The position numbers and the translations under genes were made by a program. Positions 1 to 64,000 of a stretch of 64,000 nt of DNA are shown one piece after another (position 1 is the stretch's first letter; the number at the start of each line of letters is the position of its first letter). The notes under the pieces are model-generated. The model did not search any database. It was not told where the DNA came from and worked only from the letters and a program-made list of their open reading frames with translations. The stretch covers positions 111,494 to 175,493 of the forward strand of contig NZ_JAAIYA010000026.1 in assembly GCF_010894405.1 (NCBI RefSeq). The letters are read 5' to 3'. This DNA is from Pyxidicoccus caerfyrddinensis. GTDB lineage: Bacteria; Myxococcota; Myxococcia; Myxococcales; Myxococcaceae.

Positions 1-1496
1 ACCAGCGGCAGGCCCCACACCGTGGGCGCGTAGAGGTACGTGAAGAACAGGTAGCCGTCATACGCGTCGCGCGTGGTGGCCAGGTGATTCAGCAGCCCCG
101 GGCACAGCGGGCCCTGCTCCGCCACCCACTGCTCCTCGCGCAGCCGCTCGTTGGGCTTGTCGAACACCTGCCGCGACAGCCCGTTGAAGCCCCGGATGTT
201 GCGCGCCCGCGTCGACGGGAAGCGCAGGACCTTGATGCCGTCCACCTCGTCCGGTCCGGGCGGGAAGACGTTCTCCCAGGACAGGTGGTTCTTCGCGCAC
301 GTGGTCAGCACCGTGAGGTCCCAGTGCGGGGCCAGGTGCTCGGCCATCTGCGCGGCCAGCTTCTCCGCTCCGCCCGTCACCTCGCCGTAGCGCTGCACCA
401 CCAGCGCCACGCGCGGGCGCTTCGGCGCCTTGCGCGCTCTCGGCGCGTGCGGCGTCAGGAACCCGTCCAGAGCGCGGGAGAGGGCACTCTGCGCGGACGT
501 CGCGGAGAAGTGCTCCAGCCGGCGCTTCTGTCCGGCGAGAACGGGCTCGCGCAGGGACAGATCCTCGCTCAGGTCCACCGCCAGTTCCGCGAGGAAGGCG
601 AAGCGCTTCTGGTCGAAGGCCACCCCCGCGCCGCCGAGCGTCTCCGGTACCGCCGCAGCCGCATACGCCAGCACCGGCACCTCGGCCGCCATGGCCTCGA
701 TGAGCGGGACGCCGAAGCCTTCGTGCTCGCTCATGGAGACGAAGACGGACGCGGAGCGGTACGCCGCCACGAGCTGCGCGTGGCTCAGTCGTCCCAGGAA
801 GTGCACGCCGCTCAGGCCCTTCGCTTCACGCTGGAGCGCCTTGAAGTAGCGGCTGCCCGGCTCGTACCCGCCCACCATCAGCAGCCGCGCCTGGGGCCGC
901 AGCCGCAGCAGCTCGCGGTGCAGCGTGATGAAGTCCTCGAAGCGCTTGTGCGGCATCACCCGGCTGACGCCCAGCAGCACGGGGCCGGGGCCGGCGAGCT
1001 GCCGCAGCATCTTCGGGTCCGCGTTGTCCCGGCTGAAGCGCTCCGGTTCGATGAACAGCGGCACCGTGTGGACGTTGCGGTAGCCCGCCGCGCGCAATTC
1101 CGCGGCGTTGAAGGCCGACACGCCGATGGCCACGTCCGCGAAGGGCGCCATGGCCGCGAGCTGGGCACGCCCCGCCACCAGCGCATCCGCCAGCGGCAGG
1201 CCCGAGTAGAAGCGCGCGGGGCTGATGTTGTGGAACACCACGCCGCGGCGGCAGGGCAGGTGCATCAGCCGGCTGCTCAGCGGCGAGGCGATGCCGTGGT
1301 GATAGAGCACCAGGTCATCGGGCTGGGGCCGCAGCGCGGAGGCGGGGCTGGCAAGACCCTCCAGGCCCGCGCCCACCTCGTCCGCGTACAGCGCGCCCGC
1401 GTGGCCCATGCGGCGCAGCAGCAATTGGAGGTGCAGCGCGGCCTGCCCGGTGGCGTCGCCAGGGACGAAGCTGGGTATCAACTGGTGGATCGCCAT
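1..1496 (-). CDS. Two-module GT4-family glycosyltransferase; C-terminal end lies beyond the window start
   Basis: Own reverse-strand translation from the ATG at the complement of 1494-1496 gives MAIHQLIPSFVPGDATGQAALHLQLL... The first module has a classic GT4 EX7E region (VSMSEHEGFGVPLIEAMAAEVPVLAYAAAAVPE). A second Rossmann-like module (RVALVVQRYGEVTGGAEKLA...DGIKVLRF...) runs off position 1. Absent from the ORF track because there is no stop codon inside the window. Confidence 0.75.
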   Translation of the reverse strand, partial: MAIHQLIPSFVPGDATGQAALHLQLLLRRMGHAGALYADEVGAGLEGLASPASALRPQPDDLVLYHHGIASPLSSRLMHLPCRRGVVFHNISPARFYSGLPLADALVAGRAQLAAMAPFADVAIGVSAFNAAELRAAGYRNVHTVPLFIEPERFSRDNADPKMLRQLAGPGPVLLGVSRVMPHKRFEDFITLHRELLRLRPQARLLMVGGYEPGSRYFKALQREAKGLSGVHFLGRLSHAQLVAAYRSASVFVSMSEHEGFGVPLIEAMAAEVPVLAYAAAAVPETLGGAGVAFDQKRFAFLAELAVDLSEDLSLREPVLAGQKRRLEHFSATSAQSALSRALDGFLTPHAPRARKAPKRPRVALVVQRYGEVTGGAEKLAAQMAEHLAPHWDLTVLTTCAKNHLSWENVFPPGPDEVDGIKVLRFPSTRARNIRGFNGLSRQVFDKPNERLREEQWVAEQGPLCPGLLNHLATTRDAYDGYLFFTYLYAPTVWGLPL

Positions 1497-1526
1497 GCGC
1501 GCCCTGCCTATCACACGAGTCGTGCT

Positions 1527-2630
1527 ATGAGGCGCACCGTGTCCACCGGCCCCATCGCCTTCGACGCGACGCTCTGGGACGAGCCGACCACCGGCATCGG
1601 CCTGTACACCCGTTGTCTGGCCTCCGCCCTGGAAGGGCTGGACGTCCGCCTGGAGAAGCTGGGCGCGCACGGCTCCGGCGAGCACCCCCGCGGCGACGTG
1701 GGCCGCACCTCGTGGACGCTCGGCCGGCTGCCCCGGTTGCTCCAGCGCGTGGGCGCGCCGCTCTACCACGCGCACGGCAACTTCAACCTCCCGCTCACCC
1801 GCGTGCCCGGCACCGCCTACGTGCTCACGGTGCATGACCTGATTCCGTTGCTGATGCCGGAGACGGTGTCCACCGCGTTCCGCTGGCAGTTCCGCCTGTG
1901 GCTGACGCGCAGCGTGTCCCTGGCGGCCCGCGTGGTGTGCGTGAGCGAGCGCACCCGTCAGGACCTGCTGGCCCGCATCCCCGAGGCGGAGTCGCGCACC
2001 GTGGTGGTGCCCAACGGCGTGGACCACGTGCACGCGCCGGTGCTGGATGCCATCAGCGTGGACTTCCTGCGCGCCCTGTCGCTGCCGAAGGACTACGTGC
2101 TCTACGCGGGCTCGCTGGACGTGCGCAAGAACGTGGACCTGGTGCTGGACGCCATGGAGCGACTCCGGGAGCGCGGGCGTCCTGTGTCGCTGGTGCTGGC
2201 GGGACAGAGCTGGTTCGGCTCGGGCCGGGTGGAGAAGCGCATCGCCCGGATGCGCTCCGAGGGGCATGACCTGCGCTCGCTCGGCTACCAGGCGGACCCG
2301 GTGTTCTACGAGCTGATGCGCCGCGCGGCCGTGTTCGTGTTCCCCTCGCGCTACGAGGGCTTCGGCCTGCCGCCGCTGGAGGCGATGCACCTGGGCACGC
2401 CCACCATCGTCTCCACCGCGGGCTCGCTCCCGGAGGTCTGCGGCGACGCGGCCCTGGCGGTGCGGCCGGAGGACGCGGAGGGGCTCGCGCAGTCCATCGA
2501 GCGCCTGCTGAAGTCGCCCGAGGAGCGGCGGGCGCTGGCGGAGAAGGGCCGGGAGCGGGCGGCGAAGTACACCTGGAAGCGGACCGCCGAGGCGACCCTG
2601 GCGGCGTACGAGGCCGCGCTCCAGCGTTGA
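1527..2630 (+). CDS. GT4-family glycosyltransferase
   Basis: C-terminal 367 aa of the 84..2630 track ORF, starting at the internal ATG at 1527 (MRRTVSTGPIAFDATLWDEPTTGIGLY...). GT4 signature FVFPSRYEGFGLPPLEAMHLGTPTIVS. The upstream part of the track ORF is antisense to the divergent GT gene and reads as Arg-rich junk. Confidence 0.85.
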   Translation: MRRTVSTGPIAFDATLWDEPTTGIGLYTRCLASALEGLDVRLEKLGAHGSGEHPRGDVGRTSWTLGRLPRLLQRVGAPLYHAHGNFNLPLTRVPGTAYVLTVHDLIPLLMPETVSTAFRWQFRLWLTRSVSLAARVVCVSERTRQDLLARIPEAESRTVVVPNGVDHVHAPVLDAISVDFLRALSLPKDYVLYAGSLDVRKNVDLVLDAMERLRERGRPVSLVLAGQSWFGSGRVEKRIARMRSEGHDLRSLGYQADPVFYELMRRAAVFVFPSRYEGFGLPPLEAMHLGTPTIVSTAGSLPEVCGDAALAVRPEDAEGLAQSIERLLKSPEERRALAEKGRERAAKYTWKRTAEATLAAYEAALQR

Positions 2631-2651
2631 GACAGTGACGCGGTCTGGAGG

Positions 2652-3191
2652 ATGCGCATGCGAAAGCTGAGCTGGAGTGGCTTCGTGCTGTTCGGTCTGC
2701 TCGCCGGTTGCGCGAGCACGCCGGTGAAGGAGGAGCCGTCGGACGCCACCACGGAGGAGCGCCGTGAGGCGGAGGGCGGGGAGGAGGCGGAGGAGTCCAT
2801 CAAGAACACCACCTCCGAGGAGGGCAAGGCGCCCGTCCAGCCCATCATCGTGAGCGCGAGCCCGCAGGCGAAGGACCTCATCCGCATCGAGGGCATGCGC
2901 ATCCTGCGGGGCGTGCTGGACGTGAGCGTGTCCCACGGCGGCGGCTGCAAGGAGCACACGTACGCGCTGGCCTGGGACGGCACCTTCACCCAGGGCACGG
3001 ACGGCACGCCGGTGGCGAACCTGGTGCTGGTCCACGACGCCCACGAGGACCGCTGCAAGGCCATGAAGTACGCGACGCCGCGCTTCGACCTGGCGCCCAT
3101 CACCCAGGCCTTCCAGCAGAAGTACGGCAAGTCCACCGGCGCGGTGGACCTGGCCCTTCCGGGACAGGCCACCCTTCGCTACGAGTTCTGA
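2652..3191 (+). CDS. Lipoprotein, unknown function
   Basis: MRMRKLSWSGFVLFGLLAGC has a lipobox (LAGC), followed by an acidic linker (EERREAEGGEEAEES) and a folded C-terminal domain. The 3' end overlaps the convergent giant gene by 13 nt. Confidence 0.6.
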   Translation: MRMRKLSWSGFVLFGLLAGCASTPVKEEPSDATTEERREAEGGEEAEESIKNTTSEEGKAPVQPIIVSASPQAKDLIRIEGMRILRGVLDVSVSHGGGCKEHTYALAWDGTFTQGTDGTPVANLVLVHDAHEDRCKAMKYATPRFDLAPITQAFQQKYGKSTGAVDLALPGQATLRYEF

Positions 3192-6100
3192 GGCGGCGGC
3201 TTCGGAAGCTCGGTGACGCCGGGGATGTGCGTGGCGCCGGACTGCGTGAGCTTCTGGATGTCGTAGCCGCGCAGCGTCCCGGTGCGGACCGTGTCGCGCC
3301 AGTGGAAGACGGCGCGACGGCGGACCACCTCGGTGCGGAGGTCCTCCGGGCAGACCAGCTCCACGCGGGCGGGCGCGGGGCCCCAGGCGAAGCGGGCGCA
3401 CTCCACCTGCGGGTCTCCCTCCACGGGCTGCTGGCGGCGCAGCAGCGCGTAGGCCGCCTCGGGCACGGGTGTCACCGGCTCGGCGGTGATGCCCACCGTG
3501 AGGAATATGTCCTTGTTCTCGGTGACGCGCGACGAAGCCTCCGGCAAGGCCTTCAGGGTGAGCTTCAGCATCAGTGCCTCGCCCGGGCCGAGCACCGCGG
3601 GCTCCGTGCCGTCGCGCAGGTCCAGCAGCGATACCTCGCGCAGGCGCTCGGGCGCCACCGTGAGCGCGGGGGTGTCCACGCCGTCCTCGCGGACGCTCAG
3701 CGGCCGGGTGACTCCGCCCGGGCCCACGCGCAGCAGGGACAGGAGCGCCGGAAGCCCCGTCGTACCGTCGTCCCAGTCGAAGCGCAGCGCCATCCGGCTG
3801 TCCGGGTTGTACTCGCCACGGTCCGTGGCCAGCGTCACCGCGTGCAGAGCCTTCTGCGTCCCGTCCAGCGTCTTGACCAGCTGGGTCGCCCGCCGCGTCG
3901 TCGAGGCGAGGTGGCGGTTGTACTCGGGGTCCTCGAAGTGGAGGAACACGGGTTCCAGCGGCAGCGGCAGCACCCCCGGGTCCACCACCCGCAGCGGGAA
4001 GGTGAGCGTCTGGATGAAGCCCTCCGCGCCCGTCACGCGGCCGACGCGGGCGTGCACCGCAAGCACCCGGCCGGGCGCGAGGCGCTGGGAGAAGTCCGCC
4101 CGCACCTCCTCGGCGGAGCGTCCTCCCGTCCCCGCCAGCTTGAAGCCCAGGCGCCCTCCCTCCGCGGGCTCGGCGGGGCCGTAGGCGAACACCTTCCCGT
4201 CCAGCGGAATCTCCAGCGCGAGCGTCCAGTCCGCCAACGAGGCCCCCGCGTTCACGTCCGCCGACAGCGTCAGCGTGCCATCCCAGCTGGCGGGGATGGC
4301 ACCGTGCAGCGGGGCTTCCAGGACGAGCCGCAGGCGGTGGACGGGGCCGTCACCGAACGACGCGATGAAGGCCTCGTCCGCCGGAGAGGCCGTGGCCAGG
4401 ACGCTGTGCCCGGGTTCGAAGTGGCTGGCCCAGGTGCGCAGCGCGGCGCCGGGGTGCCGCGCGTCATTCTCCCGCAGCGGCACCGGGCGTGGCACGCGGT
4501 GCTGCACCGGGATGCTGCCGGAGACCATGCCCTGCCCGCGGTGGGCCTCGTCCCGGGTGGGGTCCAGCCCGGCCTGACGCAGGAGCTGGTGGCGCATGGC
4601 CAGCATCACTCCCGGCCGCGAGCCCGTGAGGTGGAAGCGCACCGTACCGGGCAGCACCGGTTGCCACCGCTTCATCCGGTCGGGCTCGTCCACGTTGAGC
4701 AACACACGCGGGCTCATCAGGGGCAGGGGCAGCTGGGGCAGCACCGGCAGCAGGCCCTTGATGGCGCGGGCGCGGAACAGCGGCGGCAGGCCCGCGGTGG
4801 GCCCGGCGGCGCTCGTGGCGGAGCGGAACTGCACCTGGTGCTGGAGCGCCTGCCACCACAGCGAGAAGGGCTTGTCGGGCACGCCGTCACGAGGGCCCAG
4901 CGTGCCCGTCGCCCCCTCCTGCTCGTGGGTGTAGTGCACGGTGGTGCGCAGCGCGCTCAGGCCCCAGGGCCAGTCGCGCGGCGATTGCTGCTGCGGCCCG
5001 CTCGCGGGCCGGTGGGCGCGGTGGATGGGCTGGACGCCGGTGACTTGCGGCGGCGCCAGCTCCAGGGGGCGCACCTCCTGGGGCAGCTCCTGGCCGCCGA
5101 AGTGCCCGTCGCGGAAGCGCAGCCGCGCCGGGGGCGAGCGCAGCTTGAGCACGCGCCGCGACAGGCCTCCCGTGCGCTCGAGTCCGGGGACGAGCGAGAA
5201 GGAGTAGGCGGTGGTCAGCACCGCTTCGTCCTCGCCCGACGCCACGGTCCGGTAGACCTCCCGGAACCGCAGCACGGCGAGCGGCGACTCGGGGGTGAGC
5301 CGACGGTGCATCTCCCGCGCCCAGGCGATGGCGGAGGCGCGGACCGCGTCGAGGCCCTCTCCGCCCTCCTTCACGTGGCTGGCGGCGGGCAGCAGGGCGC
5401 GGCGCGTGCGGTCCAGGCAGAGCAGCTCCACCACCACCAGCTCCGGGATGTCGTCCTCGCGAGGGGCCGCGGGGCGGAAGCCGAGGCCGAGGTAGGGGCT
5501 CACGGCGAGGCTCATCGGCGCGCGGACGGCATCCGCGCGCGGCGCGAGCGCGGTGGCGGCGGGGAAGCGGCGCGTCCCGGTGGCCGTCGACGGCCGGAGC
5601 CAGCCACCGCTCACGAGCTGGAGCGCGGTGAGCAGCCAGCCTGACGGCAGCGGCGTGGAGCTGCCGCGTTGTGTGAGTACGGCCTGGAGCGCGAGGAGCG
5701 CGTCCGGGCGCCACTGGAGGCGCGCCTGGCCCGGCAGCGGGTCCACTCCTCCGGAGGCCTTGGGCTGACCGGGCGGATAGGCGTTGCGGACCGGGTCGAA
5801 GGCGTACTGGAGCGCCGTGGCCCGGCTGAGCCTTGCGGGCGTCTCCGGCCTCGCGGCCAGCACGCTCTGGAGCGTGTCGAAGCGGGGCTCCGGCAGCGGG
5901 TGCTGCACTCGGAACCAGCTCTCCTCCAGCGACAGCGGGTCCAGCCTCGACCAGCTGCGCGCGCGGGCGGTGTCCAGGCTGGTGAAGGTGACGGCGGCGG
6001 CCTTGCGGTCGGCCCAGCCGCTCAGCGCCAGGGCCAGCGGGGGCAGCGCGGCCGGCTGCTTGCGCCGGCGCTCCAGGTTCAGCACCGGGTCCACCTGGAG

Positions 6101-9100
6101 CTGCGAGGCCGGGCCGGACGGGGCCTCCAGCCCGTCACGCGTCCGGTCCTGCAGGCGCCCGAGGAAGGGCACCACCAGCAGCAGCCAGCGCGGGTCCGCC
6201 GGGTCCGTGGGGCCGTAGTCCTGCGGGTTGCTCAGCAGGGCCTGCTGCGTGCCGCTCGGGAGGAACTGGAGCGTCGTGGCCGCGGTGGCCTTCACGGGCT
6301 CGCCCTTCACCCAGTGCAGCGCGGTGGCCTCCACCAGCAACGTACCGGCGGGCAGCGCGGCCAGCTCCGGAGCGCTCCCTCCCGCGAGCATCGTCCGGAC
6401 CTCCTGCCCCAGGTAGCCCGCGAGCACCTCGCCCACGGGGTCCACGTCGTCGGTGGGCGAGACGGCATGCAGGTCGCTGTCCTTGAAGCGCTGGAGGAAG
6501 GCCTTGAGCCCGGCGGGCGAGGCGATGCGCACCTCCTGCAGCGCCGTCCAGCGTCGGTCGTTGGACAGGCGCGGCGTGGTGAAGCCTTCACCCGGCGCCA
6601 CGTCCACGAGCTGGTGCTCCACCACCGCGAGGAACTGCCAGGACCTGCCGTCCGACAGGCGGAACAGCAGGTCTCCGGCGCTCACCTCGAAGGCGTCCCG
6701 TGGCAGCGCGTGCTGGTTGAAGAGGATGCGCGCCGTGTGTCGGACGTGGGCCAGTGGCACTGCCCCCGCCGCGGCCGGGACGGTGAGCGTCACCTTCGAC
6801 GCGTCGTACTGGAGGCTCGCCGGGTAGGAGAGGAGGTCCTTCACCTCCAGGTAGCCGTTGAGCAGCAGCGTCTCCGTCCAGGTGCTGTCCCGCGACTGGC
6901 CGGTGTAGCCGAACACCAGGTCGCCCGCGGAGGAGCCCGCCACCTGCGCCAGCGTGGGCTGCGCCGGGAGCGGCTCCGCCTGGAGGAAGGTGCCCCAGCG
7001 GCAGCTCAGCAGCGCCTCCACGAACGAGGTGCGCAGCCGCAGCGTGGGGACGTCCACCACGCCGGTGGCCGGTAGCAGCACGTCGAAGGACAGCGCCACG
7101 AAGCCGGGCGCGTCCTGGCCCACCAGCGACATGCCGGGAAGCAGCTGCAGGCCCGAGCTGCCCGGAGAGGGCATGGGCGCGCGGTAGCGGCTCCAGGTGA
7201 GCTGGAGCGCGCCGGGGCCGGTCTCGAGCGCCACCTCCGGTGGGGGCCGCTCCAGCTCCAGGTCGTCCAGCAGGAAGCCCGACTCCCAGATCGCCCTTCC
7301 CCGGCCGGGAAACGTGACGGCCGCCGCATCCTGACTGGTGCCCACCACGCCAAAGCGCACGCCCGCGCGGAAGGCCGAGCGCGCCACCGGGGTGGCCGTG
7401 GGACGGACCGCGCCTGGCGCGGTGGCTCCGGGCACCACCGGCACCCAGCGCACGGGCCGGGTCCGCGGGCCCGGCGGCATCTCCTGGAGGGCGCGGCCCA
7501 GCCGCACGTCCACCAGCAGCGACACCCGGTACTCGAGGCCGCGCGGGTCCAGCTCCACGGCGACTTCCTTCGGTGACAGCGGCTCGGCCGCGTCCAGCTC
7601 GGCCGGCACCATGCGCACGGAAAGCGGGGACGCCTTCCCGGTGAAGGTGAGCGCGGGCAGCGGCACGTTCCAGGTGGCGCCGAACAGCAGGAAGGCGAGC
7701 TGCACGCCGTCGACGCGGAGCCCGTCCTTCTCCGGTGTGAGGGCCGCGGAGCGGACGGTGAGGCGCGGGGCGTCTCCCAGCTCTCCGTTCGCGAGCTCCA
7801 GCGGCCATTCGCACTCCGCCGGAGCGCCCGGGGACGCCTCCAGCGCCGCCGCCGTCAAAGCCAGCCCGCCGCCGGACGGCGGCCGCTCGAAGGTGAGCCG
7901 GAGCGCGTTGCCCAGGTCCACCAGCTCTCCGCCGCCGGACAGGGGCAACTGCACGCGGCCCACCAACTCCAGTCGCGTCACCCCGGCGGCATCGAGCCGC
8001 ACCCGCTCCAGCGTCAGCGGGTAGAAGCCCAGCCCGAAGAGGGTGAAGGCGTCGACGTCGGTGGGCGGCGCCAGGCGCCACTCGTAGCCGTTGAGGACGT
8101 TGTGCTCGCGCGAGCCCGCCTCGGGGTCATTCACGTCCTGCGCGGCGGCGGAGCGGGTGCTGTCGCGCCGGAACTCACCCGCCGCGGCCGGCAGGTCCCT
8201 GAACCAGAGGCCCCACGTCAGCGCGCCACCCGTGATGGGGTCCTTCCCCAGGCCCAGCGTCACCGCCTCCAGCGTGGACACCAACTCCACCGCGGCGCCG
8301 CCCTCCAGGCGCACCGCCGTCCGCAGCTGCGTGCCCACGAGGCGCGTGGCCTTGCGCCACAGGCCCCGCTGGTCCCTCAGCCCCTCGCCGGCCTTCGCAT
8401 GGGCAGCCATGCTGCCCGCCACCAGCGTGTACGCGTCCGCGGAGGGCGTGCCCGCCGCGAGCCGGATGCCTCCGTCCGCGCTCTCGAAGCGGCCGGTGAA
8501 GCCCTCCAGGGCGGCCTCGCCCTTCAGCTCCACCGAGGCCGCGGGTGCTCCCGCCGCGTTGGCCACCACCAGCGAGCCCGGGTACGTGCCCAGCGCCAGC
8601 GTGGGGCTCACCGTCCACGTGTGCGGCTCCACCAGCCCCTGGACGCGCACGGCGCCGCCGCTGGAGGAGAAGGCGTCCACCGCGTCGGCGCTCGCCAGGA
8701 CGGCCAGCTCCGAGAGGCGGGACCAGTGGTCCGCCAGCGTCTCGCGAACCAGTGGCCGGGGCGGCTCCGGCGGCGAGTCATCCGCTGTGGGGGTGACTTC
8801 GTCCGGGCGGCGCGTGGGCGGCTTCAGCCGGGCCAGGGCCTGCGGTTCGTCCGTGTACGGCAGGTCCAGGCGGAGCTGCACCGGCAGGGTGGTGCCGGCG
8901 TCCAGCGGCAGCCCGGAGGCATTGGCGCCCGGCTTCAGCACCAGGCCTGGCAGCGACAGCGACACGAGCGGCAGGTCTGGCCTCCCCTTCCACTCGCACG
9001 CGGGGACCTGGGGCCCCCGTGCCCGGGGCCACGCGGCGGCGCCGTTCGTCCCGGTGACGCCGAAGCGCCAGCCCGAGGGAAGGGTGAGGCCGTTCATCTC

Positions 9101-20200: not shown

Positions 20201-21622
20201 CTCGGTGATGGGCGTGCCCTTGAAGCCCCAGGTGAGGCCCAGGTACTCCACGGGCTTGCCGTTCTCGTCCTTCGGTGCCAGCTCCGCCTCGTTCGCGTAC
20301 AGCTTGAGGCCGTCGCTGTGCCGCACGGCGAAAGAGAAGGTCTCCCAGTTGAAGGCCAGCTCCGCGGTGGTCTCCAGGTTGAGCGGGCCGAAGCTCACCT
20401 TCACCGTGACGGGCACGGCGATGGAGTGGTTGGGGATGTCCAGGGTGATGGCGCTCAGGTTCGGCTTCACCTGGAGGAACTGCGGCGCGTCCTCGCCGCC
20501 CGGCTCCTGCTTGAGGAAGGGCAGGGTGAAGGGCGCCTTCTCCAGGTTCAGCTTGAAGCCGAAGCTCCAGTCCTCCGCCCGCATGCTGAAGGAGTCCGTG
20601 GCGGTGGGCAGGCACAGCGTGTCGGGGTCGCCGTAGTTGAGCGGCTCCAGCGCGGTGGTGAGCTGGCGGAGGAAGTGGGGCAGCCGGGCCTCCTTCCACT
20701 CGAACTCCGCCAGGGCCAGCGTCACGCGCTGTTTCGCGGCGATGGACAGCTGGAGCAGCGGGTCTGGCGACGCGCGGCCCTGGTCGGCGTGGACCTCGCG
20801 GCCCTCGTCGCGCTCCCAGGCGAAGTCGCTCGTCACCGTCAGACCGGAGCCCTCGGCGAAGGTGAGGTAGAGCCCGGCCTGGCTCAAGGAACGGTCGTCG
20901 CCCTCCGCCTTGGCGTTCACCACGACGCTGAGCTGCGTGTCGTCCGGGAGCTGGAGATTGAGCCCGGGCAGGGGCAGCGCGCGGCCCATGCCGCCCAGCT
21001 CCACGTCCACGCGGACCTCGCGCAGCGGCTGTCCGAACACGAGGCGGAAGGTGATGGCCTGCCGCGCGAAGGTCTGCCGGTCGAGCTGCTCCCAGGTGAG
21101 GGCGAGGCACTCGCGGCCGAGGTGGAAGCCGGCGATGTCCAGCTCGCTGCCATGCTCGAACAGCCCGGGCAGGAAGGCGCGCAGGCGCACGTCGGTGGCG
21201 GTCAGCTCCAGCGCGCTGCTCACGCGCAGGGTGCCCCGGAACGAGAAGCCGGGGGCCTCACCCGCCCCGCCGTCCAGGCCGAGCTGCCCCGCGTCCAGCT
21301 GCACGCAGATGGGGATGTCGTGGAGGATGAGCTCCAGCTCGTCGGTGAACCTCACCTCCGCGCGCAGGAAGGTCAGCCCGTCGCGCACCTCGCCCACGGT
21401 GAGCCGCGCGCCGTCCTGGCCGGCCAGCGGCACGGACAGCTCGCCTTCGATTCCCAGCCACGCGGTGGCGTCGAGCGTGCCGTTCCCCGTGCGCGCCTCG
21501 TAGTCGAGCACGTGGACGCCGCCGAAGAGCTGGCGCAGCGCGGGTTCTGGGAACATGCCGCCGGGAATGGCGGTATCGGCGAGGAAGCCATCGAGGCGAC
21601 CCAGGGAGCGGTAATAGGGCAT
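11204..21622 (-). CDS. Giant protein (3472 aa), no recognisable family; second gene of the operon
   Basis: Uninterrupted 10.4 kb ORF starting 15 nt after the stop of the 757-aa gene. N-terminus MPYYRSLGRLDGFLADTAIPGG has no signal peptide. Internal Lys/Ile/Phe-rich beta-strand patch and C-terminal tandem repeats are described separately. Confidence 0.8.
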   Translation of the reverse strand: MPYYRSLGRLDGFLADTAIPGGMFPEPALRQLFGGVHVLDYEARTGNGTLDATAWLGIEGELSVPLAGQDGARLTVGEVRDGLTFLRAEVRFTDELELILHDIPICVQLDAGQLGLDGGAGEAPGFSFRGTLRVSSALELTATDVRLRAFLPGLFEHGSELDIAGFHLGRECLALTWEQLDRQTFARQAITFRLVFGQPLREVRVDVELGGMGRALPLPGLNLQLPDDTQLSVVVNAKAEGDDRSLSQAGLYLTFAEGSGLTVTSDFAWERDEGREVHADQGRASPDPLLQLSIAAKQRVTLALAEFEWKEARLPHFLRQLTTALEPLNYGDPDTLCLPTATDSFSMRAEDWSFGFKLNLEKAPFTLPFLKQEPGGEDAPQFLQVKPNLSAITLDIPNHSIAVPVTVKVSFGPLNLETTAELAFNWETFSFAVRHSDGLKLYANEAELAPKDENGKPVEYLGLTWGFKGTPITENGKTRYHLFTLATDKYNYQLQQAPGASFEVKYLHVSDEPIVFAITDFALTPKGLNVTATVTDRPAKLNGLDTRFRFNDSRLVIVENRVQDFTLNGSGPMPPALVGDAMADISLQLAQRDGALTLVSGGARLRGSKLLHCQSTRFEFQVDAIGLRFVNDGRFHLYFVLTGSAQFRLAESDDAEGALALLPKLRIDLVECPLTGDARVISKHVRFLIELPKPLSFSFLGCFELELRGIGFIPQADVFGGDGAMLLTGQLKFAQGAGDTPDTRVDYHRLYIGLPEEGHFLPRLHFGNLPVNLNFGAAFRLNGVVDFVDSTTEKGFSGEGTLQIQGLPTFAAAFSFLRVRRDESSPWLRAWFIYLEARQISLMIPVVQLYVREVGLGFGYRYTLASIKAADQANDVRELLKELKKLSRTQGDLSKRDRWALDLEDPGQDPRWTIVLRAMISQTSASASPLQWDENAEKLISCLFLLDAVIAFRSDLTFFMAVRGWLNANYYDYVSNYKGLRERPFVSGFVLLSPRQKRLLAHVASNPNGQLGPHPQLPEFVEKALTSCQFSATLLVEPGLLHYELGWPNMLRWSQKLGPLEAELRGGFIWRLSREELVTGTSFLARAKLDFSAQVNLGIVGVRVSAQASLAYGARYIGLLSLKDPVGSSALYGGIGIEAHIRFAIEFWIKLKLGFIKIKKSFRFSFGIDFTAGLEVGMVGLSPNGIGLRGTGTLSLSVMGRSFHLSAHIGMREGKVAEALERTKHVLDYGLEATDVEGIPGVEGAALRSGRPAPAALRADTLRTEEAPPALQRRTLAEGTFEAPGYTVFAIRSEDPKGTHYFVLMPQGERPTPSGEVEEEPGFLPVPPAEGAWAQPGYNDFVLTVPRAAKDTYTLEQLDPLTGMWKPHAPTPGQPSQDVAWRAHWETELEKKGERYSETGVPEVGDETFTLARYLRHAFVTEVDALGATIRLRDPARLPPTRSEDVVADDRVHNPTDNAFEAAVRGAVEQFRGSPFFKRDDTRVEYDRLLGQAYQDRTTVYSDDGKVPDDAPGLRKMLEEQQAHQLRGMVVHDIVADLRALAASPDGSGLTPEQRERSVALHMGLVFRVSGGLPAWLDGVPERGEPEPRLRQRIRVEDTTCSGSEVSVRTFNVRDTNFTRNPPQFRRVQQLTDARTIALAWELVWEQPPRAGLTPAQASPEHHLVHYHVRRRGLESNTPEAVYTLKGAQTLHREGGALKRLQPRFQLVDHFHEDTAEDLAALPLSGRSYLYTITPYDFAGNAGRPLTVVATRYPSEPPLVPVNAECVVRYKVDLAILARRDVGTPRVVTPDRVFLEWSEPSAAPGQPQVPVKTYVLVFRRETSLPIGSYGLDSATQRAGARSLPTSNARPLPTDVRVTVVPTGPREKRVAEVPLTKLRELRVLPAENDAWRPEAWRLFMQTESGNGVPSALAPVQLLLRVVRADAPADDTDNRRREERRPAELEWLPSPVVLPVLPPEDVRATVEDAHFPMPVGTVGHPEAFRFNGQLTGVLHQKHPAGVRCIRFRWNQGPSGAPDHPLDLHAGYHLLELDTDAHTTETFGDADRLSRALRGLQEVQMLPAGDMQLVPGDTLATSAWEAWYPSTLQRRRTPAARAAGSQLSLTPGPSWRESLLEWPHWPGLTDSPAPSRTSALHPVLAGIVQRLQRPAGDSQLPAFTVDLQISPPTQPGSFADLLRATAAQADPYGWGVLQRLGLSMAFSLREPRTGEVLKGQALLDAVRDVLAQQGVLPDEAARHLHVELLFQPGRAVALREGAVVAEDLLALVQLSLRPVVRQRALYSAIHLEGPAGAPLDVVLHLKPATTCSVVEQTNPAAGQAELEPEPGATTGTVSKRTFVLPLNGKTQVLLRTRSAAEALSLADLPGAGVALGRPLSPEAQALLTQEPLPAYVTYRETPAAELVLAQSPHTLSADARALLRTTLAQEPAALTALLGMRLEPLFQVTDERTTYFPADVEPLAALLAHDEDTSDEKLRPEAVQWRRFRRYAESLSSTDPGMPAEQKIRIPASGSALEDVLPDVLTWSQRFFDATGRIDFTQDGPLVAPEGPWVATAYPRASSPAYSSPDESGRLTYDHLLEDAWAHNYRFYVRPFARYDLLWQGLRQSPLLYPDAPAVEPARPDPLAGGLDVVMDRTRAVDMPLVLSSTRLDADAPLEPSAPDEPLPPVVPSEPGSTWEVVVAQHPEQALMERNQTLARQLGFRQVAFTLLRGFAFPGWVSALEGAAGLSGPLVLTPVEDRVPEIPGTLPEQPEHLDLSGRLSVEDARGLDLPLRVGAFQQGAQVIQWEGLPFYYKHRLLLMAQTHSTVSPLNEVRQRDFEYRAPEKPVAWVEGMTRTGWVPTPPFGGTTPASGLTVRARGLGIPLRRLWESLPERAQQRWGSERPRPGGRGPSWLPDLDVVYQVVEEHQGNVEVQAELYFDAAAGAFAKRQLGGHFLADIAALSLPEVPLGTEEDRFLLAVTVQQVTELELSRPYTAPQQASIPEPTRSKLAFNARRLSFVGVLTHEDRQNLAVLDALDRQAVGRVHDGWYARVPVASAMDVPASLADVVDFEKPEDLPLVWTGPLDAAQAQALRALPGDEELRRTVETLIATAAGAGADTVTTVVAPRGPEQLPPALAQKVELRTDAAGTAYTTLVWKGHLWAEHQLEIDRWVRVTALADAFARLKEAFDAAVATRPLPAARPLAGELPAVLRGRLGITDAKLRWKGPAPTDAEREALAALAGDAAFLGARTRLLAAIDTDRTVPHLGERPAEDTLPEFVRAQLRFATGTVTWTAPAPTDAQRAALLAMPGDAQWQGTVRLLLQLVDVDQEVDLAPVKRRPRQGDLPDALSARLTVEPTAVHWRGPLDDITQREQLLALDGDAPFVAALQALVADLDARVLQVPFTAPLRPTLDAAHPLSARLVIGGAVLRYHGLMTRDEALRLRALFPRGAEKAAVERLHKQSHSRGMDDRKLGIRARRGSARPSPIHPLDSRPL
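11330..12590 (-). repeat. Five degenerate tandem repeats of about 65-70 aa inside the C-terminus of the 3472-aa protein
   Basis: Repeated units read in the translation: LPLVWTGPLDAAQAQALRALPGDEEL... / LRWKGPAPTDAEREALAALAGDAAFLG... / VTWTAPAPTDAQRAALLAMPGDAQWQG... / VHWRGPLDDITQREQLLALDGDAPFVA... Consensus is roughly W-x-GP-x4-[EQ]-x-[EQ]-AL-x-AL-x-GD. Coordinates are approximate (±30 nt). Confidence 0.55.
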
Positions 21623-21637
21623 GGCGGGCTCGTGGCG

Positions 21638-23911
21638 CTACGAGAGGGGAAGCTCGTCGGGGCGGATGACCCACAAGGTCCCGACGATGCGGTTGTCCCA
21701 GGTGACGGAGTTGGCGGCCCAGGTGGTCTGCGTCTGGGCCCAGTTCTGGCCGCGCAGCGCCTGGATGTTGGCGTCGTTGACGCCGTTGAGCGCGCGCTGT
21801 TCGACCTGGTAGCGGTCGATGACGTAGTCGCGCAGCACGTTGTGCAGGGGCGACACCAGGCACCCCGCGGAGCCGGTGCCGGTGTTCTGGCCGCTCATGG
21901 TGCCGCGGTGGATGCGGACGTTCACCTTGCCGCCGTGGGTGGGTGACGTCTGCGGGTCGTGGCCCGCCTCGGGCACGTCCTCTGTGACGTGCTCGCCGAA
22001 GTAGAAGCGCGCCTCGCGTAAGCCGTCGTAGGCGGTGACGTCCGGGTCCACGACGGTGAAGGTGTAGTTGCGGAACTGCGGGCCACTGCCCGTTCCGGGC
22101 GAGCGGTAGCTGGCCCAGTGGTAGCGGCGGTTGCCCCGCACGGACGACAGGTTCTGGTCGTTGGCAGGGTAGTTGCGCGAAGTGAAGCTGGTGTAGCGCA
22201 CCTGCGCGTGCACCTCGCCGTTGTGCACGACGAACATCACCCCGTCGTAGTGGTCATAGAAGCGGGGGTTGGCCGGGGTGGCGGGGACGGCCGGACCCAG
22301 GTCATAGGCCAGCGCGGGCAATTCGCCGCTGAGGCCAGCGGGGATGTGCCAGGCGGAGGTTCCGCCGCCGAAGTCCGGGTTGCCGTCCAGGGTGAGGGTG
22401 CGCTGGACGCGGTCGAAGGCGGTGATGCGGTAGGTGCGGCGGGGCCGCGCGGTGTCCGAGGGCAGGTAGACGGTGTCGAAGCGCGCGTTGAGCTTGTTGA
22501 TGTTGGGGGTGCCGTCCAGGCGCACCGTGTTGTCCGCGGTGCGCGTGGCGGAGGCGCCCTGCAGCCGTCCGCCCAGCGGGTCGATGAGCACCAGCACCTG
22601 CCGCAGGCTGATGCGCCACGGGGACGGATTGCCGCCGAGGTTGGGCTCGCTGGCGCCGGCCTCCAGCGTCACCTGCCGGTTGGCCACGTCCACCGCGGTG
22701 ATGCGGTACCACTTCCGGGGGCGCGCGGTGTCCGCGTCGAGGTAGAGCAGGTCCTTCCCGGCGCGCACCCGGCTCAGGTCCATGGTGCCGTCGAGGGTGA
22801 CCTGGTTGCCCGCGGCGGTGGCGGCGGCGCCCTCCGGGTCCAGGAAGTCGATGGTGGTGGCCGCCGTGGGCGTGCCAGGCACCGCGCCGGCGAGCCAGGG
22901 GTCGTCGAAGAGCGAGTAGAACTCGACGATGGCCTCGAGCTGGAAGAGGTTGAGCGCGTCGCGGTCGTTGAACTCGAAGGGCGGGGCGGTGCTGCCCGCG
23001 GGGGCGTGGCCCGCGCGCTTGAGGAGCTGCTCGCGGTAGAGCGCCTTCTGGTGGTTGCCCACCTGCCGCCACTGCGCGGCGGTGAGGTGGAGGCGGTCCT
23101 TCGCCTCCTTGAGCACGCTGAACGGATAGAGCGACGCCTGCACCAGTCCGAGCAGCGCGGCCGGCGTCGCCGCGTCGATGACGGGCCACTTCCTGGGCGC
23201 GAGGGTGAGGAGCTCATCCACCTTCGGCTGCCCCTCCTCCACGAAGTCGCGCATCACGTCGTAGAGGTGCGACGGGTCCGTGGTGCCGGAGAAGGTGAGC
23301 ACGGAGAAGCCCACCTCGCGGGTTCCCGCCTGGCCTGCGACCGGCGCGGCCCGGCCGATGGCATGTCCCGCCGTCACCGGCACGTCCACCTGCCCGCGGA
23401 TGAGCAGGTCCACCACCCGCGCGCGGTTGAGGCCCTGGTTGGGGATGAGGAAGTCCAGCTGCTCCGCCAGCGCGGCCTCCAGGGAGCCCGTCTCGATGTC
23501 CAGGTAGATGAAGCCACGGAGGCCGCCCAGCTGCTGCGCGCGCTGTTGGAAGGCCTGCGCGCCCGTCATGACGAAGGACGGGTGGAGGTACAGCTTCACG
23601 CGGGGCGGGAGCGGCTCGTAGTCCTCGGGCAGGTCGAAGGGCTCCGTCGGGTCGGGTGCTCCACCCAGCGGCGGGCGCGCGGACAGCGTGCCGGCCATCA
23701 CCGCGAGAAGCTGCCCGGTGTCGGTGGTACGGAGCCGGAGGTGGTCGCGGAAGGCGTGCTGAGGCCCGGGCGTGGACGGGGCCGGCCCATAGCCGTGGAC
23801 GCGCGTCCATGGCGTGGGGGCGACGAAGGGCGGGTTGATGAACAGCCGGAGCGGTTTGGCCAAGCGCGACTCCCCCTCAGATTCGCGTCGATGCGGCGCT
23901 GACGCTTCCAT
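21638..23911 (-). CDS. 757-aa protein, first gene of the giant operon; two internal ~62-aa repeats and a C-terminal L,D-transpeptidase (YkuD)-like motif
   Basis: ATG at the complement of 23909-23911. The C-terminal region contains IHRGTMSGQNTGTGSAGCLVSP, which fits the YkuD catalytic signature H-G-T-x(8-12)-S-x-G-C-[IVL] (compare IHGT...SHGCIR). No signal peptide. Confidence 0.7.
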   Translation of the reverse strand: MEASAPHRRESEGESRLAKPLRLFINPPFVAPTPWTRVHGYGPAPSTPGPQHAFRDHLRLRTTDTGQLLAVMAGTLSARPPLGGAPDPTEPFDLPEDYEPLPPRVKLYLHPSFVMTGAQAFQQRAQQLGGLRGFIYLDIETGSLEAALAEQLDFLIPNQGLNRARVVDLLIRGQVDVPVTAGHAIGRAAPVAGQAGTREVGFSVLTFSGTTDPSHLYDVMRDFVEEGQPKVDELLTLAPRKWPVIDAATPAALLGLVQASLYPFSVLKEAKDRLHLTAAQWRQVGNHQKALYREQLLKRAGHAPAGSTAPPFEFNDRDALNLFQLEAIVEFYSLFDDPWLAGAVPGTPTAATTIDFLDPEGAAATAAGNQVTLDGTMDLSRVRAGKDLLYLDADTARPRKWYRITAVDVANRQVTLEAGASEPNLGGNPSPWRISLRQVLVLIDPLGGRLQGASATRTADNTVRLDGTPNINKLNARFDTVYLPSDTARPRRTYRITAFDRVQRTLTLDGNPDFGGGTSAWHIPAGLSGELPALAYDLGPAVPATPANPRFYDHYDGVMFVVHNGEVHAQVRYTSFTSRNYPANDQNLSSVRGNRRYHWASYRSPGTGSGPQFRNYTFTVVDPDVTAYDGLREARFYFGEHVTEDVPEAGHDPQTSPTHGGKVNVRIHRGTMSGQNTGTGSAGCLVSPLHNVLRDYVIDRYQVEQRALNGVNDANIQALRGQNWAQTQTTWAANSVTWDNRIVGTLWVIRPDELPLS
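22340..22790 (-). repeat. Two tandem ~62-aa repeats inside the 757-aa protein
   Basis: LDGTMDLSRVRAGKDLLYLDADTARPRKWYRITAVDVANRQVTLEAGASEPNLGGNPSPWRIS versus LDGTPNINKLNARFDTVYLPSDTARPRRTYRITAFDRVQRTLTLDGNPDFGGGTSAWHIPAG. Coordinates approximate. Confidence 0.6.
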
Positions 23912-24033
23912 CTGCCCATGCGCCTGGGTTTGGAGACAAGAGAAATCTGGGATTGGCTCGCCTGCTGGGGATGATGATTGCAGCCGTGAAGGACGGTTCC
24001 AGTCGCGGGCTCGGGGGATGCTAGGGTTCCAGC

Positions 24034-25206
24034 GTGCTCTTCAATCTCTTGTCAGGCATTCCGTCGTTGCTTGCCCAGGTCCCGGCGCCGGCGCCGGCGC
24101 CCACGGAACCCCAGAGTCTCACGGTGACCCGGGAGCTCATCAACGCCTACGACTCCGCGCGGAACGGGCGGGGGCGGCTGCGAGGGGCCATCGACGAGAT
24201 TCGCCAGGGAAGGGCACTCGGCTATCACCAGACACAGACGTCCCGGCGCTTCCTGGTGCCGCTGCTGGACGACGTGCTCCATGTCCCCGCCGCGGACAGG
24301 GCGGCGCGGCTGGCGGACTGGGATTGGTTCCTGGCCAGTGGCCCGCCCGGCAGCACCCCACGCGCGACGAACGCGGACTGGACGGCGCGGAGAACGGCGT
24401 TCCTGGACTCGATGAAGGTGCCGGTGGAGTCGCGCCTGGCGCGGTTCAACCCCGCGGACAACGTGGCATTCGACGCCACGCTCAACTGGCTCCAGAACCT
24501 GCCCCAGTCGGTCCACGAGCTCATCCAGGACGTCTCGCACGCGGAGATTCCGCCCGCCTTCGTCTACTCGGCGGCGGCGAACGAGGGCCTGGTGGACCAG
24601 TACATCCGGCCCCAGGTTCCCGGCGCCGGAGTCCGGCTGAATGCCGCCCAGTTGTCGGGCATCCGCGTCGACCTGCCCGTGGATGGCTTCATGGCGCTTG
24701 GGATTGACACGTTCTTCACCGAGCTGGGCTACACGCATCAGCCCCTGCGCTCCTTCTTTCCCGCCGGATTCGACGTCACGCAAATGGTGGAGATCACCTA
24801 TACCAACGAGAAGGGGGAGACGGTTCGCTCGGCGCGCGCTCCCAATCTCAGGATGGGGCTTCAGGCGCAGGTGGCCATGCTCCGGCGGCGGCGCGCGCTG
24901 TTCCTGGAAGACCAGACATCGCTCGGCTTCGCGGCGCCGCTTCCCGACGAGCTCGTCTACTTCGCATACATCTATTACAACGTAGGCCCCGGGGACCGGG
25001 CGCATCCGGATGCGCCGGGGAACGGCGGCTACCAGACGTTGTATCGCCACCGCCCGGCCCATCCGAATCCCGCGGAGCGCCGGGTGCTGGGAGATTGGAT
25101 TTCGCAGTCGGCGCTCTGGTACCGGAACGCGATGAAGGTGCTGGTGACGTACCGCTTCGTGTCGGATGCGACAGGCGGTCACCCGGTCATCTTCGCGGGG
25201 CTGTGA
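24034..25206 (+). CDS. Hypothetical protein (390 aa), divergent from the giant operon
   Basis: ORF track. Protein-like composition; possible weak N-terminal hydrophobic segment (LLSGIPSLLAQVPAPAP). Stop is 2 nt before the next gene. Confidence 0.5.
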   Translation: MLFNLLSGIPSLLAQVPAPAPAPTEPQSLTVTRELINAYDSARNGRGRLRGAIDEIRQGRALGYHQTQTSRRFLVPLLDDVLHVPAADRAARLADWDWFLASGPPGSTPRATNADWTARRTAFLDSMKVPVESRLARFNPADNVAFDATLNWLQNLPQSVHELIQDVSHAEIPPAFVYSAAANEGLVDQYIRPQVPGAGVRLNAAQLSGIRVDLPVDGFMALGIDTFFTELGYTHQPLRSFFPAGFDVTQMVEITYTNEKGETVRSARAPNLRMGLQAQVAMLRRRRALFLEDQTSLGFAAPLPDELVYFAYIYYNVGPGDRAHPDAPGNGGYQTLYRHRPAHPNPAERRVLGDWISQSALWYRNAMKVLVTYRFVSDATGGHPVIFAGL

Positions 25207-25208
25207 GC

Positions 25209-25913
25209 ATGGTCCGCGCGCGTCCCTGCCTCGGGCTCCTCGCGGCGCTGGTGCTGGCGGGGTGTCCCCGGCAGGGCGTGGTGCCACTGCGGCCAGAACA
25301 GTACCCGGCGCCCTACGAGGTCGTGGCGCGGCTGGACGTGAATGGCGATGGCCGTGAGGATGCGCTCTTCCGGAATCCGGATGACTGCGGCTCCGCGGGC
25401 TGCGCGCACCTGCTCTGGCTCAGTGGCCCCGGAGGCTACCGGGCCGCGCTGACCACGGTGGCCTCGCTGTGCGAGGTGGCCGCGGAGAAGACGCGCGGGT
25501 ATCGGGACGTGCGCTGCGTGCAGCCGGTGGTGGACGAGGGAACGCAGCTCAACGTCCGCGCGGCAGTGCGCTACCGGTGGAGCGGGACGGAGTACGTGAG
25601 CGAGCTCGCGCACCTGGACGGCGCGGCCGAGCGCCCCGCCTGCGAGCTGTTCCGCGCGCGAACGGCGCTGCCGCTCTGGGTGCTGCCGGCCCGGGACGTG
25701 TCGGTCTCCGAGCGCACGCCGCAGGGGTGGACGTTCGGTCCCCCGGTGACGCCGCGGCGCGGAGCACTGGAGGAGGGAGAGACCTTCGAGCCGGGCGTCG
25801 AGCGGGTGGACGCGGCGGGGGAGCGCTGGACGCAGGTGCCGGGGCGCGGGTGGGTGGAGTCGAAGGGGCTCGACTGCGCTGAAGGCGGCGAGGACTCAGC
25901 GGCCGGGCCCTGA
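25209..25913 (+). CDS. Lipoprotein, unknown function
   Basis: Internal ATG of the track ORF 25095..25913: MVRARPCLGLLAALVLAGC has a lipobox. Cys-rich mature part (DCGSAGCAHLLWLSG). Confidence 0.6.
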   Translation: MVRARPCLGLLAALVLAGCPRQGVVPLRPEQYPAPYEVVARLDVNGDGREDALFRNPDDCGSAGCAHLLWLSGPGGYRAALTTVASLCEVAAEKTRGYRDVRCVQPVVDEGTQLNVRAAVRYRWSGTEYVSELAHLDGAAERPACELFRARTALPLWVLPARDVSVSERTPQGWTFGPPVTPRRGALEEGETFEPGVERVDAAGERWTQVPGRGWVESKGLDCAEGGEDSAAGP

Positions 25914-26690
25914 CGGCTTCCACCGGCGCACCTCGTAGGGCGCGGAGTGGTACGGGACGTCGCCCAAGGAGCGCTCCTCGGCGAGCCCGTGGAACGTGTG
26001 GAGGATGAGGTCCCCGGCGTCGAGCACGCCCATGGGCGCACGGTCCTCGGCGAGCACGGCCGTCTGGAAGCCGAAGTGGAGCACGTCTCCCGCGCGCACG
26101 GGCCCCGTCACCCGCCAGGTGAAGCGATGCAGCGCGGACGGCGCGACGTAGGGCATGGCCTCGCCCAGGCGCCGCCGCCCGTAGATGGTGAGCGCCACAC
26201 AGTCGGCGCCGAGCCGCGCATCCGTCTGGTGCCGGCCGTCCGGGAGGTGGCGGGGGAAGAGGACGAAGGGCACGCCAATGAGCTCGCTCGCGTAGCCGGC
26301 ATAGGAGTCATCGCGGCGGACCACCAGCTCCCATGCGGCGGCGAGGTCCGAGGCGCCGGGCGGAGCAGTGGGCGCCTCCGCTCGCGCGAGGAGGCGGTGG
26401 GTCCCCGGTGAGGCCAGCTCCGGGACGTCGCGCGCATCGAAGGCGGAGAGGCCGCGAAGCGCGGGCAACTCCCGCCAGGCGTAGACGATGGGGACCACAC
26501 ACCGTTGCCCGCAGCTGGTGTTGTCGTAGTCGAGCGGCAGCGGCGCAAGGAGGTACCAGCGAGGGGAGGGAATGCTCCGCTCCGTCATGGGCAGCGACTC
26601 ACCCACCCGGGCGAAGCGCGTGCGGGGTGGAGCCTCCGCAATGGCGGCTCCGGACCCCAGCAGCGCCAGGAGGGGCAGGAGTGGCGCCAT
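25896..26690 (-). CDS. Secreted hypothetical protein
   Basis: Trimmed from track ORF 25896..27188 to the internal ATG giving MAPLLPLLALLGSGAAIAEAPP, a signal-peptide-like start. The upstream track extension is Arg/Gly-rich and implausible. Confidence 0.45.
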   Translation of the reverse strand: MAPLLPLLALLGSGAAIAEAPPRTRFARVGESLPMTERSIPSPRWYLLAPLPLDYDNTSCGQRCVVPIVYAWRELPALRGLSAFDARDVPELASPGTHRLLARAEAPTAPPGASDLAAAWELVVRRDDSYAGYASELIGVPFVLFPRHLPDGRHQTDARLGADCVALTIYGRRRLGEAMPYVAPSALHRFTWRVTGPVRAGDVLHFGFQTAVLAEDRAPMGVLDAGDLILHTFHGLAEERSLGDVPYHSAPYEVRRWKPSGPGR

Positions 26691-26791
26691 GCGCAGGCGC
26701 CGTCCCGGCCGCGGGGGCGACAGTGGCCTTACCGTGGAGGCCTGGAAGCGCGGCGGTGCCGCGTCGACCGGAAAGGGCGCGAGGCGGACGC

Positions 26792-28141
26792 TCATCCGCA
26801 GTTGTAGAGGGGCACCAGCTCGGTGACGCAGGTGTCCGGGTAGCGGGTGCCGGGGGCCACCTCGACGAATGTCAGCCGCAGGCAGAGGTCTCCAGAGGGC
26901 TGGGGCAGCGTGTCCCGTCTGGAGCCTGGTGTCCGGGTGGCCGCGACATCCTCCTTGCCGGACTCGGAGATGACATGTGCCTCGGCGTCGGGGCGGTCCG
27001 CGAGCGCCAGGTCGACCTCCACGAAGTCCTCCGGGGCCGCGCAGGTGGCCACCCGTACGCGGCGGGGCCGCCCGTTCTCCCCGTAGGTCTTCGCGCTTCG
27101 CGTGTACCCCGCGACGAGCCCCACGCCCTCGAAGTGACAGGGGAACATGGGTGGCGTCGCGGGAGGGCCCGCACGGACCTCCAGCCACTCACCCGCGCCG
27201 TCACCCTTGCTCCCCTCGCACCACGCGGTGTCCGCCCTGCCATCCAGGACATGGGCCGGGGCATAGCGGCCGCCGGCCAGCGTGCTCGACGCGGTGACGG
27301 AGAGCGGCAGCTTCAGCGGATTGAAGCGCGCGCGCTCCACGGTGAGCTGCCTGTGCCGCGCGAAGGCCTCCTTGTTGAACCGGACCGAGAGGAACGGAAG
27401 CTGGTCCAGGTCCACCTTCTCGAAGTGCCAGCGTGCTCGCGCCGCTTCCGGTTTCGCACCCGCCGGGCCGAATATTTCGGCACGTCCCGCGTACGGACCG
27501 AAGTCCACGGTGACGTCCACGCGCTCGGCCTGGCCCTTCCACCAGCCGGCGGGGAACAGGGGGTAGCGCAGCCACCGCCCGTCCACATGCGGCAGCGCCG
27601 CCTTCGACGTCTCCACATCCTGGAACAGCAGCTCGCCGCTGTACTCGAGCCGCAGGGGAACCGCCTTGCCGCTCGGAATGGTCAGCTCCGCGACGCACCA
27701 GCCATCCACGTCGAGCGGCTGGAGGAGGACCTGCGCGAAGGGAAGCGGCTGCACGTTGTCGCGAGGGTCCTCGATGCGCGCCTGGGTGCGCACCACCTTG
27801 CACGGCACCCTCCGTCCCGCGAGGGAGATGCGGATGCTGCCGGCCGTGACGTCGAGCTTCTGGCCCTCGTCGTCGACAGCGAACAGCGGCACGCCGTAGG
27901 AGGCCTTCACCTTCGCACCCTCGTTCGCGAGCACGTAGTCCGCGCGGACGCGGTAGCGCTCCAGGCCCGTCACGGTGATGGAGAGGTCCTCGGAGACGAG
28001 CCGGACCGGGAGGTCCGTGCGGGGCTGCAGGTTGCCGGTGGCGGTGGGCCCCGACCACGCCACGGGGCCGCCGTTGGGCCATGCACGGCCCGCCCCGAGC
28101 AGTGCGAACACGAAGACTGGAAGCAGGAGGGCGCGGAGCAT
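26792..28141 (-). CDS. Secreted protein with C-terminal F5/8 type C (discoidin)-like region
   Basis: Signal peptide MLRALLLPVFVFALLGAGRAWP. C-terminal LDGRADTAWCEGSKGDGAGEWLEV resembles the discoidin TAW...EWL core. Confidence 0.55.
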   Translation of the reverse strand: MLRALLLPVFVFALLGAGRAWPNGGPVAWSGPTATGNLQPRTDLPVRLVSEDLSITVTGLERYRVRADYVLANEGAKVKASYGVPLFAVDDEGQKLDVTAGSIRISLAGRRVPCKVVRTQARIEDPRDNVQPLPFAQVLLQPLDVDGWCVAELTIPSGKAVPLRLEYSGELLFQDVETSKAALPHVDGRWLRYPLFPAGWWKGQAERVDVTVDFGPYAGRAEIFGPAGAKPEAARARWHFEKVDLDQLPFLSVRFNKEAFARHRQLTVERARFNPLKLPLSVTASSTLAGGRYAPAHVLDGRADTAWCEGSKGDGAGEWLEVRAGPPATPPMFPCHFEGVGLVAGYTRSAKTYGENGRPRRVRVATCAAPEDFVEVDLALADRPDAEAHVISESGKEDVAATRTPGSRRDTLPQPSGDLCLRLTFVEVAPGTRYPDTCVTELVPLYNCG

Positions 28142-28207
28142 GTCACCTCCGGTTCTAGGCGGGCACTCGGGCCCGTGTCGATTGCCCGCCCATGCGATGT
28201 CCGGTGT

Positions 28208-28729
28208 TCAGCGCGTGGCGGGGCGGGCCTCGGTGATGCCCTCGGCCATCAGGTCCTCACGCAGCTTCGTGAGAACCTTGCCGAGCAGATTCAGTCCGCG
28301 CCACTTCGACGGGTCCTGGATGCGCGGGTCCTCCGCGCCCAGGCCCACGCCCCAGATGCGGTCCAGGGGACTGGCCTCCACCAGCTCCGTGCCCTTCGTG
28401 GCCAGCAGCGCCTTCAGCAGCTCCGCGCTCTGGGTGAACTTCGCGCGATTGCCCTCGTAGACGATGCGCTCCCGCTCGCGCTCCCACACGGCGGCGTCGA
28501 AGTCGCGCACCTTGCGGCCCAGCGCCTTGTGCGTCTTCGGAGAGGCGGACTTCAGGATGCTCGCCAGCACCTCCGCGTCCCCGAAGAGGCGTGCCTTGCC
28601 CGCCATCATGTACTGCTCCGCGCACATGTAGCGCACGCCCTCCACCACGAAGTCGGACCGGTGCCACTGGGAGAAGGGGGACTCCTCGCGCCAGAAGAAG
28701 GTGAACCTGCGCTGCTCGGCTCCGTCCAT
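28208..28729 (-). CDS. NADAR-family protein (YbiA/DUF1768-like N-glycosidase)
   Basis: RFTFFWREESPFSQWHRSDFVVEGVRYMCAEQYMMAGKARLFGD...IVYEGNRAKFTQ...DRIWGVGLGAEDPR matches the conserved NADAR blocks. Start placed at the internal ATG (MDGAEQRRFTFFW). Confidence 0.8.
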   Translation of the reverse strand: MDGAEQRRFTFFWREESPFSQWHRSDFVVEGVRYMCAEQYMMAGKARLFGDAEVLASILKSASPKTHKALGRKVRDFDAAVWERERERIVYEGNRAKFTQSAELLKALLATKGTELVEASPLDRIWGVGLGAEDPRIQDPSKWRGLNLLGKVLTKLREDLMAEGITEARPATR

Positions 28730-28812
28730 GTCTCGTGCCTCCTGCTTGGTGTGGAGAATACACCAACGTTCCACGCGCGCGAGCCTGACACGGGCACTAC
28801 ACTGCCGGCACG

Positions 28813-29538
28813 ATGAAGCTCTCCGACGCCCAGGCCCTGCTGGAACGCTGCTTCGGCGGCGTGAGGGAGGGCGCGCCCCGCCTCCGCGAGCCCGACGACG
28901 CGCGCTTCGCGCTCCGCCCGAGCGCCGTCTGGCTGGAGTACCGCTGGTACGCGCAAGAGCGCGGCCTTGCCGAGGTGTTCCTCAAGTGGGGCCGCGTCCC
29001 GGCCGAGCAGTCCGCCGGGGCGGAGGCGACGGTGCTGCGCATCCACCTGCTCGGCGCGTCGCCGGAGTTGTCCGTGAGGGCGCATCGGATACTTGAAGGG
29101 GGGACGCCCTCGCGCGAGCGCATCCTCGACCTCTTTGGCGACGACGGCGTGCGCCGCGAGTGTGTCGCCTTCGGCCGGACGAGCGCCACCGTGGAGCAGT
29201 GGGAGTTGCCCGGCCCGAGCCCGCTGCTGGAGGACGCGCGCTTCGAGGCGCTCACCTCGACGCTGGAGGACGCGGACTCCACGAACGAGGAGCGCCACGA
29301 GGCCGTGCAGCGACTCGCCGCCGAGCGCAGCCCGCGCGTGGCGGAGGCGCTCGTCGCGCTGGTGACGCGCCGGCCCTCGCTGATGGCGCTGCGCATCCTG
29401 TCGGAGTGGGGCGAGGTCCGTGCCCGCCCCGCGCTCCAGCGTGACCTGGCCGCGGTGCGCCCGGACAATCCCGCAGACCTGTGGGCCCTCACCGCACTGG
29501 ACCGCCGGCTGGAGGCCTGGCAGTCGCTGGTGACGTGA
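28813..29538 (+). CDS. Hypothetical protein
   Basis: ORF track; globular-looking composition, no recognisable motif. Confidence 0.45.
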   Translation: MKLSDAQALLERCFGGVREGAPRLREPDDARFALRPSAVWLEYRWYAQERGLAEVFLKWGRVPAEQSAGAEATVLRIHLLGASPELSVRAHRILEGGTPSRERILDLFGDDGVRRECVAFGRTSATVEQWELPGPSPLLEDARFEALTSTLEDADSTNEERHEAVQRLAAERSPRVAEALVALVTRRPSLMALRILSEWGEVRARPALQRDLAAVRPDNPADLWALTALDRRLEAWQSLVT

Positions 29539-29548
29539 GTCCACGGCT

Positions 29549-30892
<1,344 letters not shown>

Positions 30893-30972
30893 CCCACGAA
30901 TCAAACACGGAAACCGCATGATTTGAATCGTGGCCGGGAAACACCGCTCCAGCAGTTCCGGACACTTGGCCC

Positions 30973-30988
30973 TGGCAGGGGGCGTGCA
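30973..30988 (+). promoter_or_regulatory. Candidate sigma-54 (-24/-12) promoter for the flotillin-like gene
   Basis: TGGCAGGgggcGTGCA versus consensus TGGCACG-N4-TTGCA: GG and GC elements with the correct 12-nt register, about 50 nt upstream of the ATG at 31038, and adjacent to the divergent sigma-54 activator gene. Confidence 0.4.
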
Positions 30989-31037
30989 GTGGAGGGGGGC
31001 ACTCCCGCACTCCCGCGGGCGGCAGGAGAAGGGCCTC

Positions 31038-32963
31038 ATGGAATACATCGTGGTTCTGGCCGTGGTCGGGTTGCTGCTGGGCGTTGGCGCGGTCTACGTG
31101 TTCAGCGGCCTGCAGGTCATCGGCGAGGACGAGTCGGGGCTGGTCATCAAGAAGTACGGCGCGCCGCTGCCGCCCGGACGGCTGGTCGCGCTGGAGGGCG
31201 AAGCCGGCTACCAGGCGGAGATGCTCCCGCCGGGTTGGCACTTCGGCTACCCGTTCTGGCGCTTCAAGGTGACGCGCGTCCCGGTGGTGGTGGTGCGCCA
31301 GGGGCACATCGCGCTCGTCGTCGCCAACGGCGGCGCGCCCATCCCGCCCGGGAACATCCTCGGCTGCGAGGTGGCCTGCGACAACTACCAGGATGCGCGC
31401 GCGTTCCTCGACGGCGGTGGGCAGAAGGGCCGTCAGCTCGCCTTCCTCACCGCGGGCACGTACCGCATCAACCCCTCGCTGTTCAACGTCATCACGCCGG
31501 AGAACGCCGAGGCCTTCGACATGTCCGAGGAGGACCTCGAAATCTTCAGCGTAGGCCCCGACAAGGTGGGCATCGTGACGACGCTGGATGGCCGCCCCAT
31601 TCCCGCCGGGGACCTCGCCGGCTCGCCGGTGGAAGGGCATGACTCGTTCCAGAGCGCCCAGCGCTTCCTCGACGCGGGCGGCTGCCGCGGCCTCCAGGAG
31701 CAGGTGTTGCTGTCGGGCTCGTGGAACCTCAACCCGTGGTTCGTGAAGGTGGAGCAGATTCCCATGACGGAGGTGCCCATCGGCTACGTGGGCGTCGTCG
31801 TCAGCTACGTGGGCCGCGAGCACCTGGACGTGTCCGGGGACGAGTTCACCCATGGCGACCTCGTGGAGCGCGGGCGCAAGGGCGTGTGGATCGAGCCGCT
31901 GCTGCCCGGCAAGCACCCGCTCAACACGCGGGTGATGAAGGTGGAGCTGGTGCCCACGACGAACATCGTCCTCAACTGGGCGCAGCGCACGGAGCAGCAC
32001 AAGTACGACGAGAAGCTCAGCCCCATCACGGTGCGCTCGCGCGACGGCTTCAGCTTCACGCTCGACGTGTCGCAGATCATCCACATCAGCATGAAGCAGG
32101 CGCCGCGCGTGATTTCGCGCGTGGGCTCCATGCAGAACCTGGTCGACCACGTCCTGCAGCCCACGGTGGCCAACTACTTCCGGAACTCCGCGCAGCAGGT
32201 GTCGGTCCTCGAGTTCCTCTCCGCGCGCACCGAGCGCCAGCGCGAGGCGTACGAGGCCATCCACGGCGCGCTGGGGGCATACGACGTGGAGTGCATCGAC
32301 ACGCTCATCGGTGACATCCAGCCGCCCGGCGAGCTGATGAAGACGCAGACGGACCGGAAGATTGCCGAGGAGCTCCAGGTGACGTTCGAGGTGCAGCGCG
32401 AGGCCCAGGTCCGACGCCGTGAGCTGGAGCGCGCGACGGCGGTGGCGAACATGCAGGGCGAGGTGGTGCGCAGCGAGCAGATGGTCGCCATCAGCGAGAA
32501 GGGTGCCCTCGCGGCGGCGGAGACGGCCAAGGGCGAGGCCGCCCGTACGCGGCTGCACGCGGACGCGGAGGCGCACGGCTTGAGGCAGCGCGCGGATGCG
32601 GAGGCGCATGGCATGCGGCAGCGCGCGGAGGCCGAGGCCGAGTCGAAGCGGCTGCACGGCAGCGCGGAGGCGGACGCGACGCGGCTCGTCGGTGATGCGA
32701 AGGCGGAGGCGTATCGCACCGGTGTGGCGGCGCTCGGCGCCCAGGCGTTCACCGCGGTGCAGCTGGCCACGGTGCTGGCGCAGCATGGGGTGAAGCTGGT
32801 GCCGGAAATCGCGCTCGGTCAGGACGGCGGCGGGGGAGGGCAGGGACTGCTCGGCGCGCTGATGGCGCGGGTGCTCCAGAACGGGGCGGCGCCCCAGGTG
32901 CTGCAGCGCCCCACGAAGCCGCAGGGTGGCAACGGCGTGGAGAACGGCCGCAAGGAGGCCTGA
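31038..32963 (+). CDS. SPFH/band-7 (flotillin-like, YqiK-type) membrane protein
   Basis: N-terminal TM segment (MEYIVVLAVVGLLLGVGAVYVF), SPFH core, then a long coiled-coil region rich in EA/AEA repeats (RADAEAHGLRQRADAEAHGMRQRAEAEAESKRL) and a Gly-rich tail, as in bacterial flotillins. Confidence 0.8.
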   Translation: MEYIVVLAVVGLLLGVGAVYVFSGLQVIGEDESGLVIKKYGAPLPPGRLVALEGEAGYQAEMLPPGWHFGYPFWRFKVTRVPVVVVRQGHIALVVANGGAPIPPGNILGCEVACDNYQDARAFLDGGGQKGRQLAFLTAGTYRINPSLFNVITPENAEAFDMSEEDLEIFSVGPDKVGIVTTLDGRPIPAGDLAGSPVEGHDSFQSAQRFLDAGGCRGLQEQVLLSGSWNLNPWFVKVEQIPMTEVPIGYVGVVVSYVGREHLDVSGDEFTHGDLVERGRKGVWIEPLLPGKHPLNTRVMKVELVPTTNIVLNWAQRTEQHKYDEKLSPITVRSRDGFSFTLDVSQIIHISMKQAPRVISRVGSMQNLVDHVLQPTVANYFRNSAQQVSVLEFLSARTERQREAYEAIHGALGAYDVECIDTLIGDIQPPGELMKTQTDRKIAEELQVTFEVQREAQVRRRELERATAVANMQGEVVRSEQMVAISEKGALAAAETAKGEAARTRLHADAEAHGLRQRADAEAHGMRQRAEAEAESKRLHGSAEADATRLVGDAKAEAYRTGVAALGAQAFTAVQLATVLAQHGVKLVPEIALGQDGGGGGQGLLGALMARVLQNGAAPQVLQRPTKPQGGNGVENGRKEA

Positions 32964-32983
32964 TTCAGGTCGCGGGAGCTCGC

Positions 32984-33973
32984 ATGGAATCAGCGGGACG
33001 CGCCTCGTCCGGCCGCGGGCAGGCGCGGAAGGAACGTTCATTCCGCGAGTCCTCCTTCCGAAGGGGAGGCGGTTCCCGCGAATCGCATGACGTCGCGGAT
33101 GTGAAAGCCCTGCACCTCCGTGCTTCTCGCGGAGGTGCGCGGCCATTCGTTAGGCCCGGTTTGATTTCTGGAGGTCGGGTGGTCGAGGCGGCAAGGTTGG
33201 AACTCCTGCAAGCGCTCCGGGCGCTCCCTCGTGGCGCGGGGCCCGAGGCGCTGCGCCTCACTGCCGCGCTGTTCGAAGCCGCGGTCGACGCGGACGATGA
33301 CGTCGACCCACGCTTCCGGGATGAGCTCATTCGCGTCCTCGGCCCGGTGATGGCCGAGGACACTCCCGTGACAGTCGAGGACGCGGCGGCGTACGTGACG
33401 GGAGTGGACGCGGAGGTCCTCGTCGCCATGTTGCCCCGGTTGCGCGCTGCGCTCGCGGAGGTGCGCGGGCTGAAGGCGTGCCTTGCGCGCGAGGCGGTCG
33501 AGCTGCTGTCGCGTGTGGAGACGCTGCTCCATGACGCTCCGGCCACGCATACCCGACGTGCGCTGGAGGTCGCGGTGAACGCCCTGCGCGCACGTCTCGC
33601 GGCCGAGTTGTCGCGGCTCCACGCCCCGGTCACCGTCCTGCCCGAGGATGCGCTCCCCGTCGCGCGCTGGATGCTCGGAGACGGGCCTCCGCCCAGGGGC
33701 GCAGCCGTGCTGGAGTTCGCTCGTGGCCTGGACGACTTCTGCCGGCGTGCACCGCTGTCTCCAGCAACTCTGGATGCGCTCCGGGCACTCGCACGCAGAG
33801 CGGACGCGGAGCGTGACACGCCGGGCTGGCCGCTGCTGGTGGAGCGGCTGCGCACGGTCCGCCCCCGGCTGCTGCCCCGCAGGCCGCTGTCGCCGTTCTA
33901 CCGGTCCCTGGCCGGAATCCAGGCACGCACACCGGATGCACCCGCCTCCCTCGAAGCGCTCCTGCGCGAGTAG
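32984..33973 (+). CDS. Hypothetical protein probably co-transcribed with the flotillin gene (true start likely further downstream)
   Basis: ORF track; 21-nt gap after the flotillin stop. Arg-rich N-terminus suggests the real start is internal. Confidence 0.4.
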   Translation: MESAGRASSGRGQARKERSFRESSFRRGGGSRESHDVADVKALHLRASRGGARPFVRPGLISGGRVVEAARLELLQALRALPRGAGPEALRLTAALFEAAVDADDDVDPRFRDELIRVLGPVMAEDTPVTVEDAAAYVTGVDAEVLVAMLPRLRAALAEVRGLKACLAREAVELLSRVETLLHDAPATHTRRALEVAVNALRARLAAELSRLHAPVTVLPEDALPVARWMLGDGPPPRGAAVLEFARGLDDFCRRAPLSPATLDALRALARRADAERDTPGWPLLVERLRTVRPRLLPRRPLSPFYRSLAGIQARTPDAPASLEALLRE

Positions 33974-34064
33974 GCGACAGGACAGCGCACCCCTTCTGGC
34001 TTGGCATTCCAGCTCCGCGCGGCACACTTGCGGCACATCCAGGCCGAGACCCGAGGAGCCCCAC

Positions 34065-35249
34065 ATGAGCATCGACGTCACCCGCGCCCGCGCCGAGACA
34101 CCGGGGACCGCCCACGTCGCACACTTCAACAACGCCGGTGCGAGCCTGCCGCCCCAGCCGGTGCTCGACACGGTGATGGCGCACCTCCAACTGGAAGCCC
34201 GCATCGGCGGCTACGAGGCCGAGGACGCGGCCCGCGACAGGCTGGAGCGCGTCTATGACTCCATCGCCGCGCTGCTGCACGCGTCGCGCGAGGAGGTCGC
34301 CGTCGTCGAGAACGCCACCGTCGCCTGGGACATGGCCTTCTATGGCCTCGCCCAGGACTTCCGCCCCGGGGACCGCATCCTCACCGGCGTCGCCGAGTAC
34401 GCCGCGAACTACGTCGCCTACCTCCAGGTCGCCCGCCGCACGGGAGCCGTCGTGGAGGTCGTCCCGAACGACGCGCATGGCCAGCTGTCCATCTCCGCGC
34501 TGGAGTCGATGATGGACGCCCGCGTCCGGCTCATCTCCGTCACCCACATCCCGACCAACGGGGGCCTGGTGAATCCGGCGGCCGCCATCGGCCGCATCGC
34601 CAGGTTGGCCGGCGTGCCCTTCCTGCTCGATGCCTGCCAGACGGCCGGGCAGTTGCCCATCGACGTCGAGGCGCTCGGCTGCGACCTCCTGTCCGCGACG
34701 GGCCGCAAGTTCCTCCGCGCCCCGCGCGGCACGGGCTTCCTCTACGTCCGCAAGGCGCTGCTCGAGCGGCTCGAACCTCCCATGCTCGACCACCACGCGG
34801 CGCCCTGGACATCCGCGGACGGCTACACGCTGCGCCCGGACGCGCGGCGCTTCGAGAGCTGGGAGAGCAACATCGCCGGGAAGCTCGGCCTCGGCGTCGC
34901 CGTCGACTACGCGCTCGGCTGGGGTGTGGAGGCCATCTGGGAGCGCATCCGCCACCTCGCGGAGCGTCTGCGCGTCCGGCTCGCCGACGTCCCCGGCGTC
35001 ATCGTGCGCGACGTGGGCCAGGTGAAGTGCGGCATCGTCACCTTCACCGTCGAAGGCCAGGCGCCCGATGTCGTCCGGCAGCGGCTGCTCGCCCAGGGCA
35101 TCAACGTGTCGGTGACGCGGCGCCCGTCCACGCGGCTCGACATGGAGGCGCGCGGGCTGGGCGAGATGCTCCGCGCCTCGGTGCACTACTACAACACGGA
35201 GGAGGAGCTGGAGCGGCTCGTCGGCGCGGTGGCTCAGCCCTCGTCGTGA
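34065..35249 (+). CDS. Class V aminotransferase / cysteine-desulfurase-like PLP enzyme
   Basis: Internal ATG of track ORF 33648..35249 (MSIDVTRARAETPGTAHVAHFNNAGASLPP...). Class-V hallmarks FNNAGAS, ISVTHIPTNGGLVNP, LLDACQTAGQLPIDV, and the PLP-lysine context SATGRKFLRAPRGTGFLYV. Confidence 0.8.
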   Translation: MSIDVTRARAETPGTAHVAHFNNAGASLPPQPVLDTVMAHLQLEARIGGYEAEDAARDRLERVYDSIAALLHASREEVAVVENATVAWDMAFYGLAQDFRPGDRILTGVAEYAANYVAYLQVARRTGAVVEVVPNDAHGQLSISALESMMDARVRLISVTHIPTNGGLVNPAAAIGRIARLAGVPFLLDACQTAGQLPIDVEALGCDLLSATGRKFLRAPRGTGFLYVRKALLERLEPPMLDHHAAPWTSADGYTLRPDARRFESWESNIAGKLGLGVAVDYALGWGVEAIWERIRHLAERLRVRLADVPGVIVRDVGQVKCGIVTFTVEGQAPDVVRQRLLAQGINVSVTRRPSTRLDMEARGLGEMLRASVHYYNTEEELERLVGAVAQPSS

Positions 35250-35893
35250 ATGAACTTGTACTGACCGCCCTTCACCCGCTCACGCCACACCGACTTGACG
35301 GTGGGCACGTCCACCAGCCGGTAGCCCTGCTGGAGGAGCTGGAAGGACTGGTAGATGTCGGAACTCCAGTGCGCGAACTCGCCGTCGGGGTACGGGTACT
35401 TCGCCAGCACCTCGGTCCTCCCGGCGAAGAGGCCCCCCTGGATGTGGAGGCGCGGCAGTGACTCCGGGAAGCCGAGCTTGGACGGAGGCCCGCTCGCGTA
35501 GTGGGAGCCGGTGAGGGCCACCTTGCCGCTCGCGTCGTTCACCATCGGCTCGAGCATGTCCCACAGCCACGTCGGGTCCAGCATGCGGCCGTGGTTGGCG
35601 CAGACGTAGACCAGGAACGGGTGTGCCGCGGCCTTCACGGCCAGGTTGATCGCCGGGCCGTAGTAGAGATTGCGTCCCTCGCTCCAGATGTACTTCGCGG
35701 GGAAGGTGCCGTTGTCGCGCACCGCCTCGGCCAGCCGGGGCTGTGGCTTCTCGCTGTTGTCGACGACGATGAGCTCCGCATCGAGGACGCCGCGGTACAG
35801 GAGGAGCGACGGCATGAGGTCGCGCAGCAGGCGCGTCAGGGCCAACTCCTCGTTGTGGTACGCGACCATCACCGCCGTGACGCCGACCTTCAC
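35234..35893 (-). CDS. Glycosyltransferase family 2-like protein
   Basis: VTAVMVAYHNEELALTRLL...IVVDNSE resembles a GT2 N-terminal fold with a DxD-type acidic motif. Assignment tentative. Confidence 0.5.
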   Translation of the reverse strand: MKVGVTAVMVAYHNEELALTRLLRDLMPSLLLYRGVLDAELIVVDNSEKPQPRLAEAVRDNGTFPAKYIWSEGRNLYYGPAINLAVKAAAHPFLVYVCANHGRMLDPTWLWDMLEPMVNDASGKVALTGSHYASGPPSKLGFPESLPRLHIQGGLFAGRTEVLAKYPYPDGEFAHWSSDIYQSFQLLQQGYRLVDVPTVKSVWRERVKGGQYKFIHDEG

Positions 35894-36417
35894 GTCCCGG
35901 GTCCCAGCTTCACGGCGAGGGCGTAGATGTCCCCCGGCGTGGTGGCCGTATCAATCATCGCGAAGCCGAAGGGCTTCAGCCACTGCTGGAGCTGCTCGCG
36001 GTTGACGTTGCGGTAGTACTCGCCGGGCCGCAGCCCCTGCCCATCCACCGCCGAGTGCGGCGCGCGCCCGACTCCCGCGGCGGTGAGGATGAGCACCCCG
36101 CCGACTTCGAGCATGGCCAGCGCGTTGTGGCAGATGCGCTCGGCTTCCGGCGTGTGCTCCAGCGTCTCGGTGCACACGACGGTGTCGAACTGGCGGAAGG
36201 GCTCCGGGCGCCAGGTGGCGGCGTCCCCGATGAAGTCCACGTTCTCACCGGGGGCGATGTCCACGCCGACGTACTCGGAGCCGGGGAACAGTGGCCGGAT
36301 GGAGCCGGAGTAGGGCCAGTTGCCCGCCACCGTCCGGCTGCCAAGCTCCAGGACCTGCTTGCGTGGCTCGAGCTGCATGACAGCGCGAGCCACGAACTTG
36401 TAGGCGCCTTCGTGCAT
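35890..36417 (-). CDS. Class I SAM-dependent methyltransferase
   Basis: Motif I-like VLELGSRTVAG and post-I acidic VGVDIAPGE. Overlaps the neighbouring genes by 4 nt at each end, as in an operon. Confidence 0.65.
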   Translation of the reverse strand: MHEGAYKFVARAVMQLEPRKQVLELGSRTVAGNWPYSGSIRPLFPGSEYVGVDIAPGENVDFIGDAATWRPEPFRQFDTVVCTETLEHTPEAERICHNALAMLEVGGVLILTAAGVGRAPHSAVDGQGLRPGEYYRNVNREQLQQWLKPFGFAMIDTATTPGDIYALAVKLGPGT

Positions 36418-36466
36418 CCCCCAGGAATATCAGAAGGGGCTGCGCGCTGACGACCCGGCCCCCGTT

Positions 36467-37396
36467 CTACGAGGCCCGCGCCGGCACCTTGGGACCCAGC
36501 ACGTCACGCAGCGCGTCCGTCACCGTCAGCTTCGGCGCCCAGCCCAGCGCCCGCAGCTTGTCCGGTGCGCCGACGAGGCTCGGGATGTCCGAGGGCCTCA
36601 AGCGCGCGGGGTCCAATTCAATCCGCGCATTCACGCCGGCCAGCGTCAGCATCTCCTCCAGCAGGCTGCGGATGGTGCGTCCCTCGCCGCTGCAGATGTT
36701 GTACGCCTGCCCGGGCTCGCCCTTCACGAGCAGCAGCCGGTACGCCTCCACCACGTCGCGCACGTGGGAGAAGTCACGCACCGCCTCCAGGTTGCCCGTG
36801 CGGAGCACCGGGTCCACCGTGCCCAGGCCAATCGCGCGAATCTGCGAGGCGAAGGAGGGAACCACGAAGGTAGGGTCCTGCCCCGCGCCCAGGTGGTTGA
36901 AGGGCCGGGCCATGACGACTTCCAGCCCGTAGCTGCGGTGGAACTGCACGCCGGCCAGCTCCGCCGCGGACTTGGAGGCCGCGTAGGGGCTCAGGGGGAC
37001 GGCGGGCGTGGACTCGGTGGCGCGCGTGCCCTCGGGCACCGGGCCGTACACCTCGCCCGAGCCCACCAGCACCACCCGCGTCTTCGGCGCGGTGTCGCGC
37101 AGCGCCGTGAGCAGGTGCACCACCCCCATCGTGTTCACCGCGAACACGCGCGAGGGGTTGTTGTGGCTCTTGGCCACCGAGCTGAAGCCCGCCAGGTGGA
37201 TGACACCCTCGGGCTTCGCCTCGGCGATGGCGGTCTTCATCGCGGCCTCGTTGGCCACGTCGAAGTGGAGGGCGCTGCTGCTGATGCCCTCCCCGCGCGG
37301 CCCGTGGGCCTCGACGACGTCGTCACCGGCGGCGCGCAACAGGGCGCACAGGTGCCGGCCGACGAAGCCGTCCGCTCCAGTGACGAGGATGCGCAT
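36467..37396 (-). CDS. rmd: GDP-4-keto-6-deoxy-D-mannose reductase (GDP-D-rhamnose synthase, Rmd-like) of the SDR/NAD-epimerase family
   Basis: MRILVTGADGFVGRHL carries the Rossmann GxxGxxG. YAASK catalytic pair. RPFNHLGAGQ and GNLEAVRDFSHVRDV closely resemble Pseudomonas Rmd (RPFNHIGPGQ, GDIDVSRDFLDVQDV). Start overlaps the gmd stop (ATGA). Confidence 0.75.
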   Translation of the reverse strand: MRILVTGADGFVGRHLCALLRAAGDDVVEAHGPRGEGISSSALHFDVANEAAMKTAIAEAKPEGVIHLAGFSSVAKSHNNPSRVFAVNTMGVVHLLTALRDTAPKTRVVLVGSGEVYGPVPEGTRATESTPAVPLSPYAASKSAAELAGVQFHRSYGLEVVMARPFNHLGAGQDPTFVVPSFASQIRAIGLGTVDPVLRTGNLEAVRDFSHVRDVVEAYRLLLVKGEPGQAYNICSGEGRTIRSLLEEMLTLAGVNARIELDPARLRPSDIPSLVGAPDKLRALGWAPKLTVTDALRDVLGPKVPARAS

Positions 37397-38380
<984 letters not shown>

Positions 38381-38513
38381 CTATGTTTGCTGGAGGACGG
38401 CGCGTTGTACCCGAGGCGGTCACCAGTAGCCAACCGTTGCCTGTGCCTTCGTACTTGAAAGGCACACCCCCCGTGACAAGGTAGGCGTTTCCCAGATGAG
38501 CGAGGAGCCGGTC

Positions 38514-39770
38514 ATGCGCAACCCATTCTTCCTGGCCCTGGCGGCGCTGCTCGCGAGTGCGACCGTGTCCGCACAGCCCGTTTCCGTGTCCGTGGCGCCT
38601 GTCCGGGAGACGCAGCCGGACCCGGGCACCGTCGCCGGGGCGCTGCGCGACGTCGCGCTCTGGGTGAACCCGGCCGACGGTGGGGCCAGCCTCCTCATCA
38701 GCGCCTATGACAACGTCAACGCGGGCCTGGTCACCTTCGGGGTGGACGGGACGCAGGTCGAGGCGGAGCTGCCGGATGGGCCGGCCCTCGGCGTGGCATT
38801 GCACGACGACTTCCCCCTGGGAGGGGGCTCCCGGACGCTGGTGGTGACGGCGAACCCCAACTTCAACGGGCTGGGGGCGTACCGGCTGGACCCGACGGGC
38901 GCGGACCGGGTCGTGCGCATCGGCAACGCGGGCTTCCTCACCGGTACGCAGTACGCCACGGTGGCGCTCTACCGCAGCCCCACCTCGGGCCGCTTCTTCG
39001 TCTTCGCGGGCACCCAGGGCGGCAGGCTCGAGCAGTTCGAGCTGACGGGCACGGACGGCGGCCTGACGGCCACCCCCGCGCGCGTGCTCGCCACGGCGGG
39101 AGGCGGCATCGCGGGCGTGGTGGCGGACGAGGAGTCCGGCCGGCTGTTCGTCACCGAGGAGGGGCAGGGCCTGTGGCGCTACTCCGCCGAGACGGATGGA
39201 GGCCAGACGCGCACGCAGATTGCCTCGGTGGGAAACACGCTCAGCACCGACGTGGGCCGGGTGAGCCTGTACCGGGCGCGCAATGGCGAGGGCTACATCC
39301 TCGTCGCGGACACGGCGTCGGGCGCGTTCGCCGTGTTCGAGCGCCGCTCCGAGGCCCTGGTGGGCAAGTTCCTGGTGGTGGCGGACGGCGGCGTCGACGC
39401 GGTGGATGACCCGGTCGCCCTGGCGGTGTCGTCACGTCCGGTGGGGCCGGACTTCGCGGATGGGCTCTTCGTCGCGCACGACGGCGTCAACGGTCCGGAC
39501 AACCTGAAGCTGGTGCGCTGGTCGGCGGTGGCGAACGCCTTCAGCCCGCCGCTGCGCGTCGACACGCTGCAGGCCACCGATGGCGGGACGGATGCGGGGA
39601 CGGGTGGAAACGATGCCGGTCCCGACGTCCAGCCCCAGCCGCTGCCGGTGCCCGGCGGTGGCGAGGACGAGGACGACAGCGGCTGCTCGTGCGCCACGGC
39701 CTCGGTGCCCGCCTCGGCGCTGCTCGGGCTGCTTGCCCTGGCGCTGGCCGGACGGCGGCGCCGGAGCTGA
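38514..39770 (+). CDS. Beta-propeller phytase (3-phytase) with MYXO-CTERM sorting tail
   Basis: Signal peptide MRNPFFLALAALLASATVSAQP. Strong blockwise similarity to Bacillus PhyC (LWRYSAETDGG, GYILVADTASGAFAVFER, GLFVAHDGVNGPDNLKLVRW). C-terminus DDSGCSCATASVPASALLGLLALALAGRRRRS is a Cys-rich motif, hydrophobic helix, then Arg cluster, as in MYXO-CTERM. An alternative upstream ATG lies at 38496. Confidence 0.85.
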   Translation: MRNPFFLALAALLASATVSAQPVSVSVAPVRETQPDPGTVAGALRDVALWVNPADGGASLLISAYDNVNAGLVTFGVDGTQVEAELPDGPALGVALHDDFPLGGGSRTLVVTANPNFNGLGAYRLDPTGADRVVRIGNAGFLTGTQYATVALYRSPTSGRFFVFAGTQGGRLEQFELTGTDGGLTATPARVLATAGGGIAGVVADEESGRLFVTEEGQGLWRYSAETDGGQTRTQIASVGNTLSTDVGRVSLYRARNGEGYILVADTASGAFAVFERRSEALVGKFLVVADGGVDAVDDPVALAVSSRPVGPDFADGLFVAHDGVNGPDNLKLVRWSAVANAFSPPLRVDTLQATDGGTDAGTGGNDAGPDVQPQPLPVPGGGEDEDDSGCSCATASVPASALLGLLALALAGRRRRS

Positions 39771-39816
39771 AAGCGCGTTGCCAGGGGGCGCGTGCCGCGC
39801 TGAAGTGCGCGGCTCC

Positions 39817-41628
39817 ATGCGTTCCCCGCGCCCCGTCCTCGTCGCGCTGGCGGCTGTCATCGCCGCCTGCGCCAGCACCCCTCCCACGTCCACGCCTGAC
39901 GGCGTCGGCTCCACCGCGAGCGCCGCGTCGGCGCAGCCCGTGCGCCTCACGCTGGTGGGGCTCAATGACCTCCATGGCCACGTGGAGCCCGGCCGCACCG
40001 TCCTGAAGGACGGGCAGGTGGTGGAGGAGGGTGGGGCGGCCACGCTCGCGGCCTACGTGGCACGGCTGCGCGCGGACAACCCGGGCGGGGTGCTGCTGGT
40101 GGATGGCGGGGACCTCTTCCAGGGCACGCTGCCCTCCAACCTCACGGAGGGCGCCATCGTCGTCGACGTGTACAACCACCTGGGTGTCACGGCGGCGGCC
40201 ATCGGCAACCACGAGTTCGACTACGGCCCCGTGGGGCCGGGCACCATGGCGAAGGGCCCGGGCGAGGACTCGCTGGGCGCGCTCAAGGCCCGCGTCGCCC
40301 AGGCGCGCTTCCCCCTGCTGTCCGCCAACCTGCGCGAGGCGGCCACCGGCCAGCGCCCGGCGTGGATGGGCAATGACGGCACGGCGCTCGTCACGGTGAA
40401 GGGCGTGAAGGTGGGGCTCCTGGGGCTCACCACCGAGTCCACGCCGGAGGCCACCAACCCCGTCAACGTGGCGTCGCTGCGCTTCCTGCCGCTGGCGCCC
40501 GCCGCCCTGGAAGCGGCCCGCTCCCTGCGCGCGCGCGGCGCCGAGGTGGTCATCGTCGTGGCGCACGCGGGCGGCAAGTGCCCGGACGTGACGAATCCGC
40601 GCGACACGTCCCGCTGTGACAGGGGCGACTCGGAGATTCTCGACATGCTGGATGGGCTGCCGCCGGGCATGGTGGACGCGGTGGTGGCCGGGCACACGCA
40701 CCAGGCCCTGGGCGTCTTCTACGGCGGCGTGCCCGTCATCGAGACGTCGGGCATGGCGCGCTCGCTGGGCGTGGTGGAGCTGTACGTGGACCCGGCGGGC
40801 CGCCGCGTGCTGCCGGAGCGCACCCGCCTCCAGGCGTCGATTCCCCTCTGCGCGAAGGTGGACACGGCCAGCGGCACGTGTGACGGGCGCAAGCTGAAGG
40901 AGCAGGCGGAGGTGAAGCTGGTGCAGGCCACCTTCCTCGGCGCGCCGGTGGTGCCCGACGCCCAGGTGGAGCAGCTGCTGGCGCCGGCATTGAAGACGGC
41001 GCGGGAGACGCAGCTGCACCCGCTCGGCATCTCCGCCGCCGCGCCCCTGACGCGTGGCTACGCCCAGGAGAGCGCGCTGGGCAACCTCCTCGCGGACGCC
41101 CTGCGCGACGCGGCCCGCGCGGACGTGGCGGTGATGAACCCCGGCGGCCTCCGCGCGGACCTCTCAGCGGGCCCGCTCACCTTCGGCCAGCTGTACGAGG
41201 TGCTGCCCTTCGACAACACCGTGGCCGTGCTCCAGCTCAGCGGCGCGGAGCTGCGGCGCCTGCTGGAGCTGGCCCATGCCACGGACCGGGGCGCCGTCTT
41301 CCCCGTCTCCGGGCTGGAGCTGACGCTGGCGAACTGCCCGGGGCCCCAGCGGCTGCAGCGCGCGACGCTGGCGGGAGGCGGGGCGCTGGAGCCGGGGAAG
41401 ACGTACCGGGTGGCCCTGCCGGACTTCCTCGCCCGTGGCGGAGACGGGCTGGCGCCCCTCATCCGGACGCTGCCCCCCGAACGCGTGGACCTCACGCCGG
41501 TGCGCGGCATGGACCTGCGCGACACCGTCATCGCCTACGGGAAGGCGCGGGGGGGAGTCCTCCCCGTGCCCCCGGTGGGTCGCGTGCGCTACACCGGTGT
41601 CGCGGCCTGTCCCGGCGCGGTGCGCTGA
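39817..41628 (+). CDS. 5'-nucleotidase / UDP-sugar hydrolase family metallophosphoesterase lipoprotein
   Basis: Lipobox AVIAACAS. Metallophosphatase motifs GLNDLHGH, DGGDLFQGT, GNHEFDYG and VVAHAG. C-terminal 5'-nucleotidase substrate-binding domain (LPFDNTV). Start at the internal ATG 39817 of the track ORF. Confidence 0.8.
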   Translation: MRSPRPVLVALAAVIAACASTPPTSTPDGVGSTASAASAQPVRLTLVGLNDLHGHVEPGRTVLKDGQVVEEGGAATLAAYVARLRADNPGGVLLVDGGDLFQGTLPSNLTEGAIVVDVYNHLGVTAAAIGNHEFDYGPVGPGTMAKGPGEDSLGALKARVAQARFPLLSANLREAATGQRPAWMGNDGTALVTVKGVKVGLLGLTTESTPEATNPVNVASLRFLPLAPAALEAARSLRARGAEVVIVVAHAGGKCPDVTNPRDTSRCDRGDSEILDMLDGLPPGMVDAVVAGHTHQALGVFYGGVPVIETSGMARSLGVVELYVDPAGRRVLPERTRLQASIPLCAKVDTASGTCDGRKLKEQAEVKLVQATFLGAPVVPDAQVEQLLAPALKTARETQLHPLGISAAAPLTRGYAQESALGNLLADALRDAARADVAVMNPGGLRADLSAGPLTFGQLYEVLPFDNTVAVLQLSGAELRRLLELAHATDRGAVFPVSGLELTLANCPGPQRLQRATLAGGGALEPGKTYRVALPDFLARGGDGLAPLIRTLPPERVDLTPVRGMDLRDTVIAYGKARGGVLPVPPVGRVRYTGVAACPGAVR

Positions 41629-41855
41629 GGGAGCCCGGGCCGAAAATTCAGTCCCTGTGTGATCCGCTGGGACTGAACGAGGAGAGCCAACCCGGCGTAA
41701 GATCAGCGGAAACGCGCCAGGGCCCGATTTTTCGGCCTTGGATCAGTTTTCAACGGGAGGAAGAGTCCCTAGTCTAGGGCCTGCGAGCGACTGAACCGAG
41801 GTGGCCCTTTGCCTGGGCCTGCGAGTGCTGGCGCGCGTGAGTGGGAGGGACTGAC

Positions 41856-42239
41856 ATGCTCTACAAAGTGACCCCGATGATGGCGCCGCCTGCGCCTGAC
41901 AAGGCCAAGCAGCGTGAACCGGGGCAGGGCCAGCCGCGCAAGCGGCGCAAGTCCGCCGTCTACGACGCGGACGGCCACGAGGTGCTCATCTCGCTGATGT
42001 GCATCAAGTGCCGGACCCTGAAGCCGCTGGCCCAGTTCGGCCTGCGGAAGATGGCGGATGGCGCCATCCGTAACCAGCCCTGGTGCCGCACCTGCCGCTC
42101 GGGCGCGGGCTCCAAGAAGGCGAAGGCCGGCAAGGAGGCCGACGCGAAGGCCCCCGAGGCCGCCGCGCCCGTGCTCCAGGTCGTCGCCAAGGCGAATGAC
42201 GCCGAGACGGCCGCTGCGCCCGCCGCGGCGCAGGGCTGA
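41856..42239 (+). CDS. Small zinc-ribbon protein with Lys/Ala-rich C-terminal tail
   Basis: CIKC-x19-CRTC Cys4 pattern. GGGAGG Shine-Dalgarno sits 8 nt upstream of ATG 41856. C-terminus AGSKKAKAGKEADAKAPEAAAP is histone-tail-like. Confidence 0.45.
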   Translation: MLYKVTPMMAPPAPDKAKQREPGQGQPRKRRKSAVYDADGHEVLISLMCIKCRTLKPLAQFGLRKMADGAIRNQPWCRTCRSGAGSKKAKAGKEADAKAPEAAAPVLQVVAKANDAETAAAPAAAQG

Positions 42240-42352
42240 GCTGATCCACCGCTGAGCCACGCTCCCGAGGGGCGGCCCTCCCGGCCGACCTGACGGGAGG
42301 GATCTGACCGGGATGATCGCGACCTCGCCGGTTGCGACGCCCGGAAGACGCC

Positions 42353-45130
42353 TCAGGACAGCCGGAGTCCGGCGGGCAGCGTGTCGCCGAGCGCCCGGGC
42401 TTCGTCCGCCGCGTCCAGCGCCACCACCTCGCGCACCATGCGCAGCCAGGCCTCGGCCGCCTTCGCCGCGACGAGCTCCCGGGCGGTGCGCTCGCGCAGG
42501 GCGGGGTCCAAATCCCGCGTGCGGTCCCCGGTGAGCCGGGCCAGCTGCGCCGCCGCGAAGGGGGCGCCGTCAATCTTCTTCAGGTCCATGTCGAGCAGCA
42601 GCGTGAGCCACGCCTCCGCCGTCTCCACGTCCACCACCTTGTGGCTGCTGCCGTAGAGCGGCACGCGCGCGCCCAGCCGGCCCAGGGCCCAGGCCCAGGG
42701 GCCGCCGGACTTCGCCTCGGCCTTCAGTCGCGCGGCAATCCACCTGCCCACCTCGGACTTGTCCCCGGGCGACAGGTGCTCCAGCGAGGCCACGGTGCGG
42801 ACCATCTCCTCCAGCCCCTCCGGCTGGATGCCCTTGAGCTTCCCCGCGGGCGGCGCGTCCGGCGGCACCTTCCGCGCCAGGTGCGGCTGGAGGTACGCGT
42901 ACAGCTTCTGCTGCTGGGCCTCGGTGAGGCCGCCGGCGATGCGGCGCCACATCACCCAGAACTCCGTCCACACCGCCTTGTCCGAGTGGTGCTGCACCAG
43001 CGCGTCGAAGAGGCTGAAGGTCTGCTCCGAGCGCCAGCCGTCCAGCGGGTAGCCGAAGCCCGGACGCAGCGAGAAGCCGGTGAGGCTGTAGAAGACGCGC
43101 TCGTGGTCCTCCGTGCGCCGCCGCTTGCTGGCGCCCGCGTACAGGGTGCTCCACATCTCGCGCAGCACCGGCACGCGCCACGTCTCGCGCGGGCCCAGCG
43201 CCTTCTCCAGCGTGCGCCCCAGCTGCTTCACGTCCTTGGGGCCGATGGGCAGCGGCTTGTTGCCGTAGACGCGCTCGATGTTGTCCTTCGCCTCGACGAA
43301 GCGCGCGGGCATGGACTCGGTGACGGTCAGCTCGTGCGAGCCGCCGGTGCCGCGCAGCTCGAACTCCAGCCGCCAGCGCTCGTCCGCCACGTTGGAGACG
43401 CAGTACAGCTCCAGCGTGCCAATCTCCGTCAGCGCGGCCTGCAGGTGCACGGGGACTTCCGCCACCTTGCCGGTGGCGCCCTTGAGCAGCGTGTGGATGG
43501 GCGGCAGGGGCTTCAAGTCCTCCGCCAGCGGGACGAGGTCTCCCGGCTTGTCGATGCGGTCGCTCGTCGTGGAGTAGAGCTGGAACTGCACCGGCCGCCC
43601 GAGGGTGAGCGTGAAGGGGCGCTCGCCCAGGTCCACCTTCTGGCCCTCCTCGAAGCCGCGGGGGATGAGGCACAGCGCCGGCTGCTCCGCGCTGTCCGCC
43701 GGCCGCTGCAGGCCCACGTAATACGCGCGCGCCGCGCCACCACCGATGCGCAGGCCATGCCCGCGCCGCACCAGACCGTAGTACGCCGCGCCGCGCGCCA
43801 CCGCCAGCTCCAGCGAGGTGTGGCGCAGCAGGGGAATGCGCGGCGCGCCGGGCCACCACGCGGAGAGCGCCTGCACGAGCCGCTCGGAAATCTGGGGTGA
43901 GTTGAAGACGCCGCCGTTGAGGAGGATGGCGTCGGGGCGGGGCAGGGCGCCCTCGGCCGGAGCTGCCTCGCCCAGCGCCGCGAAGCCCGCCGCCGCGTGC
44001 TGCGCGAGGAAGGCCGCCAGGTGCCGCGTCACCGCCGGGTCCTGCACGTACGGCAGGCCCAGCTCCTGGAGCGCCATGCGCGCGGCGCGGCGCGGGCGCT
44101 CGGTGGGGGCAGAGGCCGGGAAGAAGCCGTCCAGCACCAGGGCGTGCGCCTCGTCGCGCAGCAGCTCCGTGGACAGCGTGCCGCCCAAGAGCCGGCTGCC
44201 CCCGCCCACCAGCGAGACGCCGTACTTCTCCGGAGGCTCATTGCCCAGCAGCGCCTCCTTCGCGGTGCGCGCGGCCTGGATGGCGTGCGTCCACTGCGTG
44301 GCGGACAGGCGCCGGCCGTCGGTGAAGAGCTTCTCCTCCACGCGGCGGGCCAGGGCGGCGTCCATGTTGTCGCCGCCCAGCATCAGGTGGTCGCCCACCG
44401 CGAGGCGCCGCAACATGGGCCCTTCCGGCGAGACGCCCGCGTGCACCAGCGTGAAGTCCGTGGTGCCGCCGCCCACGTCCACCACCAGCACCAGCCGCAC
44501 GTTGGAGAGCGTCTGCTCCAGGTCCGTCCGGTGGCGCGCGGTGTAGTCGTAGAAGGCCGCCTGTGGCTCCTCCAGCAGGGTGAACTTCTCCAGCCCCGCC
44601 TTGCGCGCGGCGCTCACCGTGAGGGCACGCGCGGCCTCGTCGAAGGAGGCGGGAACGGTAATCACCACCTCCTGCTTGGACAGCGGCGCGTCCGGGTGGG
44701 CGAAGTCCCAGGCGCGCGCCATGTGCGTCAGCAGGAGGGCGCTGGCGTCCACCGGCGAGAGCTTCTGCACGTCCGCCGGAGCGCCCCACGGGAGGATGGG
44801 CGCGGAGCGGTCCACGCCCGGGTGACACAGCCAGCTCTTGGCGCTGGAGACGAGGCGGCCCGGCACGCGGGCGCCCTGCCAGCGCGCCAGCTCGCCCACC
44901 ACCCACGGGCCGCCGTCATCGCCCCAGGGCAGCTTCAGCGACTCGGCGGCCAGCTCCTGGCCTGCGGGCACGTACACGGTGGAGGGCAGCAGCGCGCGGG
45001 GGGCTACCTCTCCCTGCCGGACGAGCTGGGGAATCGGGAAGTCCTCCACGGGGGCGCCCGCGCCCTTCGAGGGGTCCACGGACGCCACCGCGCAGTGGGT
45101 GGTTCCCAGGTCGATTCCGACGATTCGCAT
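42353..45130 (-). CDS. Hsp70-like ATPase (925 aa) with a non-canonical ~500-aa C-terminal region
   Basis: Actin-fold/Hsp70 phosphate and adenosine motifs IVGIDLGTTHCAVA, VITVPASFDEAAR, VLVVDVGGGTTDFTLV, MLGGDNMD. The C-terminal half lacks the DnaK substrate-binding beta-sandwich and lid sequence. GGAGG Shine-Dalgarno is present. Paralogous to the upstream gene. Confidence 0.85.
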   Translation of the reverse strand: MRIVGIDLGTTHCAVASVDPSKGAGAPVEDFPIPQLVRQGEVAPRALLPSTVYVPAGQELAAESLKLPWGDDGGPWVVGELARWQGARVPGRLVSSAKSWLCHPGVDRSAPILPWGAPADVQKLSPVDASALLLTHMARAWDFAHPDAPLSKQEVVITVPASFDEAARALTVSAARKAGLEKFTLLEEPQAAFYDYTARHRTDLEQTLSNVRLVLVVDVGGGTTDFTLVHAGVSPEGPMLRRLAVGDHLMLGGDNMDAALARRVEEKLFTDGRRLSATQWTHAIQAARTAKEALLGNEPPEKYGVSLVGGGSRLLGGTLSTELLRDEAHALVLDGFFPASAPTERPRRAARMALQELGLPYVQDPAVTRHLAAFLAQHAAAGFAALGEAAPAEGALPRPDAILLNGGVFNSPQISERLVQALSAWWPGAPRIPLLRHTSLELAVARGAAYYGLVRRGHGLRIGGGAARAYYVGLQRPADSAEQPALCLIPRGFEEGQKVDLGERPFTLTLGRPVQFQLYSTTSDRIDKPGDLVPLAEDLKPLPPIHTLLKGATGKVAEVPVHLQAALTEIGTLELYCVSNVADERWRLEFELRGTGGSHELTVTESMPARFVEAKDNIERVYGNKPLPIGPKDVKQLGRTLEKALGPRETWRVPVLREMWSTLYAGASKRRRTEDHERVFYSLTGFSLRPGFGYPLDGWRSEQTFSLFDALVQHHSDKAVWTEFWVMWRRIAGGLTEAQQQKLYAYLQPHLARKVPPDAPPAGKLKGIQPEGLEEMVRTVASLEHLSPGDKSEVGRWIAARLKAEAKSGGPWAWALGRLGARVPLYGSSHKVVDVETAEAWLTLLLDMDLKKIDGAPFAAAQLARLTGDRTRDLDPALRERTARELVAAKAAEAWLRMVREVVALDAADEARALGDTLPAGLRLS

Positions 45131-45155
45131 ACACCTCCGGTTGACGGACGGCTTT

Positions 45156-47018
<1,863 letters not shown>

Positions 47019-47035
47019 ATCGGACGGGAACTCCT

Positions 47036-47671
47036 TCAGGCGAGCTCGACTTCCGCGGGCGCCAGCACTCGCGGGTCCATGGCCGGGCTCACGGCGGGGA
47101 ACTTCACTTCCGTCGTCACCCAGCCGTGATGGCGCAGCGTCCCGTTGTAGGGAGGCTGGCCGGCCACGTTGCCGGTGAGGCGGATGCGCTGGGCGTCGAA
47201 GCCGGCGGGCACCGGGACGCCGTCCCCCTCCGACTGCGGCAGCACCGGCTGGAGGGTGAGGTATTGGTTCACTACCTTGCGGCAGCCCTCGTGGACGATG
47301 CGGGCCGCGGCCCCCACCTCGGCGTCCGAGAAGGCGGCCACGTTCTCCTGGAGGAAGTCCACGAAGCGGCCCTCGCGCTGGAGCATGCCCAGCACGGACA
47401 GGGCGCTGGCGTGCTCACGCTCGGGCGGCAGGGCGGGGGGCGGCTCGGGGGGCTTCACCACCGCCACCGCTACAGGCTTCGGCTGCTCCCTGGGCAGGGC
47501 GGCGGGCGCGGGGCCACCGGCCGGGAGCTGTGCGAGCTGGCCTGCGTCGTAGGCCCGGCTGGCTGGCAGCACCGCCTGGGCGAACTCGCGGGACACGAGG
47601 CAGCGCCAGAAGCACAGCCAGGCGAGCCAGAAGCGTGCGAAGAACGACAGGGAGGCGGACGGGTCGGTCAT
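47036..47671 (-). CDS. Small membrane protein; family unassigned
   Basis: Track ORF 47036..47857 trimmed to the internal ATG (MTDPSASLSFFARFWLAWLCFWRCLV has an N-terminal TM helix). The upstream track extension overlaps the tRNA and begins with TTG. Architecture is TM helix, then Pro/Ala-rich linker (PPEPPPALPPE), then a C-terminal domain. Confidence 0.55.
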   Translation of the reverse strand: MTDPSASLSFFARFWLAWLCFWRCLVSREFAQAVLPASRAYDAGQLAQLPAGGPAPAALPREQPKPVAVAVVKPPEPPPALPPEREHASALSVLGMLQREGRFVDFLQENVAAFSDAEVGAAARIVHEGCRKVVNQYLTLQPVLPQSEGDGVPVPAGFDAQRIRLTGNVAGQPPYNGTLRHHGWVTTEVKFPAVSPAMDPRVLAPAEVELA

Positions 47672-47777
47672 CGACTCCGGATAACAAAGCCCGCCTGCTT
47701 TGCAATTCAGCAAATGGAGGGAAGTGCCCCAAATGCAAAGGGCCTCACGGTTTCCCGTGAGGCCCTTCGGTTCTTCA

Positions 47778-47853
<76 letters not shown>

Positions 47854-48057
47854 ACAACCGGACTGCTGACTGCTCGCCTGCTGCGCCCCGGCGGCGTTGG
47901 GGCCGACGAAGTGGAACGGGCTAGTACCGGACCCCTTTCATGCTGTCAAGCGCAAGGCGCAGCCAATAATTCCTGCGATTGACGTGCCGCGCAGCGGATG
48001 CCATAAAAACCCCTCGTTTCAGGCGTAACCTTCCCGCCCGCTTCAACGCCCCCGGTA

Positions 48058-50445
48058 ATGTCTATCTCCCCCTCTAAGACGTTGAGCCCGGCAGAGCTCG
48101 CGAAGCTGGAGCACGCCTTCGCTTCCGACCCCTCGTCCGCCGCCTACAAACCCCTCGCCGAGGCGTACCTGAGCATGGGTCGCTTCATGGAGGCGATGGT
48201 CGTCTGCAAGAAGGGGGTGAAGGCGCATCCGAACGCCTCCGACCCGCGCCTGCTGCTCGCCCGCGTCTACGCGGAGCAGGGCAAGGACAAGAAGGCGTTG
48301 GAAGAGGCGCTCGGCGCCCTCACCGTGCAGCCCGAGGACAAGGCCGCGCTGCGGATGGCCGGCACCCTCCAGTTGAAGACGGGCGAGACGGAGCCCGGCA
48401 AGGCCAACCTCCTCAAGGCGTACGGCGCGGACCCGGGTGACCCGGAGACCGTGACGCTCCTGCAGCAGTACAAGATCGACCTGCCCCGGCCCGCGGCGCC
48501 CGCGCCCGTGGCCGCGCCCCCGGTGCTCACGCCGGCCGCGCCGCCGCCTCCGTCCGCCACCCAGCAGTCCGCCGCCGCCCTCGCGAGCGTCGCGGCGACG
48601 GGGGCCTCGCAGGCTTCGCCCTCCGCCACGGCCCGGGCCACTTCGGGCGCCCCGCAGCAGCGCTCCTCGGGCGGTGCCAACGCGGCCCGCGCGGAGGCCC
48701 CGGCGGTCCGTTCGGCGCCGCAGCCGCGCCGCGCGCCCGTGGTGGTGGAAGAGGTGGACGAGGACGAGGACGACGAGCCCTCGACGTCGCGCCGCCGCCC
48801 GGCCTCGGGTGGCCGCGGCGGCAAGATGGTGACGCTGGCGCTGCTGGTGGCCATCCCGCTGTTCGCCATCGGCTACGGCTGGTACTCGTCGCACGCGAAG
48901 GCGCGCGCCCGCGAGCTGAAGAAGACGCTGGACGTGGCCACCGAGCTGCTCAAGCGCGACTCGTTCGACAGCTACAAGAAGGCGTGTGAGGCGGCGGACA
49001 AGGCGCTGGAGGTGGACTCCGACTCCACCGTGGCGCACGGCTACCTGGCCTACGCGTACGCCATCCGCTGGGGTGAGCACGGCGGCGGCGACGATGCGCG
49101 CCGCAAGGCCGAGGAGCACCTGGCCGCGGGCAAGGCGGGCAAGGACGTCAGCTCGCACCTCATCGCCGCCGAGGCCCTCATCCAGACGTACGGGGGCAAG
49201 GGCAAGGAAGCGCTGGGCAAGCTCGAGGAGACGGTGAAGGGGCTGGACGCCCAGGGCCGCTCCAGCTCGCTGCTCTACCTGACGCAGGGCCTCATCCAGA
49301 TGAACGCCGGCGATCTGGAGCGCGGGCGGGACAGCCTGGAGCGCGCGCAGGTGCTGGCGCCGGACGACCCGCGCATCTACGCGGGGCTGGGCGCCGTGTA
49401 CCGCCGCCTGGGCCAGGACAACACCGCCTGGAAGAACTACGACTTCGCGCTCCGCTACGAGAAGGACCACCCGGAGTCGCTGCTGGGTCGCGCGCTGCTG
49501 ATGCTGGAGCAGGACTCGCCCAACTACGGGCTGGCCCACACCATGCTGAAGAAGCTGCTGGAGACCGACCCGCCGCCGTCGCCGCGCCAGCTGGCCGCCG
49601 CGCACCTGGCCCGCTCGCTGCTCATCAGCCGCGTGTCGGCGGAGATGGCGGAGCTGAAGCCGGACGTGCAGCAGAAGCTGTCCGAGGCCACCGGCGTGCC
49701 GCTGGACAAGGACAAGGCGCGCGCGGAGATGCTCAAGAGCGAGGAGACCGGCTTCGCGCTCGACAAGCAGAACCCGGAGCTGCACCTCATCAAGGGCCGC
49801 CGGCTGCTGGCGGAGAACAACTTCGACGCGGCCGCCGAGGAGATTCGCAAGGCCATCCGCGTGGACGGCACGCGCGCCCAGTTCCACGTCGAGCTGGCCA
49901 AGGCCCTCATGGGCAAGCAGGGCGGCGAGAAGGAAGCCGCCGAGGCGCTCGTGACGGCCCTCAAGACGATGGGCGACAGCCCCAAGCTCGTCGTCATGCT
50001 GGGCAACGCGTACCGCCGCCAGGGCAAGCTGGACGAGGCCCTCACCCAGTACCAGCGCGCGGTGAAGGACCCGAAGGCGAAGAACCCCGAGGCGCGGCTG
50101 GCCATGGGCGCCATCTACCGCGAGCGCTCGGACTGGGCGAAGGCGCAGGAGCAGCTGGAGAAGGCGAGCCAGGAGTTCGTCGGCCAGGCCGACCGCGCGG
50201 CCATGGCCCTCACCGAGCTGGCGCGCGTCTACCAGGGCAAGGGTGACGCGGCGAAGGCAGACGAGACGTACCAGCGCGCCCTCAACGCCGACGAGAGCTA
50301 CGGCCCGGCCTACTACTTCTACGCCACCCTGCTGTCGAAGGACGCCAAGCAGGGCCCCAAGGCGAAGATGCTGGCCCAGGAGTACCTGAAGCGCGAGCCG
50401 AGCGGCGAGCACGCCAACGCCGCCCGCGCGCTGTCCGGGAGCTGA
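48058..50445 (+). CDS. Bitopic TPR-repeat protein (cytoplasmic TPR N-domain, Pro/Ala-rich linker, one TM helix, periplasmic TPR C-domain)
   Basis: Repeated TPR-like AxxYxxxGxxxEA units throughout. Central TM MVTLALLVAIPLFAIGYGWY preceded by an acidic and basic patch (EEVDEDEDDEPSTSRRRP). Confidence 0.8.
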   Translation: MSISPSKTLSPAELAKLEHAFASDPSSAAYKPLAEAYLSMGRFMEAMVVCKKGVKAHPNASDPRLLLARVYAEQGKDKKALEEALGALTVQPEDKAALRMAGTLQLKTGETEPGKANLLKAYGADPGDPETVTLLQQYKIDLPRPAAPAPVAAPPVLTPAAPPPPSATQQSAAALASVAATGASQASPSATARATSGAPQQRSSGGANAARAEAPAVRSAPQPRRAPVVVEEVDEDEDDEPSTSRRRPASGGRGGKMVTLALLVAIPLFAIGYGWYSSHAKARARELKKTLDVATELLKRDSFDSYKKACEAADKALEVDSDSTVAHGYLAYAYAIRWGEHGGGDDARRKAEEHLAAGKAGKDVSSHLIAAEALIQTYGGKGKEALGKLEETVKGLDAQGRSSSLLYLTQGLIQMNAGDLERGRDSLERAQVLAPDDPRIYAGLGAVYRRLGQDNTAWKNYDFALRYEKDHPESLLGRALLMLEQDSPNYGLAHTMLKKLLETDPPPSPRQLAAAHLARSLLISRVSAEMAELKPDVQQKLSEATGVPLDKDKARAEMLKSEETGFALDKQNPELHLIKGRRLLAENNFDAAAEEIRKAIRVDGTRAQFHVELAKALMGKQGGEKEAAEALVTALKTMGDSPKLVVMLGNAYRRQGKLDEALTQYQRAVKDPKAKNPEARLAMGAIYRERSDWAKAQEQLEKASQEFVGQADRAAMALTELARVYQGKGDAAKADETYQRALNADESYGPAYYFYATLLSKDAKQGPKAKMLAQEYLKREPSGEHANAARALSGS

Positions 50446-50484
50446 GACGACACGGCGCTCCCTTCGGGGCCCGGGCAGCAACAA

Positions 50485-50538
50485 GCGGGGCTGATGCGCG
50501 CGGGCAGCACGACGCGCGGTCAGCCCCGTTGCTTTGTT
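50485..50538 (+). terminator. Candidate intrinsic terminator after the TPR gene
   Basis: GCGGGGCTGA...(25-nt GC-rich loop with an inner palindrome)...TCAGCCCCG followed by TTGCTTTGTT, about 40 nt after the stop. Confidence 0.4.
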
Positions 50539-50761
50539 GAAGGTGCCTCCGGCGGGCGGTATGCACCGGACGTTTGCCTTCCCGAGCGCACCAGGAGACG
50601 GGGCCTGACGGCCTCACGTGGCGGAGGGGATGCCTGGCGGGCAGCCGTCCGTCGGAGGCATCTCCGGGTGCCGTGTCCTTGCCCACCCCCCGGTGGTGCC
50701 TGTATGGGAAGGCCGTTCCCGCGTCGGCAGCCCGTCTGTCGCGCCTTGCCCCGGAGTCTGT

Positions 50762-51646
50762 GTGAGCGCGCGTGCCGAGTCCCTGTCGACGACCGCGTCC
50801 GACCTGATCTCCCTGACGAAGCCGCGGCTGTCCAGCCTGGTGCTCATCACCACGGCGGGCGGCATGTTCCTGGCGCCCGGCCCGCTGAACACAGTGCGCG
50901 CGCTGGTGACGCTCTTGGCCACGGCCGGCACGGTGGGCGCGGCCAACTCGCTCAACTGCTACTGGGAGCGGCACAGCGACCAGTTCATGGCGCGCACCCG
51001 CAACCGGCCGCTGCCCTCGGGGCGGATGGAGCCGTCGGTGGCGCTGTGGTTCGGCATCTCCCTGGCGGCGGTGTCCCTGCCGGCGCTGGCGCTGGGCGCC
51101 AACCTGCTCACCGCGGGCCTGGGCCTGCTCGCGCTGCTCAGCTACGTGCTGGCCTACACGCCGCTCAAGGCGCGCACCTCCGCCGCCATGCTGGTGGGCG
51201 CGGTGCCCGGCGCGCTGCCTCCGCTGATGGGGTGGACGGCGGTGACGAACGTGTTGGACGCGGGCGGCTTCGCGCTCTTCGCCATCCTCTTCCTGTGGCA
51301 GATGCCGCACTTCATCGCCATCGCCCTGTTCCGCAAGGAGGAGTACGCGGCGGCGGGCCTCAAGTCCGTGCCGCTGGAGCGCGGGGACGAGTCCAGCCGC
51401 GCGCAGGTGGTGCTCTACCTGGTGGCGCTGGTGCCGATGACGCTCTTGCCCTTCCAGCTGAACATCTCCGGCTCGTGGTACCTGGCGGCGGCGGTGGTGC
51501 TGGGCCTGGGCTTCCTAGGCCTGGGGGCGTGGGGTTTCTTCCGCCGGCTCGGGAAGCCCTGGGCGCGCCAGACGTTCTTCTATTCGCTCATCTACCTCAC
51601 CGTCCTGTTCGCCGCGATGACGCTCGACCGCGTCCCGCGCGGCTAG
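50762..51646 (+). CDS. ctaB: Protoheme IX farnesyltransferase (heme O synthase)
   Basis: UbiA-family polyprenyltransferase with 8-9 TM segments. Motifs NSLNCYWERHSDQFMARTRNRPLPSG and the second Asp-rich region. Start assigned to the in-frame GTG at 50762 (VSARAESL...); exact start uncertain. Confidence 0.85.
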   Translation: MSARAESLSTTASDLISLTKPRLSSLVLITTAGGMFLAPGPLNTVRALVTLLATAGTVGAANSLNCYWERHSDQFMARTRNRPLPSGRMEPSVALWFGISLAAVSLPALALGANLLTAGLGLLALLSYVLAYTPLKARTSAAMLVGAVPGALPPLMGWTAVTNVLDAGGFALFAILFLWQMPHFIAIALFRKEEYAAAGLKSVPLERGDESSRAQVVLYLVALVPMTLLPFQLNISGSWYLAAAVVLGLGFLGLGAWGFFRRLGKPWARQTFFYSLIYLTVLFAAMTLDRVPRG

Positions 51647-51673
51647 CGCGCAGGGTGCCGGGGGAAGTCACTC

Positions 51674-52663
51674 ATGCCTGATACCTCGGTCTCCACCCCT
51701 CCGGCGCCGCTGCTCCAGCTCGAAGGCCTCACGCGGCGCTTCAAGGGCCGCATCGCCGTGGACGGCTTGAGCCTGTCCGTGCGGCAGGGCGAAATCCTGG
51801 GCCTCCTGGGCCCCAACGGCGCGGGCAAGTCCACCACCTTCCAGGTGCTGGCGGGGCTCCTGGCTCCGGACGCGGGAGAGGTGCGCTTCGCCGGGAAGGT
51901 GCTGGCGCTGAGCGACCCGTCGCTGCGGCGGCAGATGGGCATCATCTTCCAGCGCAGCAGCCTGGATGACCTGCTCACCGCGCGGGAGAACCTGATGCTC
52001 GGGGCCCGGCTGTACGGCCTGGGCGGCGAGCGGGCGCGCGAGCGGGTGGAGGCGATGCTCGCGCTCATCGGCCTGCAGGACCGGGGCGACGAGAAGGTGG
52101 GCATCTGGTCCGGCGGCATGCGCAGGCGGCTGGAGCTGGCGCGTGCGCTGGTGCACCAGCCGCGCGTGGTGCTGATGGACGAGCCCACGCAGGGCCTGGA
52201 CGAGGCGGCCTTCCGCACCTTCTGGGCGCACCTCAAGCGGCTGCGCGACAGCGAGGGCGTCACGGTGCTGCTCACCACGCACCGCGCGGACGAGGCCGAG
52301 GTGTGCGACAGGCTCGCGGTGCTGGACGCGGGCAAGCTGGTGGCGTGTGACACGCCGGCGGCGCTGGCCTCGCGCATGGGCGGGGACATCCTCTCGCTGG
52401 AGGCGGCCGAGCCGGAGGCGCTGGCGCGCGAGGTGCGCGAGCGGCTGGGGCTGGACGCGAAGGTGGTGGAGGGGAGGGTGCAGGTGGAGGCCACAGAGGG
52501 CCATGCGCTGGTGCCCCGGCTGGTGGAGGCCTTCCCGGCCGGGCGGCTGACCTCCGTGTCGCTGCGCCGGCCCACGCTGGCGGACGTGTTCCTCCAGCTC
52601 ACGGGGCGCGCGCTGGGGGCGGACAAGCCCGCCGCCGAGCCCGCGCCGAGGAGACGCCGATGA
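51674..52663 (+). CDS. ABC transporter ATP-binding protein
   Basis: Walker A GPNGAGKST, Q-loop, ABC signature SGGMRRRLELARAL, Walker B VVLMDEPTQGLD, and H-loop. Confidence 0.9.
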   Translation: MPDTSVSTPPAPLLQLEGLTRRFKGRIAVDGLSLSVRQGEILGLLGPNGAGKSTTFQVLAGLLAPDAGEVRFAGKVLALSDPSLRRQMGIIFQRSSLDDLLTARENLMLGARLYGLGGERARERVEAMLALIGLQDRGDEKVGIWSGGMRRRLELARALVHQPRVVLMDEPTQGLDEAAFRTFWAHLKRLRDSEGVTVLLTTHRADEAEVCDRLAVLDAGKLVACDTPAALASRMGGDILSLEAAEPEALAREVRERLGLDAKVVEGRVQVEATEGHALVPRLVEAFPAGRLTSVSLRRPTLADVFLQLTGRALGADKPAAEPAPRRRR

Positions 52664-53529
52664 ACGCCGAGGTTTCCGCCGCTCCTCCGCCCGTGGAGGC
52701 CCCGCAGCCGCTGGAGGCCCGTGTGCCGGCTCCTGTCGCACCGGGCTCGCTCGCGCTGCAGTGGGCGACGGTGCGCGTGCTGCTGGTGCGCGACGTGGTG
52801 CGCTTCTTCCGTCAGCCCAGCCGCGTGGTGGGGGCGTTGGCGCAGCCCATCCTCTTCTGGTTCGTCATCGGCTCCGGCTTCGCGGGCTCGTTCCGCGTGG
52901 AGGGCGCGCAGGGGCTGGGCTACCAGCAGTTCTTCTTCCCCGGCGTCGTCACCATGGTGCTGCTGTTCAGCGCCATCTTCGCGACGATTACCGTCATCGA
53001 GGACCGGCGCGAGGGCTTCCTCCAGGCGGTGCTCGCCGGGCCGGGTTCGCGGCTGGCGGTGGTGCTGGGCAAGGCGCTGGGCTCGTCGGCGATTGCGCTG
53101 ATGCAGGCGTCGCTGTTCCTGCTGCTGGCCCCGCTGGCCGGGGTGAGCGCGGCCACGCTCGACCTGCCGCTGCTGCTGACGGTCATGGTGCTGTCCGCGC
53201 TGGCGCTCACCGGCATGGGCATGTCGCTGGCATGGTGGGTGCGCTCCAGCGCGGGCTACCACGCGGTGATGAGCATCGTCCTGCTGCCCATGTGGGTGCT
53301 GTCCGGGGCGATGTTCCCGCTCAAGGGCGCGGGCTCCTGGCTGGCGTGGGTGATGCGCGTGAATCCCATGCGCTTCTCCGTGGAGGGCGTGCGGCGCGCG
53401 CTGTACGGCGTGGAGGCGTCCGCGGCGGTGGGCCCCGCGTCCGTGGCGGGGCTGGAGGTGCCGGTGCTGCTCGCCTTCGCCACCGTGTTCGTGGGCCTGG
53501 CCGCCTTCAGCGTCAGCCGGCGCGAGTAG
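52660..53529 (+). CDS. ABC-2 type transporter permease
   Basis: Six predicted TM segments. Start overlaps the ATPase stop (ATGA). Topology matches an ABC-2 family permease. Confidence 0.8.
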   Translation: MNAEVSAAPPPVEAPQPLEARVPAPVAPGSLALQWATVRVLLVRDVVRFFRQPSRVVGALAQPILFWFVIGSGFAGSFRVEGAQGLGYQQFFFPGVVTMVLLFSAIFATITVIEDRREGFLQAVLAGPGSRLAVVLGKALGSSAIALMQASLFLLLAPLAGVSAATLDLPLLLTVMVLSALALTGMGMSLAWWVRSSAGYHAVMSIVLLPMWVLSGAMFPLKGAGSWLAWVMRVNPMRFSVEGVRRALYGVEASAAVGPASVAGLEVPVLLAFATVFVGLAAFSVSRRE

Positions 53530-53615
53530 CCCCAGGCGCACGCGGCTTGGACATCCGGAGCCCCGTTCAGTACGACGGGGTGGCTGATGAACCTGCTTCC
53601 CGAGGAGATTGCACG

Positions 53616-54482
53616 ATGACGCTGCGCACGCTCGGTCTGACGCTGTTGGGGACCGCGGGCCTGCTGGCCCTTCCCGCCTGCCAGAAGGAGGAGGCTCCGG
53701 CCGCTCCGACTCCGGCTGCCACCGCCCCGCAGCCCGCCGCGCCCACGCCCGCGCCCGAGGCCAAGCAGCACGCTGCCACGCCCATCCAGGAGCCCGGCGC
53801 GCAGGGGACCGCGCCCGCCGTTCCAGCCATCCCCGCCGGCAAGGGCGTGGTGCGCGGCACGGTGACGTTCACCGGCACGGCGCCCGTGGCGGCCGACCTG
53901 CCGCCGAGCAATGACCCTGCCTGCGAGGGCATGTCGATGAAGGACGCCTCGGTGCTGGTGAAGGACGGCAAGCTGGCGAACGTGCTGGTGCGCGTGCGCG
54001 GCAACGTGCCGGGCGCGCCGCCCGCGCCGTCGGCTCCGGTGCTGGTGGACCAGTCGAAGTGCACCTATGTGCCGCGCGTGCAGGGGGCGATGGTGGGCCA
54101 GCCGGTGGCCTTCAAGAACAGCGACGGGACGCTGCACAACGTGCGCGGACTGGTGGGCACGAAGTCCGCCTTCAACGTGGCGCAGCCGCCGTCGGGCGCG
54201 CAGGTGCAGAAGACCTTGCCCGCGGACGCGGAGGTGCTCAAGCTCAAGTGCGACGTGCACCCGTGGATGACGGCGTTCGTGGTGACGAACCCGAATCCGT
54301 ACTTCGCCACCACGGGCGCGGACGGCACGTTCAGCCTCCAGGGCCTGCCCGCCGGGAAGTACACGGTGGAGGCCTGGCACGAGTCGCTCGGCACGAAGAC
54401 GGCCGAAGTCACGGTGAAGGACGACGCGCCGGCCGAGGCCTCCTTCGCCTTCTCCGCGACGGACGCCTCCGCGAAGAAGTGA
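53616..54482 (+). CDS. Lipoprotein with a cupredoxin-like (type-1 copper) C-terminal domain
   Basis: Signal peptide and lipobox LLALPAC. GAGGAG Shine-Dalgarno upstream. Pro/Ala-rich linker. The C-terminal domain has a plastocyanin-like ligand arrangement: GTLHNVRG (His-Asn motif) and KCDVHPWMTAFVV (C-x2-H-x2-M followed by a hydrophobic strand). Confidence 0.6.
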   Translation: MTLRTLGLTLLGTAGLLALPACQKEEAPAAPTPAATAPQPAAPTPAPEAKQHAATPIQEPGAQGTAPAVPAIPAGKGVVRGTVTFTGTAPVAADLPPSNDPACEGMSMKDASVLVKDGKLANVLVRVRGNVPGAPPAPSAPVLVDQSKCTYVPRVQGAMVGQPVAFKNSDGTLHNVRGLVGTKSAFNVAQPPSGAQVQKTLPADAEVLKLKCDVHPWMTAFVVTNPNPYFATTGADGTFSLQGLPAGKYTVEAWHESLGTKTAEVTVKDDAPAEASFAFSATDASAKK

Positions 54483-54495
54483 GCGTGTCGAAACG

Positions 54496-55992
54496 ATGAG
54501 CACGCACGGGCTCGCGCGGGTGCGGTGGTGGTACCTGCGCGGGCTCGGGTTCGTTTTCTGTCTCGCGTTCGCCTCGCTGCTCCCGCAGTTGCCCGAGCTG
54601 CTCGGACCTCAGGGACTGAGCCCCGCCGCGGAGTGGCTCGACCAGGTCCGTGAGTATCTGGGTGGCGAAGGACGCATGCTGCGCGTGCCCACGCTGCTGT
54701 GGCTCACGGGGGCGAGCACCGGGGCCTTGCGGGGCGTGAGCATCGCGGGCCTCCTGTGCGGCCTGCTGCTGGTGGTGGATGTGGCGCCGCGCTACGCGCT
54801 GGTGGGCGCGTGGGCCGCGTACCTGTCCATCACCACCGTGGGCGGCGTGTTCCTCAGCTTCCAGTGGGACGTGCTGCTGCTGGAGACCGCGCTCGTCTCG
54901 CTGCCGCTCACACCCGGACACCTGTGGCCGCCGCGCGTGGCATCGGAGCCGCGCCGTGAGGCGGTGCTCCTCGTCCGCTTCCTGTTGTTCCGGCTGATGG
55001 TGATGTCCGGCCTCGTGAAGCTCGCGAGTGGCGCCCCGACGTGGCGCGACTTCACCGCGCTCGAGTACCACTACTGGACGCAGCCGCTGCCGAATGCGCT
55101 GGCGTACTTCGCGCACCAGCTTCCGGCGGGGCTGCAGCGGGCCAGCGCGGTGGCCATGTTCATCATCGAGTTGATGGTGCCGTTCTTCCTCTTCGGGCCC
55201 CGGCGCGTGCGGCTCGCGGCGGCCGCGCTGCTGGTGCTGCTCCAGGTGGGCATCTTCGCCACCGGGAGCTATGGCTTCTTCAACCTGCTGACGCTCGTGC
55301 TGTGTTTCGCCGCGCTCGATGACGGCGTGCTGCGCCGGCTGCGCTTCCCGAAGCTCGGGGAGGAGGGTGCTCCACCAGCGCCGCGCTCACGGTGGGGCAC
55401 CGCGGCCTTCACCGTGTTCGCCGGCGGCTATGCCGTGCTCGCGCTGTCGCAGGATGCGCGCCGCCTCATGCGCTGGAGTCCTCCGTCGCTGGTGTCGACG
55501 GTGCTCGAAGCCGTGAATCCCTTCAACAGCATCAACACCTACGGCCTCTTCGCGGTGATGACCACGCAGCGCGAGGAAATCGTCATCGAGGGCAGCGACG
55601 ACGGGCAGACGTGGTACGAGTACCTCCTGCGCTGGCGCCCGGGCCCGGTGGACGAGCGGCCCCGCGTGGCCGCGCCGCACATGCCCCGGCTGGACTGGCA
55701 GATGTGGTTCGCCGCGCTGTCCACCTGCCGCGACAATCCGTGGCTCTTGCGCCTCCAGGACGCGCTGCTCCGGGGCGAGCCCCAGGTGCGCGACTTCTTC
55801 CGCAAGGGCTCGCTGCCGGACACGCCTCCACGCTACGTGCGCACCGTCCTCTACGACTACCGCTTCACGGACTTCGCGACGTGGCGCTCCACGGGCGCCT
55901 GGTGGACCCGGCGGGCGGTAGGCCCCTATTGCCCGCCGCTCATGCTGCGGGATGGGCAATTGCAGCGGGCGGACCCGACTTCTTCACCGTGA
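54496..55992 (+). CDS. Lipase maturation factor (LMF1/DUF1222) family polytopic membrane protein
   Basis: Many TM segments in the N-terminal two-thirds and a C-terminal soluble domain with conserved Trp/Cys (RLDWQMWFAALSTCRDNPW), the typical architecture of bacterial LMF-family proteins. Confidence 0.65.
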   Translation: MSTHGLARVRWWYLRGLGFVFCLAFASLLPQLPELLGPQGLSPAAEWLDQVREYLGGEGRMLRVPTLLWLTGASTGALRGVSIAGLLCGLLLVVDVAPRYALVGAWAAYLSITTVGGVFLSFQWDVLLLETALVSLPLTPGHLWPPRVASEPRREAVLLVRFLLFRLMVMSGLVKLASGAPTWRDFTALEYHYWTQPLPNALAYFAHQLPAGLQRASAVAMFIIELMVPFFLFGPRRVRLAAAALLVLLQVGIFATGSYGFFNLLTLVLCFAALDDGVLRRLRFPKLGEEGAPPAPRSRWGTAAFTVFAGGYAVLALSQDARRLMRWSPPSLVSTVLEAVNPFNSINTYGLFAVMTTQREEIVIEGSDDGQTWYEYLLRWRPGPVDERPRVAAPHMPRLDWQMWFAALSTCRDNPWLLRLQDALLRGEPQVRDFFRKGSLPDTPPRYVRTVLYDYRFTDFATWRSTGAWWTRRAVGPYCPPLMLRDGQLQRADPTSSP

Positions 55993-57445
55993 AGCCCACC
56001 CGCGCGCCCCCCCCGGCGCGGTTCTCCGCGAAGGCCTCACCTCCGTGGGCGCGCGCAATCCGCTGCACCAGCGCCAGCCCCAGTCCCAGCGAGCCCGCCT
56101 CGCGGGCCTCGCCGCCCCGGTCCTTCCGGTAGAAGGGCTGGAAGATGCGCACCTCCTCGCCCGGCAGGAGCCCCTGGCCCCGGTCGTCCACGAAGAAGGC
56201 GAGGTGCTCGCCGCGCTCCTGGACGCGCAGCGCCTCCGCGCCCGCGCCATGTCGCCGCGCGTTCTCCAGCAGGTTGGCCAGCGCCCGCCCCAGCAGCGTC
56301 GCGTCTCCCTGCAGGCCCGCCTCCGCCGCCTCCACGTCCAGCAGCTCCACTGGCAGCCCCGCGCGCTCCAGCGCCTGCGCCGCGAGCGTGCGCCCGTCCA
56401 GCACCCGCGACGTGAGCTGCCCGAAGTCCAGCCGCGAGCTGGCCAGCAGCTCGCCCACCAGCGCGTCCAGCTCCACCACCTCGCGGTCCACCTGGTCCAG
56501 CGTCTTCGGGTTGCCTCCGCCGTCGCGCAGCAGCTCCGTCAGCACGCGCATGCGGGCCAGCGGCGTACGCAGCTCGTGCGACACCGCGGCGAGCATCTCG
56601 CGCTGGTCCGCCACCTGCTTCTCGATGCGGCCCGCCATGTCGTTGAAGGCGACGGCCAGCACGGCGAACTCGCCCGTGGTGTGCGGGAGCACCTCGGCGC
56701 GCGCGTTCAGCTTCCCCGCGCCCAGCGCCTCGGTGGCCTTCACCAGCGCGTCCACCGGCCGGGCCAGCCGCCGGGCCAGCTTCCCCGCGGCGAGCCACAG
56801 CACTGCTCCAGCGAGCACCAGCGGCAGCGCCACCCGGAGCGGGTTCTTCGGACGGAAGGGGGAGTAGCACGCCCGCACCATCCCCAGCGGGACGCCGTCG
56901 CGCTCCACGGGGACACTCAGCTCGGAGCGCCGGCACGGCTCGCCCCCGCGCACCAGCAGTGCGCCGGAGGTGTCCCGCAGCTCCACGCCAATCTCCAGGT
57001 CCGTGGCGATGGAGTGCACCAGCGCGTCGCGCCGCGCGGGCTCGTTCCAGACCTCCTCGAAGCGGTGGCCCACGAAGGTCCGCATCCGGTCGGTCTCCTG
57101 CTTCCACGTGTTGCCGCCCACCAGGTTCATCACCGTCACCACCACGAGGCCCGTGGCGAGGATGGACAGCCCGAACCAGAGGAAGAGGCGCCGGTGCAGC
57201 CGCGCGCGCACGAAGTGCCCCAGCCGGCCCATGCGCCAGTACCGGTGCCGCCAGCGCGCGTGCGCCCGCATGTGCCGCCGCCAGGCCGCGGGGCCATGCC
57301 CATGTCCCCAGGGACCATGCCCCCAGTGCTCCATGCCGTGGCCCGGGGAAGCACCCTCGGGCTTTTGTTCGGAGTCCTCCTCGTGAAGACCGCAGTCGGG
57401 GCCACAGTCGGGCCCGTGGCCCCAGTCGCGCCGGCGGCCTCTCAT
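55940..57445 (-). CDS. Sensor histidine kinase (HAMP-HisKA-HATPase) with an unusual His/Trp/Gly-rich N-terminal extension
   Basis: H-box AAVSHELRTPLARM, N-box NLLENARRHG, G-boxes DDRGQGL and GLGLALV. Two TM helices flank a ~110-aa periplasmic domain. A ~90-aa N-terminal region (DWGHGPDCGPDCG...MEHWGHGPWGHGHGP...HMRAHARWRHRYW) precedes TM1. The ATG overlaps the response-regulator stop (ATGA). Confidence 0.85.
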   Translation of the reverse strand: MRGRRRDWGHGPDCGPDCGLHEEDSEQKPEGASPGHGMEHWGHGPWGHGHGPAAWRRHMRAHARWRHRYWRMGRLGHFVRARLHRRLFLWFGLSILATGLVVVTVMNLVGGNTWKQETDRMRTFVGHRFEEVWNEPARRDALVHSIATDLEIGVELRDTSGALLVRGGEPCRRSELSVPVERDGVPLGMVRACYSPFRPKNPLRVALPLVLAGAVLWLAAGKLARRLARPVDALVKATEALGAGKLNARAEVLPHTTGEFAVLAVAFNDMAGRIEKQVADQREMLAAVSHELRTPLARMRVLTELLRDGGGNPKTLDQVDREVVELDALVGELLASSRLDFGQLTSRVLDGRTLAAQALERAGLPVELLDVEAAEAGLQGDATLLGRALANLLENARRHGAGAEALRVQERGEHLAFFVDDRGQGLLPGEEVRIFQPFYRKDRGGEAREAGSLGLGLALVQRIARAHGGEAFAENRAGGGARVGFTVKKSGPPAAIAHPAA

Positions 57446-58122
57446 GGCCCCTCTTTGGCGAAGACGTAGCCCACGCCGCGCACCGTCTTGATGAGACGCG
57501 TCCCGACGTCGCCCAGCTTCTGCCGCAGATGCGAGATGTGCACGTCCACCGTGCGCTCGCCCACCACCGTGTCACTGCGCCCGGCCTCGCCCAGCAGCGC
57601 GTCGCGAGGAATGACCCGCCCGGCCCGGCGCACCAGCGCCACCAGCAGGTCGAACTCCAGGCCCGTCAGGTCCACCAGCCGGTCCTCCACGCGCACCTCG
57701 CGGCCGGCCACGTCGATGGACACGCCGCCCGCCTCCAGCCGGTCCGCCACCGCCGACGGCTGCGAGCGGCGCAGCACCGCGCGCAGGCGGGCCAGCAGCT
57801 CGCGGGGGCTGAATGGCTTGGGCAGGTAGTCGTCCGCGCCCAGCTCCAGCCCCACCACCCGGTCCGTCTCGTCGCCCTTCGCGGTGAGCATGACGACCGG
57901 GATGCGGCTCTTGGCGCGGATGCGCTTGCACACCTCCAGACCGTCCATGCCCGGCATCATCACGTCCAGCAGCACCGCGTCGTAGGCCCCGGCCTCCAGC
58001 GCCGCCAGGCCGCGCCCACCGTCGGGCGCGTGGGTGACGCTGAGGCCGTTCTGCCCGAGGTACTGCGCGAGCAGCTCGTACAGCCGGGTGTCGTCGTCGA
58101 TGAGCAGGACTCGCGTGGACAT
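57442..58122 (-). CDS. OmpR/PhoB-family response regulator
   Basis: Receiver domain (VLLIDDD...DAVLLDVMMPGMDGLEV...LTAKGD) with the phospho-acceptor Asp, and a C-terminal winged-helix DNA-binding domain. Confidence 0.9.
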   Translation of the reverse strand: MSTRVLLIDDDTRLYELLAQYLGQNGLSVTHAPDGGRGLAALEAGAYDAVLLDVMMPGMDGLEVCKRIRAKSRIPVVMLTAKGDETDRVVGLELGADDYLPKPFSPRELLARLRAVLRRSQPSAVADRLEAGGVSIDVAGREVRVEDRLVDLTGLEFDLLVALVRRAGRVIPRDALLGEAGRSDTVVGERTVDVHISHLRQKLGDVGTRLIKTVRGVGYVFAKEGP

Positions 58123-58137
58123 GTACGGCCTCTGACT

Positions 58138-58401
58138 CTAGCGCGCTCCCTCGCCAGGCGCGGGGGGCTCGGAGGGACTGGGGGCTGCGACGGACGGGGC
58201 CGAGGCCCCCCTGGGCGCGCGAGACTCCCACGACTCGCTCGGGCCCCGCGAGCCCCAGCGGCGCTCCCACCGGTCCTCCCCGCGCTCTCCCCACGCGCTG
58301 GAGTGGCAGGAGTGACGGTGGTGGGCAAGGCGGGCGAAGCCGGAGGCATAGCCTCCGACGGTGCCCATGGCGAGCAGGACTATCAGCAGGCGGCGGCGCA
58401 T
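58138..58401 (-). CDS. Small secreted His/Trp-rich protein
   Basis: Signal peptide MRRRLLIVLLAMGTVGGYASG, then HHRHSCHSSAWGERGEDRWERRWG. Sits between the CpxP-like gene and the regulator. Confidence 0.4.
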   Translation of the reverse strand: MRRRLLIVLLAMGTVGGYASGFARLAHHRHSCHSSAWGERGEDRWERRWGSRGPSESWESRAPRGASAPSVAAPSPSEPPAPGEGAR

Positions 58402-58449
58402 GGTGCGTTCTCCTTTGCGTTGATGAAGACGGCTGTCATGGGGAGCGGG

Positions 58450-58959
58450 TCAGACCATCTGCTCGCCGTGCCCCCGCCAGCCGCCGCGCCCACCGCACCG
58501 GCCATGGCCGCCGTAGCCGCCTCGCCAGCCGTAGCCGAAGCCGTGCTCGATGAGGTCCGCCAGCTCGCGGCGCTGGCGCGGGTCCAGGGCCTCGTGCACC
58601 TGAGACAGCCCGCCCTGCACCGTGCGGCGCAGGTTGTCGAGCGCCACGTCATGGCGCGCGAACAGCTCGCGCAGCGCGTCCCCGTCGAAGTGCTCGCCCC
58701 GCAGCGCGGTGCCGAGGGCGGTGCGGCTCGGGCCCACCTCGTCGCGCACCTTGGCGAAGGCCTCCGTTACTTCTTCCACCGTCTTGACGATGACCTTCTC
58801 CTGGCCGGGAGACGTCTCCAGGCGCTCGAACAGCCAGCGCAGCCGGGCGCGGCCCCAGCGCCCTCCGCCGCGGTGATGGGAGTGATGCCAGTGGCGCCCG
58901 CCGCGCAGCGTGAAGATGAGCCCCGCGAGGCACGCGGTACCGAAGAGAAATCCGAACAT
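58450..58959 (-). CDS. CpxP/Spy/ZraP-like periplasmic protein with His-rich N-terminus and Gly/Trp/His-rich C-terminus
   Basis: N-terminal membrane anchor or signal (FGFLFGTACLAGLIFTL), then HWHHSHHRGGGRW, a helical core with an LTxxQ-like element (LDPRQRRELADLIE), and a tail GYGWRGGYGGHGRCGGRGGWRGHG. Heads an operon with the two-component system. Confidence 0.5.
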   Translation of the reverse strand: MFGFLFGTACLAGLIFTLRGGRHWHHSHHRGGGRWGRARLRWLFERLETSPGQEKVIVKTVEEVTEAFAKVRDEVGPSRTALGTALRGEHFDGDALRELFARHDVALDNLRRTVQGGLSQVHEALDPRQRRELADLIEHGFGYGWRGGYGGHGRCGGRGGWRGHGEQMV

Positions 58960-59298
58960 GGTGCTGTGCTCCCCAGAAGTGCCGTGCCCGGGAAGGGCCG
59001 GCGTTGTTGACGGGGAGAAAGGTAGAAGGCGGGTGTGAAGCGCGCGCCCGAGCCCCGTGAAGAAGTGTGAAGGGGTCCTCCGGACTCGGAATGGAGCGGA
59101 GAGCCCGGTCGGTTTTCCCTAGCGAGCGACGCTCCTTCCTGGGAGTGTCCGCCGTCCGACGCCTGCTCGCCTAGCGGGGAGGGGGACGGTGGACATTCAC
59201 CCGCAGGGTGGATTGTCGTATCGGTGTTGGGGCGATGTCCGCTCCGCACGGGCAGCCCGGAAGTCCGGACCGCCGCAAAGCAGAAAGAAGAAGGTCAC

Positions 59299-59502
59299 AT
59301 GGCAATCGGTACTGTGAAGTGGTTCAACGACGCCAAGGGGTTCGGCTTCATCGCGCAGGACAACGGTGAGGACGTTTTCTGCCACCACTCGGCCATCAAC
59401 ATGGATGGCTTCCGCACCCTCCAGGAGGGGCAGAAGGTGGAGTTCGAGGTGACCCGCGGTCCCAAGGGACTGCAGGCCCAGAACGTCCGCGCGGCTGGCT
59501 AG
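59299..59502 (+). CDS. cspA: Cold-shock protein (CspA family)
   Basis: [51 protein letters not shown] contains RNP1 (KGFGFI) and RNP2 (VFCHH) motifs. GAAGAAGG Shine-Dalgarno upstream. Track ORF trimmed to the internal ATG. Confidence 0.95.
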
Positions 59503-59518
59503 CAGCCAGGCACCGCGG

Positions 59519-59536
59519 CCACCCATGGGTGGTTTC
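59519..59536 (+). terminator. Candidate intrinsic terminator of cspA
   Basis: Perfect palindrome CCACCCA/TGGGTGG followed by TTT, 17 nt after the stop. A second hairpin (CTGGCT-agc-AGCCAG) spans the stop codon. Confidence 0.35.
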
Positions 59537-59708
59537 GAGGCCCGGTCTCCCACAGGGAGGCTGGGCCTTCGTCTTTCCGGCCTCCGGCCTGCCAGCCAGG
59601 CGGCCTCGCGGTGTCCACCCGTCGACCCCGGTCGCCTTCCTTACCTTCACGGCAGGAGCGCGGCGCACCCGCCGCCATTCACCGCCTCGAGGCGAAGGAG
59701 ACGCAGGC

Positions 59709-60080
59709 ATGGGCGACACCAGCGTGAAGAAGGTCGAGAGTCGGCACTCTCCCAAGGGAGAGCTGGGGCAGAAGTACCTGGCCTCCGGCGTCCGCCTGTC
59801 CATGCGGCTGTGGGAGGACGAGCCCCCCGGAGAGCCCGCGCCCGCCACCGCCCGCGACTACGAGACGGTGGGCTTCGTGCTGAAGGGTCGCGCCGAGCTG
59901 CTCCTGGAGGGACAGGTCATCCTGCTCAACCCGGGGGATTCGTGGCTGGTGCCGCGCGGCTCCTCGCACACGTACAAGATCCTGGAGACCTTCTCCGCCG
60001 TGGAGGCCACCAGCCCGCCGGCCGCCGTGCACGGTCGCGACGAGGGCAAGGACGTGCAGAAGAAGCCCGCCAAGGCGTGA
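59709..60080 (+). CDS. Cupin-domain protein
   Basis: Internal ATG of the track ORF. GFVLKGRAELLLEGQVILLNPGDSWLVPRGSSHTY is a cupin beta-barrel motif pair. Lys-rich C-terminal tail. Confidence 0.55.
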   Translation: MGDTSVKKVESRHSPKGELGQKYLASGVRLSMRLWEDEPPGEPAPATARDYETVGFVLKGRAELLLEGQVILLNPGDSWLVPRGSSHTYKILETFSAVEATSPPAAVHGRDEGKDVQKKPAKA

Positions 60081-60155
60081 GGCCATGCGCGAGCGGGCCG
60101 CGGAAGATCGCGGCCCGCCGTCACGCCGGGCCTACCCATCCCGAGGGGCGAGACG

Positions 60156-60455
60156 CTAGTGGGCGGTGCCCTTCAGGCAGGAACCCTGGAAGCAGTCGTC
60201 GATGCAGATGTAGCCCGTCCCGAGCGACGCGCAGTCCTCATGCCGGGTGCAGGTGATGGAACACAGCGTGTCGGTCTCGACGCAGGAGAGGCCATCGTTG
60301 GTGATCTGGTGCCCGCCATTGGAGATGCACCTGGTGCTGCCGGCGCACTCGAAGTCCTCGGAGCAGCTTTCGCCGATGTCGGCCTTGCCGGTGCCGTCCT
60401 TGCCGCAGGAGGTGAGGAGCAGGACCGCGGTCGCCACGAAAAAAAGTCTATGCAT
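60156..60455 (-). CDS. Small Cys-rich lipoprotein
   Basis: Internal ATG (MHRLFFVATAVLLLTSCG has a lipobox). The mature ~80 aa carries 10 Cys in a CxxxxC/CxxxC pattern (ESCSEDFECAGSTRC...CVETDTLCSITCTRHEDCASLGTGYICIDDCFQGSC). Confidence 0.55.
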   Translation of the reverse strand: MHRLFFVATAVLLLTSCGKDGTGKADIGESCSEDFECAGSTRCISNGGHQITNDGLSCVETDTLCSITCTRHEDCASLGTGYICIDDCFQGSCLKGTAH

Positions 60456-60659
60456 CGCGAGAGCCTGATTGCCGACCGCGACATGCACAAGAAACCGGTT
60501 GTGCTCCAGATCGTGACCCGGGCTGGCGCATCCCTGACCCCGCCCCCCCGTCCGCCATGCTTCTTGTTCATACAAGCCAGAGGTGACAGGCCTTCCGGGC
60601 GACAGTGAGCCTCCGCATCTTCAGCTGCGAACCGAATGCAGACGGACGGCTGCGCCGGG

Positions 60660-61973
60660 TCATTCGCGCGGATACACGCGCGGAGCGGATTCGTCGCGCC
60701 ACAGCATCTCGAGCGTCTTGCCGGTGAGCCTGACCCGTAGCACCTCATAGCCCTCGACAGCGAAGACGTCCTCCGTCAGTGGCGAAAGGCGCGCGACCGG
60801 GCGATTGGGAAAGGCGAACCACAGCGCCCCGTCGCGATACACGACTTCGATCGGAGGGGCTCCCGCACCACTCCTCAGAAAGCGTCCCGCCAGCGGCGGC
60901 AGCTTCACGGGAGCCAGGCTGACGGGATGCATGCGCGCCTCGACGGCGACGTTCGCCCAGCGATAGTCGCCAAGCTGCTCGGGCGTCGCGCCGGGGGCCC
61001 GAGAGAGCCTGCTCAGCGCGCGCACCTGTGCCGCGTCCAGAGCCTGTGAGGAGGGAGTTTCCACGTCCGGCGCGACCCCGGCGCCCTCCCAGTTCGTATT
61101 GCTCACCGCATGCACGGGACGGCCATAGGAAACGCTGAGGATGAAGTTGGGCGCGATGGGAATCAGCTTGTTGTTGTTGGCCGCGCCCACGGTCTTGGTG
61201 CCGACCAGCTCGCCCAGCTTGAATTGCTGCACATCGTAGGCGAACGCTTCGGCAGCCGATGCTGTTTGCCCGTCGAGCAGCACATAGAGCGGCTTGCCCT
61301 GCAGTCGCCCGGCAGGGAGGTGTTCAAGGATTCGCGATTGCGAAGGCGTTTCCGAACCTTGCAGGAAGGTCAGTTCCAGTGTGTCGGGAGCCATGAAATG
61401 GCTGACCAGATAGCGGACTGCACCGTGCGAGCCGCCGCCGTTGTTGCGAAGGTCGATGATGATGGCATCGCCGTCCTTCAGGAATCGCATTGCGTCGTCG
61501 TAAGCGGTGCCGGTCTCGTCGTTGACCCACTGGAACCCGGTGATCTTCAGATAGCGGATGTTGCCCGGCAGTATCTTCATCTCCGTCAGGCCGTGATGTT
61601 CGCGGATGGCCTGGTGGCGGAAAAAGGCGTCTTCGCCCGCGGCGCTGTCCGGCGCGGCCAGCGCCGCGACGTAGGCCGCCGGATTGACCCGCAGCGAAAG
61701 ATGCCTGTCGTTGCTGACGCCACGAAGGTCCTCGGTGATCCGGTCGGCAAAGACGATGGGGTCGTCCACCTCGTAGCGTCCAGACTTTTGCAGCTGCTTC
61801 AACCGTTCGATGATCTTCGGCCGCATCTCTGGGAAGACGTAGCGCTCCTCGAACTCCGTCGAGATGGCCTGAAGCGCCGTGCCGCGCTCTTTCGGCGACA
61901 GGCGCTGTTGCGCCAGTGCGGTCGTGCAGACACAGCTCAACGCAATCAACGACGCAATCGCATGCGGTTTCAT
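60660..61973 (-). CDS. S41-family peptidase (C-terminal processing / tail-specific protease-like)
   Basis: Signal peptide MKPHAIASLIALSCVCTTALAQ. S41 core IIIDLRNNGGGSHGAV and VLLDGQTASAAEAFAYDVQ. The gene has visibly lower GC and different codon choice than its surroundings. Confidence 0.8.
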   Translation of the reverse strand: MKPHAIASLIALSCVCTTALAQQRLSPKERGTALQAISTEFEERYVFPEMRPKIIERLKQLQKSGRYEVDDPIVFADRITEDLRGVSNDRHLSLRVNPAAYVAALAAPDSAAGEDAFFRHQAIREHHGLTEMKILPGNIRYLKITGFQWVNDETGTAYDDAMRFLKDGDAIIIDLRNNGGGSHGAVRYLVSHFMAPDTLELTFLQGSETPSQSRILEHLPAGRLQGKPLYVLLDGQTASAAEAFAYDVQQFKLGELVGTKTVGAANNNKLIPIAPNFILSVSYGRPVHAVSNTNWEGAGVAPDVETPSSQALDAAQVRALSRLSRAPGATPEQLGDYRWANVAVEARMHPVSLAPVKLPPLAGRFLRSGAGAPPIEVVYRDGALWFAFPNRPVARLSPLTEDVFAVEGYEVLRVRLTGKTLEMLWRDESAPRVYPRE

Positions 61974-62415
61974 TGCTGGGGCCTCTTCCAGGAGGGTTTC
62001 GATGGTCCTGTCGACGGCATCGACAGGTCCCCATCGACTGCCTGCGCGCCAGGGGGGCGTTGCCTGGGAGCGTCACGGGCGAATATATAAGCGCTGTTAT
62101 ATGTGCGCAAGAGGTCGCTGGACTCGCGTTCGTCAGGGATGAAATCCGCGTGGTGGTGCTCGCGCCGGACTCCGGTCGCCGCCCGATTCGCCGGCCGAGG
62201 GGACCCGGCGGGGTTGCTTGGAATCACGAGGAGTGGAGGCTCGAGCCGCCATGACCAACAGGCCCAGGCTCCTGACGCGCCACTCGCGGGAGGGGGGCCT
62301 GGACATGCCCAGCACCCACGAAGCGCGTTTGGCGACACCGGCGTGCCCGCCGCGCTCGGGAAGAGACGGGAGCAGGTGCGGGTTGGGGCCGTCACCTCGA
62401 GCACCGGAGGCCCCC

Positions 62416-63087
62416 ATGGCCGAGCGCCTGCCCCGCCCCGCACCCCGCTGGAAGCGTCACCTGCCCGACCTCGCCGTGCTGCTCTTCCTGTTGGTGGGGC
62501 GCGCCAGTTTCGCGGACCACTATCACGTGCCCTCCGGCTCCATGGAGCCGACGCTGGCGGTGAAGGACCACATCCTCGTGGACAAGCGCGCCTATGGCCT
62601 GCGCGTACCGCTCACCGAGACCTGGCTCACCGAGCGCGAGCCCACCCGCGGCGACGTGGTGGTGTTCGCCCACCCACTCACAGGGACGACGATGGTGAAG
62701 CGCCTCATCGGACTGCCCGGCGACACCGTGGCTCTGGTGCAGGGGCGGCTCTGGCTCAACGGCGCCCCGGTGGAGCAGACGCTCGCGCAGGGCGTGCGTC
62801 GCGAGGCGCTGCCCGGCGCCCCCCACCCGCTCGCCCCCGAGGAGGACCAGGGGCCGGACTTCGGCCCGCTGCAGGTGCCCGCGGGCGAGTACCTGATGCT
62901 GGGCGACCACCGGGGCAACTCCGCCGACAGCCGCTTCTGGGGCCTGGTCCCCCGCGCCAGGCTGCTCGGGCGCGCGGTGTCCGTGGTGTACAGCGCGCGC
63001 GACGGGCTCTCCGGCACCGAGCGCCTGTGGCTGCCGCTCACCCCGGGCAGCGAGGACTCCCGGCTGCTGGAGCCGCGGCGGGACTGA
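62416..63087 (+). CDS. lepB: Signal peptidase I
   Basis: TM anchor, catalytic Ser box SGSMEPTL, Lys box VKRLIGLPGD, and GDHRGNSADSRFWG box. Start at the internal ATG of the track ORF. Confidence 0.85.
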   Translation: MAERLPRPAPRWKRHLPDLAVLLFLLVGRASFADHYHVPSGSMEPTLAVKDHILVDKRAYGLRVPLTETWLTEREPTRGDVVVFAHPLTGTTMVKRLIGLPGDTVALVQGRLWLNGAPVEQTLAQGVRREALPGAPHPLAPEEDQGPDFGPLQVPAGEYLMLGDHRGNSADSRFWGLVPRARLLGRAVSVVYSARDGLSGTERLWLPLTPGSEDSRLLEPRRD

Positions 63088-63764
63088 GGCCGCTCGGGCC
63101 TGGACGCGCTGGCATCCAGCCCAAGGCCGCCCCGCCGGTGCCGCCGCGCGCGAGCAGGGTAGCTGCGGCCCTTGATGCCCACCAGCACCTGGCCGCTGGG
63201 GCACAGGTCCGCGAAGTAGGTGCCACCCGTGCCGCCCAGGGGGCCGAAGTCATGGGCGGTGCCGAGTGAGCCATTGCGTGTGGGTGACCGCCGACGCAAC
63301 GGACGCACCAGTCCGAGCCGTCATCGAAAACCTGATCGGCTCCTTCGCGGGCGAGGAGTGAAACCGTGAGTCGTGAGAGGATTCAATGATCAAACGTCAT
63401 CCACGAGCAGCGGCTCGCCAGATTTGGAATAATCAAAAATATACGTCGTGTATGTGAAAACACCCGGAAGGACTTTTCCGCTCCATTGGCAGACGTCTCA
63501 CACCAGACCTCGAGAACAAACTGCGGGTCGAGCAGCGCCTCGCCGGAATGCGCTTCCAGCAGGCCGACCCCATGTGTGAGATCTCCCCTCATGGGTGCAC
63601 GATTTCGCTCTTGCTTCAGCATTTCCGCGCCTGTCACAGCCCGTGTCTCCCGGGGGCAGGCGATTCACGGCCCGTACGACAGCTTCCCCGCCGAACGGCC
63701 TTTCACGTTTCAGCAGTCATTTCGATGTATTCTTGTTTGATTCCTGAAGTCTAGTGTTGCGGGC

Positions 63765-64000
63765 ATGCGTACCCCCACCTCGATCAGCGGCCAGCTCGAG
63801 CTGCATGCCGCCGCGCAGCCCCATCGGCTCGCCTACCGCTACCTGACGACTGGTGACGCGGATGGGCCGGTGGAGACGCTGACGTGGGCGGAGCTGGACC
63901 GCCGGGTGCGCGCCGTGGCGGCGGCCCTGCAACGCGCCGGTGCCGAGGGGCAGCGGGCGCTGCTCCTGTACCCGCCGGGGCTCGACTTCGTCGTGGCGTT
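63765..64000 (+). CDS. Fatty acyl-AMP ligase / AMP-dependent synthetase, N-terminal fragment (continues beyond the window)
   Basis: MRTPTSISGQLELHAAAQPHRLAYRYLTTGDADGPVETLTWAELDRRVRAVAAALQRAGAEGQRALLLYPPGLDFVVA is a typical FAAL/acyl-CoA synthetase N-terminus. Confidence 0.55.
   Translation, partial: MRTPTSISGQLELHAAAQPHRLAYRYLTTGDADGPVETLTWAELDRRVRAVAAALQRAGAEGQRALLLYPPGLDFVVA

Follow-up and report, generated by a model that had tools for sequence, protein, structure and literature searches.

Gene A, in the 64-kb window of Pyxidicoccus caerfyrddinensis DNA studied here (the whole stretch analysed), precedes two genes for giant proteins, and its product ends in a His/Cys motif reminiscent of L,D-transpeptidases of the YkuD type. 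The locus raises the question of whether this C-terminus is that of a YkuD-fold enzyme, and what such an enzyme would do in the company of two giant proteins that carry no known domain.

Gene A and the three-gene operon

The operon consists of three genes, A, B and C, whose products count 757, 3472 and 2667 aa, with gaps of 15 nt and 21 nt between them; A comes first, as in the earlier note. Gene A shows a coding-type GC1/GC2 pattern with a GC3 of 0.92, and its product is a 100% match to a 741-aa P. caerfyrddinensis hypothetical protein. Translation of the 757-aa open reading frame (21638-23911, minus strand) includes ...PTHGGKVNVRIHRGTMSGQNTGTGSAGCLVSPLH.... The reading frame of 757 codons described previously does exist, but translation probably begins at the TTG at 23863: a GGGGGAG ribosome-binding site precedes it by 7 nt, and the resulting length of 741 aa agrees with the NCBI record. 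Residue numbers used below follow the 757-aa frame, and counting from the TTG start would make them 16 lower. No convincing sigma-54 promoter was seen 5′ of gene A on inspection by eye. Coordinates of all features are collected in Table 1.

Table 1. Features of the A-B-C operon and of protein A (window positions)
Feature	Position	Strand	Residues or length	Basis or remark
Gene A	21638..23911	minus	757 aa	ORF list and translation
Gene B, giant protein	11204..21622	minus	3472 aa	ORF; starts 15 nt past A stop
Gene C, giant protein	3179..11182	minus	2667 aa	starts 21 nt past B stop
N-terminal M23/LytM-like domain of A, degenerate	23276..23854	minus	~20-212	
Helical linker domain of A	22913..23275	minus	~213-333	model secondary structure, invariant columns
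Two tandem ~75-aa beta-domain repeats of A	22337..22834	minus	~360-445, ~450-525	
YkuD-like C-terminal domain of A	21641..22264	minus	~550-757	
His668 codon, proposed general base	21908..21910	minus	668	invariant in 44/44 homologues
Ser681-Ala682-Gly683-Cys684	21860..21871	minus	681-684	S, G, C invariant in 44/44
Cys684 codon, proposed nucleophile	21860-21862	minus	684	sole Cys of protein A

The His/Cys motif and its probable relationship to the YkuD family

The YkuD-type motif of A, HRGTMSGQNTGTGSAGCL, lies at 21857-21910 of the window on the minus strand. Searching the six frames of the window (~128,000 residues) for H-x(12-18)-[ST]-x-G-C-[ILVM] gave a single match, inside A, and shuffling the protein 20,000 times produced the pattern in 6 cases. 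Among 44 A homologues with 35-59% identity overall, H668, S681, G683 and C684 are invariant, and position 682 is Ala in 30 and His in one. The motif reported earlier is thus real: unique in the window, rare in shuffles and kept in all homologues. The distance of 16 between His668 and Cys684 falls inside the published H-x-X14-19-C window and is the same as in Csd6 (PMC4599014). As seen in the AF2 model of A, His668 stands at the end of a strand (666-669), and Cys684 directly precedes another (685-687), which is followed by a helix (690-709); in the predicted structure, this setting of the dyad (His at strand end, Cys at strand start, then helix) is the canonical one for YkuD. Cys684 is followed by [LIV]-V-S-P, where neither Arg nor Asn occupies +2, and the full transpeptidase signature [S/T]-H-G-C-h-[R/N] is absent from A, as judged with the 44 homologues. 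The domain contains further invariant polar residues that are absent from YkuD (D553, H554, D556, N594, K662, R694 and R750) and invariant motifs peculiar to it (DHYDG, RGN and WxIRPDE). While the motif is where it had been placed, the region that bears it is ~210 aa long (residues ~550-757) and not ~120 aa, and it therefore reaches 5′ of position 22100, the limit drawn before. The AF2 model of this domain alone has a pLDDT of 86.8.

The first check proposed in the earlier note, a PF03734 profile search, did not return a hit. In hmmscan with the whole of A and with its last 180 aa, no match to PF03734, PF13645 or PF10908 was obtained at E<=1; four canonical YkuD domains, run as a control with the same tool, gave E values of 1e-22 to 1e-27. 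The NCBIfam scan assigned A to no family, and nothing meaningful came from the PDB, whether it was searched with the sequence of A or with the C-terminal profile. Foldseek comparison of the domain model with the PDB found no match at E<=0.001, with Pgp2 standing at rank 13 (E 2.4, TM 0.28). By contrast with these scans, hhalign placed H668 and C684 opposite the catalytic residues, His and the Cys of S-H-G-C, in genuine PF03734 domains. The score was 23.8, compared with 12.3 +/- 2.4 (maximum 20.0) in 200 column-shuffled controls, none of which reached it, and the P values were 7e-4 against four seed domains and 0.0066 against 113 PF03734 domains. The alignment covers only the 30 columns of the His...S-x-G-C segment, and its probability is low, 6-26%; enlarging the YkuD profile to 113 domains lowered it from 26% to 6%. 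When 1.84 billion representatives were searched with a profile, the matches formed a closed family, and no sequences linking it to canonical YkuD were visible; the subfamily comprises ~215 sequence clusters and is undetected by any Pfam or NCBIfam model. Membership of the A domain in PF03734 is not supported. With the invariant residues, the spacing of 16 and an hhalign score above that of the controls, the original, hedged claim of a YkuD-like Cys/His motif stands, with these caveats, and the results support a domain that works like YkuD and is probably a remote homologue. We describe the C-terminus of A as related to the cell-wall enzymes of the L,D-transpeptidase (YkuD) type but strongly diverged from them, and the evidence of family membership is mixed.

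With canonical L,D-transpeptidases (B. subtilis YkuD, E. faecium Ldtfm, M. tuberculosis LdtMt2, E. coli YbiS/YcbB; PF03734) the A domain has in common the fold core, the H...[S/T]-x-G-C residues in register and the same secondary-structure setting of the dyad, but it fails the family HMM, reads S-A-G-C-[LIV]-V-S-P instead of S-H-G-C-h-[R/N], and belongs to a protein with no signal peptide or lipobox. The L,D-carboxypeptidases Csd6 of H. pylori and Pgp2 of C. jejuni, also of YkuD fold, resemble it in several respects: their His and Cys are likewise 16 apart, no His precedes the G-C, and the nucleophile is the sole cysteine of the protein. Unlike A, these are exported, periplasmic shape-determining enzymes that carry an NTF2-like domain, and sequence models do pick them up. 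The A domain is ~100 residues larger than theirs, with a C-terminal helical elaboration and its own motifs named above, and A differs also in the missing signal peptide, the LytM-like fusion and the co-encoded giant proteins. A third likeness is to the T6SS effectors Tlde1/Tae5 (DUF2778, PF10908), which are made without a signal peptide, as A is. Tlde1, which combines an L,D-carboxypeptidase with an exchange activity, is delivered by a contractile machine to the target peptidoglycan and thus offers a precedent for a YkuD-fold effector delivered in this way; some A homologues are found beside spike, PAAR and baseplate genes. Yet A has no PF10908 match, its His and Cys stand farther apart than those of DUF2778, the window is without T6SS or contractile injection system (CIS) genes or an obvious immunity gene, and A is a 757-aa multidomain protein compared with the ~170 aa of Tlde1.

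Architecture of A, its giant partners and the probable link to the cell wall

Protein A is built of four parts, namely a LytM-like domain, a helical domain, two beta repeats and the YkuD-like domain, and the AF2 model of the full-length protein has a pLDDT of 90.4 and a pTM of 0.92. The N-terminal domain has the M23 fold. It gave no Pfam match to PF01551, and none of the His residues within positions 17-215 is invariant among the 44 homologues, the most conserved being H39 (22/44), H110 (24/44) and H183 (25/44); neither of the M23 zinc and catalytic motifs, HxxxD and HxH, was found there. Because there is no Pfam match and no invariant His, we consider it a degenerate LytM-like domain and not an active M23 peptidase. 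It has lost the zinc ligands and probably acts as a peptidoglycan- or partner-binding module. Conserved zinc ligands are absent in the same way from the dLytM factors EnvC, NlpD, DipM and SpoIIQ, but those are exported amidase regulators or channel components, whereas in A the LytM-like domain is fused to a YkuD-like one in a protein with no signal. Invariant residues of the helical linker are K289, L296, E326 and E330. The two repeats, all-beta in the AF2 model, are 47% identical to each other (BLASTP, E 2e-20), and additional copies are inserted in some A homologues.

The order of the genes extends well beyond this organism. A B-family protein comes next after A in Archangium, Crocosphaera, Nakamurella, two Clostridia MAGs and one metagenome contig, and the N-terminal module of B is conserved. 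Homologues of C were found at 26 metagenome loci, with a B homologue directly upstream on the same strand in all 18 loci that have upstream DNA. A-B-C is thus a cassette conserved across phyla. B gave no match in Pfam, NCBIfam, PADLOC, PHROGs or the PDB, and its N-terminal profile found nothing meaningful in the PDB; a homologue search with its first 1000 aa returned no matches, for which our guess is candidate saturation. Scans of A, of its C-terminus and of C with Pfam, NCBIfam, PADLOC and PHROGs were empty as well, as were PDB searches with C and the C-family profile. Two candidate equivalents of C, the 'U' family encoded upstream of A in Clostridia and a Micromonospora family of 1654 aa, were rejected, neither being significant with the family HMMs.

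Domains known from wall-binding proteins occur in homologues of the cassette. A Micromonospora A homologue and its neighbours carry PG_binding_1, and PG_binding_1/3 and ConA-like lectin domains are present in C homologues (Laminin_G_3 in 6 of 14, PG_binding_1 plus PG_binding_3 in one of 14). An Amidase_2 gene adjoins A in locus L007, the only homologous locus with an amidase neighbour. Together with the N-terminal M23/LytM fold, these observations support the operon-cell wall link suggested in the earlier note. The combination of a YkuD-like domain with an invariant His/Cys pair and a wall-enzyme fold that looks inactive leads us to conclude that the A-B-C cassette probably works on peptidoglycan.

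As for the way to the wall, no signal peptide or transmembrane segment was detected in A, B or C, nor in 44 A and 14 C homologues, and no secretion, CIS or T6SS genes were found in the window; A has thus no signal peptide, lipobox or secretion machine that would place it outside the cytoplasm. The gene maps show no evident small conserved gene, of the kind expected for immunity, in the gaps of the A-B-C operon or past its end. Contractile-injection-system neighbours, absent from the window, do occur in homologous loci: in L012 the A homologue stands beside Phage_base_V, PAAR, gp25 and Baseplate_J genes, L007 carries Baseplate_J, and L009 has two genes in common with L012. A PDB search with the C-terminal extension of the L012 homologue gave nothing meaningful. 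These phage-tail-like baseplate loci recall the wall hydrolases of phage tails and ejectosomes (phi29 gp13, the cyanophage A4 internal protein), but no A homologues were found in INPHARED (50,697 phage genomes) or IMG/VR, and phage origin of A was rejected; the window itself has no phage or tail genes.

Proposed activity, competing explanations and significance

We infer, from the motif and its invariance, from the similarity of fold and from the gene order, that A ends in a highly divergent Cys/His enzyme of YkuD fold, which would act on peptidoglycan stem peptides in concert with B and C. We put the probability of this reading at roughly 0.5. By analogy with Csd6, Tlde1 and LdtMt2, Cys684 would be deprotonated by His668, and the thiolate would attack the stem peptide at its third residue (meso-DAP), on the carbonyl of the L-centre. 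The terminal D-Ala would leave, and a thioester acyl-enzyme would form, steadied by backbone amides of the S-A-G-C turn. Resolution of the acyl-enzyme by water is judged most likely, in which case the outcome would be wall trimming or opening of the L,D-carboxypeptidase or endopeptidase type, not 3-3 cross-linking. The two beta repeats may be spacers or binders. Acting with B and C, A would allow peptidoglycan to be edited or breached at the site of the complex, and the target may be the wall of another cell, as with contractile-injection effectors, or that of the producer.

The same fold and chemistry might instead serve a transferase, in which an amine from a partner protein or a further stem peptide resolves the acyl-enzyme, so that A couples B, C or both covalently to peptidoglycan, in the manner of ErfK/YbiS/YcfS with Braun's lipoprotein, or makes local 3-3 cross-links. 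Transpeptidation is the canonical YkuD reaction, and certain of these enzymes attach proteins to meso-DAP (the LdtA-C/Lpp system). Anchoring had also been raised in the earlier note, and the strict co-encoding of A with giant partners that bear a conserved N-terminal module fits with it. Nevertheless, the best structural neighbours (Csd6, Pgp2, Tlde1a) are hydrolases, A has neither the His of S-H-G-C nor the Arg/Asn at +2 that are usual in transpeptidases, no conserved C-terminal Lys or Arg acceptor is evident in the consensus sequences of B or C, and the proteins, which would need anchorage outside the membrane, carry no export signal. We consider the transferase rather unlikely.

Quite unlikely in our view is a Cys/His peptidase or transpeptidase with a cytoplasmic, non-peptidoglycan substrate, which would process or cross-link B and C or act on soluble wall precursors or recycling products. 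The lack of signal peptides and transmembrane segments in A, B, C and their homologues, the lack of secretion genes in the window and the weak similarity to true YkuD enzymes would agree with it, and the seven invariant polar residues listed above suggest an altered substrate site. It is at odds with the fact that all characterised YkuD-fold enzymes act on peptidoglycan stem peptides, with the LytM fold in A itself and with the PG_binding_1/3 and lectin domains on A and C homologues; the A homologues in injection-system loci, moreover, argue for an extracytoplasmic target.

We give little credence to an inert YkuD-like scaffold, in which the His/Cys pair with D553, H554 and D556 would coordinate a metal or keep the fold stable, and the domain, like the degenerate LytM one, would only bind peptidoglycan or a partner. 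The N-terminal enzyme fold of A is clearly degenerate, the S-H-G-C-h-[R/N] motif is incomplete, and no sequence model recognises the domain, all of which would suit such a scaffold. But the exact dyad and the Ser and Gly of the oxyanion turn are invariant across phyla and the sole Cys is kept, a pattern expected of an active enzyme; Csd6 is active despite a similarly reduced motif, and a Micromonospora paralogue that lost the function shed the whole domain and was not point-mutated. Finally, a chance resemblance in a G+C-rich reading frame unrelated to YkuD, with which the missing Pfam, NCBIfam and Foldseek support would accord, is effectively refuted by the uniqueness of the motif in six frames and its rarity in shuffles, its invariance in 44 homologues and the hhalign controls.

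Returning to the wall-trimming enzyme, a wider reading is possible, and we hold it tentatively: A-B-C may be an undescribed, self-contained wall-targeting machine, in which B and C would build a structure for delivery or for spanning the wall that reaches peptidoglycan without classical secretion, and A would be the wall-editing subunit of a new YkuD-fold subfamily, its module having been recruited independently by contractile injection systems as cargo or a spike-proximal part. B and C together make up ~6,100 residues with neither a signal peptide nor a known domain, and the lineages with A-B-C include Myxococcota, Cyanobacteria, Actinomycetota, Clostridia and many uncultured ones.

Both carbapenems and copper target enzymes of the YkuD fold, which underlie beta-lactam bypass, lipoprotein anchoring, control of cell shape and T6SS killing. 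The work defines a subfamily with an unusual architecture, in which a degenerate LytM domain and two beta repeats precede a YkuD-like domain, and it provides the first functional handle on a conserved, wholly unannotated giant-protein cassette. If A acts on peptidoglycan, it becomes testable how proteins of 2,700-3,500 residues get to the wall when they carry no export signal, whether they act on self or prey, and how they relate to contractile injection systems.

Gene A and its His/Cys motif

The earlier note had described a motif of the YkuD type (L,D-transpeptidase family, PF03734) in the 757-aa product of the first gene of a giant-protein operon, here A, and both the open reading frame and the motif were confirmed. 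The stretch HGGKVNVRIHRGTMSGQNTGTGSAGCLVSP was found in the A translation. A scan of the window in six frames (~128,000 residues) for the pattern H-x(12-18)-[ST]-x-G-C-[ILVM] gave a single match, at the His668-Cys684 site; the same pattern arose in 6 of 20,000 shuffles of A. A hypothetical protein of the myxobacterium Pyxidicoccus caerfyrddinensis, 741 aa long, matches A at 100% identity. A TTG codon at 23863, preceded at 7 nt by the ribosome-binding site GGGGGAG, is the probable true start, which is supported by the conservation of the N-terminus from its first residue (M-x-K-P-L-x-L-F-I-x-P-P-Y, window 23822-23863, strongly conserved across phyla). This extreme N-terminus may be a functional one, e.g., a packaging or interaction signal. 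Residue numbers used here follow the 757-aa frame; subtraction of 16 gives those of the annotated protein.

Features of the operon and its surroundings in the window
Feature	Position	Strand	Remarks
Gene A, 757-aa ORF	21638-23911	minus	codon-position G+C of coding type, GC3 0.92
His668 codon	21908-21910	minus	A translation
Cys684 codon	21860-21862	minus	A translation
Gene B, 3472 aa	11204-21622	minus	15-nt gap after A
B C-terminal ~400 aa	~11204-12400		several ~70-aa units, seen by eye
Gene C, 2667 aa	3179-11182	minus	21-nt gap after B
GT4 glycosyltransferase, 848 aa	84-2630	plus	also Pfam 'GT4-conflict', E 6e-17
NADase-translocation/F5-F8 type C protein and adjacent NADAR protein	26792-28774	minus	NADAR E 2e-52
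Hsp70-like trio	42353-47857	minus	HSP70 + DUF3731 (925 aa), HSP70/MreB-like (620 aa), DUF2760

A search of 5.8 billion proteins gave 55 homologues of A, from Myxococcota, Sorangium, Crocosphaera, Nakamurella, Micromonospora and metagenomes. When 44 homologues (35-59% identity) were aligned, H668, S681, G683 and C684 proved invariant, and Cys684 is the sole cysteine of the window protein. Further invariant or nearly invariant positions of the C-terminal domain are D553, H554 and D556 (DHYDG), G593-N594 (RGN), Y597, N615, K662, R694 and the C-terminal W-x-I-R-P-D-E-x-P.

Relation of the C-terminal domain to YkuD

The earlier note had named a PF03734 profile search as a check, and this gave no match. 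With hmmscan, no Pfam model (PF03734 and the related PF13645 and PF10908 included) matched whole A or its last 180 residues at E≤1; NCBIfam gave no match for A, and neither did the PDB when searched with the sequence or with a profile. Foldseek comparison of the domain model with the PDB returned nothing at E≤0.001, the L,D-carboxypeptidase Pgp2 appearing only at rank 13 (E 2.4, TM 0.28).

AlphaFold2 produced confident models, with a pLDDT of 86.8 and pTM of 0.85 for residues 540-757, and 90.4 and 0.92 for full-length A. When an alignment of four canonical YkuD domains (confirmed as PF03734 at E 1e-22 to 1e-27) was compared by hhalign with the A-family profile, 31 columns were aligned (P-value 7e-4, probability 26%), in a register that places His668 and S-x-G-Cys684 exactly on the catalytic His and S-H-G-C. 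A template of 113 PF03734 domains aligned over the same 30 columns with a score of 23.8 (P=0.0066, probability 6%); among the controls, 200 column-shuffled templates scored 12.3 +/- 2.4, with a maximum of 20.0, and reversal of the template gave 11.9. In the model, strand 666-669 ends at His668, and Cys684 directly precedes strand 685-687, followed by helix 690-709, so that the predicted setting of the two residues is the canonical YkuD one.

Published YkuD motifs are HXX14-17[S/T]HGCh (bioRxiv 10.1101/2020.02.18.954545) and, alternatively, H(S/G/D)X14-19C (PMC4599014). In Csd6, a carboxypeptidase of this fold, the pair is His160/Cys176, K-G-C replaces S-H-G-C and the nucleophile is the sole cysteine (PMC4599014); its His-Cys spacing equals that of A, of which it is the best structural neighbour. 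Whereas canonical YkuD domains continue after the Cys with h-[R/N], the A family has [LIV]-V-S-P, and only about half of the ~210-residue domain can be superposed. Model and alignments together indicate that the YkuD fold core and its catalytic dyad are very probably present in A, in a domain too divergent for filing in PF03734. An Archangium homologue carries the UniRef label 'YkuD domain-containing protein', so the resemblance has not gone wholly unseen.

A profile of residues 540-757 retrieved 215 proteins at E≤1e-3 (200 below 1e-10) from 1.84 billion cluster representatives, among which no sequence bridge to canonical YkuD was seen; by this measure the 215 form a closed family. The domain is usually C-terminal in its proteins, which reach ~1200 aa. 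In some homologues (P0025, P0050, P0051) the YkuD-like domain is interrupted by one or more additional ~75-aa beta repeats or by long stretches of helix, so it tolerates large insertions after its N-terminal hairpin region and ahead of the catalytic segment.

The other parts of A are, in order, a LytM-like domain (~20-212), a helical domain (213-333) and two tandem beta repeats (47% identical to each other, E 2e-20), with the YkuD-like domain last. The predicted M23/LytM-like fold is called degenerate because each of its histidines is retained in at most 25 of 44 homologues and no Pfam M23 match was found in A.

The A-B-C cassette and its relatives

A and the two giant proteins B and C are encoded in one operon, and no known domain was found in B or C (Pfam, NCBIfam, PADLOC, PHROGs, PDB). 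In Archangium, Crocosphaera, Nakamurella, two Clostridia MAGs and one metagenome contig, the gene next after A is of the B family. Homologues of C were found in 26 metagenomic loci (contig G+C 0.36-0.70), and all 18 loci with DNA upstream of C have a B homologue directly there, on the same strand. Because B follows A in several lineages and precedes C in these loci, A-B-C is a conserved cassette. Distant relatives of B are conserved only over its first 150-300 residues.

The B C-terminal units read 'L-x-W-x-G-P ... L-x-x-L-x-G-D-x-x-F', two copies being visible in the family consensus. B and C are each a conserved family and always lie side by side in the order B then C (loci L020-L041). Invariant Trp, Pro, Gly and Arg residues are very numerous in C, which also has motifs such as HFEDPEYNRRL and WWQAxQH. 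In both Clostridia MAGs housekeeping genes flank the cassette, and there and in one other contig A-B is preceded by an unrelated protein of 1000-1400 aa. In Nakamurella multipartita (L001:12352-19285) an IS element (HTH_Tnp_1 + rve transposase) lies between a 935-aa B-like gene and a 936-aa ORF and may disrupt the cassette.

Among wall-related domains, PG_binding_1 (E 2e-28) and PG_binding_3 occur in one of 14 C homologues, and PG_binding_1 also in the A homologue of Micromonospora and in proteins encoded next to it; Laminin_G_3 (ConA-like) is found in 6 of the 14. In the Desulfobacter MAG locus L012, the gene for a 1895-aa A-type protein, extended at both termini, is immediately followed by a putative hub gene and by genes with Phage_base_V, PAAR, gp25 and Baseplate_J domains; two L012 genes recur in L009. 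L007 also has Baseplate_J, and an Amidase_2 gene adjoins A. An N-terminal extension of ~250 aa is common to the L007 and L012 A proteins and a neighbouring L007 protein. Over these contractile injection system (CIS)-linked genes (L012:6998-12685, L007:9971-13330, L007:13412-17503) the extension measures ~250-460 aa and is shared with a non-A neighbour; the L012 protein adds ~680 C-terminal residues without known domain. Such extra domains may be cargo-loading or further effector modules.

Actinobacterial loci (Micromonospora L004, L016, L017, L019; Rugosimonospora L014) are arranged differently from the window. In Micromonospora a 1654-aa-family gene comes first, next a 1358-1535-aa A homologue that carries PG_binding_1, and last a ~920-aa paralogue that keeps the LytM-like and helical half and lacks the YkuD-like domain; L004 and L019 have an additional large gene (with DUF6603 in L004), and L014 holds relatives of the two large genes. 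An AAA_16-GerE (LAL-type) regulator lies upstream in Rugosimonospora and Nakamurella. CHAT (caspase-like) genes occur near A homologues at one metagenomic/MAG locus, with a second, weak match at another (L005:1-601, L018:7722-8267).

Elsewhere the window holds genes for polysaccharide synthesis, for the Hsp70-like trio, for NADAR and for a sigma-54 activator, among others of this kind, and no secretion or injection genes. No phage homologues of A were found. The GT4 gene lies ~550 bp past the 3′ end of C on the opposite strand. The operon is 3 kb away from the NADase-translocation/NADAR neighbours, which may form a pair related to NAD/ADP-ribose.

Proposed activity and its alternatives

By analogy, we give a probability of about 0.5 to the C-terminal domain being a YkuD-fold Cys/His enzyme that cuts the peptidoglycan stem peptide for B-C. 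His668 would activate Cys684, whose thiolate would form a thioester with the meso-DAP carbonyl as D-Ala leaves. Hydrolysis of the acyl-enzyme, of L,D-carboxypeptidase or endopeptidase-like type, is favoured because the nearest structural matches are to Csd6, Pgp2 and the T6SS effector Tlde1a, and because the transpeptidase-type His and Arg/Asn are absent. It is unlikely that the domain instead acts as a transferase, fixing B or C to the wall or making cross-links in it. The presence of two peptidoglycan-enzyme folds in A strengthens the cell-wall reading; the degenerate LytM domain and beta repeats may bind wall material or partners, and A would edit or open peptidoglycan on behalf of the B-C complex.

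The main weakness of all wall-directed models is that the locus lacks an export route. No signal peptide or transmembrane segment was found in the three proteins of the operon, nor in 44 homologues of A and 14 of C. Precedents are offered by proteins that likewise have no signal peptide, namely Tlde1, phage tail lysins and those A homologues that are linked to CIS. A cytoplasmic or non-peptidoglycan substrate, e.g., in the processing of B or C, is judged quite unlikely, and an inert scaffold or metal site very doubtful. Chance resemblance to YkuD is hardly credible.

A represents a YkuD-like subfamily covered by no existing model, in a new architecture, and it heads an uncharacterised, widely distributed giant-protein cassette. 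The conserved A-B-C arrangement, with peptidoglycan-binding accretions and without secretion signals, is more intriguing than the YkuD-like domain alone.

What the first reader, a model, noticed from the sequence alone, without database searches (positions are those of the whole stretch)
55940..58959. Envelope-stress or metal-sensing module: His-rich CpxP-like protein, small His-rich secreted protein, OmpR-type regulator, and a kinase with a His/Trp/Gly-rich cytoplasmic N-extension
All four genes are co-directional. The regulator and kinase are translationally coupled (ATGA).

Three of the four products carry His-rich low-complexity patches: HWHHSHHRGG and GYGGHGRCGGRGGWRGHG; HHRHSCHSS; GHGPDCGPDCG...HWGHGPWGHGHGP. 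The last one sits on the cytoplasmic side of the kinase, before TM1. That is an unusual place for a sensing element, and it might sense cytoplasmic metal or redox state.

Together with the adjacent copper-related cluster, this suggests Zn/Cu-responsive envelope homeostasis.
Basis: partly seen in the sequence, partly recalled or inferred. Interest (0 to 1): 0.55.

Follow-up and report, generated by a model that had tools for sequence, protein, structure and literature searches.

The report
Myxobacterial metal-type sensor operon, His-rich tails
This is a real, widely conserved but unstudied four-gene signalling operon of myxobacteria, in which the sensor kinase's histidine-rich front end is genuinely translated and its helper protein probably faces the inside of the cell rather than the periplasm, as its database name says.

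Summary
Four co-directional minus-strand genes lie at 58959-55940: a 169-aa PF13801 (CnrX/ZraP-type) protein, an 87-aa small membrane or secreted protein, an OmpR-type regulator and a CpxA-like kinase. The regulator and kinase share an ATGA overlap, and all quoted His-rich patches are present.

The kinase N-extension is not a start-codon artefact. In about 40 related loci the kinase start overlaps or abuts the regulator stop, while the pre-TM1 segment ranges from 13 to 115 aa. GC3 is coding-like. His is 14% there against 1.7% in the rest of the protein. 19 of 105 orthologues lack the internal Met.

The cassette is a large uncharacterised family: 1,397 clusters at 50% identity, and 39 of 45 metagenome loci keep the same regulator downstream. 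Three TTCAC direct repeats upstream of gene 1 (59071-59035) are conserved and probably form the regulator's autoregulatory box.

The helper protein starts with a hydrophobic helix at residue 1, followed by an Arg cluster. This predicts a cytoplasm-facing domain, unlike CpxP, ZraP or CnrX. Its Gly/His/Cys C-tail co-occurs with the kinase tail.

The metal specificity is inferred, not shown. The "adjacent copper cluster" is weak. Verdict: a new variant of an accessory-protein-modulated two-component system.

The parts
59019..59071 (-). Candidate regulator box and promoter. Three TTCAC direct repeats lie at 59071-59067, 59061-59057 and 59039-59035, spaced 10 and 22 nt apart. A conserved TACCTT follows at 59024-59019, 60 nt upstream of the gene-1 ATG.
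   Evidence: The element is nearly invariant in 15 aligned upstream regions, including a paralogue, while the flanks diverge. TTCAC-N5-TTCAC with at most 1 mismatch occurs 73-176 nt upstream of gene 1 in 47 of 63 metagenome loci, and in none of the available same-length control coding segments. It is the only exact site in the 64-kb window and the only one in roughly 10-kb orthologous loci. Binding by the regulator is inferred.
58450..58959 (-). Gene 1: a 169-aa PF13801 (CnrX/ZraP-type) helical protein. It has an N-terminal hydrophobic helix (residues 1-18), an Arg/His/Gly/Trp linker (19-36), a helical core (37-139) with LETSPGQ and LDPRQ motifs, and a Gly/His/Arg/Trp/Cys C-tail (140-169).
   Evidence: Pfam E 4e-10, above the cut-off. 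AF2 helices at 3-18, 37-47, 51-86, 93-124 and 127-139. Foldseek gives CnrXs, NccX, STV, CpxP and Spy. The family has 1,397 representatives, and 137 of the best 150 start with M[FL]GF... within the first 6 residues.
58138..58401 (-). Gene 2: an 87-aa small protein. It has MRRR, a hydrophobic segment, a conserved GGYASGFA motif, then a juxtamembrane RLAHHRHSCH motif and a variable Trp/Pro-rich tail. It is a signal peptide or N-in anchor with its C-terminus outside.
   Evidence: AAGGAG ribosome-binding site; GC3 0.88. Conserved in 10 orthologous loci. An ORF of at least 30 aa fills 49 of 52 gene1-regulator gaps in metagenome loci, and most of these show the MRR-TM-G[YF][AG]SG-His/Cys pattern. No Pfam or NCBIfam hit.
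57442..58122 (-). Gene 3: a 226-aa OmpR/PhoB-family response regulator (receiver domain plus winged helix).
   Evidence: Response_reg E 2e-31 and Trans_reg_C E 5e-22. All NCBIfam equivalogs (MtrA, PhoB, OmpR, CpxR, CopR...) score below their cut-offs. It is 60-95% identical across cassettes.
57442..57445 (-). ATGA overlap of the regulator stop and the kinase start (translational coupling).
   Evidence: A start overlapping or abutting the regulator stop (-4, -1, +1 to +6 nt) is kept in nearly all related loci. The conserved regulator C-terminus AKEG encodes the AAGGAGG/AAAGAGGGG Shine-Dalgarno sequence.
57233..57445 (-). Kinase residues 1-71: a cytoplasmic N-terminal tail rich in His, Trp, Gly, Pro and Arg, with two Cys (C14, C18). 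Residues 1-50 are predicted disordered. Residues 52-71 form a basic and aromatic helix.
   Evidence: Composition; AF2 pLDDT below 50 for residues 1-50. The tail is retained with variable length and sequence in orthologues. GC3 is 0.85.
55940..57232 (-). Kinase core. It comprises the conserved juxtamembrane MGRLGHFVRARLHRR (72-86), TM1 (87-110), a periplasmic alpha/beta sensor domain (111-201) with invariant C171 and C193, TM2 (202-224), HAMP, HisKA (H289 region) and HATPase_c.
   Evidence: Pfam; CpxA 4biu 8e-32. The alignment shows an invariant Cys pair. AF2 pLDDT is 94-98 for the sensor domain. Foldseek finds PDC/PAS-like sensor domains, including WalK, CusS and BaeS.

Best explanation
This is an autoregulated two-component system with two accessory proteins, conserved across Myxococcota. 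It most likely reports the load of a transition metal (Zn/Ni/Co/Cu type), or a metal-linked redox stress, at the inner membrane.

Proposed mechanism:
1. The phosphorylated OmpR-type regulator binds the three TTCAC direct repeats at 59071-59035 and drives the whole operon.
2. The first and most abundant product is a CnrX/ZraP-fold protein tethered by an N-terminal helix. Its His/Gly/Arg/Trp/Cys linker and C-tail bind metal. It feeds back on the kinase, in the way CpxP acts on CpxA and ZraP on ZraS.
3. The flanking charges predict that this protein's domain sits on the cytoplasmic face. There it meets the kinase's translated, disordered His/Trp/Cys-rich N-terminal tail.
4. The small second protein places a His/Cys motif on the periplasmic side, next to the kinase's PDC-like sensor domain, which has an invariant Cys pair.

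Shown here: gene content, family memberships, translation signals of the tail, conservation of the cassette and of the operator, and co-occurrence of the two tails.

Inferred: metal binding, regulator-operator binding, feedback on the kinase, and the topology of the accessory proteins.
For: - Genes and domains.
- Tail translated: the kinase start overlaps or abuts the regulator stop in 12 genome loci and about 30 metagenome loci, while the pre-TM1 length varies from 13 to 115 aa. GC3 is 0.83-0.94 in the extension. 19 of 105 orthologues have Leu, Arg or Thr instead of the internal Met. His, Trp and Pro are enriched 3-8 fold.
- Cassette conserved: 12 of 12 Myxococcus, Corallococcus and Pyxidicoccus-related loci; 39 of 45 metagenome loci with enough downstream sequence; a paralogous copy in Archangium. 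The family is large.
- Operator.
- CnrX/ZraP-type fold.
- Topology: 137 of 150 representatives start the hydrophobic run within 6 residues, with N-flank net charge 0 and C-flank median +4.
- Tail co-occurrence: an accessory-protein C-tail of at least 20 aa goes with a kinase tail of at least 9 aa in 19 loci. Both are short in 9 loci and one is mixed (Fisher 1e-6). One nested lineage lost both.
- Periplasmic side: an invariant Cys pair in the sensor domain and a conserved His/Cys motif in the small protein.
Against: - There are no expression, binding or metal data. No literature on this cassette was found.
- The profile of gene 1 does not hit ZraP, CpxP, Spy or CnrX by sequence in the PDB. Foldseek E-values are only 0.1-1, and the AF2 model has a mean pLDDT of 65.
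- The topology rests on the positive-inside rule alone. Canonical family members are periplasmic.
- The tail co-occurrence reflects few independent events: about one gain and one joint loss.
- Open-frame statistics are weak in 72%-GC DNA, because one reverse frame also has no stops.
- Low-complexity His/Gly/Arg runs could be neutral expansions.
- Many cassettes work without any kinase tail, so the tail is not essential to the basic mechanism.
Confidence: 0.55

Rival explanations
1. Classical Cpx/Zra-like arrangement. The 169-aa protein is anchored N-in with its domain in the periplasm, like CnrX and NccX. It inhibits the kinase through the periplasmic sensor domain, possibly together with the small protein. 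The cytoplasmic His-rich tail of the kinase is an independent or passive appendage.
For: PF13801 membership and best fold matches to periplasmic CnrXs, NccX, CpxP and Spy, including full-length membrane-anchored NccX 4clv aligned over 145 columns. The kinase has a well-folded periplasmic sensor domain with an invariant Cys pair. The small protein's His/Cys motif is predicted to be periplasmic. NCBI and JGI name the family "periplasmic heavy metal sensor" or "Spy/CpxP".
Against: There is no positively charged n-region in 137 of 150 representatives. A net +4 cluster directly follows the hydrophobic helix, which by the positive-inside rule blocks export of the C-terminal side. The Cys/His/Gly-rich linkers, up to 93 aa, sit immediately after that helix. 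The accessory C-tail co-occurs with the unambiguously cytoplasmic kinase tail. The database names are automatic, derived from the Pfam family.
Confidence: 0.3
2. The system senses something other than metal, such as envelope protein misfolding or periplasmic thiol-redox state through the Cys pair of the sensor domain and the Cys of the small protein. The His/Gly/Arg/Trp-rich segments would then be neutral low-complexity expansions typical of high-GC myxobacterial proteins.
For: C171 and C193 are invariant and the small-protein Cys is conserved. The tails vary greatly in length and sequence and are absent in many cassettes. The kinase transmitter is closest to CpxA. No metal-transport genes are linked.
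Against: His at 14% and Trp at 6.6% are not what GC-driven drift gives. Gly, Ala, Arg and Pro would dominate instead. His/Cys-rich character is kept across lineages despite sequence turnover. A [DE]xC[GIEA]P Cys motif recurs in the Myxococcus, Corallococcus and Pyxidicoccus tails. The accessory protein belongs to the family of metal sensors CnrX and ZraP.
Confidence: 0.2
3. The kinase N-extension is an annotation artefact. Translation starts at the conserved internal Met72 (MGRLG...), as in the 430-aa models of many database entries, and the 213 nt upstream are an untranslated spacer.
For: 86 of 105 orthologues keep a Met at that position, and many pipelines-446-aa proteins. An open frame alone is weak evidence at 72% GC. 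GC3 in codons 1-37 is only 0.78.
Against: A start codon in the kinase frame overlaps or abuts the regulator stop in nearly every locus, whatever the spacer length. The Shine-Dalgarno sequence lies in the conserved regulator tail. There is no Shine-Dalgarno sequence before Met72. Corallococcus and Hyalangium-type orthologues have Leu, Arg or Thr there and no alternative start. His and Trp enrichment and coding-like GC1<GC3 and GC2<GC3 patterns are seen in all lineages.
Confidence: 0.05

Closest known systems
CpxP-CpxA-CpxR envelope stress system (E. coli)
   Same: An OmpR-type regulator and a two-TM HAMP kinase whose cytoplasmic part is the best PDB and NCBIfam match (4biu 8e-32; NF007007 147 bits). 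A small helical accessory protein of the CpxP/Spy/ZraP/CnrX fold class is encoded at the locus. It is probably under control of the system itself (autoregulation inferred from the operator).
   Different: The equivalog scores are far below their cut-offs: CpxA 147 against 486 and CpxR 179 against 341. The accessory gene is first in the same operon rather than divergent. The operator is TTCAC repeats, not GTAAA-N5-GTAAA (the CpxR box is recalled from memory). The accessory protein has no signal peptide and is predicted to face the cytoplasm. The cassette adds a small His/Cys membrane protein and a His-rich kinase tail.
ZraP-ZraS-ZraR zinc-responsive system (E. coli and Salmonella)
   Same: The accessory protein has Gly/His/Cys-rich N- and C-terminal segments flanking a helical LTxxQ-type core. 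Here these are HHRGGGRWG and GGHGRCGGRGGW; in ZraP they are HGGHGMW and GGCGGGGHMGMGHW (the ZraP sequence is recalled from memory). The family is PF13801. The logic of an accessory protein as both main output and feedback repressor is shared.
   Different: ZraR is a sigma-54 NtrC-type activator, whereas this regulator is OmpR-type. ZraP is a soluble periplasmic protein with a cleaved signal peptide. The profile of this family finds no ZraP in the PDB by sequence.
CnrY-CnrX-CnrH and NccYXH nickel/cobalt sensors (Cupriavidus)
   Same: These are the best structural matches: CnrXs 2y3d and 3epv, and NccX 4clv. They share an N-terminal membrane helix followed by a helical hairpin, and are paired with a small single-pass protein encoded next door.
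   Different: The output here is a two-component system, not an ECF sigma and anti-sigma pair. The charge distribution around the anchor is inverted (the CnrX N-terminus is recalled from memory). By eye, the CnrX ligands H42 and H46 are not conserved. Only H122 may correspond to H119 (not formally tested).
MgrB-PhoQ (and SafA, MzrA) small membrane-protein feedback on histidine kinases
   Same: Gene 2 encodes a short N-in single-pass or secreted peptide with a conserved Cys/His motif on the periplasmic side. It is co-expressed with the kinase it could modulate. MgrB also depends on periplasmic cysteines (from memory).
   Different: There is no sequence relationship. Any function in this cassette is entirely inferred.
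Heavy-metal two-component systems CusRS, CopRS and CzcRS
   Same: An OmpR-type regulator and a two-TM kinase with a PDC-like periplasmic domain. The CusS sensor domain is among the fold matches.
   Different: TIGR01386 scores 107 against 292.55 and TIGR01387 scores 181.5 against 279.2, so the family cut-offs are not met. No efflux or oxidase genes are linked. M. xanthus CorSR is sigma-54 type and unrelated (PMC3707914).

Membership tests
Pfam PF13801 Metal_resist (CnrX/ZraP-type) | HMM score above the gathering threshold | tested here: met
   40.4 bits against 29.2, residues 8-131 on profile positions 2-124 of 125. Homologues carry PF13801 and often PF07813 LTXXQ.
Pfam PF13801 / CpxP-Spy-ZraP-CnrX fold class | Hooked helical-hairpin fold | tested here: inconclusive
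   The AF2 core has pLDDT 74-86 with four helices. The top Foldseek hits are CnrXs, NccX, STV, CpxP and Spy, with probability 0.77-0.99 and target TM about 0.6, but E-values of only 0.1-1.
CpxP/Spy/ZraP | Two LTxxQ motifs | tested here: inconclusive
   Variant motifs are invariant in the family: L[ED]T[ST]PGQEK and LDxxQRxxL. They are not literal LTxxQ.
CpxP/Spy/ZraP/CnrX | Periplasmic location (cleaved signal peptide or N-in anchor) | tested here: not met
   The hydrophobic helix starts at residue 1-6 in 137 of 150 representatives, with N-flank charge 0 and a C-flank median of +4. The positive-inside rule predicts N-out and C-in. This is a prediction only.
CnrX | Metal ligands H42, H46, E63, H119 (M123) | not tested
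   Compared by eye only. H122/E123 are conserved in this family. The N-terminal His pair is not evident.
Cpx system | CpxA and CpxR equivalog HMMs above cut-off | tested here: not met
   CpxA NF007007 scores 147.5 against 486 and covers only residues 222-485. CpxR NF008199 scores 179.2 against 341.
ZraPSR | Sigma-54-dependent NtrC-type regulator | tested here: not met
   The regulator has Response_reg plus Trans_reg_C only.
CusRS/CopRS/CzcRS heavy-metal TCS | TIGR01386 and TIGR01387 above cut-off | tested here: not met
   107.4 against 292.55 and 181.5 against 279.2.
CnrYXH-type ECF signalling | Linked ECF sigma factor and anti-sigma factor | tested here: not met
   No sigma factor lies in the cassette or its flanks. 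The same-strand partner is the regulator-kinase pair in 39 of 45 loci.
OmpR/PhoB-family response regulators | Receiver domain plus winged-helix Trans_reg_C | tested here: met
   E 1.8e-31 and 4.6e-22.
Class I (HisKA) transmembrane sensor kinases | TM1, periplasmic domain, TM2, HAMP, HisKA, HATPase_c | tested here: met
   Pfam HAMP, HisKA and HATPase_c. The AF2 model shows two long membrane helices around an alpha/beta domain.

The most novel reading that the evidence does not exclude
The PF13801 protein is the first inward-facing member of the CpxP/Spy/ZraP/CnrX class. It would be tethered by an N-out helix, with its helical domain and its Gly/His/Cys tail on the cytoplasmic face of the membrane. 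There it would form a metal-bridged (His/Cys) contact with the disordered His/Trp/Cys-rich N-terminal tail of its kinase. The kinase would then integrate cytoplasmic-face metal status, through its tail and the accessory protein, with a periplasmic input, through the PDC-like domain with its Cys pair and the small His/Cys peptide.
Probability: 0.35. Interest if true: 0.75.

Novelty: new variant of a known kind. Interest (0 to 1): 0.55.

Why it matters
Accessory-protein control of histidine kinases (CpxP, ZraP, MgrB) is a central theme in envelope-stress and metal sensing. All known CpxP/ZraP/CnrX-class partners act in the periplasm.

This cassette is abundant in soil Myxococcota (about 1,400 sequence clusters at 50% identity) and has not been studied, as far as the searched literature shows. 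It offers a clean system for two questions. Can this fold be used on the cytoplasmic face? Can a disordered His-rich N-terminal tail of a kinase act as a sensing or docking element?

It also supplies a precise, testable operator (TTCAC repeats). It corrects two likely annotation errors in public databases: truncated kinase starts, and the name "periplasmic heavy metal sensor".

Tried and rejected
- Start-codon artefact: tested with 12 genome loci and about 30 metagenome loci and rejected. Counting stop codons was uninformative at this GC content.
- Membership in Cpx, Zra, Cus/Cop/Czc, Bae, Rst, Mtr or Pho: all NCBIfam equivalogs score below their cut-offs.
- M. xanthus CorSR as the known homologue: rejected, because CorR is sigma-54 type and lies in a cuoA-copA operon (PMC3707914).
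- Sequence-profile search of the PDB with the gene-1 family: only designed helical bundles at E above 0.03, and no ZraP, CpxP or CnrX.
- Literature searches (ZraP, CpxP, PF13801 or "periplasmic heavy metal sensor" with Myxococcus): nothing on this cassette.
- Sigma-70 consensus promoter scan of 55800-59400: no hit.
- "Adjacent copper cluster": Pfam and NCBIfam scans of the neighbours gave heme o synthase, a DrrAB-like ABC-2 exporter, TPR, LMF1, cupin, CspA, and S41 and S26 peptidases. The only copper-related result was a weak amicyanin-like match in one lipoprotein.
- Extra operator sites that might define a regulon: none in the window or in roughly 10-kb flanks of related loci.
- Total length of the gene-1 low-complexity segments (linker plus C-tail) against kinase tail length: no significant correlation (rho 0.28, p 0.14). 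The C-tail length on its own does correlate (rho 0.55, p 0.002), and so does the His count of linker plus C-tail against kinase-tail His (rho 0.57, p 0.001).

Full report
**1. Observation**

The window is about 72% GC. By best protein matches it comes from a Pyxidicoccus-like myxobacterium.

Four minus-strand ORFs occupy exactly the stated interval:
- 58959-58450, 169 aa
- 58401-58138, 87 aa
- 58122-57442, 226 aa
- 57445-55940, 501 aa

The last two share ATGA. All quoted His-rich strings are present. Codon-position GC is coding-like for all four ORFs, with GC3 of 0.88-0.95. The small ORF has an AAGGAG ribosome-binding site.

The kinase has HAMP, HisKA and HATPase_c domains after a second hydrophobic segment. 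Residues 1-86 are therefore cytoplasmic.

**2. Is the kinase N-extension translated?**

Database models of orthologues range from 427 to 625 aa. Many start at a conserved internal Met (M72 here), and others carry His/Pro/Gly/Trp/Arg-rich extensions.

I examined the DNA of 12 orthologous genome loci (Myxococcus, Corallococcus) and about 30 more distant metagenome cassettes. Nearly all have an ATG, GTG or TTG in the kinase frame that overlaps or abuts the regulator stop (ATGA/GTGA/TTGA, TGATG, or +1 to +6 nt). Meanwhile the segment before the conserved juxtamembrane motif varies from 13 to 115 aa.

Further points:
- The Shine-Dalgarno sequence for this start is encoded in the conserved regulator C-terminus AKEG.
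- No Shine-Dalgarno sequence precedes M72.
- GC3 in the extensions is 0.83-0.94.
- 19 of 105 orthologues have Leu, Arg or Thr at the M72 position and no other start.
- The extensions are 14.3% His, 6.6% Trp and 15.2% Pro, against 1.7%, 1.3% and 4.4% in the rest of the proteins. GC-rich non-coding DNA would not give this.
- A [DE]xC[GIEA]P cysteine motif recurs in the Myxococcus, Corallococcus and Pyxidicoccus tails.
- Stop-codon counting was not informative at this GC content.
- AlphaFold models residues 1-50 as disordered and residues 52-71 as a basic and aromatic helix that leads into the juxtamembrane helix and TM1.

Conclusion: the tail is translated. It is a lineage-specific expansion, because basal cassettes have only about 13 residues before TM1.

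**3. What the four genes are**

*Gene 1* passes the Pfam threshold for PF13801 Metal_resist, the CnrX/ZraP family. Its AF2 core is a four-helix hairpin. The best PDB fold matches are CnrXs, NccX, STV, CpxP and Spy, with high probability but weak E-values. A sequence profile did not find these proteins.

*Gene 3* is an OmpR/PhoB-family regulator.

*Gene 4* has a transmitter closest to CpxA (4biu 8e-32). Every NCBIfam equivalog (CpxA/R, BaeS/R, RstB, EnvZ/OmpR, CusS/R-type, PhoR/B, MtrB/A) is far below its cut-off. The periplasmic domain is confidently modelled (pLDDT 94-98) as a small alpha/beta PDC/PAS-like sensor, with matches to WalK, CusS, BaeS and LapD-like domains. It carries two invariant cysteines, C171 and C193.

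*Gene 2* has no family. It is nonetheless conserved as MRR-hydrophobic-G[YF][AG]SG.AS followed by a His/Cys motif. The motif is RH..C in Myxococcaceae and FE.HVA..C in more distant cassettes.

**4. The cassette is a large, conserved, unstudied family**

The order gene1-gene2-regulator-kinase is kept in all Myxococcus and Corallococcus loci and in a paralogous copy in Archangium.

A profile of gene 1 finds 1,397 representatives at 50% clustering with E at or below 1e-3, and 803 at or below 1e-10. Of 45 metagenome loci with at least 700 nt downstream, 39 carry the orthologous regulator (60-95% identity) on the same strand. The kinase follows wherever the contig allows. A named member comes from "Myxococcales bacterium" MAGs.

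Literature searches found nothing on this system. The characterised M. xanthus copper system CorSR is sigma-54 type and unrelated.

**5.

I aligned 330 nt upstream of gene 1 from 15 loci. One block is almost invariant in otherwise diverged sequence: CCTTCACACTTCTTCAC-N16/17-CTTCACACCCG-N6-TACCTT.

In the window the three TTCAC repeats are at 59071-59067, 59061-59057 and 59039-59035, spaced 10 and 22 nt apart. TACCTT is at 59024-59019, 60 nt before the ATG.

TTCAC-N5-TTCAC with at most 1 mismatch lies 73-176 nt upstream of gene 1 in 47 of 63 metagenome loci and in none of the available same-length control coding segments. It is unique in the 64-kb window and in the flanks of related loci. Stand-alone gene-1 copies keep a variant (CTTTACGAATCTTCAC).

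Direct repeats at about one helical turn are the usual site type of OmpR/PhoB-family regulators (established knowledge). I infer that this is the regulator's box and that the operon is autoregulated.

**6. Topology and the link between the tails**

In 137 of the best 150 family representatives, gene 1's product starts with a hydrophobic run within the first six residues (M[FL]GFxxGTxCLxGL...). There is no charged N-flank, and the following 15 residues have a median net charge of +4. A Gly/His/Arg/Cys/Trp linker of 15-93 aa follows.

By the positive-inside rule this gives N-out and C-in. That is the opposite of CnrX, NccX, ZraP and CpxP, and it contradicts the automatic name "periplasmic heavy metal sensor".

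Independently, the Gly/His/Cys C-tail of gene 1's product co-occurs with the kinase's cytoplasmic N-tail. Both are long in 19 loci, both short in 9, and one is mixed (Fisher 1e-6). On a regulator tree this is about one joint gain and one joint loss (L104), so the number of independent events is small.

Together these results favour an accessory protein acting on the cytoplasmic face, but they do not prove it. The small protein is predicted N-in and C-out. Its His/Cys motif would then sit beside the periplasmic sensor domain with its Cys pair.

**7. Mechanism and rivals**

Best-supported reading (confidence 0.55): this is an autoregulated two-component system modulated by two accessory proteins. 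It reports transition-metal or metal-linked redox stress at the inner membrane. The PF13801 protein is both the main output and a feedback partner of the kinase, following CpxP/ZraP logic, and is probably inward-facing. The kinase tail is a metal-binding or docking element.

Rivals:
- A classical periplasmic CpxP/ZraP-like arrangement (0.3).
- A non-metal signal with neutral low-complexity tails (0.2).
- A start-codon artefact (0.05).

**8. Surroundings**

The convergent downstream genes are:
- an LMF1-family gene, present only in this lineage
- a lipoprotein with a CarboxypepD_reg domain and only E 0.3-0.8 similarity to amicyanin (C-x2-H-P-x-M loop)
- a DrrAB-like ABC-2 exporter
- a heme o synthase

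Upstream and divergent are a CspA-type gene and a cupin. The neighbours scanned (about 39.6-63.1 kb) include no cop, cus, cue or czc genes.

**9. Verdict**

The finding is real, and its key doubt (the start codon) is resolved in its favour. It is a new variant of a known kind, namely an accessory-protein-modulated two-component system. Three features are worth experimental follow-up:
- the conserved TTCAC operator
- the predicted inward-facing CnrX/ZraP-fold protein
- the co-occurring His-rich tails

Function and signal remain inferred.

Noticed in passing
window 55940-55992: The 3' ends of the kinase gene (minus strand, stop at 55940) and the convergent LMF1-family gene (plus strand, 54496-55992) overlap by 53 nt. 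The LMF1 gene is absent from this position in all 12 Myxococcus and Corallococcus loci, where the kinase is followed directly by the cupredoxin-like lipoprotein gene.
   Followed up: partly
window 53616-54482 (+): A lipoprotein (LLALPAC lipobox) with a C-terminal CarboxypepD_reg domain and a central region carrying H...C-D-V-H-P-W-M. This resembles the amicyanin type-1 copper loop. The PDB sequence matches to amicyanin and blue copper domains have E of only 0.3-0.8. It is syntenic with the cassette in Myxococcaceae.
   Followed up: partly
window 50618-53529 (+): A heme o synthase (TIGR01473, 283.8 bits against a cut-off of 210.3) is followed by an ABC ATPase and an ABC-2 permease (DrrAB-like, below cut-off). 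This looks like a cytochrome-oxidase-biogenesis neighbourhood rather than a copper-resistance cluster.
   Followed up: partly
L014 4322-7236 (Archangium MAG) and L013: A paralogous copy of the whole four-gene cassette: accessory protein 40% identical, regulator 72%, kinase 47%. It has its own short His-rich kinase N-terminus (MFPHHHHPRMRMHRRP...) and the same TTCAT/TTCAC operator.
   Followed up: partly
L052, L090, L092, L095 (metagenome loci): These gene-1 homologues keep a variant operator (CTTTACGAATCTTCAC) about 75 nt upstream. L052 and L092 have enough downstream sequence to show that no regulator or kinase follows. L090 and L095 are too short to tell. The variant operator suggests that extra copies belong to the same regulon.
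   Followed up: no
window 57188-57232 and 58830-58860 (-): The kinase juxtamembrane segment (FVRARLHRRLF) and the first helix of the accessory protein's core (GRARLRWLFERL) share an RARL-x2-3-LF pattern. Both are conserved in their families. Whether this is coincidence or mimicry is unknown.
   Followed up: no
window 42353-47857 (-): A three-gene set: a DUF2760 protein, an HSP70-like protein, and an HSP70-like protein with a DUF3731 ("DnaK-related") C-terminal domain.
   Followed up: no
window 3179-21622 (-): Two very large coding-like ORFs of 2,667 and 3,472 aa, with GC3 0.95. They were not examined.
   Followed up: no
public annotations of orthologues (P0002, P0005, P0008, P0020 and others): Many RefSeq and PGAP models of the kinase start at internal Met codons (427-446 aa) and so drop the His-rich tail. 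The accessory protein is uniformly auto-named "periplasmic heavy metal sensor" despite lacking an export signal.
   Followed up: yes
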